Position numbers and translations under genes: made by a program. Positions 1 to 52,084 of a stretch of DNA of 52,084 nucleotides are shown here, one piece after another (positions within the stretch are counted from its first letter, which is position 1; the number at the start of each line of letters is the position of its first letter). This DNA comes from Candidatus Woesearchaeota archaeon. GTDB lineage: Archaea > Nanobdellota > Nanobdellia > Woesearchaeales > JAWBMQ01. A model generated the notes under the pieces. It was not told the origin of the DNA, did not search any database, and was given only the letters and a program-made list of their open reading frames with translations. The stretch covers positions 1 to 52,084 of the forward strand of contig JAWBMQ010000007.1 of the NCBI GenBank assembly GCA_038828875.1, written 5' to 3'.

Positions 1-1476
1 TATTTTTTCATTATTTTCTTTCTTTCTATTTTCTAAGAAATCAAAAAGAGTATTGATGGTAGTAACTAAATTTTTGTTGAGCATTTCTTTTTTAGATGAA
101 AAATAAATAATGTAATTATTCTCGATTTCTATAATTCCTTGTTTTTCTTCATTTAGAACTAAAATTTTTGGTGGAACTTTTTTGTTTAAAACTTTATTTT
201 TTACAATTTCTTTTAATTGTGAATCTACATCTTCTAATACAAGGATTAGGTAATTATTTTCATCTAATGCTTTCAAAAATTCAAGATTTTCGTTAAGGTT
301 TAAAGAATAATAAAAGCTTGAAGGCATAATAATAATTCTATTTTCATAATTTATTATTGATTGTTTATTAACAACAGTTTCGTAGTATTTTTCAAAAATA
401 GAATATAAATCTAAATTAATTATATTTCTAAGTTCTATAAAATTTATTTTTTTTGTTGATGTTGAAGTAAATTCTAATTTAAAGTTTAAGTTTAATTTCT
501 GTTGAATATATGAAAATAATTCTTCGTTTTTATAAACGTTTATCTTTTTGTTCAATTCTTTTATTTTTTCATTAAAAACTTTTTCTTCAGAATCTATATT
601 TGTTTGTGTTTTTTCATCGAGAATGCTCATATTTTTTAATAAGTAAATCCATTCTCCAAAAAAAGACCTAATCCAAACTTCTTTATCAGATGGAAGATAT
701 GGCATATTATCGAGGTCTAATAATTTATTTTGAAATATTTTTGAAATTTCAACTATTTCATAAGTCTCATAATTTTTGAATACTTCAAATGGTGTAAAGT
801 TGATGAAAAAGACTAAGAAAGGATCAGACAAATCTAGTGTAAATTTTGTTTTTTCTAAAGATATGTCTTTTTTAGATGTTATTTTTCTTATTTGATTAAA
901 TTTTCGGAACATATCTAATAGAAAGTTTTTATAATTTTCAGACTTACTGTCGAATGTTACTTTTATTGCTTTATTAGCGCAATCAGAAAGCTTTGCTTCA
1001 AAATTATTTTTTATTAAAGAATCTTTTAGAGAGGATATATATAGCGGTATATCTTGCGGATCTAATAAGATTTGGATAATACTTGTTTTTTCAATTGGAA
1101 TTATAGAATAGTAAATAAATATAGTTTCATCATTTAAACTTATCTTTTTATTTATTTGAATATTAAGCACAATATTATTTAAATAATTGAAAAATATTTT
1201 ATATAGCTCATAATACTTAAAAAAATAAAATTTTTTATTTATATTTCCTGTAATTGAAGAATCAATTTCTAAATAAACGTTATAAAAGATTCCCCCAATT
1301 AGAATAGTAGGGTCCTTTATGTTAGTATTATCGAGTATACATTTGTTTAAATCATTAATTAAAACAAGTAATTGTGTTTTTTCAAGAGATTCTTCTATTA
1401 GAATATCTTTTGCAAAAGTAGAAAATAATAAGATGGTAAAAGAAAGACAAATAATTACTCTTTTATTAAATTTCAT
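1..1476 (-). CDS. Large secreted hypothetical protein, partial (runs off left edge; missing from ORF track)
   Basis: Hand translation from ATG at 1476 gives 492 open codons to position 1. It starts MKFNKRVIICLSFTILLFSTFAKD (signal peptide-like) and lies just downstream of 1522..2829 on the same strand. Confidence 0.85.
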   Translation of the reverse strand, partial: MKFNKRVIICLSFTILLFSTFAKDILIEESLEKTQLLVLINDLNKCILDNTNIKDPTILIGGIFYNVYLEIDSSITGNINKKFYFFKYYELYKIFFNYLNNIVLNIQINKKISLNDETIFIYYSIIPIEKTSIIQILLDPQDIPLYISSLKDSLIKNNFEAKLSDCANKAIKVTFDSKSENYKNFLLDMFRKFNQIRKITSKKDISLEKTKFTLDLSDPFLVFFINFTPFEVFKNYETYEIVEISKIFQNKLLDLDNMPYLPSDKEVWIRSFFGEWIYLLKNMSILDEKTQTNIDSEEKVFNEKIKELNKKINVYKNEELFSYIQQKLNLNFKLEFTSTSTKKINFIELRNIINLDLYSIFEKYYETVVNKQSIINYENRIIIMPSSFYYSLNLNENLEFLKALDENNYLILVLEDVDSQLKEIVKNKVLNKKVPPKILVLNEEKQGIIEIENNYIIYFSSKKEMLNKNLVTTINTLFDFLENRKKENNEKI

Positions 1477-1521
1477 AGAAGTACTAATGTTGTTTTAATT
1501 TATATTTTTTTCTCAATATAA

Positions 1522-2829
1522 TTATAATTTTTTTGTTTTATTTACTTGTGTATATGATTTGAATAAATTTTTTATTTCTTTTCTCAAAGGAATTCTTACA
1601 TCAACTCCTTTAGGGATTCCATAAGCATTTTTTATGTGTGGATTTTCCTTTTTTAAGAGTTCAACATTTACTTTATATTTTTTTGAAATTTCGTTCCAAG
1701 ATTTGTAAGAATCATAACGAAGATGCATGATTTCAAAGAATTCATAGTTGATTTCATTCATTTTTTTTAAGAAAATTTCATTCCATGCTATCGCATTATA
1801 AACATAATATTGCCCAATTTTATTAAACCCTGAAAATTTTCTTTTTAAATGCTCAGAATTTGTAAGTTTATATAGGTGAATATTGTAATTTTTTATTATT
1901 GAAGAATTAATAGAATTTGTTGATAAATCTTGCTTATAATTTATTTTAATATATTCTTTAACTAACGCTCTTACTCTTCCACTTCCTTGATTATATGCAA
2001 GCATTGCTAAATCCCATCTTCCAAATTGATTATATAGTAATTTCATGTATCTTATTGCTGCATCTATAGATTTTTCTGGATGAAATCTTTCATCGATTTC
2101 AGAATTTACAATTAATCCTAGCCCTTTAGCAGTGCTTCTTTGAAATTGATAAATTCCTGCATCATCAGTGAGACTATTGTAACTATTTAATTTACCATCA
2201 TTTTCGATTAAGAAAATACCTAATGATACATAAAGAGGAACTTCATATCTTTTAGAAGTAAAATAAATTTCCTCTAGAAATCTTCCTAAAAATTGTAATT
2301 TTTGTTCTACCCATTCTTTATGTTTTGAAATTGAATTTTCTCTTTGCTTTGAAATTTCATAAATTTTGTAAGAATAATAACTATCAACGTTTTCAAGAAA
2401 TGATGAATAATTCTTTCTAAAATCATAGAAATTTGTTGAATATTTCGGATAATTGTTTGATATGTTTTTTTCTAATGATTGTTTATTTTCATAAACGATA
2501 TATTTTACATCAATTTTATTGGAAATCGTTTTTGAATCTAATGAATCAGTATTATTTAAATTCTCAAATTCAGATACAATTTTATTACTTTGTTGTTTAT
2601 CTATTTCATAAATTGATGAAACGTTACTTGGTTCATTTAATTCATAATAGTTAATAATCTGTGGTTGTTCATAGAAAAATTTTTCTTCAACTTTTTTATT
2701 AAAATCTTTAGGAATTGAAAAATAAGTTATTGAAATTGCACCTCCTATCATAATTAAATTATTCAATATTTTTTTGAGCAAATTTTCATCTTTATTGTTA
2801 ATTTTTTTGGTGTGTAAATACGTATTCAT
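1522..2829 (-). CDS. Membrane-anchored lytic transglycosylase (GH23/SLT, MltD-like) with C-terminal LysM
   Basis: N-terminal hydrophobic segment; motifs LIENDG (catalytic Glu), AGIYQF, DERFHPEKSIDAA, WDLAMLAYNQG; LysM-like SWNEISKKYKVNVELLKKENP...IPKGVDVRIP. Confidence 0.9.
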   Translation of the reverse strand: MNTYLHTKKINNKDENLLKKILNNLIMIGGAISITYFSIPKDFNKKVEEKFFYEQPQIINYYELNEPSNVSSIYEIDKQQSNKIVSEFENLNNTDSLDSKTISNKIDVKYIVYENKQSLEKNISNNYPKYSTNFYDFRKNYSSFLENVDSYYSYKIYEISKQRENSISKHKEWVEQKLQFLGRFLEEIYFTSKRYEVPLYVSLGIFLIENDGKLNSYNSLTDDAGIYQFQRSTAKGLGLIVNSEIDERFHPEKSIDAAIRYMKLLYNQFGRWDLAMLAYNQGSGRVRALVKEYIKINYKQDLSTNSINSSIIKNYNIHLYKLTNSEHLKRKFSGFNKIGQYYVYNAIAWNEIFLKKMNEINYEFFEIMHLRYDSYKSWNEISKKYKVNVELLKKENPHIKNAYGIPKGVDVRIPLRKEIKNLFKSYTQVNKTKKL

Positions 2830-2900
2830 TTTTCCACCAATAAGTGAGTTTTTTTATAAAGAATAATTTTAAATAAGTAGTTACTTTTAAAAATCTTATG

Positions 2901-2943
2901 ATTTAGTAATCTAGATTACAAATCGTTCGATTATCGATAGCTA
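2901..2943. promoter_or_regulatory. Palindrome cluster in divergent promoter region (candidate operator)
   Basis: Perfect 14-bp palindrome GTAATCTAGATTAC (2906-2919), then AATCG-TT-CGATT (2921-2932) and TCGAT-T-ATCGA (2927-2937). Confidence 0.4.
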
Positions 2944-3012
2944 AAATTATAAACTAAAAAGTGATTGCAAAAACTTTTATATAATAAAACTATTGTGTTT
3001 TTGGTGAGTAAA

Positions 3013-3243
3013 ATGTTAGTAGGTTTTGATTTAAATCAGATTTTGTTGTTAGTTGTTTTAGCTGCATTGTTGGCTATTATGTATGTTTTAAGAATTTTAG
3101 TTATTATGGAAAGAAGTGTTGCTAATATTGAGCTTCATTTAGAAAAGATGGTTGAAAAGCTGTATGCTGAAGAAATGAAATTAGAAAAAGAAACTAAGAA
3201 AATCGAAAAGAAATTGGATGAAATTGAAGAAGAAGTCGATTAA
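3013..3243 (+). CDS. Small membrane protein with coiled-coil tail
   Basis: GGTGA RBS at 3003-3007 before ATG 3013; one TM helix followed by an acidic/basic helical tail. Confidence 0.8.
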   Translation: MLVGFDLNQILLLVVLAALLAIMYVLRILVIMERSVANIELHLEKMVEKLYAEEMKLEKETKKIEKKLDEIEEEVD

Positions 3244-3271
3244 ACTTTTTTCTTTTTCTTGAATTTTTGCA

Positions 3272-4204
3272 ATGTCATACGAAGAGTTTTTTAAAATTGT
3301 GGAAGATATTAAATCTTTGAAAATTCAAGGAGCACAGAGTATTGCAATTTCAGGTGTAAAAGCGTTAACAATTGCATTTCATGATTCTCTTTCTTTACAA
3401 ATGAATGTAGATGAGATAAAAGAAAAGATTTATGAAATGAAGAAGATTTTGGAAAATTCTAGACCAACTGAACCATTGATGAGAAATATCTTAAATTATA
3501 TCTGGTTTAAGATAAAAGACGATTATGAGCTTTTTTTGTTGAAAAAAGATTTTGAATTAGCAGTACAGTATATTTCTCAACATTTTAAAGAAGTAGATGA
3601 AAAAATTGCAGAATTTGGATCTAATTTAATAAAGAATGGGATGATTGTTTTTACTCACTGTCACAGTAGTAATGTTGTAAAATTGTTAAAAAAAGCACAT
3701 GATAAAGGAATCAAATTTGAAGTTTACAATACAGAAACAAGACCTAAGTTTCAAGGTAGAATTACTGCTAAAGAATTAGCAGATTATGGAATTAAAGTTA
3801 CTCATTTTGTAGATTCTGCAGCAAGAATTGCTTTGAAAAATGCAGATCTTTTTTTATTTGGAGCAGATGCAATAACTGCTCAGGGAAAAGTTGTTAATAA
3901 AATTGGAACAGAGTTATTTGCAGAAATTGCACAAATTTTCGGAGTTCAAGTTTATTGTGTTACGGATTCTTGGAAATTTGATCCTATGACTTATTTTAAG
4001 CCAGAGGAAATTGAAATCAGAAGTCCTGATGAAGTATGGCCAAATGCACCGAATAATGTAGAAATAATAAATTATGCTTTTGAAATGGTTGATAAAGAAT
4101 TGATTGATGGTATAGTTACTGAATTAGGAATTTTGAATATAGATGATTTACCATATGAATTAAGAGAACATTATAATTGGCTTTTCAAAGTTTATGAAAA
4201 ATAA
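3272..4204 (+). CDS. Ribose-1,5-bisphosphate isomerase (eIF-2B alpha/beta/delta family)
   Basis: IQGA, SRPTEP, THCHSS (catalytic Cys), ETRP, GADAI (catalytic Asp), NKIGT. Confidence 0.88.
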   Translation: MSYEEFFKIVEDIKSLKIQGAQSIAISGVKALTIAFHDSLSLQMNVDEIKEKIYEMKKILENSRPTEPLMRNILNYIWFKIKDDYELFLLKKDFELAVQYISQHFKEVDEKIAEFGSNLIKNGMIVFTHCHSSNVVKLLKKAHDKGIKFEVYNTETRPKFQGRITAKELADYGIKVTHFVDSAARIALKNADLFLFGADAITAQGKVVNKIGTELFAEIAQIFGVQVYCVTDSWKFDPMTYFKPEEIEIRSPDEVWPNAPNNVEIINYAFEMVDKELIDGIVTELGILNIDDLPYELREHYNWLFKVYEK

Positions 4205-4215
4205 ACGGTGATTGA

Positions 4216-5037
4216 ATGTTAGTAAGTTCAAAAGAGTTGTTGAATTCTGCTAAAGCTAAGAAGATTGCGATTGGAGCATTTAATATTAATAATTATGAGT
4301 TTGCTAAAGGAATTATTTTAGCAGCTCAAGAGATGAAACAAGATGTGATCGTTCAAACAACACAGCATGCTATTGATTATGCAAGTTTTAAAGTTTTATC
4401 TTCAATTGTCAAAAGTTTAGCAGAAGATTATGATGTTAAAATTGTTCTTCATTTGGATCATGGTAAAGATATAAAATATGTTATAAATGCTATAAAATAT
4501 GGATGGACCAGTGTGATGATTGATGGTTCTGATTTACCATATGAACAAAATGTTGCTTTAACTAAGGCAGTTGTAAAAATTGCTCATCAAGCAGAAATCC
4601 CTGTTGAAGGAGAGCTAGGACCGATACCTAAAGCTACAGAAAAGATTACTAAATTTACGGATCCAGATCAAGTTGAAGATTTTGTAAATTCTACAGATGT
4701 TGATTTTCTTGCAGTAGCTATTGGAAATGCACATGGAATTTATTCTGATCCCAATCCTAAGATAAATTTAGACGTTCTCAAAAAAATAAATAAAAAAGTT
4801 AACATTCCTTTAGTTATGCATGGTGGTTCTGGGTTGCCAGATGAACAAATAAAGCAAGCTATTCAAAATGGAATTTCTAAGATCAATTTTGATACTGAAT
4901 TAAGAATAGCTTTTAGCAATGCATTAGAAAATTACTTCAAAAAAGAGCCGGGAAGTTATAATGTTAGAACATTTTTAACTGAAAGTATTAATTCAGTAAA
5001 AGAAAAAGTAAAAGAAAAGATGAAACTTCTTCAATAG
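4216..5037 (+). CDS. fba: Class II fructose-bisphosphate (ketose-bisphosphate) aldolase
   Basis: GAFN, HLDHG, SVMIDGS, VEGELG, GNAHG, VMHGGSG, KIN motifs. Confidence 0.9.
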   Translation: MLVSSKELLNSAKAKKIAIGAFNINNYEFAKGIILAAQEMKQDVIVQTTQHAIDYASFKVLSSIVKSLAEDYDVKIVLHLDHGKDIKYVINAIKYGWTSVMIDGSDLPYEQNVALTKAVVKIAHQAEIPVEGELGPIPKATEKITKFTDPDQVEDFVNSTDVDFLAVAIGNAHGIYSDPNPKINLDVLKKINKKVNIPLVMHGGSGLPDEQIKQAIQNGISKINFDTELRIAFSNALENYFKKEPGSYNVRTFLTESINSVKEKVKEKMKLLQ

Positions 5038-5072
5038 TAAATTTTTTAAATTAAAGAAAAAATTATTAATTT

Positions 5073-6152
5073 ATGGCAGATGTTCTTCAAAAAATAAAAG
5101 ATTTAGCAATGCAGGTTTATTCTAAGATAAATAAACTTGAACCTCCTGAATTAGAAGTTCCCCAAAGAAATTTGCAAAATGTGTATTATGATGAAAATTT
5201 AGGTTATTTTGAAATGAAAACTTTAACAAAGAAAAGAAAATTGTCAGTGAATACAGTGAAAACTTTTGCTCAAACTTTGAAGATGATTGAGCTATCAAAA
5301 ATTCTAGTAGAGACTGATGATATTGCAACTAAAAGAGAAGCATATTATGTTTCAAAAAATTGGGGTGAAGCAAGATTTAAAGAGCAGCCAGAATCTGATG
5401 CAATAATGGACGATATCGAAGCAATGTTTGGAGTTAATCGTGAGCAATTAGGATTTATTCCTGAAGAGAGAGGTGGAGATGTTGCAGGAGAACTGATTGT
5501 TATAGATAAAGATGCAGAAGGAAAAAAATTAGAAATTGATTGTACTAAATTTGGATCAGGTGCTTATAGTATTCCAGTTTCAGTAGAACATTTAAAGTTT
5601 CAGACAGATGCTGAATACATAATAGCTATAGAAACGCACGGTATGTTTCAGCGTTTGGCAAAACATGGATTTTGGAAGAAATCAAATTCAATACTAATTA
5701 ATATGGGTGGTGTTCCGACACGAGCAACAAGACGCTTTATTAGAAGACTTTCTGATGAATACAAAATTCCGGTAGTAGTTTTTACAGATGGTGATCCTTA
5801 CGGATGGTTAAATATATATAGAACTTTAAAAGTAGGTTCTGGAAATTCAGCACATATAAATAAGTTTTTTTCTGTTCCTAATGCAAAGTTTATAGGAATT
5901 ACTGCAAGAGATATTAAAGATTATGCTTTACCAACACATCCTTTAAAGGACGTTGATATCAAACGCATTGATGATGGTATAAAGAACGATCCTTTTGTTA
6001 AGCATTATCAGCAATGGCAACAAGAATTAACATTGCTGAAAACTATGAAAAAAAGAGCAGAACAACAAGCATTAGCAACTCATGGTTTAAATTACGTAAT
6101 TGATACTTATCTACCTGAAAAGCTTGCAAATCCTGAGCGTTGGTTACCATAA
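5073..6152 (+). CDS. top6A: DNA topoisomerase VI subunit A
   Basis: TKREAYY catalytic Tyr; TOPRIM motifs IAIET, GVPTRATRRF, DGDPYG; AEQQAL. Confidence 0.96.
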   Translation: MADVLQKIKDLAMQVYSKINKLEPPELEVPQRNLQNVYYDENLGYFEMKTLTKKRKLSVNTVKTFAQTLKMIELSKILVETDDIATKREAYYVSKNWGEARFKEQPESDAIMDDIEAMFGVNREQLGFIPEERGGDVAGELIVIDKDAEGKKLEIDCTKFGSGAYSIPVSVEHLKFQTDAEYIIAIETHGMFQRLAKHGFWKKSNSILINMGGVPTRATRRFIRRLSDEYKIPVVVFTDGDPYGWLNIYRTLKVGSGNSAHINKFFSVPNAKFIGITARDIKDYALPTHPLKDVDIKRIDDGIKNDPFVKHYQQWQQELTLLKTMKKRAEQQALATHGLNYVIDTYLPEKLANPERWLP

Positions 6153-6186
6153 CTTTTAAATATTTTTTCTTTCTTTTAAGTGAAAA

Positions 6187-7293
6187 ATGGAAAATTATGA
6201 TAATTTTGAAAAACAAATTAAAAGAAGGAGATTTTTTAGAACTTTAATTTCTTCAGTAGTAATTGGTGCTTCAGCTATAGGAGGTTATTTTTTGGTAGAT
6301 TATTTTGTAACAAAGAATAAAAATAAGGTGAATCTTTTAGTAAATCCTGTGGTTATAGAAAAAAAGATAGATGAAGAAAATAAAGATAATGAAGTTAAAA
6401 TAGAGGACAACTTAGAAGATATTGTTTATGAAATTCAATTAGATGAAAAAGAATATTCTTTTAAAGATAGATATTATGAAATCTTTAAAGATTATAATAA
6501 TCAAGAATTGAAAGAAATTTACCAAAATGTAGAACAAATTAAAAAATTAGGAATTAGTAATAAGAAATTAGATCTATTAGTTCAATATCTTCCAGAGATA
6601 AGTGATGCATCTAAAAAATACGGAGTACCGATTTATGTTTTGGGAGGAATTATGCTTTATGTGGGTGATGGTACCTTAAAAGCATATGATAAAAAAACAG
6701 ATTGTGCAGGGATTTATCAGATTCAAAGAAATACTGCAAGAGAGCTGAAATTATGGATGAATGAATCTGTTGATTATAGATTCTTTCCCGAGTTTGCAAT
6801 AAATGCAGCAGCAAAGCATTTGAAATGGTTAAAAGATGTTTTTTCGAGATGGGATTTAGCAATCTTAGCTTATAATCAAGGAGAAAAAAGAGTGAAGCAG
6901 TTAATGGAAGAAATAATTGCTATGAATTATCATGATGTCAGATCAATTAATGAGCTGAGATATTATGATTTGAAGAATAATGAACAATTGTTGAAAATGT
7001 ATGAAGGTTTTGAAAAATATGGAAAAAATTATTTAGAATCAATTCTTGCTTCTTGGGAGCTTTTTTTGGAAAATAAAGAGAAGATAAAAGCAATAAAAAC
7101 AAAGTATTATTTTTATGAGACTACAAGATCAGATTATACTTTAGAAGAATTGAGCGTTATCTTTCAAATTCCTTTGGAGGAATTAATTGCTGAAAATCCA
7201 CAGATAAGAGATATCAATAACATTCCTACAGGAGCACTTATAAGGATTCCTAAAGAGAAATATAAAATGGATCCTAATTATTATATAAAATAA
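6187..7293 (+). CDS. Lytic transglycosylase-like + LysM protein, catalytic Glu replaced by Val
   Basis: Paralogue of 1522..2829 (AGIYQI, WDLAILAYNQG, ENPQIRDINNIPTGALIRIP); LYVGDG aligns without gaps to LIENDG; N-terminal TM segment. Confidence 0.87.
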   Translation: MENYDNFEKQIKRRRFFRTLISSVVIGASAIGGYFLVDYFVTKNKNKVNLLVNPVVIEKKIDEENKDNEVKIEDNLEDIVYEIQLDEKEYSFKDRYYEIFKDYNNQELKEIYQNVEQIKKLGISNKKLDLLVQYLPEISDASKKYGVPIYVLGGIMLYVGDGTLKAYDKKTDCAGIYQIQRNTARELKLWMNESVDYRFFPEFAINAAAKHLKWLKDVFSRWDLAILAYNQGEKRVKQLMEEIIAMNYHDVRSINELRYYDLKNNEQLLKMYEGFEKYGKNYLESILASWELFLENKEKIKAIKTKYYFYETTRSDYTLEELSVIFQIPLEELIAENPQIRDINNIPTGALIRIPKEKYKMDPNYYIK

Positions 7294-7326
7294 TGATAAA
7301 ATTTATATATTTGTGGAAAAAAACTA

Positions 7327-9528
7327 ATGAGGATGAAAAAAAGAATAATTTTTTTATTCTTATGGTTAATCTTCTTATCAAATATTGTATATTCTTCTAA
7401 AGAAGTAAGTGAGTTAGATTTAGGTTCATCAAATTCTTTTCAAATAAAAGAATCAATAATTGAAGAGAAGGTTTTATCTTATAATAAGTATGTTGTTGAT
7501 TGTTTATTACAGAATGTAAAAACTGGTTTTAAAATTTTTGTTGAAGCTAAAGCTCAAGACGAAGTATTTTTCTCTAAAGATTGGAACGTAGAGTGTAATT
7601 ATATTTGGTGTGATAAAAATAAGGATGATGATCTTTATTTTAAAGTAACTTATCAATTTGATGATAAATATGCAAATACGTTGGCAGCAATATATATTTT
7701 TTTAAGAGGTAATGAAAACTTACAGCTTGATTTAAAGCTTGATTCTTGTAAGCATTTAGATTCCAATGTAGAAGAAAGCAAATTTATTTCTGATTTAAAT
7801 TACTATGAAAAAAAGATTTTTTTAATGTTAAATCATATGAAGTTTTATTTAGGAGATAAAATTAAGGTTCCTATTTGTAAAGAATCGACAATTTATACAC
7901 AACAAAATCTTGAAAAAACAGTTAGTAAGATTAACAATGATTTTGGAAAGAAATATAATCTTCCAATCATTCAATACATTTTGGTTGATGATTTATCTTC
8001 TAATGATGTTTGCTATAGATCAATATATGAATTTTTAGAGGAGCAAGAGAAAAAGGCATTAGAAAAAATCTCTATATTGTTAGATAATAGAGAATCATTA
8101 TTCATTTTAAATAAACTTTTTTATTCTAAAGATTTCACATTATCACAATTGAATGCTGCTTTGAACAATAATAATCGATTTTTGTATGTTTTTGAAGATG
8201 ATAAGAAATTATATGATCTTTTAAAGCAAGTTTTTTCTAAAGCAAAGTTTATTAGACCTTCAGTTATTTTATATGACAATTTGATTAATAAACTTCGTTA
8301 TATAATTTTACAAAAAGAAAATAAGATAATCATAGTTCCGATGATTATTTTAGCATATAACAAGAATACTTTTTCTAATCAAATACAATATTCCTACGAA
8401 TACTTACAAAAAGTTCAAAATAGAAATTATAAAATTACTGACATTTTTAATAAAAAAGGTTATTTTGAATTAGCACTAAGAACTGATCAGGAATTAATTA
8501 TTACTTCTAAATTCTTTAATAATGAAGATCTTTTGAAAAAATATCTAGCTAATTATTATTCTCCCATCGAAATTTTCAAACTTACCGATACAAAAATATA
8601 TGTTTATGTAAAATCTTTAGATACCGTTCATGATGTGTTTAGTTGGGGATTTACTAGGGGTGATGCACCTAAATCACCCATAGAAGTTTTAAAAAATTTA
8701 AAAAATATTGAAAACGAAATAAAAGCAGCAAAATTTTCATTTAATAAAGTAATTTATAATTATCAAACATATTATGAAAATAAAGAGAAAAAATCTAAAA
8801 AAGTCATTTCAAAAATTATACCTACTAATTTAGTTCAAGCATGTAAAGATAATTTTTTATTAAAATTAAGGTCATATAATTTATTAGTCAATGATTGCAA
8901 AATTGATATCTGCAAAATTGATTATAAAAATTTTGATATATTTAATTATATTTACCGCGTTTCTGAATGTTATGCTATAGATCCTTTATTAGTTATAAGT
9001 CTTATTGCTAGAGAAAGTGATGGAATTAATAATTTTAAAGAAAGAGGAGCAGTAGGATTAGGTCAATTTACAACAACTACTGGAGAAGAAAATAATTTAT
9101 TAACGTTCAATAATAAAGGAGAATATCTTGATTTTAGGCATCATCCATTGTTAAATATCGGTGCGTTAGTTATATATCTTCGAGATAATTTAGATGTTTC
9201 TTTAAAAGATTCAAAAAGAGGAATTGAAGATGCACTTTGGTATTATAATTTTGGTCAAGGAAATATTATAAAGTATTTTTCTAACTTAAAGTCTTCAAAA
9301 ATTTCTGAAAAAATAAACAGTATTCTAGAAAATGCTCCTGTAGATGATACTCTTGGAAATAAAAAGCTAGAAGTTGCACAATATGCACCTACTATTATTT
9401 CATATTATTTATTTTATAATTATGTAGGAATAAGTAAAAATGATGGTAAGAGTTTTTCAAAAGATATAAATTCTTTATTAACTAAATACAATATTGCAAT
9501 TTATTTTCCACAAGGTGAAATTAAATGA
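7327..9528 (+). CDS. Large secreted protein with C-terminal SLT lytic transglycosylase domain
   Basis: Signal peptide; YAIDPLLVISLIARES, GAVGLGQF, DFRHHPLLNI, ALWYYNFG. Confidence 0.85.
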   Translation: MRMKKRIIFLFLWLIFLSNIVYSSKEVSELDLGSSNSFQIKESIIEEKVLSYNKYVVDCLLQNVKTGFKIFVEAKAQDEVFFSKDWNVECNYIWCDKNKDDDLYFKVTYQFDDKYANTLAAIYIFLRGNENLQLDLKLDSCKHLDSNVEESKFISDLNYYEKKIFLMLNHMKFYLGDKIKVPICKESTIYTQQNLEKTVSKINNDFGKKYNLPIIQYILVDDLSSNDVCYRSIYEFLEEQEKKALEKISILLDNRESLFILNKLFYSKDFTLSQLNAALNNNNRFLYVFEDDKKLYDLLKQVFSKAKFIRPSVILYDNLINKLRYIILQKENKIIIVPMIILAYNKNTFSNQIQYSYEYLQKVQNRNYKITDIFNKKGYFELALRTDQELIITSKFFNNEDLLKKYLANYYSPIEIFKLTDTKIYVYVKSLDTVHDVFSWGFTRGDAPKSPIEVLKNLKNIENEIKAAKFSFNKVIYNYQTYYENKEKKSKKVISKIIPTNLVQACKDNFLLKLRSYNLLVNDCKIDICKIDYKNFDIFNYIYRVSECYAIDPLLVISLIARESDGINNFKERGAVGLGQFTTTTGEENNLLTFNNKGEYLDFRHHPLLNIGALVIYLRDNLDVSLKDSKRGIEDALWYYNFGQGNIIKYFSNLKSSKISEKINSILENAPVDDTLGNKKLEVAQYAPTIISYYLFYNYVGISKNDGKSFSKDINSLLTKYNIAIYFPQGEIK

Positions 9529-10016
9529 AGCTTTCTAAGTTTTTAATAATTTTAATTTTATTTTTTTCAGTTTATTCAGAGAAAGTAATTTTGTTTAATC
9601 TAGAGAAATGTATTGTAGAAGATGTTGTTGAAAATGTAGTTACTGAAACTAGCGATGTAATACCTCATTATTATGTTAAGTATCAAAATGAAAATTTAAC
9701 TTACGTAATTGGTAAAAATTCTTTAGATTACATCTATCTTCCATTGGTTGATAAGTTTAAAGTTGAAGTTTATGATGATGAGAACGTTTATTGTAATCAA
9801 TCATTCAATGTTCTAATAAAATATGAAAAGATTAGCGAAGATGTGTTAAAAAGATATGTGGACGCGATAGAAAAATATGAAGAAAATGAAAAAATAAATA
9901 AAATGGAAGAATATTCTTTAGCTACGATAATTCCTATTTTTTTGATATTTTTAGTAATTTTTATTGTACTACTCTTCTATAGAAAAATGTACAGGAAATT
10001 AAAAAAGAAAAAGTAA
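9525..10016 (+). CDS. Secreted protein with C-terminal membrane anchor
   Basis: Signal peptide, C-terminal TM and basic tail; overlaps the upstream stop codon. Confidence 0.75.
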   Translation: MKLSKFLIILILFFSVYSEKVILFNLEKCIVEDVVENVVTETSDVIPHYYVKYQNENLTYVIGKNSLDYIYLPLVDKFKVEVYDDENVYCNQSFNVLIKYEKISEDVLKRYVDAIEKYEENEKINKMEEYSLATIIPIFLIFLVIFIVLLFYRKMYRKLKKKK

Positions 10017-10021
10017 TTTTT

Positions 10022-10267
10022 TTATTCTTTGAATTGTTCTAACATACTAACTAAATTCCATAGATTTGTTCTAGTAAATGGTTCTATATTTGGATCTTCG
10101 TCTAATTCTTCTAAAATACTAATACATTTATCAGCTTTGATTGCTTTGTCTTTTCCTTTTTCGTTCAATATTTTTTTGATTTCAGCTAATTTATCTTTAA
10201 CATTTTTTGGAGTAGAATAATCTGTTTCTATTAATTCTACAAATTCAATTATTGCTTTTGCATCCAT
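10022..10267 (-). CDS. UPF0147 family protein
   Basis: DYSTPKNV...ISILEELDEDPNIEPFTRTNLWNLVSMLE; GGTGA RBS favours ATG 10267. Confidence 0.9.
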   Translation of the reverse strand: MDAKAIIEFVELIETDYSTPKNVKDKLAEIKKILNEKGKDKAIKADKCISILEELDEDPNIEPFTRTNLWNLVSMLEQFKE

Positions 10268-10282
10268 GAGAATCACCTCTTT

Positions 10283-10534
10283 TCATTCTTTTTTTTCAGG
10301 AGCATGATTTAATTTTTTCTTTAAAGAGTTTAATTTGAATTCTAACAATTCTTTTTTTTCATTTAGTTTGTTTTCAACATCTTCCTTTTTCTTTTTTATC
10401 ATTAAGTTTCCAACTAATTCGTAAACTTCATCTTTATTTTTTATTTCTTCTAAAACAGAATCAATTTCATTGATTTGCAGTTCTAAATTTTGGATTTGAA
10501 ATACTAATTTTTCCAATTCTTCGTTGTATTCCAT
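10283..10534 (-). CDS. pfdB: Prefoldin beta subunit (short)
   Basis: Coiled coil - VYELVGNLMI hairpin - coiled coil; conserved archaeal gene order after rpo12/pcc1. Confidence 0.85.
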   Translation of the reverse strand: MEYNEELEKLVFQIQNLELQINEIDSVLEEIKNKDEVYELVGNLMIKKKKEDVENKLNEKKELLEFKLNSLKKKLNHAPEKKE

Positions 10535-10536
10535 TT

Positions 10537-10746
10537 TTAATTTATCTTTTCAGTAGTTTCAAAAATTTTCATTGCTTTAATGAATCCATCTAATGTAGCA
10601 CGAAGCGAAGTTGCATCTTTTGCTAAAATGTAAATTTTTTTATCTTTTATTTTACTTTTAGATCTTTCTCCACTATAACATGCAATTTTTAACACATTTT
10701 CGAGTCGTGAATCTTCAAAAGCAATGATTGCTTTATATTTAAACAT
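10537..10746 (-). CDS. pcc1: KEOPS complex subunit Pcc1
   Basis: ERSKSKI...AKDATSLRATLD motif; position between rpo12 and prefoldin. Confidence 0.85.
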   Translation of the reverse strand: MFKYKAIIAFEDSRLENVLKIACYSGERSKSKIKDKKIYILAKDATSLRATLDGFIKAMKIFETTEKIN

Positions 10747-10758
10747 TTTTAAATTTTT

Positions 10759-10893
10759 TTATTCTACTTTTATTTTTGTGGGATGAACTCTTGATTTAAC
10801 AAAGATTCTGCTTCCACAGTAGGGGCATTGTACTTTTCTTTTTAAATAATTTCCATCAACTTCTTTTTTACATTTAAAACAAACATAAGCCAT
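10759..10893 (-). CDS. rpo12: RNA polymerase subunit P (Rpo12), 44 aa; below ORF-track cutoff
   Basis: Hand translation MAYVCFKCKKEVDGNYLKRKVQCPYCGSRIFVKSRVHPTKIKVE; Zn ribbon; GGTGA RBS; follows eL43. Confidence 0.95.
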   Translation of the reverse strand: MAYVCFKCKKEVDGNYLKRKVQCPYCGSRIFVKSRVHPTKIKVE

Positions 10894-10913
10894 TATTTCA
10901 CCTTGTTTTAAAA

Positions 10914-11141
10914 TTAAACTTTCATTTCATCTACAGTGTAAGCATAACCTGTAAATTTAGAATTGCATTTTCTGCATTGCCAAATTCCTACTGCAACTCT
11001 TTTAACTGCTATTTTCCCGCAATAAGGACATCTGTAGGTTTTTCTACTCATCTTTTCAACAGCTTCAGCTCTTTTTCTTACTTTTAAACCATATCTTGCT
11101 CCAAATCGTTTAGTTGGATTTCCTTTAATTTCATTAGCCAT
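10914..11141 (-). CDS. rpl37ae: 50S ribosomal protein L37ae (eL43)
   Basis: RFGARYG, CPYC, VKRVAVGIWQCRKC; GGTGAT RBS favours ATG 11141. Confidence 0.97.
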   Translation of the reverse strand: MANEIKGNPTKRFGARYGLKVRKRAEAVEKMSRKTYRCPYCGKIAVKRVAVGIWQCRKCNSKFTGYAYTVDEMKV

Positions 11142-11174
11142 ATTGATCACCATGTATTTTTTTATTGAAAAATA

Positions 11175-11248
11175 TGGGGCTGCCCGGATTCGAACCGGGG
11201 TCTCAGGCTCCCAAAGCCCGAAGGATAACCAGGCTACCCTACAGCCCC
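11175..11248 (-). tRNA. tRNA-Pro(TGG), no intron, CCA not encoded
   Basis: GGGGCTG/CAGCCCC acceptor stem, anticodon arm CGGGC-TTTGGGA-GCCTG, T loop GTTCGAATC. Confidence 0.97.
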
Positions 11249-11379
11249 TATTTTTAAATTAAAACCTATAAAATATAATTATATTAAAGGAATTCAAGGT
11301 TAATTTATAAATTTTTACATTTTTATAATTTTTATGTTTGAAAAAAATTTTTAAACAATAACAAACAAATAAATTGAAT

Positions 11380-12189
11380 ATGTATTTTAACAATGTTTTT
11401 GTTTTTAGCTATTTGAATAAGCAAGATTTTTCTAATGTTAAAATCCTTTTTAAAGAGGATCTCGATGAATTTATTGTATTTCTTGATAGTATTGATAAAA
11501 AAATAGAGCAGTTGAATGCATTTTCCCTTTCAAGTGCTAATGATAGTTTAGCAATAGGTCAATCAATAAATGAATTTTACAAAGAATACAATCAAATTAT
11601 TTATAGGTTAAGTAAATTTTTTAAAATACTTCGAACTTTTACTGAACAAGAAATAAAGTATTTGAATTTGCTTTTTAAGGATGAATTTCTTTCAGTTAAT
11701 GCTTTTGAATATTCTAATTATTTGAAAAAGGAGAGAGAACAGAAAAATTTGTTTATTAAAAAATTGATTTCTTTTGAAAAAGAAAAGGATTTTCTTTTTC
11801 TCATTTCAATGCACGATAATATTGTCTTTTCAATCTTTCAAGCTCCTACAGAAGATGTAGATGAAAAAATTGTAGAATCTTTGTCTAACAACGGTCAATA
11901 TAAAAGAAAGCTTTTTTATTACTACCTTGTTGGCTTTAGAGTTTGGAATAAGATTTGCAAGAAAAAATTTGAAATGGAAATTGTTGAAAGATTGAGGAGA
12001 AAGAGGGAATTGTATTTTAAAGGATTGTTCAAAGTTTTAGAAATGAAAAAATATGATCAAAGCCATGTGAAGAAGATTTACTCTTCTATTTATTCTATTT
12101 CAACTCATTTAAGAAAAGAAGCTAAAAATCTTAAATATAAGGATATTTTTTCTACTGGTTTGTTACCTTTAAGTGAAATATTTTCTTGA
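11380..12189 (+). CDS. Hypothetical protein
   Basis: Long ORF; no recognised motif; start uncertain (11374 or 11380). Confidence 0.7.
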   Translation: MYFNNVFVFSYLNKQDFSNVKILFKEDLDEFIVFLDSIDKKIEQLNAFSLSSANDSLAIGQSINEFYKEYNQIIYRLSKFFKILRTFTEQEIKYLNLLFKDEFLSVNAFEYSNYLKKEREQKNLFIKKLISFEKEKDFLFLISMHDNIVFSIFQAPTEDVDEKIVESLSNNGQYKRKLFYYYLVGFRVWNKICKKKFEMEIVERLRRKRELYFKGLFKVLEMKKYDQSHVKKIYSSIYSISTHLRKEAKNLKYKDIFSTGLLPLSEIFS

Positions 12190-12311
12190 AATTATTAAAA
12201 TTTATATATTCTTTTTGCCATATGTAATTTGGTATAAGTAAAAAAATTTTCACAAAATTTATATATTAGTATATCATAATGCTATATTAATTTACTAATA
12301 AGGTGATTTTT

Positions 12312-12857
12312 ATGGGAATAAGTAATGAAGAGCTTTCAGCTTATATAAAGAAAAGAAGAGAGCTTTATGGATTTTCTAATCCTTTGCAATCAACAAATAA
12401 AAAAAATGTTGAAAAGACTTCTTTTTTAGATAAAGTAAACTTTTTTAAAAACTTAGTTGGTAAAAAAGAAAAAAATGTGGTGAAATTAACTCCAGAAATA
12501 AAAGAGGCGGATGAAATGATAGATGAAATAGATACAAATAAAAAAATAGAAGAGGAGAATGTAAAATATGAAAAAACAGGTCCTTTGAAAATAGGATTTA
12601 TCGAAAAAATAAAGCAAGTATTTATTAAAAAACAAGATAACGTTTATGTTGAGGAAACTATAGAAGATGATGTTGTTGAATTAGATTATGAAGAAATTAG
12701 GCAAGCGTTTAAGATAGCAAATTCTTTAATAAAAAAATTACCTCCTGCAGTATTGAAAGCATTTAAAGAATCAGATAGTTATCCCATTTATGTTAATACT
12801 ATGAGAAAATTAAAATTAGTTAAGGAAAAAACAACAGAAGATGAACAAGAACAATAA
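12312..12857 (+). CDS. Hypothetical protein
   Basis: GGTGA RBS before ATG 12312; charged protein. Confidence 0.75.
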   Translation: MGISNEELSAYIKKRRELYGFSNPLQSTNKKNVEKTSFLDKVNFFKNLVGKKEKNVVKLTPEIKEADEMIDEIDTNKKIEEENVKYEKTGPLKIGFIEKIKQVFIKKQDNVYVEETIEDDVVELDYEEIRQAFKIANSLIKKLPPAVLKAFKESDSYPIYVNTMRKLKLVKEKTTEDEQEQ

Positions 12858-14871
12858 AATAAAATTTGTAATTATTTTATTTCTATTTTTAATATTTTTT
12901 CTTTCAACGAAAATTTTTGGAGATGTTTATTCTTTGTGTGAATTTAATAATCAATCATTAAAGAATTACTCTAACTTTGCAGAGATAAAAATTTTGGCAA
13001 AAAATGGAATTACTACGGGATCTATTGTTTCAAGATTTCCTATTTATTCAAATAATTCAATTATAGGTTATGTTTATGATAACAAAGAAAGTTGTGATGA
13101 CGTTTCTGATGATGGTCTTTATTGTGGAATAATCCAAGCAAAGGATATCGTAGATAATCAAATATTATTGAAGTATTCATCAATTGCAGAAGAAAAAATA
13201 AACATTTCCATAGTAAATGATACTTTTGCAGATTATTCCATTAGTTGTTCTCAAGATCAAGAATATGCAATTTGTAGAATTAATTCTAAAGATAAATTTA
13301 TTTTGGCAAAAGATAAGAATAAAACAATTGTTACTTCTTTTAGAGATTTACAAGGTTATTTAAGAAATTATGAACTATATCAATACACAGATTTATGTGG
13401 AAAAAGAAAAATAAATCTAGAAATTTTATTTCCGGATTATATTTCGCCTTCTAAACCTAAAATTAGTTGTGATATTTTAAGTGATAATCGTGTTTTGATT
13501 TCCTGGAGTAATTCTTCAGATAATTTTGGTGTAAAAAAGTATGAATTGCTAGGTTGTGGATTTTCAGTTAATCTTTCAGATGATAAAAAGGTTACTGAAT
13601 ATGGAGTAAAAAAAGCTGGATGTAATTTTGAAAAAATTGCAGAATTTAAAAATGATCAAGTTTATGAATTTGAAGGTAAATGTGATAATTGTGAATTATA
13701 TTATCAAGTAAAAGTTTATGATTATTTTAACAATAGTGAAGTTTCCGATATTTGTAAAACGTATACTGATTCCACAAAACCTAAATTAGAAATATATTTT
13801 CAACATCCTGAAAAGATATTAATCCTTTATGGAGATCCTGTTTTTTTGTATTATGATAAGAAGTATCAATTCAAGAATGGTTTAGTTTTAAATTATAGTT
13901 CAAAAATTGATTCAATTTATGCTTATGATGCATTTGGTAATTTTGAAAAATTAGCTATAAACATACAGAATGAAACTCCAACAGTTATTTTTTATAATGG
14001 AAAACCAAATCTTAACATTGTTTATTCAAATAATGAGGTTTTTTCTAAAGATTTGAAAGAAGATAGAAATGGAAAATATTTCTATTATGTTAAAGGTAAT
14101 CATGTTTCTAAGTTTGTTAATTATCTTAATGAAGGTTTTTCAATTAAAAATTCATTTTTATTTTTGAAGAAAGATCTTAATTATTCAGTAGATGGGAATT
14201 ACAAATTGTTTGAGACTGAAGATGAATTTGTAATTGTTTTTAAGAGTATAAATTTAACTTTGAATTATGAGAATCAACAGTATATCTATTCTTTTGTTTC
14301 TGATGATGATTTATTTTCATTAATTAATGCATTATCAATTACAGAGGTTATTAATAAAACAACATTATTTGAAATTATAAATCAATCAATTTCCTATGAT
14401 TATTATCTTAGTGAAGATTTAACAATAAAGCAAAAACCAAAACCATTAAGTGAAGTAATAGAATCTAAAATAATCAATGAATCTAAATCTGGTTTGAATT
14501 TAATTACCGGTTGGGCAGTTAAAAGTGGCGAATTATTGAAACAAATTGCAGTGCCATTATTGTTTGCTTTGATTTTTGGTTTGATTTTGATTTTTATTTT
14601 TATGATCTTTTTATTGGATTATTTTAGAGCTGGATTGTTTAAGAAAGAAAAGATAAGTTTTAAAAAACCAAAGAATGTTTTAGGTAGTTTCAAAAGAAAG
14701 GGATCTAAGGAAGTCCTTCCAGAAGAAATATTGAAAAAAATAGAAGAAAAAAGAAAGATGCAAAATGTTAATGAAGAAGTCAAGCAAAAGTTTATAAATC
14801 AAGCCGTGGAAGAGGATAAAAAGATAGTTCAAAAGCAATTAGAAAGGAAGCGATGGAGATTTATGAGATAA
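12841..14871 (+). CDS. Cell-surface protein with FN3-like domain and C-terminal TM
   Basis: Signal peptide; ISWSNSSDNFGVKKY...YYQVKVYDYFNNS (FN3-like); ITGWAV then TM and a basic cytoplasmic tail. Confidence 0.7.
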   Translation: MNKNNKIKFVIILFLFLIFFLSTKIFGDVYSLCEFNNQSLKNYSNFAEIKILAKNGITTGSIVSRFPIYSNNSIIGYVYDNKESCDDVSDDGLYCGIIQAKDIVDNQILLKYSSIAEEKINISIVNDTFADYSISCSQDQEYAICRINSKDKFILAKDKNKTIVTSFRDLQGYLRNYELYQYTDLCGKRKINLEILFPDYISPSKPKISCDILSDNRVLISWSNSSDNFGVKKYELLGCGFSVNLSDDKKVTEYGVKKAGCNFEKIAEFKNDQVYEFEGKCDNCELYYQVKVYDYFNNSEVSDICKTYTDSTKPKLEIYFQHPEKILILYGDPVFLYYDKKYQFKNGLVLNYSSKIDSIYAYDAFGNFEKLAINIQNETPTVIFYNGKPNLNIVYSNNEVFSKDLKEDRNGKYFYYVKGNHVSKFVNYLNEGFSIKNSFLFLKKDLNYSVDGNYKLFETEDEFVIVFKSINLTLNYENQQYIYSFVSDDDLFSLINALSITEVINKTTLFEIINQSISYDYYLSEDLTIKQKPKPLSEVIESKIINESKSGLNLITGWAVKSGELLKQIAVPLLFALIFGLILIFIFMIFLLDYFRAGLFKKEKISFKKPKNVLGSFKRKGSKEVLPEEILKKIEEKRKMQNVNEEVKQKFINQAVEEDKKIVQKQLERKRWRFMR

Positions 14872-14927
14872 ATTCTGTTGCATAATTCAAAAAATTTATA
14901 ATATAGTTTTTTTATTAGGTTTCTGAA

Positions 14928-15473
14928 ATGGAAAATAGTTGGAAAAAGGTTATTGATAATGCGGATTTGAAAGTTTATGAATTCAGTAATGGGAAGGAGA
15001 AAAAAATAGTTGAAGCAAGATTAGAAAACGATAAATGGCATATTATTAAGAAAGAAAATGATTCTGTTAATGAATTTTTAGTAGATAAAAATGATTTTGA
15101 AAGTATGCTTCAGATGATCTTTGAAGAGAAGACAGTTAAGAATAATGTGGCAAAAAAACATAAAAAAGAATCTAATTTTATCAAATTTTACAGATACTTT
15201 AAAGATTCTAACAGCGAAAAATGGACAATTTCTATAAATAATGAATCTTATTCTAATTTTCTTTATCTATACTTAGGAGATTTAGTTGTTGTTGATGTGA
15301 TTTTGCATATAAAATATAAACCAATGCAAAAGAAAATTTTTGACGAAATTAAAGTTGTTTTAGGAATTTATAATGAAGATATTGAATGGAACGTTTATTA
15401 TTATTCTTACAATGATAAATTTTTTGAAATAAAGGATATTGATGTTTTAGAAGGGTGGAACGATGAAGATTAA
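14928..15473 (+). CDS. Hypothetical protein
   Basis: ORF with upstream TATA-like element; overlaps the thrS start. Confidence 0.7.
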   Translation: MENSWKKVIDNADLKVYEFSNGKEKKIVEARLENDKWHIIKKENDSVNEFLVDKNDFESMLQMIFEEKTVKNNVAKKHKKESNFIKFYRYFKDSNSEKWTISINNESYSNFLYLYLGDLVVVDVILHIKYKPMQKKIFDEIKVVLGIYNEDIEWNVYYYSYNDKFFEIKDIDVLEGWNDED

Positions 15474-17361
15474 TTATAATGGAAAAATTTATGAAACAAA
15501 TGCAAAAGATTTGTTAGATTTTATGAGTGAAGTTTCAGCAAAAGGATTAGTAGCGGAAGTTGATGGAACATTGTACGATTTAACAACACCCTTAACAATG
15601 TTTCAAGATGGATTTACTGTGAATTTTTATGATTTTAATCACAAAAAAGGAAAAGAGGTTTTTTGGCATACTTCTAGCCATATTTTAGCTCAAGCTATTT
15701 TGAGATTGTTTCCTAATGCTAAATTGGCTATAGGTCCTGCAATTGATGAAGGTTTTTATTACGATATTGATGTTTCAATTAAAGAAGAAGATCTTAAAAA
15801 GATTGAAGAAGAAATGAAGAAAATTATAAAAGAAAATTTGAAAATAATTAGAGAGGAAATTGATTATGCTAAAGCTAGGGAATTGTTTAAAGATAATCCT
15901 TACAAGATGGAGTTAATCGAGGAGTATAAAGATGGAAAATTAACTATTTATAAACAAGGAGAATTTTATGATCTTTGTAGAGGACCACATTTGCCAAGCA
16001 CAGGTTACGTAGGTGCAATAAAAATTATGAAACTTGCAGGAGCTTATTGGAGAGGAGATTCTAGAAATAAAATGCTTACTAGAATTTATGGAATTTCTTT
16101 TGCGAGTGAAAAGGAGCTAAATGATTATTTAACAATGTTAGAAGAAGCTAAGAAAAGAGATCATAGAGTTTTAGGAGAGCAATTAGATTTGTTTAGCTTT
16201 CATGAAGAAGGACCAGGTTTTGTGTTTTGGCATTTTAAAGGAATGATTTTAAGAAATATTCTTATGGATTTGTGGAGAAAGGTCCATTATAAGCAAGGTT
16301 ATCAAGAGATTTCAACACCAATAATGCTAAACGAAGAACTTTGGCATAGAAGTGGTCATTGGGATCACTATAGAAAAAATATGTATTTTACTACAATTGA
16401 TGAACAAGTTTATGCAGTAAAGCCAATGAATTGTCCTGGTGGAATTTTGGTGTACAAATCAAGACCAAGATCTTATAAGGAATTTCCTTTGAAATTAGGA
16501 GAATTTGGTTTAGTACATAGACATGAATTGAGTGGAGTGTTGCATGGTTTGTTAAGGGTAAGAGCGTTTACACAAGATGATGCACATATTTACTGTGAAC
16601 CTGAAAATATGAAAAAAGAGATAATGGATGTGGTTAAGTTAATAGATTCTATGTATAAGATTTTTGGTTTTTCATATCATGTAGAGATTTCAACAAGACC
16701 TGAAAGTAGAGTTGGTAGCGATGAACTATGGGATTTAGCAGAATCCGCATTAGAGGAAGTTTGTAAAGAAATGCATTTGAATTATAAGATAAATCCAGGA
16801 GATGGTGCTTTTTATGGTCCAAAAATTGATTTTCACATTAAAGATTCTCTAGGCAGAACTTGGCAATGTGCAACAGTTCAAGTAGATTTTAACATGCCTA
16901 TGAGATTTGAATTAACGTATATGGGAAAAGATGGAACATATAATCATACTCCTGTAATGCTTCATAGAGTTGTTTATGGTAGTTTAGAAAGATTTATAGG
17001 AATTTTAATAGAACATTATGCTGGAAAGTTTCCATTATGGTTAAATCCCGTACAAGTTAAAATCTTAACAGTGGCAGATAGATTTGAAGATAAAGCAAAA
17101 GCTATAGGTAAAAAATTAGAAAATGTTGGTTTTAGAGTAGCATATGATTTTGAGGCAATGACAATTAACAAAAAAGTAAGAAATGCAGAGTTAGAAAAGG
17201 TTAATTATATTTTAGTAATTGGAGAAAAAGATAGCGAAGAAAATTTAGCAATTAGAAATCGTGAGGGAAAAGTAGAAAATAAATCATTAGAAGAATTTAT
17301 CAATGCCATGAAAGAAGAAATTAATCAGCCATTCAAGCATTTAGAGATAAAGTTGATTTAA
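15463..17361 (+). CDS. thrS: Threonyl-tRNA synthetase, bacterial/eukaryotic type
   Basis: HTSSH and DLCRGPH editing motifs, KPMNCP, RVRAFTQDDAH, GAFYGPKID, HRVVYGSLERF. Confidence 0.97.
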   Translation: MKINYNGKIYETNAKDLLDFMSEVSAKGLVAEVDGTLYDLTTPLTMFQDGFTVNFYDFNHKKGKEVFWHTSSHILAQAILRLFPNAKLAIGPAIDEGFYYDIDVSIKEEDLKKIEEEMKKIIKENLKIIREEIDYAKARELFKDNPYKMELIEEYKDGKLTIYKQGEFYDLCRGPHLPSTGYVGAIKIMKLAGAYWRGDSRNKMLTRIYGISFASEKELNDYLTMLEEAKKRDHRVLGEQLDLFSFHEEGPGFVFWHFKGMILRNILMDLWRKVHYKQGYQEISTPIMLNEELWHRSGHWDHYRKNMYFTTIDEQVYAVKPMNCPGGILVYKSRPRSYKEFPLKLGEFGLVHRHELSGVLHGLLRVRAFTQDDAHIYCEPENMKKEIMDVVKLIDSMYKIFGFSYHVEISTRPESRVGSDELWDLAESALEEVCKEMHLNYKINPGDGAFYGPKIDFHIKDSLGRTWQCATVQVDFNMPMRFELTYMGKDGTYNHTPVMLHRVVYGSLERFIGILIEHYAGKFPLWLNPVQVKILTVADRFEDKAKAIGKKLENVGFRVAYDFEAMTINKKVRNAELEKVNYILVIGEKDSEENLAIRNREGKVENKSLEEFINAMKEEINQPFKHLEIKLI

Positions 17362-17365
17362 TTTT

Positions 17366-18229
17366 TTATTTCATAGTATTTATGATTTCTTCAATTGTCT
17401 TAGCTTTTGAAATTTTTTCTCTGATTTCTTTTGCATTGTTCATTCCTTTTGAAAAAATAAAAGAAACGTTTTTTATTCTGTAAAAGTCAATTTTGAATTC
17501 TTGAGCAAGTTCAATGTAGTGAAAAAAAAGATCTTTTTGATTTAATTTTTTATTGTTTTCAATTTCTGAAAATATTGAAGGATTTGCTAAAACTCCACGA
17601 GCAATCATTAATCCATCTAAATTATTTTTTCTACTAAAAAAATCTTCCTTTTTGAAAATGTCTCCATTACCAATAACCAAAAAGTTTGATTCTTCTTTTA
17701 CTTTATAAATTGATTCATAGTTTGCTTTTCCACTGAATCCTTGTTTTACTGTTCTTCCATGAAGAATTAGTTCATCTACATCTAAATTTGTAAGAATTTT
17801 AGAGATATCTTTTCCATATCCTAATCTTGTTTTAAATGAATAAGGTAATGATAATTCTTTTCTACATTTTTTTGAAAAAAGGATCATTCTTTTTGGATTT
17901 TTTAACCAGTAACCTCCTGCTTTGCTATCCAGAATATTTTTTGAAGGACAACCAAAATTAAAGTTTATAAAATCAATTTCTTGATTTTTTTCTAAAATTT
18001 TTGCAGCTTTTATCATTTCATTCATTTTATTTCCAAAAATTTGAACTCCATATTGCAATGCTTTTCCTCTTTCAATTTTCCATGTTTCAATTTTATTTCT
18101 AATTATTGCTTCACTGTGTAACATTTCAGAATAAGTAACTACTTTTGCAGTTTTGCTTATTAATGTTCTGAAAGCTACATCAGTGTAATCATGCATTGGT
18201 GCAAGATGTAAAAAACTTTTGTGAAACAT
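17366..18229 (-). CDS. dus: tRNA-dihydrouridine synthase
   Basis: LAPM, NFGCP, HGRT, GNGDI, MIARG. Confidence 0.93.
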   Translation of the reverse strand: MFHKSFLHLAPMHDYTDVAFRTLISKTAKVVTYSEMLHSEAIIRNKIETWKIERGKALQYGVQIFGNKMNEMIKAAKILEKNQEIDFINFNFGCPSKNILDSKAGGYWLKNPKRMILFSKKCRKELSLPYSFKTRLGYGKDISKILTNLDVDELILHGRTVKQGFSGKANYESIYKVKEESNFLVIGNGDIFKKEDFFSRKNNLDGLMIARGVLANPSIFSEIENNKKLNQKDLFFHYIELAQEFKIDFYRIKNVSFIFSKGMNNAKEIREKISKAKTIEEIINTMK

Positions 18230-18281
18230 AAAAAATGTTAGAAAATAAAATTTAATAAACTTATTTATTTTTCAAATTTTA

Positions 18282-18584
18282 ATGAATAACGAACTTATCA
18301 ATGGTTTGCTAGAGGAGTTGCAAAATGTAAGAAAAATTATAATTGACAATTCATACAAAAGGATATTGATTCAATTACCAGATGGTTTGAAATGTTATGC
18401 AGATTTAATTTTTGATAACTTATCAGACATCTGTGAAGTTTTCTTCTATGGAAATTCCAATTTTGGAGGATGTGATTTGCCTAATATAGAAGGATTTGAT
18501 GCTGTTTTTAATTTCTACCATACAGAATATTTTTCTACAGCCCAGCTGAATGACATTCAATATGATGAATTAAAAAATAAATAG
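18282..18584 (+). CDS. dph2: Diphthamide synthesis protein Dph2, N-terminal domain only (split or truncated)
   Basis: ILIQLPDGLK and FGGCD motifs; stops at 100 aa with no continuation visible downstream. Confidence 0.75.
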   Translation: MNNELINGLLEELQNVRKIIIDNSYKRILIQLPDGLKCYADLIFDNLSDICEVFFYGNSNFGGCDLPNIEGFDAVFNFYHTEYFSTAQLNDIQYDELKNK

Positions 18585-18668
18585 TTTTCAAACAATGATC
18601 AATTTTTTGAAAAATTTTTAATTTTTCTTAGAAAATCTATTTTAACATAATCAAACTTTTCTTTTCAG

Positions 18669-19640
18669 GTGAAACCTATGATGCAAGATAATGAAAATTT
18701 CAAAGATTTGGAAAATATCGTAAGAAAGTATGAAAACAATCTTCCGCCGTTGTTAAATTATCAAAACAACTTTGAGAATAATTCAGATGTTAAAAGCATA
18801 AAAGAAATTATGTCTGAAGTAAAAAAAGATTATGATAAATTAATAAGAGAGTTTAATATTGTTTTAGGAGATAATTCAAATTTATTAAAAAAGGTATGGT
18901 ATAAAGTAGTTCCAAAAAATTCAAAAGAATTAACACAAGAATTAGAGAAGATACATAATCTTTACTTAGCAAAAACTAATAAGCTTTATATTGATGTGGA
19001 AAATGAATATAGAAAAATAGAAAAAAATCTATTATTGGTAGAAGAATTGATAAAAGAAAAGCAAACTGAGTATTACAAAGTTAAAGATGATTTGTTAGTT
19101 ATGAAATCTTTCTATGATAAATTTGTTAAAGAAAATGGAGTAACTGAATTAAACAAGTTTGAGTTAAAAAGAATTGAAAGAGGAATTTTTTCAGCTTACA
19201 ATTCTTTGTGTTCTTTGGAAGCTCAAATTAAGTATTTGAATTCAACATATCAACAGTTACACAATACACAAATTTTATTGAATGAAGAATCTAAATTTTT
19301 AAATCAAATCTCTACATTTTTACAAGCATCTCTTGCAAGAGTACAAACTCTTAACACTGAGTTTGATATTAAAGCTTTCTATGATATTATAGAGAAATCT
19401 TCAAAATTAATAACGGGATTAAATTCAACAATGGGAAAATATGGAAATTTGAAATTGAAAGAAGAAAGATCTCTTGATAATATTTTAAGGAATGTTAATA
19501 ATTCTAATGAAGTTTATGAAAAGCAGATGAAGAATTTTGAAGATAATATGATGATAAATCAAAAAATAGGAGAATTAAGAGATTTGAATAAAATTATAGA
19601 AGAATTTGAAAAGAAATTAGAAAATAAAGAAAAATCATAA
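18669..19640 (+). CDS. Long coiled-coil protein
   Basis: Helical heptad-like composition; true start may be ATG 18678/18681 after GGTGA. Confidence 0.75.
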   Translation: MKPMMQDNENFKDLENIVRKYENNLPPLLNYQNNFENNSDVKSIKEIMSEVKKDYDKLIREFNIVLGDNSNLLKKVWYKVVPKNSKELTQELEKIHNLYLAKTNKLYIDVENEYRKIEKNLLLVEELIKEKQTEYYKVKDDLLVMKSFYDKFVKENGVTELNKFELKRIERGIFSAYNSLCSLEAQIKYLNSTYQQLHNTQILLNEESKFLNQISTFLQASLARVQTLNTEFDIKAFYDIIEKSSKLITGLNSTMGKYGNLKLKEERSLDNILRNVNNSNEVYEKQMKNFEDNMMINQKIGELRDLNKIIEEFEKKLENKEKS

Positions 19641-19660
19641 TGTGATTTAAAGGTGAAAAT

Positions 19661-21097
19661 ATGTATGATAAGATTGTAATGCATTTTAAAAGTTTGTCAG
19701 ATCCGAGGGTTTTAGATTTGGAAGGTTTAATTTTTTCTTTTTTTAACGAAATAGAAAAATCTAAGAATAAAGTTTTAAACTCTGGAAATTCAACAATTGA
19801 TTTTTTAAAATCATTATACATTTATTCATCTATTGGTTTGAAAAGTGTAAGAGGATTTAGCACTTTAAGAGAATATAATTTTTCTACTCAATTGGAAATA
19901 GCATATGAAGAAATAGTGAAATTTTACTATGATGAAATCAATAAGCAAACTACTTATGAAGGAGTTAAATTAGCAACTGGAAAATATTTTGAAATGATTA
20001 GAAATTATTCAAAAAATAGGATGCCTTCTGAGTTGCTAAAAGAGTACGATAAACTTATTGCAGTATTATCTCCTTTTAATTTTGAAGAAGGTTTTAGATT
20101 TGAAGAAGAATGTTTAAAGAAAAAGCAAGAAGAAGTAAATCCTGTTGATTCTAATGGTGATTTAGAATACAAAAATGTAACATTTCAAGAAGTCGAAAAA
20201 TTATGGAATTCAATAATAGGTAACAAAGAAGTTAAAGATGAATTGCGAAAGATAAGTAAATTGATTTTTCTTTATGATTTCAAGGAAAAGAAAAACGCAT
20301 GTTTAGATTTAAACATATTGCCTAAATCAATCCTTCTAGAAGGCCCACCAGGAACAGGAAAAACCAGTTTGATAAATGCATTAATCCATGAAATGAAATA
20401 TCTAAGTAATGTTACTGATAAAAATTTTGCATATTATGTAATAGATAATACCATAAAAAGTCCATATTATGGCGAAAGCGTTCAAAATTTAGCTAAAATT
20501 CTTAGAGATGGAAACAATTTGAATTCTATAAATTTAATAATTATAGAGGATATTGATTCAATTTTTTATCAAAGAGATGAAAAAATTCATCACGCTGATA
20601 GTGATTTGTTAAATTATTTAATGAATGCATTAGAAGGGATTGGAACTTATTATAGAGGAAACACATTGTATGTTTCAACTACAAATTTATCTAATAAAAT
20701 TGATGAAGCTTTACTTAGTAGAATTTCACAAAAAAGGTTTCAAGTTTTAGGTCCTACAAATGAAGAAGAGTATACTCAATTAGTTAAGAAAAAATTAGAG
20801 ATTTACATAGAAAGAAATTTAGTAAATCTTAATGAGAATGAGTACTATGAATTGTCAAAGTTTTTTGTTAAAAATAAAATTAGTGCAAGAGAAGTTACTA
20901 ATTTTTTAATAAATGTAGTTAATGAATCTTTGAATTATGAATTTCTAGTTAGTGAAAAAAATCTTAAGGATTTAGATTACAAAGAAACATTGAATCTATT
21001 GCCAAAATATTTTCAACCAATAACCTATGAAAGAATGGTTTATTTAAGAGATAATTATTTTAAGGAAAAAATGAATTACTTAAAAAATGAACTTTAA
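19661..21097 (+). CDS. AAA+ ATPase (single classical AAA domain)
   Basis: Walker A GPPGTGKT, Walker B IIIEDID, sensor STTN, DEALLSR arginine finger. Confidence 0.9.
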   Translation: MYDKIVMHFKSLSDPRVLDLEGLIFSFFNEIEKSKNKVLNSGNSTIDFLKSLYIYSSIGLKSVRGFSTLREYNFSTQLEIAYEEIVKFYYDEINKQTTYEGVKLATGKYFEMIRNYSKNRMPSELLKEYDKLIAVLSPFNFEEGFRFEEECLKKKQEEVNPVDSNGDLEYKNVTFQEVEKLWNSIIGNKEVKDELRKISKLIFLYDFKEKKNACLDLNILPKSILLEGPPGTGKTSLINALIHEMKYLSNVTDKNFAYYVIDNTIKSPYYGESVQNLAKILRDGNNLNSINLIIIEDIDSIFYQRDEKIHHADSDLLNYLMNALEGIGTYYRGNTLYVSTTNLSNKIDEALLSRISQKRFQVLGPTNEEEYTQLVKKKLEIYIERNLVNLNENEYYELSKFFVKNKISAREVTNFLINVVNESLNYEFLVSEKNLKDLDYKETLNLLPKYFQPITYERMVYLRDNYFKEKMNYLKNEL

Positions 21098-21843
21098 TAG
21101 TTTTTTAAATCTAATTTAGAATAATTGTTTGCTTCGTTTATTATTTTTTCAAAAAACTTATCTTCGTTACTGTAAGTTAATACTAAATTTTTTTCTCTTA
21201 GAATTTTTATCAAATATCCATATTTTGTACTTAATATTTCTTGATTTATGAGTTTTAAAATTTTCTCTTCACGACTTGATTTAATTTTTTTAATTAAATG
21301 GTTGTCAAAAATGTAATCTTTTTCATTTTTTTCTATTTTGTTATCATATTCAAAAATTTCTGTATACGGGAATAGCATCAAATAAGGTTTTTCAGTAATT
21401 ACATTTTTCATTTTTTTATATAACATATCTATCTTTTTCAAATATTTTGAATGTTGAAGATATTTATTTAAAGGATAGATAAATCTTTCTTTGCAAAAAT
21501 AAGATGGTGGTAAAATCAATATTGTTTTTGATTCTAAATTTTTCAACTTTTCTACACTCTTTTTTTCTCTTGAATAAAGTTCTTGCAGTTCTTCTCTTTT
21601 TTCAGAGCTTTTAAAAATAATATCTTCCAATGTGTTATTTATTTCGGTTTCATCTAAATTATACTTCTTAGCAATATTTTTTGCAAACTCATCAAAATTT
21701 TTATAGAACTTTACAATATAATCCTGATTAATATAAAGGTTTTCAGAAGTTTCTTTAATGTAAATCATGTTCGTTCTTTTATTACTAATGTTTAACTCTA
21801 TCTCACAAAATTTTGGTTTTTTGAGAATTGCAGAATTTTCCAT
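21094..21843 (-). CDS. Hypothetical protein
   Basis: 249-aa ORF, no recognised motif. Confidence 0.7.
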   Translation of the reverse strand: MENSAILKKPKFCEIELNISNKRTNMIYIKETSENLYINQDYIVKFYKNFDEFAKNIAKKYNLDETEINNTLEDIIFKSSEKREELQELYSREKKSVEKLKNLESKTILILPPSYFCKERFIYPLNKYLQHSKYLKKIDMLYKKMKNVITEKPYLMLFPYTEIFEYDNKIEKNEKDYIFDNHLIKKIKSSREEKILKLINQEILSTKYGYLIKILREKNLVLTYSNEDKFFEKIINEANNYSKLDLKNY

Positions 21844-21917
21844 ATTGTAGTTTATTAGATATTTTCTGTTTTATAAATTTTTTTTATTATAGGGCAAAAT
21901 TCATTTTAAAATTTAGG

Positions 21918-24365
21918 TTAATTTTTGAAATTTTTTCCCAAGTTTAGTGCAATTTTATTATACAATAAATTTTGCATTTCTTCAAGAAATTCTTTTTTTG
22001 AACTTAACATTAACGTTTCTTTATAAATGTTTTCGAAAAGAGTAATACTTAATGGAGAAAGAACATCTACTATTTTAACTTCAAAAGTTGAATCTTTTAT
22101 TATATTCAAAACGCTTTCAAAATCTAAAATGTCAAAAATAAATTCTCTAATTGCTTCTTTTTTTATCAATTCTAAATCAAGATGTTCTGAAAAATAATCA
22201 CTGAAGTAAAATTTTTTTGCTAACTTTCTAATGTTTTTTCTAAAGGTCGTGGTTTTTTGAATGTTATTTTCTAAAATTTGGAAAATTTCTTTTGGGCTTA
22301 ATTTCTTAATTTCTTTTACTTTTTCTAAATTTATTTTATCAGAAGCAACATAAAATGATAGATCATCAATTCCAATTTCCACATCTTTATTGCTTACTAA
22401 AGATGCAACAATTTTGCTTAGACAATCGTTGATTCTTTTTCCAGAAAATGTATGAAATATTAGATAGTTTTTACCTTCCTTTTTATTGAAAAATGCTTCA
22501 ATGTAAATGTTTTCAAATTTTTCAAAGAAAAAATAAATGTTTTTCAATAGGTAGTATGTTTCGTAATTCATTTCGTTAAATTCGTTTCTTAATTCATTCA
22601 TAATTTCTTCTCTTTTATTATCTTTAAAAAGACATATTTTATCATATTTGTCGAAAATTTGAAAAGACAATTTAAGTAATTTTTTTATTTCATTTCCGGC
22701 TTCCCTAGATAGAGGCAAGTATTGAGAATACCACCTACTTATTTCACCTCTATTGCTCTTATTAACATAGACAACATTGTCTTTTATTTCTTTTACTGAA
22801 TAAAAATTACCTCCTAATGAAAAATTATCTTCTTTTATAATATTTTCAAAAAAATCTTTATCGACTGTACCTATGATTTTGTTGTCCTTCTTTACTGCTA
22901 TTTGATCAGAATCAGATATTGTTCCTAGTTTTGGTAGAACTTTATGCTCTCTTATCAATAGAATCGGAAATTCTTCTTTTTCTCTAAATATTTTGATGAA
23001 TTTGTATTTTTCTAAAAAAGAAATGATTTCATGTAACTCTGTAAAAGAAAAGTTAGAATAATGTTTGTTGTTTTTTAAAATTTCTTTTAAGTCAGATATT
23101 GAGATTAGGTCATTTGATTTGTTTTCTAGAGATCTTTTGTTTAATATTGAGATTATTATTATGAAATGTAACAAAACGTCATATGCATTTTTTACAGGTT
23201 TAACTTCTTCGATGATTTCGTTTTTTATTCCTTTTACTATTCCAATTTCTTCTAAGAAATCTCTTTCATTGAGAGGAATAAAATAACCCATGCAATTCTC
23301 TTTTACATTATGTTTACTTCTTCCTATTCTTTGTTTGGCTTTCGTTATTGTTTTAGGACTTCCCAGAAGAAAAACAGCATCAATATGTCCTATATCAATT
23401 CCTAATTCTAAGGATGTAGAGGAAATTACAAAATCAAGTAATCCTTGTTTTAGCTTGTTTTCTACTTCTTTTCTTATTTGGTAGGATAATGAGCTGTGAT
23501 GAGTTCCAATCCTAAAATTTTCAGTACTTTCTAAATCAAAAAAACTTTGAGCTTTCTTCTTAAGAATGTATGTTGTTAATTCTGCTAAATATCGAGTATT
23601 TGTAAATATCAGTACCGTTCTAAAATTTTTTTCTTTCTTTATTTTTATTATATCTTCAATAGTGTTTTCTAAATCGATATTAAAAGAGAAAGAATTTTCT
23701 TTATTTGTTGAAGTAGGAATCAAAAATTTTAAATCAATTTCTTTCTTAACTTTGTTTTCTATGATTTTGTCAATCTTTATAATTTCTTCAATATTTTTTT
23801 GCTTTGTAGCTGTTAAATATGTTACTGAAAAATAGTTTTTGTTTAATTTCTTAAGTAAATCTAAATGTAATGATAAATAAGGCAACCTTTTGTTTTCGGC
23901 TAATGCATGAATTTCATCAACGATAATCCATTCAATTTCTCTGAATGATTCATAAAGGATTATATGTGGAAAACTTTCAGGAGTTGTTAGCAAAATGTGA
24001 GGTGGGTTCTCTTTCAAAGGTTTTTTATTTTTTATGTCTGCTGTCCAGATTGCTACGGAAATTTGATCAATTTTGATATTATCTAAAATTTTTTTAATAT
24101 TTTTTTCAATATCATATGTTAATGCTCTTAAAGGAGAAATATAAATTGCGTAGGTTTTTTGTTCTAATTTGTTTTTGTTTTTCAAATCTATAAGTTCATT
24201 AAAAATTGCTGCAAAACTAGCAAATGTTTTTCCAGATCCTGTTGGTGAAACAATCAATGTGTTTAGTCTTGAATGTGTGCTTATTATTGCTTCTTTTTGA
24301 AAATCAAATAAATTAAAATTATTAACTTTTAAAAAATTTTTAAGTTCATTGCACAAAAGATCCAT
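21918..24365 (-). CDS. lhr: Lhr-like SF2 ATP-dependent helicase
   Basis: SPTGSGKT, SPLRAL, TTPES, DEIH, FTNTR, HHSSLS, SLELGIDIG, QRIGRS. Confidence 0.92.
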   Translation of the reverse strand: MDLLCNELKNFLKVNNFNLFDFQKEAIISTHSRLNTLIVSPTGSGKTFASFAAIFNELIDLKNKNKLEQKTYAIYISPLRALTYDIEKNIKKILDNIKIDQISVAIWTADIKNKKPLKENPPHILLTTPESFPHIILYESFREIEWIIVDEIHALAENKRLPYLSLHLDLLKKLNKNYFSVTYLTATKQKNIEEIIKIDKIIENKVKKEIDLKFLIPTSTNKENSFSFNIDLENTIEDIIKIKKEKNFRTVLIFTNTRYLAELTTYILKKKAQSFFDLESTENFRIGTHHSSLSYQIRKEVENKLKQGLLDFVISSTSLELGIDIGHIDAVFLLGSPKTITKAKQRIGRSKHNVKENCMGYFIPLNERDFLEEIGIVKGIKNEIIEEVKPVKNAYDVLLHFIIIISILNKRSLENKSNDLISISDLKEILKNNKHYSNFSFTELHEIISFLEKYKFIKIFREKEEFPILLIREHKVLPKLGTISDSDQIAVKKDNKIIGTVDKDFFENIIKEDNFSLGGNFYSVKEIKDNVVYVNKSNRGEISRWYSQYLPLSREAGNEIKKLLKLSFQIFDKYDKICLFKDNKREEIMNELRNEFNEMNYETYYLLKNIYFFFEKFENIYIEAFFNKKEGKNYLIFHTFSGKRINDCLSKIVASLVSNKDVEIGIDDLSFYVASDKINLEKVKEIKKLSPKEIFQILENNIQKTTTFRKNIRKLAKKFYFSDYFSEHLDLELIKKEAIREFIFDILDFESVLNIIKDSTFEVKIVDVLSPLSITLFENIYKETLMLSSKKEFLEEMQNLLYNKIALNLGKNFKN

Positions 24366-24368
24366 TTT

Positions 24369-24785
24369 TTAAATTTCCTCTTTTTCTATTAGGGAATCTA
24401 ACTCTTTGGCAATGGTTTCCATATTAGCAAGAATTTCGTTCAATTCGTTTCTTATTCTAAGTATAAGTTGTTTGTAATTGTTTTCTGATATTCTATATTT
24501 TCCATTTTCTTTTATAACTAAACCTTTTTTTATCAAATCTTTAAGATGGAATAGAATAGTAGTTCTTGATTCTTTACAAAGATATTTTAGATCGTCTGCA
24601 CTCATCTCTTTTTTGTGCGTCATCAAAGTTACTAGAATTTTAGCTTTTATTCCTTTCTTATCTCTTTTATTAACAATGCCTAAAGAATATAAAATCCAGT
24701 ACAATAAAGATTCTTTTGAATGTGCTATTGGTAAATCTAGTTTTATTATTGAGATTTCCTGTTTAATGTATTTATCAAGTTTCAT
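24369..24785 (-). CDS. Winged-HTH transcriptional regulator
   Basis: MSADDL...SRTTILFHLKDLIKKGLV...GKY wHTH followed by a C-terminal helix. Confidence 0.8.
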   Translation of the reverse strand: MKLDKYIKQEISIIKLDLPIAHSKESLLYWILYSLGIVNKRDKKGIKAKILVTLMTHKKEMSADDLKYLCKESRTTILFHLKDLIKKGLVIKENGKYRISENNYKQLILRIRNELNEILANMETIAKELDSLIEKEEI

Positions 24786-24911
24786 AAGATGATTAGATGT
24801 TCGAAATTTTTATATTTTTTCTTTGAAAACTAAATGATTTTTCATTATTTTTAACTTTTCAGTAAGAAAAAAGATTTATATATTGATTTTTTCAAAAGTT
24901 TAAAGGTATTT

Positions 24912-26879
24912 ATGAAAAATTTTGATTATTTTTTAAATCATAAAAAGGGTCAAGTTGTAATTTACATATTTATTGGAGTTATTATTTTGCTAGTTATACT
25001 TCTTTTTATATTAACTCGAGGTCAGTTAGCTCAAAATAAATTAGAGAATTATGAAAAAACAGTTATATCTGTTGATTTAGAGCCAATAAAAGTTTATGTT
25101 GATAGTTGTTTAAAAAAGGCAGTTAATGATAACCTTTTCGTAGCTTCTATACAAGGGGGTTATGTTGAAACATCTCAAATCTTTGAGTACATTGATTTCT
25201 TAAGTTTCAAAGTCCCATATTATTACAATTATTATTCTTCAAAAGCACCTTCTTTTACGTACCTTAAAACAAAGTTAGAGGAAAAAACTGCATCAGATAT
25301 TGTTGAATGTCTTTTAAATTTGAAAAAAGAACACGCTGTAATGATGAATTTTGATGAAGTAAATTTTGATTTAGAAAATATGAGATTGACTTTGTTCTTT
25401 ACTCACGATAATGTAATTGCTAATTTGAAATTAAAAACAGAAGCAAAATTGAAAGATGGAAAACTAAAGAAAGATACTTTTGAATATAGTTATAAATATC
25501 AAACTAATTTCTATAGATTTTATCTAATAGCAAAGCAAATCTCCGAAAAGGTAGCTCAAGAAAAGTTATTTGAAAAATTAACTTTAGAAGTAATTGCAGC
25601 AAATTTACCTTATAAAGGGTATCATTTTGGTTATAATTTAAAATTTCCTAAGCTTTCAGAAGCTAAGGAAATTTTATTTAATGCATTAACAGTCAATTTC
25701 AGATATATTGTTGTTCCTGGATTTCAGTATGTTGATATAAGAAATTCTCCAATTCCTGAATTTAGACAATATGCTGATTATTATCATGAAATTTTTAAAT
25801 TAGATATAGCGGATGATAAATTAAAAACACAAAATGTTAAAATTTCCTTTATGCCTATCAAAAATAGTATTAATAGTAAGAATTTTTATACTCCTGCTTT
25901 TTTTCAAGATGATGATTTCTATTTTTCAGTAAGTCCTACTTTGGGTGATTCTTATAAGCCAATAAACCTTAAGTTAGGTCAGGGAATTAAAGATTATGGA
26001 TATTTTCCAATTCTACCTGTTTATATTTTTGATTATCAATATTATGTAGATTATGCAATTTTAGTATCTTTGGAAAATACTAACACTAATGAAATATTTT
26101 ATTTTGGATTGAGACCTAAATTATCAACTGATACTTTTTTAAAAGATAAAAGTGAAGAAAGTTCTGATAAAATTGAATCAATAAAAGAGATTATTTCTTC
26201 TTTAGATAATCTTCCATCTTGTACAGGAAATGTAAGTTTATATCTCTTCGTAGAAGATGAATACACAGGAGATTATGCTAATGATGTTAATGTTTATTAT
26301 TACTGTGCTGGATTTGCTTGTTATTTAGGTAAAACTCAAATACAAAGCGATGGAAAAATTTACATAAATGCAAAGGTGCCTAGATGTTTAAATCCAACTT
26401 TTATCGCGGATTCAAAAGATTTCTATTTTGAAGAACATCAGTACAATGGAGAAGTTGTTGATGGCGATATTGTAACGATTTCAGGAGATAAACTGTATCA
26501 AGTTCCAGTTGTGTTTAGATTATACTATGATCCTGATAATTTAGAACGTTATAGAGATTTCAGTTTAGAAGAGTTAGCGCAAAATGAAAGTTTATTGATT
26601 TCAATACAAAATGATGTCATTTCAAAATCATATCTTTTCAATAACACTGTTAAGGAACCGAAAATTCATTTGAATACTTTGAAGAAGAAATATTCTTTGA
26701 TTGTTAGCTGGGTTGCTACTGATAAAGATGGCGATTCAATTATTATAGGTAATTATGCTGGCGAATTTGAAGCCATTGGTTTTGTAGCTGAAAAAATTAT
26801 AATTCCTATTTATATCTATGATGCATTGATTGAAGCTTATAAAAATAATAAGCTTAAAGAAGTTATTGTAGAAAGTTGA
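24912..26879 (+). CDS. Large pilin-like surface protein with class III signal peptide
   Basis: KKG-QVVIYIFIGVIILLVILLFIL prepilin-peptidase-type leader; YVDSCL and QGGY; several Cys. Confidence 0.75.
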   Translation: MKNFDYFLNHKKGQVVIYIFIGVIILLVILLFILTRGQLAQNKLENYEKTVISVDLEPIKVYVDSCLKKAVNDNLFVASIQGGYVETSQIFEYIDFLSFKVPYYYNYYSSKAPSFTYLKTKLEEKTASDIVECLLNLKKEHAVMMNFDEVNFDLENMRLTLFFTHDNVIANLKLKTEAKLKDGKLKKDTFEYSYKYQTNFYRFYLIAKQISEKVAQEKLFEKLTLEVIAANLPYKGYHFGYNLKFPKLSEAKEILFNALTVNFRYIVVPGFQYVDIRNSPIPEFRQYADYYHEIFKLDIADDKLKTQNVKISFMPIKNSINSKNFYTPAFFQDDDFYFSVSPTLGDSYKPINLKLGQGIKDYGYFPILPVYIFDYQYYVDYAILVSLENTNTNEIFYFGLRPKLSTDTFLKDKSEESSDKIESIKEIISSLDNLPSCTGNVSLYLFVEDEYTGDYANDVNVYYYCAGFACYLGKTQIQSDGKIYINAKVPRCLNPTFIADSKDFYFEEHQYNGEVVDGDIVTISGDKLYQVPVVFRLYYDPDNLERYRDFSLEELAQNESLLISIQNDVISKSYLFNNTVKEPKIHLNTLKKKYSLIVSWVATDKDGDSIIIGNYAGEFEAIGFVAEKIIIPIYIYDALIEAYKNNKLKEVIVES

Positions 26880-26893
26880 TTGGAGGGAATATT

Positions 26894-29800
26894 ATGAAGA
26901 ACTTCATAAAAAATCATTTATTGATGATTTTCATAATTTTAATACTTTCATCAGTAGTTTATTCGGAAGAAAAAGATTATGTTAAAAGTTTAAGTGTATT
27001 GAATTTTGAAATAGGTGCTCCTGGAATTGATTTTATGAGTTTTTCTATTGGTGCTGATGATGCTGAAAGAAAGATATTTATAATAAATAGATCAAATATT
27101 GTTTTTGTAATAAACTATGAATGTGATGAAACCTATGATAAAAATTTTACATTAAATTTATTTTTTATAGATAATCAAGGAAAGGTTTTAGAAGAATATC
27201 CTTCAAATTCTACAATTGTTCAATGTAATGAAAGTTCAAAAATACTAAGACTCTCTTTAGATATGAAAAAAGCAAAGAACAGAATAGGAACTGTAAGACT
27301 AAAAGCAACAGTTCCTGAAACAGAGGATTACGTTAAATTTGTTAATTTTAATCATTATTTCTACTATTTTGATCCTGATCTTTTCTCAGGAGATATTATT
27401 ATTTCTAAGTATAATGTTCTTGGAAAAGACGGAATGATTCCATTTAAAGTTAATTTTTTAGGTACTGCAAAACTTTTAGATATGAATGATACTCTTTTTG
27501 GAGATAATCAAAGAACCTTTGTTTTCGCAAATGTAGATGATATTTCAAAAGTTAGTTTTCAATTTGATGGAAATTTTTCTTTCAAAGATATTCCAGATGG
27601 TTATTATAAATTGAAGGCAGTATTTATTCCTTTGTTTTCAAACAAATCTATTGAAAAAGAGATAGAAGTTTCTATAGATACTACTCCTCCTAATTTAACT
27701 TCTTTGGAAATGAGTGATGAAACTACTTTTATTAATTTTTATAATTTAACTCCTTTTTTATCTCAAGATATTTTTGGTTCAAAAGATCATCCACTTGAAA
27801 GATATTATAATTTTATTACTATTCGCGGCGAATCATCTGAATTATTAAAAAAAGTAACTTATAAAGTTATGATTTTAGATGAGAATAATGAAGATGTTAA
27901 TAATATCTTAAAATTTTTAGAAAAGATTTCAACTAAAGCATTTATTTTTAATCTTAATGATAATTGGTCAGAGATAGAAGGTTCAGTAGAGTTAGAAGCT
28001 TCAGAAAAAAGTGATATTGTTTTTTCAGTTCCTAATTTAATCAAGACGTTATTAGAAGGATTTGGAATTTTTAAACAAGAATGTAAAATAGAGCATGAAA
28101 AAAAATTTAGCTGTACTTTTGGAATGTATGATTCCGTTTCTAATAATAATAAGCCAAATTTAGTTTTACTTACGTTTTGTGATTATAATGATAATTGTAA
28201 AATGAAACTTTTTTACTTTAATGTTCATGTTAATGATGATTGGAAAATAGATTTAGTTCAGCAGCAACCTAATATTTTGCCTTATGATGTTTTATTGTAT
28301 GGAGCTGATGGAACCATCATGGTTACTTTGAGTACTGATTTACCATATACTCAAATTAAATCTTTTAGAGCTAGATTCTCTGTTGAAGAAGATGAAATGA
28401 AAAAATATATGCAATTTTTAGAAAACATTAATTTGGAAATTCCAAGTATTAATGCAAATACTCCTGGTTTGTATAATCCTAAAACAAAGCAAGTATCTTT
28501 GTTGATAAGATATAAAATTGGAGTTAAGAATCCAGATGCAATAGATTTTACTAAGTTACCTGATAATATTTTAGTGTATCTTAAAATTAAAATTACTGGA
28601 ATTGTTGAGGAAATAGGTGAAAAGGTTTCTGATATTGCAGTACCAATTGCTTTTAGGATTGAATCTCCGTTAGTAAGTGCAAAATTTTTGAATCCTGAAA
28701 CTTTGAATGGTTATATTAAAAATCTTAATACTTCAATTAAGGTATTGAACGATAGCCTGAAATGGCTTACAGATGTTAGCAAATTTGCACATATTGCATG
28801 TATGGGCTTATTCTTTTCTTCATTGTTAGTTCCAGGAAATGAAGGTTTTGGAAATTTCCTATATCAAAGTATGATTGCTACTTGTGAAAGATTTGTATGT
28901 ACTCCTGTGCCAGATTCATGTAAAAATCTAAATATTAAGGATATGGGAACTTCAGGAATTTCCGCTGAATTTATTAAAGAAGATTCTCAAGGATATCGTA
29001 CTAAAGTAAATCTTTTTTTAAATTGTTTAGAAGCTAAAAAAGCATTCAAAGATATCTCTTGTGATGAAACTTCATCAGATCCTGTTTTAGTTGAGGAATA
29101 TTTTAAAAAAGATAAATCTGGTTTATATGAAATTGTTCAAAAGAAAGTGTTAATTTTACCTGAAGAACATAAAATATCAAACATGGATTTGATGTGTAAA
29201 GATTCTTTTAAATTAAAAGCTACATTTTTATTGAATTATATTGTAAATTTTGTTACTTTATGTCAATATAATAATGGAAATACAAGTAAAATTGATAGAA
29301 ATAAAATTTATACAGAAATAATTAATAATAATGTTGAATATAAGAAATTGACTTTTAAGGAATCTGAATTTAATAAATTTATAAATAGTAATTTTGTTTG
29401 TGAAAAAAATGTTAGTTTAAGTCAATGTGTTGCTTTTATGGAAACTAATGATCCTAATATAGAACCAATTGCTTACAATGCTACATCTGATTTTTGTAAA
29501 TCTTTGCTAAGTAATTCTTCTTTTGATTATGCAGAATTTACTTTAGGTGAATGTGATAAAGGAGCAACTTGTAATGTTTCATTAGCTGATGGAATTCTTG
29601 CAGCTTCATCAGATAGAATTAAAGTATGTAAAAAACCTGAAATTTTAAATGATAAAAAGAAAATCTTCAATAGTTTTGTAAGACAAGATCCTGAGTATCA
29701 TGGAAAAGGCGAATGTTATAATACTGAATACCCCGATTATCATCAATATAGATGTTTATTAAACATAGCAAATCCTCAAGAGCCTACTTACATAGGAGAT

Positions 29801-32245
29801 CCTGGTGAGAATTTTCTAAGCTCAATGATTTGTGGATGTTTTCCGACAGCAAGAGGATATATGGATGCATTAATCAAAAATTTAGAATTAATAAAAGAAT
29901 GTTTGGAATCTGTTAAAAGAGGAAGATATGCTGCTGGTCATTGCGAATTGATTGCGGGAATTTATGCTTGTGATTTTTTCATGGATTTAGGAATTTCAAT
30001 TTATGAATGGTGGAAAAGGAAGAATCCTGACAAGACCGTAGAATTAACGTTAGAAGATAAAGATAAGACGGAAGCTCAAAAGAAAGAAACTAAAAATTTA
30101 TTAGATTGTACTAAAGAAGAAAATAAAAATGATTATCGATGTAAAAAGTATGGCGATTTTACAATTAAAGCAGGGAATACTGCAAGTAATTATCATGTTA
30201 CCAATATAGTAACAGTAGCTACAGGTAATCAAGACAGAGAGTATGCAATAAAGCAGAGATATGCACAAACTCTTACTCAATTTTTAACACCTAATGTTAA
30301 ACATCAGTTCTGTGTTTTTTCAGTAACTGGTATTTTAACAGGAGTATGGGACTTTAGTTTGCTTTTTGATATTTATGGAAAAGAATATGAAAAAACTGCA
30401 ATTAGAAGAAATCCTCAGGCATGGTTGCCTGCAGGTTATTGGACAATCATTTCTTATGATCCTATAAAACGAATGCCTTTGGTAAGATATAATTTAGCTG
30501 TTCAAGTGGTAGGAGGTACTAAACCTGCATCCTATGAACTTTATCTTGTTTGTGATCCTGATGTTCAAGATCCTCCTGCTGAATGGTGTGGTGGAGAAAG
30601 ATTAGAAGTTTTAGTTAGAAAAGGATATATTTCATCTATGAAAACTTTAGCTAAGACTGAAGTAATAGATAATACAGAATTATTAAGTAATTCTTTGAGA
30701 TCCGATGATCTAAGAATAGAAAAATTCCTTTTCAACAAAGTAAAAATGGTAATGAAGTATTATGACGTTAATAAGGAAGCAGATGCTACTTGGTCCTCAG
30801 AGATAGTTTTAGATAAAAAAACAGCTATTGAGATTTGTGATATTGATCTAGATAGAAATGCAGCAGGTAAATATATGGGAGTTATTTGTAAAAATCCATA
30901 TTATGAATATGATCAAGGTATGGAAATTCCTAGAGGTGCAAGAACTGCATTTATTACAAGGCATAAAATACTTTCAGTACCTAAAGTAGGAAATCCAAAC
31001 GATGCAGAATTAAGATTAGGAGATTCTTTAATTATAGGATTTGAGTTTGAAGCAGATTCTACTCTTGAAAAACTAGAAGATTCTTTCTTGTTTGTTAATA
31101 TTAAAGGAGCTGATGGAAAGATAATAACTAATTTTACATATAAGATATATGGCATTAACATGAAGAAGTTTTTCAAGTGGACAGATGAAGAATCTATAAT
31201 AATTCCTTTAAAATTATATGATTTTAATTTGTCAAAGGAGACGTTAAATGAGATAGAACTATATTCCGCGGAAGCAGAGTACGAAATTCGTTCTCAAATT
31301 ATTTCTAGTTGGAATAAATTAAAAATACCAAAAATCTTAACTAGTAAGGGAGGAAACTTAGACCCACCTTGTAAGGATGTTAAGGATATAGTTGATGATC
31401 AGTTAAAAAGATGTGTTGATGTGTTTTTTAATGACACGATATGTCCATATAATGAAACCATTTTTGGGTTTGAGTGTAGGAATAATGAGCCGAAGATACC
31501 TAAAAAAATCAAAATAAAGATTAAAAAATCTTGCAACTTTCCAGAATATCAACTTAAAGAAGGAGATCTAATTTCATTCTGTTTGATTAACCCTGAAGGA
31601 AAAGATGAAACTAATGTTGGTTACACACACATTCCTGTTAAAAGAATTTCATTAGATCTTATACTTAATCATCCAATCATAGAATATGCTCAGTACTATG
31701 ATGTTAATAGAAATAATAAATTTGATCAAGCTGATTTTAGTTCTCCAGTAACTTATTTAGATTTTGAAAAAGGCGAAAGAGAGGTTAAAGGGAGTATAAA
31801 TGTAAAATTAGTTCCAGAATATGTGGATTTTCAAAAGAATCCAGGATTAGTAGATGTATATAAGCCAACTGTTTTGTTCCCATCTTCTGATAAGAAATTA
31901 GCAAATGATTCCTTTGAAATTTTACTAGTAATCCCCTATTCTAACACAACAATTCAAGTAGATGGACTATCTCTCTCAACGGATCCAATTACTTCACCAG
32001 GAATTTATTATATCCTTTTTAATAATTTGACTTTAATTAATTTAGGACAATTTAAGCTAAATATTACATATAAAATGAACAATATTAATTTTTCACCCAT
32101 TCAAAAAAACATAAAGTTCGATCCTTATGCAATGCAGAAAGACATAATTAATAATCGTACTAGCATAATGAAGATACTCTTAAACCAAGAGACTCCATCT
32201 AAATCTTCTAATTCTTTAAATATCGAACAAATTGTACAGAAGTAA
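26894..32245 (+). CDS. Giant cysteine-rich secreted/surface protein (about 1780 aa)
   Basis: Signal peptide after GGAGG RBS; Ig-like DTTPP boundary; many Cys; internal hydrophobic segments. Confidence 0.8.
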   Translation: MKNFIKNHLLMIFIILILSSVVYSEEKDYVKSLSVLNFEIGAPGIDFMSFSIGADDAERKIFIINRSNIVFVINYECDETYDKNFTLNLFFIDNQGKVLEEYPSNSTIVQCNESSKILRLSLDMKKAKNRIGTVRLKATVPETEDYVKFVNFNHYFYYFDPDLFSGDIIISKYNVLGKDGMIPFKVNFLGTAKLLDMNDTLFGDNQRTFVFANVDDISKVSFQFDGNFSFKDIPDGYYKLKAVFIPLFSNKSIEKEIEVSIDTTPPNLTSLEMSDETTFINFYNLTPFLSQDIFGSKDHPLERYYNFITIRGESSELLKKVTYKVMILDENNEDVNNILKFLEKISTKAFIFNLNDNWSEIEGSVELEASEKSDIVFSVPNLIKTLLEGFGIFKQECKIEHEKKFSCTFGMYDSVSNNNKPNLVLLTFCDYNDNCKMKLFYFNVHVNDDWKIDLVQQQPNILPYDVLLYGADGTIMVTLSTDLPYTQIKSFRARFSVEEDEMKKYMQFLENINLEIPSINANTPGLYNPKTKQVSLLIRYKIGVKNPDAIDFTKLPDNILVYLKIKITGIVEEIGEKVSDIAVPIAFRIESPLVSAKFLNPETLNGYIKNLNTSIKVLNDSLKWLTDVSKFAHIACMGLFFSSLLVPGNEGFGNFLYQSMIATCERFVCTPVPDSCKNLNIKDMGTSGISAEFIKEDSQGYRTKVNLFLNCLEAKKAFKDISCDETSSDPVLVEEYFKKDKSGLYEIVQKKVLILPEEHKISNMDLMCKDSFKLKATFLLNYIVNFVTLCQYNNGNTSKIDRNKIYTEIINNNVEYKKLTFKESEFNKFINSNFVCEKNVSLSQCVAFMETNDPNIEPIAYNATSDFCKSLLSNSSFDYAEFTLGECDKGATCNVSLADGILAASSDRIKVCKKPEILNDKKKIFNSFVRQDPEYHGKGECYNTEYPDYHQYRCLLNIANPQEPTYIGDPGENFLSSMICGCFPTARGYMDALIKNLELIKECLESVKRGRYAAGHCELIAGIYACDFFMDLGISIYEWWKRKNPDKTVELTLEDKDKTEAQKKETKNLLDCTKEENKNDYRCKKYGDFTIKAGNTASNYHVTNIVTVATGNQDREYAIKQRYAQTLTQFLTPNVKHQFCVFSVTGILTGVWDFSLLFDIYGKEYEKTAIRRNPQAWLPAGYWTIISYDPIKRMPLVRYNLAVQVVGGTKPASYELYLVCDPDVQDPPAEWCGGERLEVLVRKGYISSMKTLAKTEVIDNTELLSNSLRSDDLRIEKFLFNKVKMVMKYYDVNKEADATWSSEIVLDKKTAIEICDIDLDRNAAGKYMGVICKNPYYEYDQGMEIPRGARTAFITRHKILSVPKVGNPNDAELRLGDSLIIGFEFEADSTLEKLEDSFLFVNIKGADGKIITNFTYKIYGINMKKFFKWTDEESIIIPLKLYDFNLSKETLNEIELYSAEAEYEIRSQIISSWNKLKIPKILTSKGGNLDPPCKDVKDIVDDQLKRCVDVFFNDTICPYNETIFGFECRNNEPKIPKKIKIKIKKSCNFPEYQLKEGDLISFCLINPEGKDETNVGYTHIPVKRISLDLILNHPIIEYAQYYDVNRNNKFDQADFSSPVTYLDFEKGEREVKGSINVKLVPEYVDFQKNPGLVDVYKPTVLFPSSDKKLANDSFEILLVIPYSNTTIQVDGLSLSTDPITSPGIYYILFNNLTLINLGQFKLNITYKMNNINFSPIQKNIKFDPYAMQKDIINNRTSIMKILLNQETPSKSSNSLNIEQIVQK

Positions 32246-32292
32246 AGGTCTTAAATGTTGTTCAAATTAAAGAATTAATGAAACAATAACAG

Positions 32293-32490
32293 AAAATTTA
32301 TAAATTTCAATTTTCTTTACTTTCTGATGATAACAATGTCCTGGAGAAAAAATATAACATTAGGGTTATTGATTCCGTTTGCATTTTTTGGATTAGAAGG
32401 TAAGGTAGAGAAAAATTATCAAGTAGAAACAAAGGATGAATTAAAGATAGAAAAAACAATAAGTGGTTTAGAAAGTAAAGTATTTGCATT
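32293..32490 (+). repeat. Direct repeat block 1, copy 1 (promoter + leader of gene A); partner 35652..35849
   Basis: Shared AAAATTTATAAATTTCAAT TATA region; 32342-32490 reads identical to 35701-35849 (offset 3359). Confidence 0.95.
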
Positions 32491-33964
32491 ACCTTTGGTT
32501 CAAGTTAATTTAGAAAATGAATTTAAAAAGGTAGAAAATGAGTTTTTAGGTTTTATTAATTTGTATAACTCTTTAGAAAAAAATCCTGATAAAAGAATGG
32601 TTAAAATTACCACTAACTTATTGGGTATTGATCTCTCTTTTAATCTTTCTTCTATTGAGAATCTTCCGCATTATATTAAAGTGCCTGTTCTGGATAAAAA
32701 TTCTAATAAAATAGGAGAGAAATGGAAAATTAAATTTTCTGAAATAATAGTTGATAATGTAAATGTTTTTCCAATTAGTGAATTAAAGAAATATCTTGAT
32801 GAAGAATCGTTATATGTAGATGCTATACCTTATTTAGTGTATTCTCCAAACTTAGATCGTTTGTTACTTACACCCTATATCTATCCAACAATCTATGAAA
32901 TTACTATAGGAAATGAAAAGAGAACATTATTAAACAGAGTTCCTCTTGATTTCATTTATGGTATATTCAGAGTAGCATTAGCAAACAATTTAAAAAGTTA
33001 TTCTAATTTATTAGAAAACGTTTATATTCCTTTGAAGAGAAATAAAATTAATAATAATTTTGTTGATAATTTTGAAAAATATATCTTAGATAACAAACTT
33101 TTTTGTGATTTATTATTTTCAAATGTAGTGAATCAATACAATATAGAAGAACTCCATTGGAGAAATTATTTAATGTTTCCAATAAATAAAGGACTCGTAA
33201 AAAACAATTTTGACATTAATCTAGATAATCAACATAATCCAGTTTCTTCATTGATGAAAATTGAAAAAATTTATGGATACTTGTCACCTAAACAAATATC
33301 AATTCTAAACCAAAATACTAATTTTTCAATTTGGGATTATAACAATAAATGGAGTTATGATAAGTATGAGCAATTTTACTCAAGATTAAGGAGTAAGAAT
33401 AAGGATTTAGAGACAATGATAGATCAATGGATAGATAAAGAGATTTCAATTTATGGAAAGAATTTAAATCAGACACAAATACAGAACATAAAGAACAATA
33501 TGAAAGTAGCAATAGCAGTATACAATGATAAGATGACTCAGTTTGCAGAGGATTCTATAAAAAAGTTTTCTAATATTACAAATGAATTTTATGTAAAACT
33601 TATGGATACACATACAGGTGTTAAATATGTTGTTTCAATATCAAATGTTTCTCCATTGCTTGCTTTTTATGCTCAATATTTTACTGCATTTAATCATATA
33701 ATATCAAACTCTGGATATAGTGAAAAATTAAGGAATAAATACAATATCAATGGTCTTCTTACTTTTGAGATATTTGGATTTTGGTTTGATGCAGAAGAAT
33801 TTTACGAAAAAAAATATCTTCCAACAATGGAAAAAATTATAAGAAATCATCCCGCAATAGCTTTACCACCATTATTCTTTAAAGGAAATGAATATTTGAA
33901 TAAATTATGGAATGAGCTCTATAGTCCTTTATATGATAAATATATAAAATATTTTTACGAATAA
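32327..33964 (+). CDS. Exported protein of unknown family, type A copy 1
   Basis: Hydrophobic leader; NIEELHWRNY motif; paralogue of 35686..37260. Confidence 0.85.
   Translation: MITMSWRKNITLGLLIPFAFFGLEGKVEKNYQVETKDELKIEKTISGLESKVFALPLVQVNLENEFKKVENEFLGFINLYNSLEKNPDKRMVKITTNLLGIDLSFNLSSIENLPHYIKVPVLDKNSNKIGEKWKIKFSEIIVDNVNVFPISELKKYLDEESLYVDAIPYLVYSPNLDRLLLTPYIYPTIYEITIGNEKRTLLNRVPLDFIYGIFRVALANNLKSYSNLLENVYIPLKRNKINNNFVDNFEKYILDNKLFCDLLFSNVVNQYNIEELHWRNYLMFPINKGLVKNNFDINLDNQHNPVSSLMKIEKIYGYLSPKQISILNQNTNFSIWDYNNKWSYDKYEQFYSRLRSKNKDLETMIDQWIDKEISIYGKNLNQTQIQNIKNNMKVAIAVYNDKMTQFAEDSIKKFSNITNEFYVKLMDTHTGVKYVVSISNVSPLLAFYAQYFTAFNHIISNSGYSEKLRNKYNINGLLTFEIFGFWFDAEEFYEKKYLPTMEKIIRNHPAIALPPLFFKGNEYLNKLWNELYSPLYDKYIKYFYE
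33356..33555 (+). repeat. Direct repeat block 2, copy 1; partner 36625..36824
   Basis: Near-identical 200 bp at offset 3269 within otherwise diverged genes. Confidence 0.92.
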
Positions 33965-33975
33965 AAGGTGAAAAA

Positions 33976-35523
33976 ATGAAGATATCAGATCTAAAAAAAG
34001 AAATTGTCATCTTTACGTCAGTTCCTTTTTTATTTTTCGGATTAAATGGGGAAGTACAAAATAATTATAAAATAGATTTCTCTCTTGAAACTCAGATTTT
34101 TGCTAGTGAATTTTTTTATGATTTACATAAAGATAAGGATCTAGAAAGCAGAATAAGATTTGCTCAAGATTTAGCAGCACAAACTTTAAAACTTATAGAA
34201 GATTCGAAAAATCCATACTTTGCACTTATTAATAAATTTTTAGATATGAAATACATAGAGAAAGTTTCGAAAGACAACAAGATTCCATTTTCTGTAAATA
34301 TGGAAGGATTTAATGCTTCGATAGGTTTTTACAATGGATACATAGGCTTGACTGACGAAATAAACTATGAAAAACTCAAAAATATACTACCTGTTGGAGC
34401 AGTTTATAGAATAAGTATCGTGAAGGATTTCACTTCAGGAAGGTATTATGATATTGATACGCGTTTAGTGCAACGTCCTTTTTCGGATTTTTCTAATAGA
34501 TTTTGGCCTTATGTTATTGAAAGAAAAGAATCACGTTCTTATGATTATGTTAAAAAATTAGCTGCATTATCAAACAATTTGAAATTTTATTATCATGTTC
34601 GTGATTATTTATCAGAAGATCAAAGAAAAAAATTTGATGAGAATCTTTTTAGAAGCTTACAATTTCATACTTTAACTTCATCTTTGATAAGATCCTATGT
34701 TTTGGTAGAAGGAGTATATAACATAGAGATGATTCATTGGGCGAACAGGGCAAATTATTTAGATATATATAGTTTTATGCATTCAAACAGCTTAGATAAT
34801 GTAGTATCAAAGATTCAGGAAGCAAGGAAATTTTATCAATTTCCAGATGATATAATTACACCAGTAGAATTTTCTAATAATCCGCATAATTTGCTTTTTA
34901 TAGTAGAGCAATTTTATCAATTATTAAATAAGGATTCTTTAGAAGAAATTATGAATAGAACTAAAGGGTTGTTTTTGGATACGGATTCATTGAAATACCT
35001 TAAAGATAGTTTGGGTTATGATGATCAGAAGATTTTAGACTACTATGATTCGATGAATGATCAAACAAAATCAGATTTAGAAAGTTATGCTAAAAGATTT
35101 GAAAAATATGGAAAATCAAATGAAGTTAAAGAACTGTTAATTTTATTAAATTTAGAAATGGATAAATATATGACTGGTTCTTTATTGTTCTTAGGAAATT
35201 TAAATTTTGGATTCTATGAAAAATTGAAATCATCAGAAAAAAATGAATTTTTAAGGCAAGCAGTCAATACGATCAATGACATATTTAATGTTTCAGGATA
35301 TGCAGATTTTAACAAGCAAGGATTATGGTACAATGCACAGACATTCATAGTAAGGCATATGAATAATGTGAAAAATTATCATCAGAATAAGATTTTTGAA
35401 TTAGAAAAAGATTTTTACTTTGGATGCGAGCATTTAGGAAATTGGAAGAGGAGATATGTGGATATAGTGTATCCAGTAATAATGGATAAAGATGCCTATG
35501 GAGTTATAGAATATATTAAGTAA
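33976..35523 (+). CDS. Exported protein of unknown family, type B copy 1
   Basis: GGTGA RBS; leader VPFLFFGL; NIEMIHWAN motif; paralogue of 37257..38810. Confidence 0.85.
   Translation: MKISDLKKEIVIFTSVPFLFFGLNGEVQNNYKIDFSLETQIFASEFFYDLHKDKDLESRIRFAQDLAAQTLKLIEDSKNPYFALINKFLDMKYIEKVSKDNKIPFSVNMEGFNASIGFYNGYIGLTDEINYEKLKNILPVGAVYRISIVKDFTSGRYYDIDTRLVQRPFSDFSNRFWPYVIERKESRSYDYVKKLAALSNNLKFYYHVRDYLSEDQRKKFDENLFRSLQFHTLTSSLIRSYVLVEGVYNIEMIHWANRANYLDIYSFMHSNSLDNVVSKIQEARKFYQFPDDIITPVEFSNNPHNLLFIVEQFYQLLNKDSLEEIMNRTKGLFLDTDSLKYLKDSLGYDDQKILDYYDSMNDQTKSDLESYAKRFEKYGKSNEVKELLILLNLEMDKYMTGSLLFLGNLNFGFYEKLKSSEKNEFLRQAVNTINDIFNVSGYADFNKQGLWYNAQTFIVRHMNNVKNYHQNKIFELEKDFYFGCEHLGNWKRRYVDIVYPVIMDKDAYGVIEYIK
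34708..34936 (+). repeat. Direct repeat block 3, copy 1; partner 37995..38223
   Basis: Near-identical tract at offset 3287. Confidence 0.92.
35275..35523 (+). repeat. Direct repeat block 4, copy 1; partner 38562..38810
   Basis: Near-identical 3' ends of B and B' (about five substitutions by eye). Confidence 0.92.
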
Positions 35524-35685
35524 ACTTTTTGAATTGAGTTATCAAATTAATTAGTATCAAGTTTACAATTTTTAGATTTAGGAGATAATGAATTAAAAAT
35601 TATAGATGAAAATTAATTTTTTATAATTTAAAGCTATTTAAATTTTATAAAAAAATTTATAAATTTCAATAATATTCACTTTCTG

Positions 35686-37260
35686 ATGATAAAAATGTCA
35701 TGGAGAAAAAATATAACATTAGGGTTATTGATTCCGTTTGCATTTTTTGGATTAGAAGGTAAGGTAGAGAAAAATTATCAAGTAGAAACAAAGGATGAAT
35801 TAAAGATAGAAAAAACAATAAGTGGTTTAGAAAGTAAAGTATTTGCATTGCCAAAAATAGAATTAACGGAAGAGGCAATAGCAGCAGAATTTAAAAAAGC
35901 ACGTGATGAACATGACACATATTATTTTGATTTATATAATTATTATTTTCATCCATTATATCGTACTGAAAGAGCTGAATTCGCACTATATTTTGTTGGA
36001 ATTGGAGAATTTCTAAGTATTAGGTCTTATGAAAAATTACCGATTTTTGTTAAGGTTCCAGTATATGATCAAAATAAAAATAAAGTAGGAGAAAGATGGA
36101 TGGTTAAACTTAATGAATTTTCAAACAATGAAATTAAGAAATATATTTCAGAAGATTCGTTGTTAGTAGAAGCAGTACCATTTTTAGCAAGTTCTCTATA
36201 CTATCTTCCTGAATTGACGTATTATTATGGGGTATTCAGAATTGCGTCAGCAAATATCGCTAAGGGGTATTCAAGAGCGATGGAAGCGGTATATATGCCG
36301 TTAAAAAGGAATAAAATAAATAGTAGCATAATAAGGAATTTTGAAGTATTAATATTTGATAATCAAGAATTAAAGAATTTTTTAAATGTAATGCGCATAC
36401 AAGAGCCGAATGTAGAAGAGTTGCATTGGAGGAATTATCTTTTGTTTCTAGGAAATAAAGAATTAGCGAAGAATTACTTTAATCTAACCTTAGAGAATGT
36501 GAATTCCCCGGTGTCTTCATTTGGGAAGATGGAGAAGATATATGGATATTTATCACCAAAGTTAGTATCGATATTGAATAATTTAACGAACTTTTCAGTA
36601 TTTGAGCCGAATGCGAGATGGACGTATGATAAGTATGATCAATTTTATTCAAAGTTAAGGAGTAAGAATAAGGATTTAGAAACAATGATAGATCAATGGA
36701 TAGATAAAGAGATTTCAATTTATGGAAAGAATTTAAATCAGACTCAGATACAGAACATAAAGAACAATATGAAAGTAGCAATAGCAGTATACAATGATAA
36801 GATGAATCAGTTTGCAGAGGATTCGCTAAAGAAATTAACGAATTTTGCAAGTGAGTTTTATGTAAAGACAATAGACACACATACAGGAATAAAGTACGAG
36901 CCAGGTTTACCAGGAGCAACTCCATTGTTATCATTTTTCAAGCAATATTTTACTGCATTTAATCATATAATAGTGAATTCAGGATATAGCGAAGAGTTAA
37001 GGAAGAAATACAATCTTAGCGGAGCAATTACGTTTGAAGTATTAGGATTTTGGTTTGATGCAGAAGAATTTTACAAGACGAAGTATTTGCCTACGCTGGA
37101 GAAGGTGATGAGGAGTAATCCAGTAATTAGTTTAGAACCTTATTATTTTACTGGGAGTGAAGAGTTAAACAAGTTATGGTATGAGCATTATAAGCCATTT
37201 TATGAAAGGTATGTAAAATATCTTGATGTATATAAATTAGCAGAGCAGAAGGTGAGGTGA
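35686..37260 (+). CDS. Exported protein of unknown family, type A copy 2
   Basis: Leader near-identical to 32327..33964; NVEELHWRNY. Confidence 0.85.
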   Translation: MIKMSWRKNITLGLLIPFAFFGLEGKVEKNYQVETKDELKIEKTISGLESKVFALPKIELTEEAIAAEFKKARDEHDTYYFDLYNYYFHPLYRTERAEFALYFVGIGEFLSIRSYEKLPIFVKVPVYDQNKNKVGERWMVKLNEFSNNEIKKYISEDSLLVEAVPFLASSLYYLPELTYYYGVFRIASANIAKGYSRAMEAVYMPLKRNKINSSIIRNFEVLIFDNQELKNFLNVMRIQEPNVEELHWRNYLLFLGNKELAKNYFNLTLENVNSPVSSFGKMEKIYGYLSPKLVSILNNLTNFSVFEPNARWTYDKYDQFYSKLRSKNKDLETMIDQWIDKEISIYGKNLNQTQIQNIKNNMKVAIAVYNDKMNQFAEDSLKKLTNFASEFYVKTIDTHTGIKYEPGLPGATPLLSFFKQYFTAFNHIIVNSGYSEELRKKYNLSGAITFEVLGFWFDAEEFYKTKYLPTLEKVMRSNPVISLEPYYFTGSEELNKLWYEHYKPFYERYVKYLDVYKLAEQKVR

Positions 37261-38810
37261 GAAAGATGAAAAATTTAAGGAAGGAATTAGTGATATTTAC
37301 AACAGTGCCATTTTTATTCTTTGGGGTTAATGATGCAGTAGAGAGGAATTACAAGAGAGAAATTCCTATAGAGAGTAAAGTTTATGCATCAGAATTTTTC
37401 TATGATTTGCATAAAGACAAGGATTTGGAGAGTAGATTAAGATATGCACAAGATTTAGCGGCACAGACGCTAAAAGTAGTAAAGAATTCGAAAGATCCCC
37501 AGATACAATTATTAAATAAATTTTTAGATACTAGTTACATAGAGAAAGTTTCAAAAGATAACAAAATTCCTTTTTCAGTAAATATGGAAGGTTTTAACAT
37601 ATCTATTGGTTTTTACAATGGCTACATAGGTTTGACAGATGAGATAAATTATGAACAATTAAAGAACAATATTCCGGTAGGAGCAGTATATAAAATAACA
37701 CTAGTAAGGAATATTACAGAAAATAGGTATTATGATATTTTAGCGAAAGCATTTCCAAGAGAGGGATTATATCCATTTGATTGGCCACTTAAAGGATATC
37801 GTGTTGAGGTAGTCTTCAAAAGGCCATATGATTATCTTACATCATTAGTGGCATTATCAAACAATGTTAAATTTTACTTTCATGTAAAGGATTATTTAAC
37901 AGAGGGTCAAAGAAAAAAGTTAGAAGAAAATGTATTCAAGACTGGAGTATTTCATGGATTAAGTTCAGCATTAATAAGATCTTACGTTTTAGTGGAAGGA
38001 GTATATAACATAGAGATGATTCATTGGGCGAACAGGGCAAATTATTTAGATATATATAGTTTTATGCATTCAAACAGCTTAGATAATGTAGTAGCAAAGA
38101 TTCAAGAAGCAAGGAAGTTTTATCAATTTCCAGATGATATAATTACGCCAGTAGAATTTTCAAATAATCCGCATAATTTGCTTTTTATAGTAGAGCAATT
38201 TTATCAATTATTGAATAAAGATTATTTAGAAGAGATAATGACAAGGACAAGAGGTGAATTTATAGATAATGATTCATTGAACAAATTAAAGCATAGTTTA
38301 GGCTATGATAATCAGAAGATAGAGGAATATTATGGGAAGTTAAGTGATCAAGCGAAATCGGATTTAGAATCATATGTTAGGAGATTTGACAAATACGGAA
38401 AGACTAATGAAGTAAAGGAGATGTTAATTTTGCTTAACTTAGAGATGGATAAATTAATGACAGGTTCATTATTAATGCTAGGGAATTTAAATTTAGGATT
38501 TTACAATGTATTAAAACCAGCAGAGAAAAAAGAATACATAAGGCAAGGGGTAAGTACAGTAAATGACATATTTAATGTTTCAGGATATGCAGATTTTAAC
38601 AAGCAAGGATTATGGTATAATGCACAGACATTCATAGTAAGGCATATGAATAATGTCAAAAATTATCATCAGAATAAGATTTTTGAATTAGAAAAAGATT
38701 TTTACTTTGGATGCGAGCATTTAGGAAATTGGAAGAGGAGATATGTGGATATAGTGTATCCAGTAATAATGGATAAAGATGCCTATGGAATTATAGAATA
38801 CATAAAGTAA
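37257..38810 (+). CDS. Exported protein of unknown family, type B copy 2
   Basis: Paralogue of 33976..35523; start may be ATG 37266 after GGTGA. Confidence 0.85.
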   Translation: MRKMKNLRKELVIFTTVPFLFFGVNDAVERNYKREIPIESKVYASEFFYDLHKDKDLESRLRYAQDLAAQTLKVVKNSKDPQIQLLNKFLDTSYIEKVSKDNKIPFSVNMEGFNISIGFYNGYIGLTDEINYEQLKNNIPVGAVYKITLVRNITENRYYDILAKAFPREGLYPFDWPLKGYRVEVVFKRPYDYLTSLVALSNNVKFYFHVKDYLTEGQRKKLEENVFKTGVFHGLSSALIRSYVLVEGVYNIEMIHWANRANYLDIYSFMHSNSLDNVVAKIQEARKFYQFPDDIITPVEFSNNPHNLLFIVEQFYQLLNKDYLEEIMTRTRGEFIDNDSLNKLKHSLGYDNQKIEEYYGKLSDQAKSDLESYVRRFDKYGKTNEVKEMLILLNLEMDKLMTGSLLMLGNLNLGFYNVLKPAEKKEYIRQGVSTVNDIFNVSGYADFNKQGLWYNAQTFIVRHMNNVKNYHQNKIFELEKDFYFGCEHLGNWKRRYVDIVYPVIMDKDAYGIIEYIK

Positions 38811-38864
38811 AATTTTCAGAATTTTTTTCAATATATTTTTAAATTTTCTATTCTTTTTTCTTTT

Positions 38865-39230
38865 ATGGCAACCTTAATAATTTTAGCAACAACAGGAAAA
38901 GGTGCATGGAATAGAATTTTTAAGTTGCTTAATGTGTTTGATTGGGAAAAAGTTTTAGTTATTACTAACAAATTCGGTTATGAAAAGTTGGAATTCAAAG
39001 AAAGTAAAGTAGAAAAAATAGAAATAAATTTTAATGCACCATATGATTATGTAATAAATGAGATTAAAGAAAAATTGAAGAATTATAATTTAACTGAAGT
39101 TGCTTTGAACATTTCTTCAGGAGAAGGAAAAGAGCATGTAGCTTTAATTGTAGCATTAATAAAATTAGGAGTGAGTTTACAATTTGTGGATTTAGAAGAC
39201 AATGAATTAAAGATAATAGGAAATGATTAA
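38865..39230 (+). CDS. Small Rossmann-like protein, possible stand-alone CARF domain
   Basis: Beta-alpha pattern TLIILATTG...EKVLVIT...VALNISSGEGKEHVAL resembles CARF motifs; ORF is solid, fold is inferred. Confidence 0.5.
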   Translation: MATLIILATTGKGAWNRIFKLLNVFDWEKVLVITNKFGYEKLEFKESKVEKIEINFNAPYDYVINEIKEKLKNYNLTEVALNISSGEGKEHVALIVALIKLGVSLQFVDLEDNELKIIGND

Positions 39231-39853
39231 TTTTTTCCGTAATATTCTCTTATAGTTTCAATAACCGAATCCTCTAGATGTTGGTTTTTGTTAGAAATTC
39301 CAATTATGTATATATTTTTACCATCAGTTTTGTAGAAAATTCTTGCTCCGTTTCTACTTCTAGCATAAAAAACTCCTTTTGTTCCTTTTAACATTTTATC
39401 TCCTAATTCAGGAGAGTATTTTCCATTTATTGGTTGACTTTGAAGTCCGTAAAACTCTTTAGTTACTGTATCTAAAACATCTCTTCTAAAATTGTAATCT
39501 TCCATTAACTTTTGAGCGATTTTTCTTAAAGATTTTACTTCCATAGCATTGTAAATTGAACCATTGTTAGTTGAAACCCATTGATCTAATTCAGCAAGGT
39601 TATATTTTTTTACAATATCTTCTAAATTAAATTCTTCTTTGTATTTTGCTAACAAAATTAATAAAACAAAAGAAAGAGTGAAAAATATTAAAGACAAAGG
39701 ATTAAAAGATTGATCTAGATTTAGCATTACGAAATTTCCAGTTATTGATTCTATGCTATTTGCAACAGAAACCAAAAAACCAAGCACAAGAAAACCAATT
39801 ACCAAACTTTTCAAAAATAAAATTTTTTTCATATTAAAATATTGACTTTTCAA
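39227..39853 (-). CDS. Two-TM membrane protein with C-terminal RelE/ParE-like domain
   Basis: Two hydrophobic helices flanking SITGNFV; C-terminal LKGTKGVFYARSRNGARIFYK...IYIIGISNK. Start may be the ATG of MKKILF. Confidence 0.6.
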   Translation of the reverse strand: MKSQYFNMKKILFLKSLVIGFLVLGFLVSVANSIESITGNFVMLNLDQSFNPLSLIFFTLSFVLLILLAKYKEEFNLEDIVKKYNLAELDQWVSTNNGSIYNAMEVKSLRKIAQKLMEDYNFRRDVLDTVTKEFYGLQSQPINGKYSPELGDKMLKGTKGVFYARSRNGARIFYKTDGKNIYIIGISNKNQHLEDSVIETIREYYGKN

Positions 39854-39985
39854 TTTAAAAAACTTTTTGTTTTTATAAAAAAAACTATTTTTTAGTTAAA
39901 AGTGGATGATTTATTTGAATATATTGTAAAAGATTTGATAATCTTTTTAAACTAAGAAAGAAAAATTTGGAAAGAGGGGTTAAAA

Positions 39986-42601
39986 ATGGATTCTTATAAT
40001 TTACCTAAAAAAATTATTAAGCGTGATGGTTCTATTGTAGATTTTGATATTGAGAGAATTAAGTTAAGTATTACAAAGGCTATGCAAGCAGTGTCTAAAT
40101 ATGATGAAAAAAATTTAGATTTGGTTGTGAATGAAATATTGAAGATAATTGAAAATGTTTTTGATTCAAAAAAAGAACCTACTGTAGAAGAACTTCAAGA
40201 TATTATTGAATTGGTTTTAATGAAAAAAGGATTTTTTGAAGTTGCTAAGGCATATATTCTTTATAGAAATGAAAAAGCTAAACTTAGAGAAGAAAAGAGG
40301 AAGGTTTTAAATAAATCTACTGAATTAGATAATGTAGAAAAAAAATTTTCATTAAACGCTTTAAAGGTTTTGGCTAGCAGATATTTGATAAAAAACGCTG
40401 AGGGAAAAATCGTAGAAAGTTTGCATGAATTGTTCACGAGAGTTGCAATAACAGCTACTTTAGCAGAATTTCTTTATGATGAAAAGGTTTTTTCTAAAAA
40501 TAGCAATGTAGATAAAAATGAATTAGAAATAATTAAAACTTATTATCAAAATTACGAGCAATATGACAATTTTTTGAAATATGATCAATTTTCTCTTAAT
40601 AAATATCATTTTCAAAGATTAATGTATGCATTTAAAAGGCTTTATGAAAAAGGAAAAATTAAAATAACAGTGGATGAATTTTTTGATTTATTTAAAAATC
40701 ATTATTTTGACAAATATTCAGATTTTACAAAAAAATTAATTGAGTTGATGGAAAATCAAGATTTTATGCCAAACACGCCTGCGTTAGTTAATGCAGGAAG
40801 ACGTTTAGGAATGTTAAGTGCATGTTTTACTTTAGATATTGAAGATGATATTGAAAGTATAATGAAAACAGCAAGAGATGTTGCTTTAATTCAGAAAATG
40901 GGAGGAGGTACGGGAATAAATTTCTCAAAGCTAAGACCTAAAGATGATGTTGTTGCTTCTACAAGTGGTGTTGCTTCAGGACCAATTTCTTTTATAAAGA
41001 TGATTGATTCAGTTTCTGAAGTTATTAAACAAGGAGGAGTAAGAAGAGCTGCAAATATGGGAATTTTAGAAGTTTGGCATCCAGATATTGAAAGCTTCAT
41101 TAAAATGAAAGAAGTTGATGGAACTTTTGTAAATTTTAATATTTCAGTAGGTTTGAATGAGGATTTTTTCAAATCTTTAAAAGATGGAAAAACGTATTTT
41201 TTAATAAATCCTAGAAATAAGGCAATAGTTAAGGAAGAAAATCCTGAAACTATCTTAAATTTGATCTCATATTATGCATGGTTAATTGCAGATCCTGGTG
41301 TTTTATTTTTTGATAATATCAATAAGAGAAATGTTCTAAAAAAGGCAAGAAAAAGAGAAATTCGAGTAACTAATCCGTGTGGTGAAGAACCCTTGTATGA
41401 ATATGAATCTTGTAATTTAGCAAGCATAAACCTTTCTAATTTCGTAATTAATGGTAGTTTTGATTGGAAACGATTTAATCAAGTTACTAAAATTGTTGCT
41501 AGGGCTTTAGAAAATATGATAGAAGTTAACAATTATCCAATTCCTGAAATAGAAAAAGCTACTTTAGAGACTAGAAGGATTGGAGTAGGAATTATGGGAT
41601 TAGCTGATGCATTATATAAGCTTAAACTTAAATATAATTCTCAACAAGGATATGAATTTATGAAATTAATTAGTGAAAATTTAACATATTATTCTTTTGA
41701 GGAAAGTGTTGAATTGGCTAAAGAGAGAGAGCCCTTTGATTTATTTTATGATTCTGATTATGTAAATGGAGAATTACCGATAGAAGGATATTATCATAAA
41801 TCTGAATGGTCTCTTGATTGGGATAAATTGGTAGAAAAAATAAAAATTTACGGTATTAGAAATGCAATGGTTACTACTTGTCCACCGACTGGAAGTATAA
41901 GCATGATTGCAGATTGTAGCTCAGGAATTGAACCTAATTTTGCGTTGGTATTTAAAAAATCAGTGAGTGTTGGAGAATTTTATTATGTTAATCCTATATT
42001 GGAAAAAGAGCTTAGATTAAGAAATCTTTATAATGATGAAGTTTTGAAAAAGATTTCAGATAACAAAGGTTCTTTACAGGGTTTAAATTTGGATAAAGAG
42101 CTTGAAGAAATTTTTGTTACAGCTATGGATATTCATTGGTTCGATCATATTTATGCTCAAGCAATAATGCAGAGATGGATCACGGATAGTATTTCAAAAA
42201 CGATAAATATGAAAAATGAAGTTAAGGTAGATGATGTAAAAGCAGCTTATCTTTTTGCATATCTTTTAGGTTGTAAAGGAGTTACAGTTTATAGAGATGG
42301 TTCTAAGTATGGCCAAGTTTTGGTTACTGAAGGTAATAAACAGATGTTTGATTTAGAGATTTCAGAGCATGGAAAGAAAGTTATTAAAGAGTTGATCAAT
42401 CTAAACAAATGGATTGAAAAATACATTAACCTTGATGATTTGATTTCTCCAGCTAAAAATAAATCTTTAAATTTATATATTAATATTGCTAAGAATAGTA
42501 ATGAAGAAGAGCGTTGTCCTGTATGTAAAGGAAAGTTGATTACTGAAAGTGGCTGTGTAAAATGCATAGAATGCGGTTGGAGCAAATGTTTAACTAGTTA
42601 G
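39986..42601 (+). CDS. nrdJ: Adenosylcobalamin-dependent (class II) ribonucleotide reductase with ATP cone
   Basis: IIKRDG ATP cone, PNTP, LSACF, GGGTG, TNPCGEEPL, CNLASINL, PTGSIS, C-terminal Zn ribbon. Confidence 0.95.
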   Translation: MDSYNLPKKIIKRDGSIVDFDIERIKLSITKAMQAVSKYDEKNLDLVVNEILKIIENVFDSKKEPTVEELQDIIELVLMKKGFFEVAKAYILYRNEKAKLREEKRKVLNKSTELDNVEKKFSLNALKVLASRYLIKNAEGKIVESLHELFTRVAITATLAEFLYDEKVFSKNSNVDKNELEIIKTYYQNYEQYDNFLKYDQFSLNKYHFQRLMYAFKRLYEKGKIKITVDEFFDLFKNHYFDKYSDFTKKLIELMENQDFMPNTPALVNAGRRLGMLSACFTLDIEDDIESIMKTARDVALIQKMGGGTGINFSKLRPKDDVVASTSGVASGPISFIKMIDSVSEVIKQGGVRRAANMGILEVWHPDIESFIKMKEVDGTFVNFNISVGLNEDFFKSLKDGKTYFLINPRNKAIVKEENPETILNLISYYAWLIADPGVLFFDNINKRNVLKKARKREIRVTNPCGEEPLYEYESCNLASINLSNFVINGSFDWKRFNQVTKIVARALENMIEVNNYPIPEIEKATLETRRIGVGIMGLADALYKLKLKYNSQQGYEFMKLISENLTYYSFEESVELAKEREPFDLFYDSDYVNGELPIEGYYHKSEWSLDWDKLVEKIKIYGIRNAMVTTCPPTGSISMIADCSSGIEPNFALVFKKSVSVGEFYYVNPILEKELRLRNLYNDEVLKKISDNKGSLQGLNLDKELEEIFVTAMDIHWFDHIYAQAIMQRWITDSISKTINMKNEVKVDDVKAAYLFAYLLGCKGVTVYRDGSKYGQVLVTEGNKQMFDLEISEHGKKVIKELINLNKWIEKYINLDDLISPAKNKSLNLYINIAKNSNEEERCPVCKGKLITESGCVKCIECGWSKCLTS

Positions 42602-42609
42602 GTGAATAA

Positions 42610-43116
42610 ATGATTTTAATTTACACAGGAAACGGAAAAGGTAAAACGAGTGCAGCAATTGGAACTGCAATAAGATCTTTGGGGTATAATAGAAAAATTC
42701 TATTTGTTCAATTTTTCAAAGCTCAATTCTCAGGAGAGATTAATGTTCTTAAAGACCTTAATGTTGATCTTCTTAGAGATGGTACTTTAGAATTTGTAAA
42801 TAAGAAAAACTTAGAAGAAAACAAAGTTAAGGCTAGAAGACTTTTAGAAATTGTTCAAAACAAACATAATGAAAAAGAATACGATTTGATCGTGTTAGAT
42901 GAATTTACTTACTTAATAAATTTTGAAATTTTGAATTCTTCTGATGCTATCTCTTTCTTGAGAAAACTTATTTCAGTTAAAGATTGTGATATAATTATTA
43001 CAGGTAGAAATGCACATGATGAGCTAATTGAAATTGCAGATTTAGTAACAGAAATGAAAGAGATCAAACATCCTTTCAAAAAAGGAGTTCCAGCAAAAGA
43101 AGGCATAGATTTTTAG
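42610..43116 (+). CDS. cobO: Cob(I)alamin adenosyltransferase (CobA/CobO/BtuR type)
   Basis: YTGNGKGKTSAA, VQFFK, VLDE, ITGR, ADLVTEM, KHPF. Confidence 0.95.
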   Translation: MILIYTGNGKGKTSAAIGTAIRSLGYNRKILFVQFFKAQFSGEINVLKDLNVDLLRDGTLEFVNKKNLEENKVKARRLLEIVQNKHNEKEYDLIVLDEFTYLINFEILNSSDAISFLRKLISVKDCDIIITGRNAHDELIEIADLVTEMKEIKHPFKKGVPAKEGIDF

Positions 43117-43146
43117 ATTTCAAAATCAAAAAATTTAAATATTATA

Positions 43147-43159
43147 ACTACTAAGTAGT
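43147..43159. promoter_or_regulatory. Palindrome between TATA-like box and nuclease gene start
   Basis: ACTACT-A-AGTAGT, just after AAAATTTAAAT and 7 bp before ATG 43167. Confidence 0.35.
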
Positions 43160-43166
43160 AATTAAT

Positions 43167-43715
43167 ATGATCGAAGAAAAAATCTATCAAAAAGGTCCTG
43201 TAGAAAAACCATTAAATTTTGATTTAGAATCATTGATAAAGTCTTTTCCAGAGAATACTTCTTTAGAAAAAGTTAAACATGAAACAGATGTGATTCATAA
43301 TCATTGCATAAATCAGATTTATGATAGGTTGAACTGTGTTAAGAAAGGTATGGTATTTAAAAATTTAAATTATTATTTTGATAATGTAAATAATAAAGGA
43401 GAATTAGATTTTGCGTGGTATGATCCTGAAAAAAAGCGTGCATTAATCGTTGAAGTGAAAGGCAAAGAGAATGATAAAAAAAGAAGAAAAGCTAGAGAGC
43501 AGCTTTTGAAAGATTTAATTTACTTGATGCAAAATTATGAAATTGAAAGAGCATTGTTAGTTTCTGCGTATTATGATGAAATAAGAAATAAATATTACGT
43601 TAGAAGTGAATTTTTTTATAATAAAGGAATTATTCGAGATTTAGCTAGTGGAAATCGGTTTTTAATTGATGATAAATATTCTCCTGATTATGTTTACGAT
43701 AAATCACATTGGTGA
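43167..43715 (+). CDS. PD-(D/E)xK nuclease-fold protein
   Basis: GELD...IVEVKG...AREQLLKD. Confidence 0.75.
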   Translation: MIEEKIYQKGPVEKPLNFDLESLIKSFPENTSLEKVKHETDVIHNHCINQIYDRLNCVKKGMVFKNLNYYFDNVNNKGELDFAWYDPEKKRALIVEVKGKENDKKRRKAREQLLKDLIYLMQNYEIERALLVSAYYDEIRNKYYVRSEFFYNKGIIRDLASGNRFLIDDKYSPDYVYDKSHW

Positions 43716-44248
43716 TAACAACGAGAATAAATCAAAATATAGTAGATAAAATAATGAAAACAAAGGATGCAGAAGTAAGGCATAACCTTTTGATAGATGG
43801 TTTAAAAGAGAGATTAGAACATATTGCATTATCTCATAATTCTTTAGAAAAGATAATCTTTGGTTCAACAGAAGAGTTTATGCTTTCATCTATGAGAAAA
43901 GGTGAAGTTGATCTTTACTACGTTGATTTGGAAAAAAAATATGCAGTTGTTGTAGAAGTTAAATCTACTCAAAAAGAAAGTAAAGAAAATTATGCAAGAT
44001 TTCAGTTATTGAAAGATATTGAATATTTAAAAAAGAAATACGGAATTGAGGAAGTTTGGTGTTTTAGTGCTTTCGTTAATTATGATCGAAATTCAAAAGG
44101 TGTACTAGTACATCCCGAGGTTAAATTAGAATTCCATTCCAATAAAAATGGAATTTATGATTTTATGAAAAAAAATTATATTAATAAAAATTTTAAAAAT
44201 TTTGATGATTTTGATTACTCTCATTTTATGAATTATTGTAAAGCATAG
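43712..44248 (+). CDS. PD-(D/E)xK nuclease-fold protein, paralogue of upstream gene
   Basis: GEVD...VVEVKS...ARFQLLKD; GTGA start/stop overlap. Confidence 0.75.
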   Translation: MITTRINQNIVDKIMKTKDAEVRHNLLIDGLKERLEHIALSHNSLEKIIFGSTEEFMLSSMRKGEVDLYYVDLEKKYAVVVEVKSTQKESKENYARFQLLKDIEYLKKKYGIEEVWCFSAFVNYDRNSKGVLVHPEVKLEFHSNKNGIYDFMKKNYINKNFKNFDDFDYSHFMNYCKA

Positions 44249-44257
44249 GTGTTTATT

Positions 44258-44866
44258 ATGGAATTAGATAATTTAGAGGAAAAGCAAAGAATATTTGGAT
44301 TAATTGAACAACAGATGAATATTAGTGAATTGTACAGTAATTTAGAAAAAGTTAGTTCAAAATTAAAACAACAGTATGACATAGATCTGTTAAATATTAA
44401 TGATTTTTATCAAGACGAAGAAATTGATGAATATTTGAAAATTTCCACAATTTCAAAAGATATTGCATATTTAGATTATCTTTCTATGCATAAAGATAGA
44501 GATAAAGTTAAGGATCATTACGTTAATTGTTTGTATAAATCAGAAAATGGAATTAAGGATGTTCTTTATTATTTGAAAAAGTTGGAAGAAAATTATATCA
44601 AAAAACCAAATTTTATTTGGAATTTAAAGAATTATTTAGAAACTCTCGATTTGTTCTCAAAAACTAAAGAGATTTATTTTCAAACTGTAGGAGATTTTTA
44701 TGATGCTTTGAATATTTTTGTTAAAAAGAATTTAGCAAATAAATATAAATCTAAGGAAGAGTTATTGAATGATTTGGTTTATCTTTCTGAAATGAATAAA
44801 CTTTACATAACTTCAGAGAATATGCTAAAAACAAATACTTTTATGGTACTTTATTACTTTTTTTAA
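44258..44866 (+). CDS. Hypothetical helical protein
   Basis: ORF immediately after the nuclease pair; AGGTG RBS-like before ATG 44258. Confidence 0.7.
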   Translation: MELDNLEEKQRIFGLIEQQMNISELYSNLEKVSSKLKQQYDIDLLNINDFYQDEEIDEYLKISTISKDIAYLDYLSMHKDRDKVKDHYVNCLYKSENGIKDVLYYLKKLEENYIKKPNFIWNLKNYLETLDLFSKTKEIYFQTVGDFYDALNIFVKKNLANKYKSKEELLNDLVYLSEMNKLYITSENMLKTNTFMVLYYFF

Positions 44867-45456
44867 CCTTTGTGTTTATATCTTCCTCTAAGCTCAATCT
44901 TTTTTAGTTGTTCTAAAACTTTTTCATAATCTTTGTAATTTTTGTAACCTTCTAGAAAATAGTTAAATGCATTCTGAAGATTGAAATGCTTACTCTCTAA
45001 AGCTTCTTTGAATAAGTGTAAATCTACTGCTTTATCTTCAATTCTTTTAGAAATAAAACTTAAACCAAAATCTATTAAATAAATTTCATCATTTTTGAAA
45101 ATCATGTTAGATGTAGTTAAATCTTGATGAATTATGTCATTTTCATGTAAGATTGAAACTATTTGTCCAACTTTTTTAATAATTTCCTTGTAATTTTGTT
45201 CGTTTAGATAATCTCTTAATTTTATTCCTTCTATGTATTCCATTATTATAGTGTTTTTATTGTACTCTATAACCTTAGGAACTTTTATTTTATTTTCTAA
45301 CTTTTTTAAAATATTAACTTCTACTTTTGTTCTGTGTTTAATTAAGAAATCATCTAATTGTTTTACTCTGTAACTCTTCGAAATCCTTTCTTTTATTATT
45401 AATTTCTTTTCTTCATCTAATTTTATTATTGCTTCAGCGCCTTGAGAGATTATCAT
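44863..45456 (-). CDS. bud32: KEOPS kinase/ATPase Bud32
   Basis: QGAEA, KERISKSYR, HQDLTTSN, IDFGL, EDKAVDL, RGRY. Confidence 0.95.
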   Translation of the reverse strand: MIISQGAEAIIKLDEEKKLIIKERISKSYRVKQLDDFLIKHRTKVEVNILKKLENKIKVPKVIEYNKNTIIMEYIEGIKLRDYLNEQNYKEIIKKVGQIVSILHENDIIHQDLTTSNMIFKNDEIYLIDFGLSFISKRIEDKAVDLHLFKEALESKHFNLQNAFNYFLEGYKNYKDYEKVLEQLKKIELRGRYKHKG

Positions 45457-47270
45457 TTTGAAAACTCCTCTTGAATTAATTTTAACAACTCTTGAGGATT
45501 GTACTTTGTTTTGTATTCATTCATAATTAATGATGTGGTTTTTCCAAGGTTGAAGTTGTTCTTCTTACAATCTCTTATTTTTTCAATTATTTCTTGCTTT
45601 AGCTTTTCTGGATTTTGATTTAAAATTTGGCTGAACTTTTCTTGAATCTTTTCTTTATTATCTATGTATGATGTTATTTCATTTAGGAGCTGTGTAGGTA
45701 AGTTGTTATCAGAAATTGTTTTCAATGCATAGATTACGTTTTCTTTTATTTCTTCTAAATCTTTATCAATACTTAATAAGAACGTTGCTATAGTGGTTGG
45801 TTTTATTTTGAATTTGATTAATTCATCGAAATAAGAACAATCTGATGCTATTTGTTCTGCTACATCTTTGCTTAAACCAAGAGCTTCATATTCTTTAATT
45901 TTTTCGAAGATCGATTTTGGAATTTCTACAGGGAACGGTTTAATTACGGGAACATCTGTTTCAGGATACATTCTTTCAGAGCCGGGCATAGGTCGTAGGA
46001 AGGATGTTGTAAAATTTTCATTAACTTTTCTAACTTCCTTTGGAATTCCATCAAAAGCCAGCAAAACCCTTTGATAGATCATCTCAAATGCATTTTTGAG
46101 CTGTTCTTCTGTACCTGCAATCAATATGTAATTATCTAATTCAGAAATGTTTAGTTCTTTTTCTATTACTTCAAGATCTTCTTTGGTAAAACCATATTTA
46201 AGTTGAATCAATTCATCTCTATGAAACAATCCTTTTAAACCGAAAAGTTTAGCGATTCCTGCTAATTCAGTACCAAAACGTAAATCTGGCAACAATTCAA
46301 AACCAAAAACATTGATCATCTTTGGAAATTTCATTCCCTTTATCTTTTGATTTGAATTTATTGCAGATTGTAAGATTTTGTTTTTAGTTTTTACTAAAGC
46401 TTGAGTTAAATCTATTATCTCGAATTTGATTTCTTCTTTGCTTAGTGTTTTATTCAAATATTCTTTAAGTTCTAGAAGTCTTAGCTGTCTTATAACTTCA
46501 TATTTTGCGATAATGTGTAAGTTTTTCAAATCCTGAGCTCCTTTAATTTCTACTCTGTTGTTGTTTAATATTGAAATGTTTAAATCTTGTCTTATTGTTC
46601 CTAATCCTCTTTTTACATTCAAACTTCTCAACGTTAAACCTATTTTTTTAGCTACTTCTTTTAGATGTTCTGGATTCTTTATTTCTGGATTAGTAGCAAT
46701 TTCTATCAAAGGAATTCCTAATCGATTAAGATGATAAATTACTTCATTTTCCTTTTTTTCTATTATCTTACATGCATCTTCTTCCAAGCATATTGTAGCA
46801 ATTGTTACTCCATCAATGTTTCCATCGTAAGAAACAAGCATAGTTCTTTGAAAACCAGTAGTGTTGGAACCATCTACTACTATCTTTCTCATAACCTGAA
46901 TTTCATCTACAATTTTACAATTAAGCAATTTTGATGCTTGCAAAGTTATCTTTAATGCTTCTTGATTTATTTCATGAGGTGGCTCTTCATCTAGCTCAAC
47001 TAAACAAACTTCAGTAGATTTTCCTCTGTAGATAAAGGTTTTCTCTTTTTTTCTTTCGTATTGTGCTGCTAAATCGATTTCTCCTGTTTCACTTTGGGAA
47101 ATGTGCAATTTCCTTCTAACTTCAAAATCATAATCGTCACTGCTATTGCTTGGACAAGAGCAAAATAGCTTTTTTGTGTTCAGCTGTTGATGTATCTCCA
47201 ATCCTGCTTTAAAATTTAATTTTTCATAATCCAGATTTTCATAATTTTTTAGGTTGATTTGTGTTTTCAT
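45453..47270 (-). CDS. gatE: Glu-tRNA(Gln) amidotransferase subunit E
   Basis: GLEIHQQL, KLFC, DEEPP, DGSNTTGFQRT, RGLGTIRQD, RPMPGSERMYPETD. Confidence 0.96.
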   Translation of the reverse strand: MKTQINLKNYENLDYEKLNFKAGLEIHQQLNTKKLFCSCPSNSSDDYDFEVRRKLHISQSETGEIDLAAQYERKKEKTFIYRGKSTEVCLVELDEEPPHEINQEALKITLQASKLLNCKIVDEIQVMRKIVVDGSNTTGFQRTMLVSYDGNIDGVTIATICLEEDACKIIEKKENEVIYHLNRLGIPLIEIATNPEIKNPEHLKEVAKKIGLTLRSLNVKRGLGTIRQDLNISILNNNRVEIKGAQDLKNLHIIAKYEVIRQLRLLELKEYLNKTLSKEEIKFEIIDLTQALVKTKNKILQSAINSNQKIKGMKFPKMINVFGFELLPDLRFGTELAGIAKLFGLKGLFHRDELIQLKYGFTKEDLEVIEKELNISELDNYILIAGTEEQLKNAFEMIYQRVLLAFDGIPKEVRKVNENFTTSFLRPMPGSERMYPETDVPVIKPFPVEIPKSIFEKIKEYEALGLSKDVAEQIASDCSYFDELIKFKIKPTTIATFLLSIDKDLEEIKENVIYALKTISDNNLPTQLLNEITSYIDNKEKIQEKFSQILNQNPEKLKQEIIEKIRDCKKNNFNLGKTTSLIMNEYKTKYNPQELLKLIQEEFSK

Positions 47271-47524
47271 GATTTTTTTGTTGGTTTTTTCTTTTTAAAT
47301 TGTTTTTGATTTTTTAGATAATATTATGTTTATAGTTTAGTATAGTTTTTTCTATTTTAGTTGGTATCTTTTGGATATCTTTAAAACTTACTCCCTTGTA
47401 AGTTTATCAAAAGATTTAAATAAGTTTTTAATTTTCTATGTAAAACTCGTAAGGATAAGATTCAAAATTAAGGACTAATTAATTTTGTTTCTTATTCTTT
47501 TGAGTAAAAAAAGAGGTGGAAAAA

Positions 47525-50365
47525 ATGAAGAATTCAAAAATTATATTTTTGTTTATATTAGCTTTGAGTATGATAAATAGTATTTTTGCTTTGAATTTAA
47601 ATATTTCTCCAATAGCAAAAGATAACGTAGTAGTAAAAACTGAAGCAGAAGAATTTAATATTACTGTCTTAGTAGATTCTTTGGCAAATGTTTCTATTAA
47701 TATCACTAATTCTTCAGATGATGTTGTTTATAGTTATAAAATAGAAGGTGTGGGTGAAATTAATTTTTCTGTGAATTTCTCTGATAAAGATGATGATTTT
47801 TACACGGTTCTTGTTTTTGCAAATAATAGCGTGGATATAGTTTTTAACTTTTCAGGATTCTATCTATTTACTAAAAATATGAGCGAGCTTTATAATCTAT
47901 TAAACGATTCTGAAACTACTCAATTGAATGAAATCGATGATTGGAATAGTGTTCAAAATGTTAAATTTACAACATCTATAGGAAAAATTGAATTTAATGA
48001 ACCTATAAATTTTACAGATAATAAAACAATTCAGGCATTGCTTAATTTATCTCAGTATTTTTTAATGTTAGCTCAACAAAAAAATGTAATAATTGGCTTA
48101 GATTCTGCGGAAACAGCGTTATTTGCATTGAATAAAACTGCTAATGTTACGGTCTTTAATTATTCTCAATATAATATAAAAATACCTAAAATTCTTAGAG
48201 ATGGACTAGAATGTAGTGATTGTCAAATTCTTAACATGAATGAAGATTTAACTTTTCAAGTTCCTCATTGGAGTAATTATACTGTTACTCAAACACCAGC
48301 AAATGTAACTGATGTTACCTTAAATCAAACAAGTATTAATTTAGAAAATAGATTGTTAGAAATAAATATAACAATGAGTCAAGAAATGAACACATCGGTT
48401 AATTTAACAGTTGTTCTAAGTCTTAGCGGTAGTTGGGTTTCAGGAGATTGGGTTAATAAAACATTATGGCAAGGAGTTTATAATTTTAGTGAAAATTTAA
48501 ATGCTAATACAGTTCAAATTAACATTAGTGATGGAGTAGATGAAACAGGAACAGTGATGTTACCAAATATTACAATTAAGAATTTGAATGTAGATACGAA
48601 GAAACCAATAGCCACAATAACTTTTAATAGAACTTTGATAAATTTAGATAATAAGGAATTAAAAGTGACAGTTTCATTTGATGAAAATATGAATACAGCA
48701 GTAACTCCAACAGTTAGTTTAAGTGGAGTAGATAGTAGTAATTATATATCACAATCACAATGGAAAAATAATGGAGAAGTTTATGAAGTTACTTATACAT
48801 TTAAAGAAGGAGTAGAATTAATAGAAAATTTGACATTTACAATTAGTGGAGGAAAAGATTTAGCAGGAAATGGGATGGCTTCAGCTCAAAAAACTGAAGA
48901 AGTAACTATAGATACGAAGAAGCCGACAGCGACAATAACAATAGATGCTCCAAATGTAATTAATTTAACTAACAGGACTTTAATAATCAATGTAAGTTTT
49001 GATGAAAATATGAGTACTAATGAGAATTTAACAGTTGATGTAAATGTTAGTGGTAATTGGTTAAGTAGGAATTGGGTTAATGCAACATTATGGCAAGGAC
49101 TGTATGAAGTTGCACAAGGAGTAGAATCTGTAGGAGTTAAATTTACAATTAGTGGAGGAAAAGATTTAGCAGGAAATGGGATGGATTCAACTGAACAAAC
49201 AAAAGAAGTAATGATAGATACAATAGCACCACAGATAATAAGTATTAGTGTAAATCCTGCTCAAGTAACTACAATGCAGCAAGTACAAGCAGGAGTTAAT
49301 ATTACTCTTACATTTAATTCAAGTAGATTAGATGATGGAACTATTAATTGTAGTTTACAAAAAGATGGAATTATTAATGTTAATTCAGGATGGAATAAGC
49401 AAGCTTCAATAGTGTTGAATTCAGGAAACATAGGTAGCTTAGGAAATGGAAATGTTAGTGTTACGTGTATTGTTGTTGATAACGCAGGAAATGAACATAC
49501 TTTAAGTACATCATTCATTAAAAATGTATCTACTCCAGTTATAAAGTATGCATATTTTGTAGATAACGATAAAGATGGAGTTGTAGGTGATAATGATGAA
49601 ATTGTTGTGGTATTTGATCAAGAAGTAAGTAACAATCAAGAAACAAATGCAAGTTTGATTTTCAGTATTGAAGGAGTGAATTTAGAGAATAGTACAATTT
49701 CTGTTCAAGGAACAAAGGTTACTATAACCCTTCAAGATGTTACAAATTTCGTAGAAGATATTAAAAACTCAAATAAGATAATTTCAGTAAAACAAGGTCA
49801 AAAGAATTTAACAAAGAAAGATACAGTTGATCCAGCAACAGGAAGTGCAGTTATTGCATTTGGTAAAGTAGATATTAGCAATGGAGTTATATTTTCAGTA
49901 CCAAGTTGTGTAAATATGAATATGATAAATTCAGCAATTGGTACAAGAACAGGTACATTCCAAGAATATACAATAAATAAAACCTGGAAAACAGCAACAA
50001 GATTTGAGCCATTAAAAGGCTACAAGTATGTAGGAACTGAAACATTTGAAATGCCAATTTATACAAATTCAAGTGCATGTGACTTTTTAAATCAAACTTT
50101 GAAAGTGAACAATGGATTTAGTTTGCTAGGTTTGAATTCATTTAGAAAAGAATTATTTAATGATTGGTTAGTAACATTGACAAGAAAGAGTAAAGTTGAG
50201 GCATTTGTTCCATGGATTTTAGATAAAGATGGAAAAGCAGTAGTAGTTTATGACTTAAATTCAGGATTTCCTGGCTATATAGAACCATTTGAAGCATATT
50301 GGATTTGGTATAGTGGAACAACTGAAGTTTTATTTAAGGGCATAGTAGAATTAACTCCTCAATAA
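47525..50365 (+). CDS. Secreted surface glycoprotein (S-layer/adhesin-like) with tandem Ig-like domains
   Basis: Signal peptide; many NxS/T sequons; about 100-aa repeats (DTKKP...VSFDENM...GKDLAGN); DNDKDG Ca-binding-like loop. Confidence 0.8.
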   Translation: MKNSKIIFLFILALSMINSIFALNLNISPIAKDNVVVKTEAEEFNITVLVDSLANVSINITNSSDDVVYSYKIEGVGEINFSVNFSDKDDDFYTVLVFANNSVDIVFNFSGFYLFTKNMSELYNLLNDSETTQLNEIDDWNSVQNVKFTTSIGKIEFNEPINFTDNKTIQALLNLSQYFLMLAQQKNVIIGLDSAETALFALNKTANVTVFNYSQYNIKIPKILRDGLECSDCQILNMNEDLTFQVPHWSNYTVTQTPANVTDVTLNQTSINLENRLLEINITMSQEMNTSVNLTVVLSLSGSWVSGDWVNKTLWQGVYNFSENLNANTVQINISDGVDETGTVMLPNITIKNLNVDTKKPIATITFNRTLINLDNKELKVTVSFDENMNTAVTPTVSLSGVDSSNYISQSQWKNNGEVYEVTYTFKEGVELIENLTFTISGGKDLAGNGMASAQKTEEVTIDTKKPTATITIDAPNVINLTNRTLIINVSFDENMSTNENLTVDVNVSGNWLSRNWVNATLWQGLYEVAQGVESVGVKFTISGGKDLAGNGMDSTEQTKEVMIDTIAPQIISISVNPAQVTTMQQVQAGVNITLTFNSSRLDDGTINCSLQKDGIINVNSGWNKQASIVLNSGNIGSLGNGNVSVTCIVVDNAGNEHTLSTSFIKNVSTPVIKYAYFVDNDKDGVVGDNDEIVVVFDQEVSNNQETNASLIFSIEGVNLENSTISVQGTKVTITLQDVTNFVEDIKNSNKIISVKQGQKNLTKKDTVDPATGSAVIAFGKVDISNGVIFSVPSCVNMNMINSAIGTRTGTFQEYTINKTWKTATRFEPLKGYKYVGTETFEMPIYTNSSACDFLNQTLKVNNGFSLLGLNSFRKELFNDWLVTLTRKSKVEAFVPWILDKDGKAVVVYDLNSGFPGYIEPFEAYWIWYSGTTEVLFKGIVELTPQ
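48835..49184 (+). repeat. 44-bp exact direct repeat (48835-48878 and 49141-49184) within Ig-like repeats
   Basis: ATTTACAATTAGTGGAGGAAAAGATTTAGCAGGAAATGGGATGG occurs twice, 306 bp apart. Confidence 0.9.
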
Positions 50366-50384
50366 AATACTAAGGTGAAAAAAG

Positions 50385-51632
50385 ATGAAAAAATTTGTTT
50401 TTTTTGTTTTTTTCTTTAGCATTTTATCAGCAATAGCATTAGAATTGCCTAAAGATCCTCATGTTTTTTATGGGACTGTAAAATTAAACAATAACGCAGT
50501 TTCAGGTGTTCTGAAATTGTACGTTAATGATGTTTATCAAGATCAAATTTCAGTTGTTAATGGTAAATTTGGAGGTTCAGGAGTTTTTGATTCTAAATTA
50601 ACAGCAACTGGAAAGAATGGAGATAATATTACTTTTGAATTGATTGTTAATTGTTATTCTACTAATAAAATAACTAAAACATATCAAGAGGGAAAAGTAG
50701 AAGAAATCACCTTAAGTTTTACAGGAACATATACTTGTAAAAAAGAACCGACTACAACTTTGCCATCAGAATTTCCTCAAGAGTTACCTCAGCCAGAATC
50801 TGATTTCAAAAAGGAGATCTTTAATTTGTTAAAAGATCAGACAAAAAATGATGAGTTACTTAAGGAAATCATTGAAACTTATGAAAACATCTTTAAATTA
50901 CTCACAGAAGATAAGATAAAAAATACTTTAGTTATCGAAGATCCATCAAAGATTCCAGATATAAGTGATTATAGAATAGATTTTGTTCTTCAAATTCCAA
51001 TTCAAGATCTAACGATTAAGGAATCTACAATACTTACCCGAGAGATTGAGAATAAAGTTCTCAGTGGATTGTTCAGAGAATTTGGTACTAATTATAAGAT
51101 AGATCCTTTAAGTGTTAGAACAAGGGCAACACTTTTCCTAGGAAAAGGTGATTTGAGAGATGTAATTCTATTAAAGTATGAAATAATTACTTCGGAGAAA
51201 ACAGTTGTTATGTATATTCCTAAAACAGTTGCGGAATCAACAGATTTTCTAATTGGAAATTTTACTGTAATAGAAAAGGATCCAATAATTCTTTTTGAGA
51301 ATCAAGCTAAGATAGAGCTTTTAATAAATGTAAAATCAGCTAGTGAGTTGCAACAAAAAATTAAGGATTTATCAGCTATAGTAATCACAAAGCTTGCAGA
51401 AGTTCAGAAACAGCCTGAAATCAAACCCCCTGAACAGCCCAAGCCACCTTCAAAAGAAGAACCTCAACAGCCTCAAGTTACTGAGGAAAAACCTCAAGAA
51501 GAAATACCACAGATAAGCAAACAAGTGGAAGAAAAACCAAAGATTTGGTTGTATTTAATTATAGCAGTTATTATAGCGCTACTATTAATCTTGGCAGCAA
51601 CAATGCTAAAAAAATCAAAAACTAAGCAATAA
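50385..51632 (+). CDS. Membrane-anchored surface protein with Pro/Glu/Gln-rich stalk
   Basis: Signal peptide, beta-rich N-domain, PEQPKPP linker, C-terminal TM + basic tail; GGTGA RBS. Confidence 0.82.
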   Translation: MKKFVFFVFFFSILSAIALELPKDPHVFYGTVKLNNNAVSGVLKLYVNDVYQDQISVVNGKFGGSGVFDSKLTATGKNGDNITFELIVNCYSTNKITKTYQEGKVEEITLSFTGTYTCKKEPTTTLPSEFPQELPQPESDFKKEIFNLLKDQTKNDELLKEIIETYENIFKLLTEDKIKNTLVIEDPSKIPDISDYRIDFVLQIPIQDLTIKESTILTREIENKVLSGLFREFGTNYKIDPLSVRTRATLFLGKGDLRDVILLKYEIITSEKTVVMYIPKTVAESTDFLIGNFTVIEKDPIILFENQAKIELLINVKSASELQQKIKDLSAIVITKLAEVQKQPEIKPPEQPKPPSKEEPQQPQVTEEKPQEEIPQISKQVEEKPKIWLYLIIAVIIALLLILAATMLKKSKTKQ

Positions 51633-51833
51633 ATTTTAGTATATTTAAAAAATTAATACATCTATAACGAACATAAGGAGTTTTAAATTGAAATGTAAAA
51701 ATAATTTTTTTGTTTTAAGTGAACAAATTTATTTAAGTAATTTTAAACGGGATCTTCAGTTATATGCTTAATAATTTTTAATATATATTAATGGCAATGT
51801 GAATTTTGTAAAAATACGAAAGCTTTTGTATAT

Positions 51834-52084
51834 TTATTTCTTAATTATAGTCTGTTGATTTAAATGGTCTAAGAAGTTGATTTCTTCCGAAGTCATCTCT
51901 TTCAAAGGAAGTAGTTTTCTACAGCGAAGCTCTCTGTTATATTCCTTAATTGGTAAATTTATAAATAAATCAATATAATAATATATAGAAGGGTAAAGAT
52001 GGAAGATGAAATATCCAAAGCGATATTTAGAAACAAAAGAAGTTGAAAAAGAGTCAATAAAATTGTAAAAGATACAACTAAAAC
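51834..52084 (-). CDS. 3' end of a gene entering from the right edge (unknown)
   Basis: Frame open from the edge to TAA at 51836-51834: ...FSCIFYNFIDSF...KEMTSEEINFLDHLNQQTIIKK*. Confidence 0.45.
   Translation of the reverse strand, partial: FSCIFYNFIDSFSTSFVSKYRFGYFIFHLYPSIYYYIDLFINLPIKEYNRELRCRKLLPLKEMTSEEINFLDHLNQQTIIKK

What the first reader, a model, noticed from the sequence alone, without database searches (positions are those of the whole stretch)
1522..9528. Peptidoglycan-attack toolkit in an archaeon: three exported lytic transglycosylases, two with LysM
Seen: three GH23/SLT-domain genes within 8 kb, each with a signal peptide or N-terminal TM, interleaved with archaeal genes such as top6A and of similar AT-rich composition, so contamination is unlikely. 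Known: GH23 enzymes cleave beta-1,4 MurNAc-GlcNAc and LysM binds GlcNAc polymers; archaea lack peptidoglycan, and pseudomurein has a different linkage. Inference: this probable DPANN cell binds and opens bacterial walls, implying a bacterial host, prey or necromass source. Archaeal peptidoglycan hydrolases are not unprecedented; the expanded, tethered, specialised set is what stands out.
Basis: partly seen in the sequence, partly recalled or inferred. Interest (0 to 1): 0.85.

Follow-up and report, generated by a model that had tools for sequence, protein, structure and literature searches.

The report
Wall-cutting enzyme genes in Woesearchaeote
A tiny hot-spring archaeon that makes no bacterial-type cell wall carries several surface-exposed relatives of bacterial wall-cutting enzymes, one of them catalytically dead, which fits the already published idea that such archaea latch onto bacteria.

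Summary
Three SLT/GH23-domain genes lie at 1522-2829(-), 6187-7293(+) and 7327-9528(+), between archaeal genes (Top6A, eL43, prefoldin), with the same codon composition and no assembly gap. W1 and W2 are N-terminally anchored, MltD-like proteins (SLT plus one C-terminal LysM-type fold; predicted structures best match P. aeruginosa MltD). Pfam LysM is below threshold in W1 and not reported in W2. W2 has Val in place of the catalytic Glu, so it is probably a binder, not an enzyme. W3 is a secreted 733-aa protein with a divergent SLT domain that keeps the Glu.

Genome-wide (0.89 Mb) there are 6 SLT and 3 M23-peptidase genes. I found no murein synthesis genes and no muropeptide catabolism genes. 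SLT occurs in 28 of 40 sampled relatives of the order, and SLT-M23 fusions recur.

The reading "DPANN archaea bind or cut bacterial walls" is already in print (Castelle 2021; Vigneron 2022, and others) and remains untested.

Features for which I saw no description in the papers I read:
- the dead paralogue W2;
- the anchored SLT-LysM clade shared with Nanohaloarchaeota;
- the W2-W3-W4 indel relative to a same-genus genome;
- a species-specific small anchored partner family (W4).

Verdict: a new member of a known kind, of moderate interest.

The parts
1522..2829 (-). W1: 435-aa membrane-anchored MltD-like protein. N-terminal helix, about 85-residue low-confidence stalk, SLT domain, C-terminal LysM-type fold.
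   Evidence: Pfam SLT E 3.4e-19. AF2 model mean pLDDT 82.6, with the 10-residue block means at 90 or above over about residues 131-430. Best PDB fold match is P. aeruginosa MltD 8rhf/8rhi/8rhe, E 5e-9 to 2e-8, 292-316 aligned columns.
1954..2256 (-). W1 SLT catalytic domain (residues 192-292). The catalytic Glu209 codon is at 2203-2205.
   Evidence: In the profile of the 7 G000 SLT-type domains, the consensus Glu lines up with the Glu of E. coli MltC, and with the Gln of the chain 4cfo_A. Glu is present in this column in 35 of 37 rows of alignment A2.
1567..1749 (-). W1 C-terminal LysM-type beta-alpha-alpha-beta module (residues about 361-421).
   Evidence: DSSP elements E361-371, H378-385, H389-394, E410-421. 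Pfam LysM 14.2 bits, below the 20.9 cut-off. NCBIfam SafA LysM-type domain at residues 380-414, E 3.7e-4.
6187..7293 (+). W2: 368-aa paralogue of W1 (40% identity over 247 aa). It has the same architecture, but the catalytic Glu is replaced by Val159. Predicted glycan binder or pseudo-enzyme.
   Evidence: Pfam SLT E 1.8e-14. blastp against W1. AF2 model pLDDT 86.7. Best PDB match is MltD 8rhf, E 1.5e-8. LysM-type hit at residues 318-355, E 4e-5.
6661..6663 (+). GTG codon (Val159) in the column where 35 of 37 aligned relatives have the catalytic Glu.
   Evidence: The stored record P0006 (213 aa) shows the same Val, and its displayed segments equal W2. A 654-nt contig from an independent study (X3) covers 6645-7298 with no listed difference at this codon; 14 differences were not shown.
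7327..9528 (+). W3: 733-aa secreted protein. Sec-type signal peptide, about 500-aa N-terminal region of unknown fold, C-terminal divergent SLT domain (8956-9309) with Glu563-Ser (codon 9013-9015).
   Evidence: Pfam SLT 24.7 bits against cut-off 21.3. hhalign against the W1 family: probability 96%, E 4e-9, covering the ES, G-L-G-Q and Y-N-x-G motifs. No homologue at E<=1e-5 in 150 other genomes of the order.
9525..10016 (+). W4: 163-aa protein with a signal peptide, an ectodomain with two conserved Cys, and a C-terminal TM anchor with a basic tail. Its start overlaps the W3 stop by 4 nt (ATGA).
   Evidence: There are six paralogues in G000, each next to a gene for a large secreted protein or an M23/SLT protein. 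No credible match in 150 other genomes of the order.
1..1476 (-). W0: exported protein of at least 492 aa, cut by the contig end, downstream of W1 on the same strand. Function unknown.
   Evidence: Signal-peptide-like N-terminus. No Pfam, NCBIfam or PHROGs family.
3272..6152 (+). Housekeeping genes between W1 and W2: IF-2B family (3272-4204), class II fructose-bisphosphate aldolase (4216-5037), Top6A (5073-6152).
   Evidence: Pfam E 8.9e-61, 1.1e-94 and 2.1e-61. They are 74%, 75% and 90% identical to the same-genus genome G001, in the same order.

Best explanation
The window carries part of a surface-displayed, murein-directed toolkit of a Woesearchaeota-type DPANN archaeon.

- W1 is anchored in the archaeal membrane by an N-terminal helix. 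It holds an MltD-like head (SLT catalytic domain plus one LysM-type module) on a flexible stalk. The LysM module docks on GlcNAc-containing glycan strands, and Glu209 cleaves the MurNAc-beta-1,4-GlcNAc bond of a neighbouring bacterium's sacculus.
- W2 is a diverged duplicate of W1 that lost the catalytic Glu (Val159) but keeps the fold and the groove motifs. It most likely binds glycan without cutting, as an adhesin or a holder.
- W3 is secreted and carries a divergent but Glu-bearing SLT domain. It is made together with W4, a small membrane-anchored protein that may tether or escort it (a guess).

Together with three M23 endopeptidase genes elsewhere in the genome, these proteins would open a local hole in a bacterial wall so the archaeon can attach or gain access. 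The purpose would not be to feed on muropeptides.

Shown here: domain identities, catalytic residues, predicted folds, export signals, gene order, distribution among relatives, and the lack of detected murein synthesis and muropeptide catabolism genes. Inferred: the substrate, contact dependence, and a bacterial partner.
For: Domains and folds:
- SLT domains in all three genes.
- W1 and W2 models best match MltD with LysM domains.
- The Glu column is anchored to MltC, MltE and Slt70.

Genome-wide arsenal:
- 6 SLT-type matches, 5 over the cut-off.
- 6 M23 matches in 3 ORFs. The 497-aa M23 protein keeps the H-x-x-x-D and H-x-H motifs when aligned to solved M23 peptidases.
- One 1758-aa ORF fuses SLT with 4 M23 repeats.
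- SLT and M23 lie in the same frame and ORF in 5 of 41 genomes: G000, G017, G030, G038, G040.
- These 8 ORFs sum to 17,247 nt, 1.9% of the genome (coordinates).

What the genome lacks:
- No Mur_ligase_M, PBP transpeptidase or FtsW/RodA match.
- No AnmK, S66 LD-carboxypeptidase, Glucosamine_iso (NagB-type) or GH3 match.

Evolution:
- The positional W1 orthologue in the same-genus genome is only 33% identical, while neighbours are 64-90%. That rate suits an interaction protein.
- Between strains, the W2 SLT core shows 6 synonymous changes and 1 Val-to-Ile change across 7 changed codons, so it is under constraint.

Published readings agree (passages read).
Against: - No experiment exists, and no host is known.
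- All cultured DPANN hosts cited in the passages I read are archaea.
- The closest named relatives of W1 outside the Woesearchaeota are in Nanohaloarchaeota MAGs. The paper describing those MAGs infers Halobacteria, which lack murein, as their most probable host.
- MltD and MltE crystals bind chito-oligosaccharides (entry titles). The PLoS Biology paper notes that LysM can bind chitin. The fold therefore does not fix the substrate.
- LysM is below Pfam's threshold in W1 and not reported in W2.
- W1 has Glu-Asn rather than the usual Glu-Ser.
- No Amidase_3, NlpC/P60 or PG_binding_1 match in G000.
- The W3-W4 pairing rests on gene order only.
Confidence: 0.58

Rival explanations
1. The proteins act on a GlcNAc-containing glycan that is not bacterial murein. 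Candidates are the envelope or glycans of an archaeal host, pseudomurein, chitin, or the cell's own surface glycans. The SLT/LysM heads would serve archaeon-archaeon attachment.
For: The W1-type clade of 18 rows (SH-aLRT 95) joins Woesearchaeota rows with 5 loci from Nanohaloarchaeota MAGs. The paper on those MAGs infers Halobacteria as their likely host. The solved relatives MltD and MltE bind chito-oligosaccharides (entry titles). From recall: GH23 also holds goose-type lysozymes and a chitinase.
Against: M23 endopeptidase domains with intact metal motifs, some fused to SLT in one polypeptide, point to a peptide-cross-linked glycan. From recall: the pseudomurein glycan is beta-1,3-linked and its uronic acid has no free C6-OH for a 1,6-anhydro product. 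No Mur-ligase-type gene for a sacculus of its own was found.
Confidence: 0.2
2. Murein is the substrate, but the purpose is different: secreted or surface antibacterial weapons for competition, or scavenging of dead bacterial walls (necromass) as a nutrient source, with no host relationship.
For: Archaeal peptidoglycan hydrolases that kill bacteria are documented (PMC12352652: title, abstract and passages read). PMC11537232 proposes peptidoglycan of dead bacteria as an amino-acid source for Pacearchaeota. W3 and the other large proteins have cleavable signal peptides, so they could be released.
Against: No AnmK, LD-carboxypeptidase S66, Glucosamine_iso (NagB-type) or GH3 NagZ-type match in a genome rated 100% complete. 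Use of muropeptide sugars is therefore not supported. W1 and W2 are anchored, not released. A 0.89-Mb genome with few pathways fits dependence on a partner.
Confidence: 0.15
3. The cell has a murein-like or pseudomurein-like wall of its own, and these enzymes are housekeeping remodelling enzymes, as MltD is in bacteria.
For: The domain architecture equals that of bacterial housekeeping MltD.
Against: No Mur_ligase_M, transpeptidase or FtsW/RodA match in the genome, although controls ring in 10-13 of 14 reference genomes.
Confidence: 0.04
4. Assembly or binning artefact: bacterial SLT genes were stitched into an archaeal contig.
For: MAG contigs can merge strains. Logan contigs are fragmented over part of the locus.
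Against: GC3 matches the neighbours, and there are no Ns in the window. W1 and its flanks are syntenic in the same-genus genome. A 6777-nt contig (X1) covers 7217-12000 exactly, crossing W3-W4 into UPF0147, prefoldin and eL43. A 543-nt contig of an independent study (X3) bridges the Top6A/W2 junction. The nearest relatives of W1 are archaeal.
Confidence: 0.02

Closest known systems
Bacterial MltD (family 1D membrane-bound lytic murein transglycosylase; P. aeruginosa structures 8rhe/8rhf/8rhi)
   Same: W1 and W2 have the same domain order, SLT catalytic domain followed by a LysM-type module. MltD is the best fold match for both models. The NCBIfam MltD equivalog is their top named hit, though far below its cut-off. 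W1 keeps the catalytic Glu and the G-x-x-Q and A-Y-N-x-G motifs.
   Different: Anchoring is by an N-terminal transmembrane helix rather than a lipoprotein anchor (the latter recalled). There is one LysM-type module, whereas the 8rhf entry title names two. Sequence identity is only 16-19%. The host organism has no detected murein synthesis genes. W2 lacks the catalytic Glu.
[quoted passage not shown] 2021, PMC8204110; GH23 genes of Vigneron et al. 2022, PMC9723730)
   Same: Same lineage, same domain, predicted extracellular, same proposed role. W3 (733 aa) and the 1758-, 959- and 580-aa SLT proteins elsewhere in this genome fit the description. SLT ORFs of 700-1700 aa occur in sampled relatives.
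   Different: I could not check membership in fam00969 because supplements are closed. The small anchored SLT-LysM type (W1/W2), the dead paralogue and the W4 partner genes are not mentioned in the passages I read.
Phage internal virion or tail lysins with an SLT domain (T7 gp16 type) and the type VI effector Tse3
   Same: An SLT domain placed at one end of a large delivery protein to pierce murein locally. gp16 is the best PDB sequence hit of W1. PHROGs hits are to such proteins. Tse3 appears among the profile hits.
   Different: Similarity is limited to the roughly 100-aa SLT core: 18-23% query coverage across the 12 listed of 773 matching phage records. No phage genes adjoin.
Predatory or episymbiotic bacteria using lytic transglycosylases (Vampirococcus lugosii, Bdellovibrio MltA-like enzyme)
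   Same: Small or predatory cells that deploy wall-cutting enzymes against a neighbour. This is the analogy drawn by Vigneron 2022 and seen in the listing of PMC10127604.
   Different: Those organisms are bacteria that also need such enzymes for their own wall. Here the producer appears to have no murein.

Membership tests
SLT / GH23 family-1 lytic transglycosylase (Pfam PF01464) | HMM match above the curated cut-off (21.3 bits) | tested here: met
   W1 69 bits, W2 53.7 bits, W3 24.7 bits. For W3, hhalign against the W1 family also gives 96% probability.
SLT / GH23 family-1 lytic transglycosylase (Pfam PF01464) | Catalytic Glu at the end of the first helix (E-S motif) | tested here: inconclusive
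   Mixed result across the three proteins. Met in W1 (Glu209-Asn) and W3 (Glu563-Ser). NOT met in W2 (Val159-Gly). The column is anchored to MltC, MltE and Slt70. W2 should not be filed as an active member.
SLT / GH23 family-1 lytic transglycosylase (Pfam PF01464) | Lysozyme-like all-alpha fold with the substrate groove motifs (G-L-M-Q type; A-Y-N-x-G) | tested here: met
   W1 and W2 models (pLDDT 82.6 and 86.7) match MltD, MltE, MltC, MltF and Slt. Motifs are GIYQ and AYNQG in W1/W2, and GLGQ and YYNFG in W3. W3 was not folded.
SLT / GH23 family-1 lytic transglycosylase (Pfam PF01464) | Cleavage of MurNAc-beta-1,4-GlcNAc with a 1,6-anhydroMurNAc product | not testable with these tools
   Needs enzyme assays on sacculi.
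LysM domain (Pfam PF01476) | HMM match above the curated cut-off (20.9 bits) | tested here: not met
   W1 scores 14.2 bits (E 0.044). W2 has no hit at E<=0.1. The whole genome has no LysM match over the cut-off.
LysM domain (Pfam PF01476) | Beta-alpha-alpha-beta fold of about 45-60 residues following the catalytic domain | tested here: met
   DSSP of the models: W1 E361-371/H378-385/H389-394/E410-421; W2 E303-311/H319-326/H330-336/E351-360, all in blocks with mean pLDDT of 90 or above. SafA LysM-type NCBIfam hits below cut-off. The segment aligns with the LysM motif of clade members, and 14 of 37 rows carry Pfam LysM.
MltD-type architecture | SLT domain followed by LysM module(s), tethered to a membrane | tested here: met
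   Domain order and fold match. The N-terminal hydrophobic helix is shared by all 9 unnamed clade members printed. The tether is a transmembrane helix, not a lipobox (read from the sequence).
Castelle 2021 fam00969 (large extracellular murein-like LT proteins of Woese-/Pacearchaeota) | Membership in that protein cluster | not testable with these tools
Only the description in the text was read.
Peptidase M23 (companion genes outside the window) | H-x-x-x-D and H-x-H zinc motifs | tested here: met
   Checked only for the 497-aa protein at C2:16147-17640, aligned to solved M23 peptidases. The four repeats in the 1758-aa protein looked degenerate by eye and were not formally checked.

The most novel reading that the evidence does not exclude
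This hot-spring Woesearchaeote is a cross-domain episymbiont or micro-predator of bacteria that uses a division of labour on its surface:
- a catalytically dead MltD-like adhesin (W2) that grips the wall;
- an active anchored cutter (W1);
- giant secreted SLT/M23 proteins, each escorted or tethered by its own small anchored W4-family partner.

The W2-W3-W4 cassette would be a lineage-specific, fast-turnover module that tracks host walls.
Probability: 0.25. Interest if true: 0.75.

Novelty: new member of a known kind. Interest (0 to 1): 0.36.

Why it matters
Whether any DPANN archaea live on bacteria rather than on other archaea is an open question. So far it rests on gene lists of exactly this kind.

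This genome does not answer it, but it offers compact, testable reagents:
- W1 is a 435-aa enzyme with a confidently modelled head.
- W2 is a natural catalytic-null paralogue that can serve as a binding probe and as a built-in control.
- An M23 partner set lies elsewhere in the genome.

The locus also shows that the anchored SLT-LysM type is shared between two DPANN lineages. One of them is thought to live with haloarchaea. That warns against reading 'SLT' automatically as 'bacterial host'.

Tried and rejected
- W3-W4 binding: complex prediction gave no answer (score 0.00). This is neither for nor against binding.
- W3 N-terminal region: no Pfam, NCBIfam or PHROGs family. The ESM Atlas gave no usable look-alike, and its own model is poor. 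An iterated HMM search of the 837 G000 ORFs of at least 100 aa found only W3 itself. I therefore treat the weak blastp similarity to the 1758-aa protein (E 3.6e-5 in an 8-sequence database) as unreliable.
- W4: the Atlas shows only sub-0.5 TM look-alikes (carboxypeptidase-regulatory-like beta-sandwich) from a poor model. This is a lead only.
- Tat export of W2 (its R-R-R-F-F motif): rejected, because no TatC match was found.
- Phage origin: rejected. Phage hits cover only the SLT core.
- Word-index homologue searches were insensitive on these AT-rich proteins: 3 and 5 hits.
- Names for the unnamed representatives could not be obtained. The bacterial or archaeal origin of most rows in the tree (148 of 170) is therefore unknown, and no donor can be named.
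- Tree rows left out: P0001 (identical to W1), P0006 (W2 fragment), P0155, and domain hits spanning fewer than 70 HMM positions (176 domain hits, 170 kept). The SLT domains of the 1758-, 580- and 959-aa proteins and locus L008 did not pass.
- Expression: no RNA holder was listed among the 6 runs.
- Cover: in run X2 the laid contigs leave 5201-8400 almost uncovered, and a 4566-nt contig stops matching at 5025. This might mean strain variation of the island, but a hole in contigs proves nothing. The listed joints have sides of only 20-23 letters.
- Other wall-hydrolase or wall-binding families (NlpC/P60, Amidase_3, PG_binding_1): not found in G000 or G001.
- Supplements of Castelle 2021 and Vigneron 2022 (family membership, CAZy tables) could not be seen. 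They may already list relatives of these genes.

Full report
WHAT IS THERE

The window is contig C7:1-52084 of an 890,776-bp genome in 10 contigs, about 26.5% G+C, rated 100% complete and 0.52% contaminated. Between 1 and 10,016 lie, in order:
- W0 (1-1476, minus strand): an exported protein of at least 492 aa, cut by the contig end, with no family.
- W1 (1522-2829, minus strand): 435 aa.
- A 92-aa membrane protein (2965-3243).
- An IF-2B-family gene (3272-4204).
- A class II fructose-bisphosphate aldolase (4216-5037).
- Top6A (5073-6152).
- W2 (6187-7293): 368 aa.
- W3 (7327-9528): 733 aa.
- W4 (9525-10016): 163 aa.

Downstream come UPF0147, prefoldin and ribosomal protein eL43. Further on are ThrRS, an Lhr-type helicase, ribonucleotide reductase and GatE.

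Pfam finds the SLT domain in W1 (E 3.4e-19), W2 (E 1.8e-14) and W3 (E 1.8e-5; 24.7 bits against a cut-off of 21.3). For W3, a profile comparison with the W1 family gives 96% probability and E 4e-9 over 147 columns, covering all the motifs.

IS IT REAL AND ARCHAEAL?

- Third-position G+C of W1, W2 and W3 (0.14-0.18) matches the neighbours (0.14-0.22).
- The only Ns of the contig lie beyond the window.
- A same-genus genome (G001) keeps the order W1-like / small membrane protein / IF-2B / aldolase / Top6A / UPF0147 / prefoldin / a 69-aa ORF / eL43. The matching public record is titled Candidatus Woesearchaeota archaeon.
- Six public runs hold the stretch or part of it. All are labelled hot springs metagenome, and they come from three studies.
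- One 6777-nt contig (run X1, possibly the source sample) covers 7217-12000 without a difference. It joins W3 and W4 to the archaeal genes downstream.
- A 543-nt contig from an independent study (X3) bridges the Top6A/W2 junction (5911-6455) with 19 differences and 4 gaps, so it comes from a related strain.

A bacterial-archaeal chimera is therefore very unlikely.

THE THREE PROTEINS

W1 and W2 are paralogues, 40% identical over 247 aa that span the SLT domain and the C-terminus.

The AlphaFold models are confident for the folded heads:
- W1: mean pLDDT 82.6, with the 10-residue block means at 90 or above over about residues 131-430.
- W2: mean pLDDT 86.7.
- Each model has an N-terminal helix, a low-confidence stalk (W1 51-119, W2 42-78), helical SLT domains and a terminal beta-alpha-alpha-beta unit.

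For both models the best solved match is the lytic transglycosylase MltD of P. aeruginosa, in entries that include its LysM domains:
- W1: E 5e-9, 292-316 aligned columns, TM by target 0.60-0.72.
- W2: E 1.5e-8, 253-267 aligned columns.
- MltE, MltC, MltF and Slt follow in both lists.

The LysM claim is thus right in substance but not by Pfam's own threshold. W1 scores 14.2 bits against 20.9, and W2 has nothing at E<=0.1. The genome has no LysM match over the cut-off. Three results support a LysM-type module:
- A SafA LysM-type NCBIfam hit, below its cut-off: W1 380-414 at E 3.7e-4, W2 318-355 at E 4e-5.
- Pfam LysM in 14 of 37 aligned relatives.
- Column-wise alignment of the W1/W2 tails with the canonical LysM motif of clade members.

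W3 differs from W1 and W2. It has a Sec-type signal peptide, roughly 500 residues with no detectable relatives, and then a divergent SLT domain.

CATALYTIC RESIDUES

A profile of the seven SLT-type domains of this genome hits MltC, MltE, Tse3, T7 gp16 and Slt70. Its consensus Glu lines up with the Glu of E. coli MltC, and with a Gln in the otherwise identical chain 4cfo_A. I take that chain to be an inactive mutant (an inference; the entry title does not say so).

In that column:
- W1 has Glu209 and W3 has Glu563.
- The domains of the 1758-, 580- and 959-aa (second domain) proteins have Glu.
- W2 has Val159, codon GTG at 6661-6663.
- The first SLT-like stretch of the 959-aa protein also lacks Glu.

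In the 37-row family alignment, 35 rows have Glu. The two exceptions are W2 and a 213-aa stored fragment whose displayed segments equal W2. The independent strain in run X3 covers the codon with no listed difference; 14 differences were not shown.

Across the differences that were listed between that strain and the window, the W2 SLT core (codons 163-210) has 6 synonymous changes and one Val-to-Ile change. The cytoplasmic N-terminus (codons 2-17) has 8 non-synonymous changes among 11 changed codons. W2 therefore looks like a maintained protein that binds but does not cut, not a decaying gene. This is a small sample.

BEYOND THE WINDOW

The genome holds 6 SLT-type matches, 5 of them over the cut-off. 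Besides W1-W3 they lie in:
- a 1758-aa secreted protein that also carries four M23 repeats;
- a 580-aa protein;
- a 959-aa protein with two SLT-like stretches, whose best match of 17.4 bits is below the cut-off.

M23 peptidase domains occur in three ORFs. The 497-aa M23 protein, which lies 500 bases upstream of the 580-aa SLT gene with a 163-aa ORF between them, keeps the H-x-x-x-D and H-x-H motifs in alignments to solved M23 endopeptidases. Together the eight ORFs make up 17,247 nt, or 1.9% of the genome (coordinates).

I found no match for any of these families:
- murein synthesis: Mur_ligase_M, PBP transpeptidase, FtsW/RodA;
- muropeptide use: AnmK, the S66 LD-carboxypeptidase, Glucosamine_iso, GH3;
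- other wall hydrolases or binders: NlpC/P60, Amidase_3, PG_binding_1.

The same searches ring in 4 to 13 of the 14 control genomes. The cell thus appears to make no murein or pseudomurein of its own and cannot obviously use muropeptides. That favours wall breaching over wall remodelling or feeding.

RELATIVES

In a sample of 40 other genomes of the same order (one of the same genus, the other 39 each of a different family):
- 28 have an SLT match, with 1-4 matches each. G000 has the most, at 6.
- 21 have an M23 match.
- 17 of the 41 genomes (G000 included) have both, 12 have SLT only, 5 have M23 only, and 7 have neither.
- SLT and M23 lie in the same reading frame of one ORF in G000, G017, G030, G038 and G040 (coordinates).

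A glycan cutter fused to a peptide cutter is what one expects for a peptide-cross-linked glycan, so I weight murein as the substrate.

An HMMER scan of 1.84 billion representatives with W1 gave 9297 hits at E<=0.001 but only 5 at E<=1e-30.

A tree of 170 SLT cores (119 columns, quick IQ-TREE, many forks unresolved) shows the following:
- An 18-row clade (SH-aLRT 95) holds W1, W2, the Woesearchaeota relatives, five loci from Nanohaloarchaeota MAGs (Ca. Nanoanaerosalina and kin) and one short contig binned as Methanosarcinales.
- All nine unnamed members printed begin with a basic stretch and a hydrophobic helix, like W1.
- W2 is sister to W1 plus its 66%-identical relative. Its end branch is 0.81 against 0.073 for W1.

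The paper that describes the Nanoanaerosalina MAGs does not contain the words transglycosylase, peptidoglycan, murein or LysM. It infers Halobacteria as the most probable, loosely associated host. This is the main caution against equating SLT with a bacterial host.

TURNOVER

- The positional orthologue of W1 in G001 is only 33% identical, while the flanking genes are 64-90% identical.
- G001 lacks W2, W3 and W4 altogether. Its Top6A is followed directly by UPF0147.
- W3 has no match at E<=1e-5 in 150 other genomes of the order.
- W4 has six paralogues in G000. In the 150 other genomes there are only three weak hits, each interrupted by stops.

Each W4 paralogue lies on the same strand, overlapping or no more than about 70 nt from a gene for a large secreted protein:
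- W3, with a 4-nt ATGA overlap;
- the 1758-aa SLT-M23 protein;
- the 959-aa SLT protein;
- a 423-aa M23 protein;
- large Pfam-less secreted proteins on contig C6: one of at least 2154 aa beside one paralogue, and two of 1350 and 1536 aa flanking the other.

This recurring pairing is my own observation and is unexplained. A tether or escort role is a guess, and the complex prediction gave no answer.

WHAT IS KNOWN

The core idea is published.
- Castelle et al. [quoted passage not shown] They suggest these may bind and degrade bacterial walls, so that some of these archaea might be episymbionts of bacteria. They cite Rinke 2013 and Castelle 2015 for earlier cases.
- Vigneron et al. 2022 (PMC9723730; passages read) propose 'vampiristic' Woesearchaeota on the basis of GH23 genes and pore-forming toxins.
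- PMC10936187 and PMC11537232 repeat the inference (passages read).
- PMC12352652 shows that other archaea make peptidoglycan hydrolases that kill bacteria, and cites the Woesearchaeota case (passages read).

A search for papers holding both LysM and DPANN found 5. Of these I read only passages of PMC12352652, and they do not describe an anchored SLT-LysM family in DPANN. The other four I saw only as listings. A 2026 preprint on 208 complete Nanobdellota genomes contains none of the words transglycosylase, peptidoglycan, murein, M23 or lysozyme. I could not see any supplements.

VERDICT

What I did not see described in the papers I read:
- One of the three proteins is a catalytic-null paralogue under constraint.
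- W1/W2 belong to a small anchored MltD-like clade shared with Nanohaloarchaeota.
- W2-W3-W4 form a lineage-specific insertion relative to a same-genus genome.
- The set extends genome-wide to SLT-M23 fusions and a private family of small anchored partner genes.

I rate it a new member of a known kind, with interest 0.36.

Noticed in passing
G000 contig C2:15803-19882 (loci L020, L031): Four consecutive same-strand ORFs (115, 497, 163 and 579 aa) start with similar short basic N-termini followed by a long hydrophobic helix. By eye these resemble archaeal class III (pilin-type) signal peptides. Two of the ORFs are the intact-motif M23 peptidase and an SLT protein. The genome has an A24 prepilin peptidase at C4:111400-111798. 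No pilin HMM matched, so pilin-borne wall hydrolases are only an idea.
   Followed up: partly
window 9525-10016; G000 C1:145445-145972, C1:172531-173052, C5:68820-69335, C6:6450-6974, C6:20130-20624: W4 family: six paralogues of about 165-175 aa with a signal peptide, two conserved Cys and a C-terminal anchor. Each adjoins a large secreted protein gene. The family was found only in this genome among the 151 genomes of the order searched. The C1:172531 copy has no ATG/GTG/TTG start for its conserved N-terminal part.
   Followed up: partly
L026 (contig of 4814 nt binned as an uncultured Methanosarcinales archaeon): It carries a W1-type anchored SLT-LysM gene that groups inside the Nanohaloarchaeota-like subclade of the tree. 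This could be a mis-binned DPANN contig or a transfer to a methanogen.
   Followed up: no
L024 and L029 (one 17,679-nt contig of a Ca. Nanoanaerosalina MAG): Two W1-type SLT genes lie within a few kb of each other, echoing the W1/W2 pair here. The W1-type clade proteins with the same lineage's acidic make-up (P0007-P0011, P0030) keep the catalytic Glu in the family alignment.
   Followed up: partly
window 12841-14871, 24912-38810, 47516-50365: Seven large ORFs (676, 655, 1789, 545, 515, 524/517 and 949 aa) have no Pfam family at the thresholds used. A run of five of them lies back to back on the plus strand. They may be further lineage-specific surface proteins.
   Followed up: no
window 5201-8400: In run X2 the laid contigs cover the flanks at a depth of about 50 but barely cover this stretch, and one 4566-nt contig stops matching at 5025. 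This may reflect strain-level replacement of the Top6A-W2-W3 region in the population, or it may be only contig fragmentation.
   Followed up: no
G000 C5:69340-72195 (locus L021): A 951-aa secreted protein has two SLT-like stretches. The first (similar to the W3 domain, 29% identity) has Asp-Gln where the Glu-Ser motif should be. This would be a second likely catalytic-null SLT module in the genome.
   Followed up: partly

Follow-up and report, generated by a model that had tools for sequence, protein, structure and literature searches.

A duplicated A-B gene pair of a hot-spring woesearchaeote encodes an orphan, genus-restricted family of candidate envelope proteins

Introduction

DPANN archaea depend on cell contact, and the molecules that make this contact are thought to be hidden among lineage-specific hypothetical membrane or secreted proteins. 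A 52,084-nt stretch of a Candidatus Woesearchaeota genome, called the window here and present in part or whole in 7 DNA runs from 4 hot-spring metagenome studies and listed for no RNA run, carries four consecutive genes in the order A-B-A'-B'. An earlier note on this DNA described them as four members of one exported family without a recognised domain, derived from a single ancestor. The locus raises the question of how these proteins are related, how the array arose and where its products act.

Results

The array and its expression signals

The array consists of four co-directional, intact ORFs on the plus strand, each of 514-545 aa, and contains the following genes and signals.

32327-33964, + strand: gene A, 545 aa; ORF and model give a leader (1-24), a variable alpha/beta region and a helical C-domain (~207-544)
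33976-35523, + strand: gene B, 515 aa; ORF and model give an A-type leader, a variable N-region and a helical C-domain
35686-37260, + strand: gene A', ORF of 524 aa; stop codon TGA at 37258-37260
37266-38810, + strand: gene B', 514 aa if begun at ATG 37266 (517 aa in the mechanical ORF call, which begins at GTG 37257)
33965-33971, + strand: Shine-Dalgarno-like AAGGTGA directly 3' of the A stop, ending 4 nt before the B start codon
37251-37260, + strand: Shine-Dalgarno-like GGTGAGGTGA within the 3' end of A', ending 5 nt before the B' ATG
32293-32311, + strand: promoter-like element of unit 1, with TATA-like TTTATAAA at 32297-32304, ~27 nt before the A start codon
35652-35670, + strand: promoter-like element of unit 2, identical in sequence to 32293-32311

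The start of B' is most likely ATG 37266 and not GTG 37257, because the GGTGAGGTGA run lies 5 nt upstream and the database gene call P0004 starts there. GGTGA runs are found 4-5 nt ahead of both B-type ATGs, and the gap from the A-type stop to the B-type gene is 11 nt or 5 nt. Translation of A and B would be coupled within one transcript. The exact 19-nt element that contains the TATA-like sequence occurs twice in the window against 0 occurrences expected by chance, and the surrounding 218 nt are 93% identical between the units (32276-32493 and 35635-35852). From the promoter geometry we take TTTATAAA to be an archaeal TATA box, and its spacing to the start codon would give a leaderless or near-leaderless A mRNA. 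A sigma-70 promoter scan gave 57 sites with 50.6 expected, and the accompanying terminator scan gave 0 terminators; these bacterial models are uninformative for an archaeon.

The four proteins belong to one family

A and A' are 63% identical in global alignment, and B and B' are identical at 393 of 521 positions (75%). Alignment of all four proteins shows invariant columns in the leader (P17, F18, F20, F21, G22, V27, N30 and Y31) and further along the chain (A217 and N220; N272, E274, H277 and W278; P305, E313, Y316 and L319), and every ordered motif that had been reported as common to the A and B types falls on such columns. BLASTP aligned A with B at E 0.004, with 106 of 523 positions identical, and the match of A' to B' was confined to the leader (E 4e-5). 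Single-sequence phmmer gave no A-B link at E <= 1, and profiles were required. Comparison of the A-type and B-type profiles by hhalign gave P 6e-5 over A 395-533 and B 387-495, and a B-type-only profile found A' at 1.2e-9 and A at 6.4e-5. A profile made solely from family members outside the array was searched against the 983 ORFs of the genome; it recovered A' (9.8e-20), B' (3.5e-11), A (4e-9) and B (6e-8), with the next ORF at 0.19. In the tree, A/A', the B types with P0007, and the C-terminal piece of an A-like protein from a same-genus genome (G001) form one clade (support 95/98), within which B and P0007 group together (98/98). On the evidence of the profiles and the tree, the A and B types are genuinely homologous, though distantly, and the proposal of a single ancestor for both types, like that of four same-family genes, is upheld.

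An orphan family restricted to one genus

In the 0.89-Mb genome of this woesearchaeote, a DPANN archaeon, the family counts 7 paralogues, with genes of ~1.2-1.6 kb that make up ~1.2% of the genome. The paralogue on contig C8 has no family partner beside it, so that pairing is not universal. Among 1.84 billion representative proteins the family profile gave 8 matches, and this exhaustive search found no relatives beyond one same-genus genome and one metagenome organism. Word-indexed searches returned 2 proteins each, all from the genome itself or near-identical strains. A scan for relatives of P0008 found none in genome contigs and one in metagenome contigs, where a 536-aa member is known; its contig of 1840 bp is too short for gene context.

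No known domain was recognised by the earlier note, and the databases agree. Pfam has 0 families for B and B', and its best matches to A and A' (E 0.0094 and 0.057) are far below cut-offs. NCBIfam gave 0 families for the 8 family members scanned, PHROGs nothing stronger than E 0.015, and PADLOC 0 matches for A, B, A' and B'. A search of 177,635 distinct PDB sequences with profile A3 gave a best E of 0.0043, for an interferon over ~85 residues, which looks like noise. By these searches, the family is an orphan restricted to its genus.

Structure prediction and comparison, which the earlier note had suggested, likewise found no characterised relative. The models of A (mean pLDDT 44.5) and B (51.9) are alike and run from helices through beta-hairpins to a long helical domain; in B, the 10-residue blocks of the stretch 300-470 reach pLDDT 63-95, most of them above 75. 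ESM Atlas models were poor (pLDDT 0.34 for A and 0.31 for B) and gave no usable feature for either protein, with all structural rows at TM <0.35. Foldseek against PDB and BFVD gave no match at E <= 0.001, and no fold rose above the helical background in these low-pLDDT models. HEAT/ARM-type proteins are made of helical hairpins repeated regularly in tandem. The Scc2/NIPBL HEAT region (6zz6_D; rmsd 4.0, 198 aligned) gave the best HEAT/ARM-type comparison at Z 8.8, obtained with the model of mean pLDDT 44.5, and shares stacked helical hairpins and an all-helical C-terminal domain with it. Pex8 (8rqt_A; Z 7.3, rmsd 3.6, 135 aligned) has a similar hairpin-stacked helical C-terminal domain. Both scores fall inside what the tool gives as background for helical proteins (Z below about 8-13). 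With sequence identities of 4-9% and no biological connection, the resemblance is generic only. Each protein consists of a leader, a fast-evolving alpha/beta region and, at the C-terminus, a conserved domain made entirely of helices, which defines the family.

The ExxHW motif and a possible enzymatic role

A and B could be extracytoplasmic enzymes, for example acting on polysaccharides, with a toroid-like helical C-domain and the conserved Asn, Glu, His, Trp and Gln as the substrate site. Alpha/alpha-toroid enzymes have a closed (alpha/alpha)5-6 toroid and a catalytic cleft. Among the 50 rows that VIA-align listed for the B model (mean pLDDT 51.9), nine were alpha/alpha-toroid glycoside hydrolases or polysaccharide lyases, including chondroitinase, glucoamylases, hyaluronate lyases, GH76 and a family-2 pectate lyase, and the residues conserved in the family are rich in Asn, Gln and aromatics. 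However, the Z scores of these rows (5.2-6.7) are under the helical background given above, the listed A-model rows contain no toroid enzymes, Foldseek is silent at E <= 0.001, and no Pfam match was listed for the toroid reading even at E <= 1.

The motif residues also argue against an enzyme. ExxHW had been regarded as invariant and possibly catalytic or metal-binding, and this did not hold for the family as a whole. The motif is invariant in the A/B clade only. Of the 5 other sequences that cover it, 4 (P0006, P0008, P0009 and the 536-aa member) have aromatic Y/F and N/Y in place of H and W, and P0005 reads NIKGVQN and has lost the Glu as well. A catalytic role of ExxHW is unlikely because the motif is not family-invariant. 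Proteins of the di-iron carboxylate type have two ExxH motifs and further carboxylates in a four-helix bundle; this type was rejected here, with a single conserved ExxH whose H and W are replaced in P0005, P0006, P0008, P0009 and the 536-aa member. Two conserved Asn stand directly before predicted helices in helix-cap-like positions, which also speaks against a substrate site, and the place of N272, directly before predicted helix 273-286, suggests a structural motif. Taken with the fold comparisons, these observations leave the enzymatic reading unlikely.

Leader and topology

All four proteins have one hydrophobic segment, at residues 9-25 (9-24 in A), and none elsewhere. A K/R-rich N-terminus followed by a hydrophobic stretch of 14-16 residues is present in all full-length members but one; leaders of this kind are also seen in P0007, P0009, P0005 and the metagenome member of 536 aa, and the paralogue at C2 (451 aa) is without a hydrophobic N-terminus. 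The leader has a conserved Pro-Phe/Leu core and may be a signal anchor or a cleaved Sec signal; no clear AxA-type cleavage site was found in it. It is preceded by K/R and followed by a net acidic stretch, and by the positive-inside rule the bulk of the protein would lie outside the cell. This K/R-rich N-terminus and hydrophobic stretch make export, which the earlier note proposed, or membrane anchoring plausible.

Other types of leader fitted less well. A lipoprotein or Tat substrate was rejected, since none of the four leaders has a Cys or an RR pair. Class III signals, as in type IV pilins, carry a [K/R]-[G/A/S] site for cleavage immediately ahead of the hydrophobic run; A (...WRKN-ITLGLL) and B (...LKKE-IVIFTS) have no G/A/S at this junction. 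Nor does the leader motif serve as a sorting signal across the genome: a loose pattern occurs in 34 of 983 ORFs, and among these only the four array proteins were seen to carry the family leader. Some of the remaining matches to the loose pattern lie in N-terminal regions of membrane proteins. Counts of N-glycosylation sequons in A (6 against 5.8 expected) and B (3 against 4.0) show no enrichment, and each protein has only about one Cys; neither feature favours a surface location.

Exported proteins are encoded upstream of the array.

24912-32245, + strand: two co-directional genes for exported proteins of 655 aa and 1789 aa, without homology to A or B; context of the array

The 655-aa protein has a pilin-like leader, KKGQ-VVIYIF, in which KKGQ precedes a hydrophobic run, and which we take to be a class III signal by the consensus above. 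In the 1789-aa protein there are 40 Cys and, at the N-terminus, a signal-like segment. Neither protein has a Pfam family.

The duplicated unit included a third gene

A small gene follows B', and a remnant of it follows B.

38865-39230, + strand: gene C, 121 aa, small CARF/Rossmann-like protein (PADLOC models and synteny)
35529-35627, + strand: pseudogene relic of gene C in unit 1, after B; last ~22 codons of C, ~95 nt

The relic (repeat D6) is 74% identical to 39143-39236; its translation ends in ...LQFLDLGDNELKIIDEN and that of gene C in ...LQFVDLEDNELKIIGND, and stop codons lie upstream in the relic. Because this 3' relic of C follows B, the duplicated unit, as read from the repeats, is A-B-C and not A-B. 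The earlier note had an A-B pair duplicated with its promoter; the promoter part stands, the promoter-like element having been copied within the 218-nt segment, and the extent of the unit has to be corrected.

In G001, RNR is followed by a membrane protein of 207 aa, a homologue of C, a single B-like gene, a kinase (presumably PfkB-like) and an A-like C-terminal end, the A-like gene being broken into ORFs of 289 and 307 aa. By gene order, this is a single unit in the same neighbourhood as the array. The split into A and B types predates the diversification of the genus; the A-B-C unit was duplicated afterwards in the lineage of the array, its TATA-like promoter included, and the first copy then lost gene C.

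In a rival reading that involves gene C, A and B would be membrane proteins tethered by their N-termini, facing the cytoplasm and serving as effectors in a module for signalling or defence. Four PADLOC CARF models match gene C (E 9e-5, 2.9e-4, 6.3e-4 and 1.1e-3), which lay inside the duplicated unit and adjoins the B-like gene in G001 too; its Pfam matches, Csa3_N (0.026) and HFX_2341_N (0.023), are below cut-off. However, the charge pattern around the leader, read from the sequence, favours N-in, C-out. Synteny with G001 extends over the whole neighbourhood, RNR and the 207-aa gene included, and the adjacency may be only inherited order. Unit 1 lost C and kept A and B. No C paralogue is present at the family loci C2 and C8, and the best other phmmer match (E 0.0045) is in an unrelated contig region. 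No family member is found in PADLOC, save a stray sub-threshold match of P0007 to WH_III-A (E 0.007) in which no stretch passes alone. We regard such a module as improbable.

Gene conversion and purifying selection

Identity between the two units is uneven, with four tracts of at least 95% identity over 60-nt windows.

32316-32497, + strand: high-identity tract 1, 5' end of A
33380-33561, + strand: high-identity tract 2, A residues ~352-412
34696-34946, + strand: high-identity tract 3, B residues ~241-324, with the ExxHW and NNP motifs
35268-35523, + strand: high-identity tract 4, B residues ~431-515

The tracts sum to 871 of 3143 aligned nt, and the longest identical run between the units, 149 nt, compares with at most 48 nt in 2000 shuffles. 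Within tracts dS is 0-0.33, and outside it is 0.6 to >2; over residues 1-40, A and A' have 98% nucleotide identity and dS 0.046. The units are mosaics in which near-identical tracts alternate with diverged stretches, a pattern that suggests gene conversion. After duplication the units would have swapped tracts in this way, with short patches going on diverging.

The narrowness of the family and the split A-like gene (289 + 307 aa) of the same-genus genome might suggest that the four ORFs are decaying or non-functional duplicates. Against this, all four are intact, seven paralogues are retained in a genome of 0.89 Mb, and dN/dS is 0.05-0.89 in every computable window of A/A' and B/B'. About half of the windows, mainly in the C-terminal parts, have dN/dS of 0.05-0.15, which largely refutes decay and makes this explanation very improbable. 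Because dN/dS is <1 in all computable windows, the four ORFs are, on this measure, real genes under purifying selection. Diversifying selection (dN/dS >1) was reached in no computable window of either pair; the highest value, 0.89, is at B 160-192. P0003 is a strain variant of B (93% identical), and 22 of its 35 differences lie within residues 151-200 and 351-400. P0002 is a near-identical variant of A', in which 6 positions differ.

Discussion

Our analysis indicates, with a probability of roughly 55%, that the array represents two tandem bicistronic A-B operons of an orphan, genus-restricted envelope or surface family of hot-spring Woesearchaeota. A and B are most likely co-transcribed, membrane-anchored or secreted envelope proteins. 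In each unit a leaderless A and a Shine-Dalgarno-led B would be made from one transcript, and their products may touch the host cell or the environment, the two units being two variant versions of A-B. The sequences show how the genes are built, that they are homologous, how the array was duplicated, that selection on it is purifying, that identity between the units is mosaic and that the family is narrowly distributed. We infer the topology, the co-transcription, the place at the surface and any association of A with B. For the surface role we draw on topology rules, the neighbouring genes and analogy, and the effector or adhesin role proposed in the earlier note is likewise inferred.

Host-associated bacteria have surface-protein paralogues, among them pilE/pilS, vlsE and msp2, whose variation arises by gene conversion. 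Clustered or tandem paralogues, mosaic identity and homogenised tracts beside diverging patches are features that the array has in common with these systems. In contrast to them, the array copies are full-length, each has its own promoter-like element, and no silent cassettes were seen.

Closer in lineage, hot-spring Nanoarchaeota have hypothetical proteins with a single N-terminal TM helix that show significantly higher non-synonymous SNP densities and were proposed to bind the host (Jarett et al. 2018, PMC6142677). The A/B proteins resemble these 'hypothetical external' proteins in their hot-spring DPANN origin, one hydrophobic N-terminal helix and elevated non-synonymous variation amid purifying selection. 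However, 'hypothetical external' is a category and not a family, with no known sequence relation to A/B, and the array genes differ in forming duplicated A-B pairs with gene-conversion tracts. Lineage-specific hypothetical archaeal families, as reported by Meheust et al. (2022, PMC9258230), are enriched in predicted TM segments and signals, and a role in cell-cell or cell-environment interaction was suggested. These modules share with the A/B family the lack of Pfam/KEGG annotation, the restriction to a lineage and the enrichment in predicted TM segments or signals, but as reported they are conserved across major lineages, whereas the A/B family is limited to about one genus and its proteins are long (~520 aa), not short.

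It is conceivable, though doubtful, that A and B join in a hetero-oligomeric complex on the surface, with which this DPANN archaeon would recognise its host cell. The two units, which gene conversion keeps similar in part while short hypervariable patches differ, would then provide two host- or ligand-specificities. Prediction of a complex of A (32-545) and B (32-515) with family alignments, which bears on the heterodimer proposed in the earlier note, gave ipSAE 0.00 in both runs, which were made without controls and give no verdict either way. If true, a host-recognition complex would be a new, lineage-born system on a fold without known relative. If A and B are merely another orphan envelope protein family, this would be ordinary for such a genome. 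With so few matches among all representative proteins searched, the A/B family is an example of extreme restriction. Because its genes are under purifying selection and arranged in pairs, and its copies stay partly alike while patches diverge, it is a concrete candidate for a role in the envelope or in host contact, and its domains and variable patches are defined.

Organization and duplication of the array

The window comes from contig C7 of an 890,776-bp genome in 10 contigs with a G+C content of about 25%, and the public sequencing runs that contain this stretch are hot-spring metagenomes. The array at 32327-38810 consists of four intact co-directional ORFs, which we call A, B, A' and B'.

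Genes of the array
A, (+), 545 aa, intact ORF
B, (+), 515 aa, intact ORF
A', (+), 524 aa, intact ORF
B', (+), 517 aa from GTG 37257, intact ORF

A and A' are 63% identical, and B and B' are identical at 393 of 521 positions. Both A-type start codons are preceded, at a distance of about 27 nt, by an identical 19-nt element with TTTATAAA, which by archaeal promoter geometry would presumably give leaderless mRNAs. The B-type genes follow the A-type stop codons within 11 or 5 nt, and GGTGA runs precede both. A short gap with a GGTGA run is the pattern expected of internal genes in an archaeal operon. It also shifts the likely start of B' from GTG 37257 to ATG 37266, where the database gene call P0004 begins as well.

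The earlier note proposed that an A-B pair was duplicated together with its promoter, and our data indicate that this reading is correct and that the array is real. Directly after B lies a relic of about 95 nt from the 3' end of gene C, with stop codons upstream, whose translation keeps 17 of the last 22 residues of C. We conclude that promoter-A-B-C was duplicated as one unit and that unit 1 (A and B) subsequently lost C by deletion. The intact copy follows B':

38865-39230 (+), gene C, 121-aa stand-alone CARF/Rossmann-like protein

Gene C matches PADLOC CARF models (E 9e-5 to 1.1e-3) and, weakly, Pfam Csa3_N and HFX_2341_N. No paralogue of it was found near the other loci of the A/B family.

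Over 3143 aligned nt, unit 1 and unit 2 (A' and B') share 74.9% identity. Its distribution is uneven, with four high-identity tracts totalling 871 nt.

Tracts at least 95% identical between the units
32316-32497, tract 1
33380-33561, tract 2
34696-34946, tract 3
35268-35523, tract 4

Identity is unbroken over at most 149 nt; when the columns were shuffled 2000 times, no run exceeded 48 nt. The tracts have dS values of 0-0.33, and elsewhere dS is 0.6 to >2, or saturated. Such a mosaic fits an old duplication on which gene conversion has acted recently. In every computable window dN/dS was below 1 (0.05-0.89), with the highest values N-terminally (about 0.5-0.6 for A residues 41-200 and 0.89 for B residues 160-192). 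A strain variant of B, 93% identical to it, shows 35 differences, 22 of them within residues 151-200 and 351-400.

In a same-genus genome, G001, the gene order is RNR, a 207-aa membrane protein, a C homologue adjoining one B-like gene (protein P0007), a kinase that we take to be PfkB-like and, where the contig stops, the terminal part of an A-like gene. In the tree, the B-types group with P0007 (98/98 support) within the whole A/B group (95/98). This grouping implies that the A and B types had separated before the two genomes split and that A/A' and B/B' were duplicated within the lineage of the window. On a second G001 contig (L007, 1423-3230 (-)) an A-like gene is divided between two ORFs, one of 289 aa with the leader and one of 307 aa with the conserved C-domain. 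They lie 14 nt apart, and the second frame, open for 355 codons, extends into the first. The gene may be frameshifted or genuinely split, or the interruption may be a sequencing error. Its 59-aa C-terminal end recurs unchanged at the edge of another G001 contig (L008), and the repetition may reflect two copies or an assembly overlap.

Relationship of the A and B types

The ordered motifs that the earlier note had listed as shared are all present as invariant columns of the four-protein alignment. Pairwise comparison offers little evidence for homology. In BLASTP, A and B matched at E 0.004 (20% identity in 523 columns), the pairwise match of A' to B' (E 4e-5) was limited to the leader, and single-sequence phmmer found no A-B link. 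Profiles settle the relatedness. hhalign aligned the C-terminal 110-140 residues of the A-type with the B-type at P 6e-5, and a B-type-only profile recovered A' (1.2e-9) and A (6.4e-5). A profile built without the array, from two genes of contig C2, one of contig C8, one metagenome protein and a same-genus C-terminal piece, matched A' (9.8e-20), B' (3.5e-11), A (4e-9) and B (6e-8), the next best of the 983 ORFs in the genome being 0.19. The common region is mainly a helical C-terminal domain plus the leader.

All four N-termini carry two or three Lys/Arg and then a single hydrophobic stretch (residues 9-25) with a conserved core, (I/V)-P-F-x-F-F-G; the proteins have no further hydrophobic stretches. 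The leaders lack a pilin-type junction, a lipobox Cys and a twin arginine, and the charge balance around them favours an N-in, C-out topology. Related cores occur in other family members (IPLFF, MLPLFL, LLPTLLG). A loose core pattern matched 34 of 983 ORFs, and beyond the four array proteins no ORF with the family's leader was noticed among these matches; we therefore do not take the core for a sorting signal used throughout this genome.

AlphaFold models built on shallow family alignments were weak overall (mean pLDDT 44.5 for A and 51.9 for B), with B residues 300-470 reaching 63-95 per 10-residue block. Both models have the same element order of helices, beta-hairpins and a long helical domain. 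Fold searches gave only generic helical matches (the best being, for A, a cohesin-loader HEAT region, Z 8.8, and for B Pex8, Z 7.3), and Foldseek against PDB and BFVD returned nothing at E <= 0.001. Among the 50 fold matches listed for B, nine were alpha/alpha-toroid carbohydrate enzymes; since their Z of 5.2-6.7 is below background, this model-based resemblance is kept only as a lead.

The ExxHW motif, for which a catalytic or metal-binding role had been suggested, is invariant in the A/B clade, including P0007 (NLEVIHW). Other family members have N-P/T-E-G-(I/F)-(Y/F)-(N/Y) or N-I-K-G-V-Q-N at this place. In the weak models, the Asn of the block (N272 in A, N249 in B) directly precedes a predicted helix, and the same holds for an Asn-Pro pair that is invariant (N304-P305 in A, N302-P303 in B). 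Helix-capping, structural motifs would fit this placement better, and given also the replacements a catalytic or metal site is unlikely.

Distribution of the family

The genome has seven members, namely the four array genes, a tandem pair on C2 and one gene on C8; further copies occur in G001 and one other organism.

Members outside the window
C2, 121451-124445 (-), tandem pair spaced by 19 nt, 539 aa with leader and 451 aa without leader
C8, 14632-15840 (+), single gene, 402 aa

A 145-aa ORF with a lipobox-like AIGC lies 10 nt before the C8 gene. An exhaustive search with an eight-member family profile (E <= 0.001) found 8 proteins among 1,835,955,588 representative proteins. Five belong to this genome or are strain variants nearly identical to its proteins (P0004, P0002, P0005, P0006, P0009), two come from G001 (P0007 and the fragment P0010), and P0008, whose full-length version has 536 aa on a 1840-bp metagenome contig, is from another organism. 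Protein A matched 2 of 41 whole genomes and the family profile 2 of 401 sampled from the same order, in both cases the window's genome and G001. As the earlier note held, there is no known domain: searches of Pfam, NCBIfam, PHROG, PADLOC and PDB sequences gave no match. The family is an orphan without an assignable fold or function.

Neighbouring genes

Just upstream of the array, two genes on its strand encode proteins of an exported type; housekeeping genes occupy the window elsewhere.

24912-26879 (+), 655-aa protein, no Pfam family
26876-32245 (+), 1789-aa protein, no Pfam family
39227-39853 (-), 208-aa protein with two N-terminal hydrophobic segments

The 655-aa protein has an N-terminus (…HKKGQ, then a hydrophobic run of 25 residues) that resembles the class III (type IV pilin-like) signals of archaea, and the stop codon of its gene overlaps the next start by 4 nt. 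The 1789-aa protein, directly upstream of the array, is a putative giant surface protein; it has a signal-like segment at the N-terminus, 40 Cys and 27 N-x-S/T sequons (16.2 expected). The C-terminal part of the 208-aa protein is weakly ParE-toxin-like (Pfam E 0.0084, below cut-off), and the protein is kept at the same place in the same-genus genome.

Discussion

The best reading is that the A/B family comprises lineage-born membrane-anchored or secreted envelope proteins, for which a surface role is most probable. They would be made as A-B pairs, and duplication of the pair here would have produced two partly homogenised versions. Published work backs this by analogy only. A study of hot-spring Nanoarchaeota describes hypothetical proteins with one N-terminal TM helix whose non-synonymous SNP densities exceed those of other gene categories, and suggests that they bind hosts (PMC6142677). 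Lineage-specific hypothetical archaeal families are described as enriched in TM and signal predictions (PMC9258230). Findings of this kind are common in DPANN genomes.
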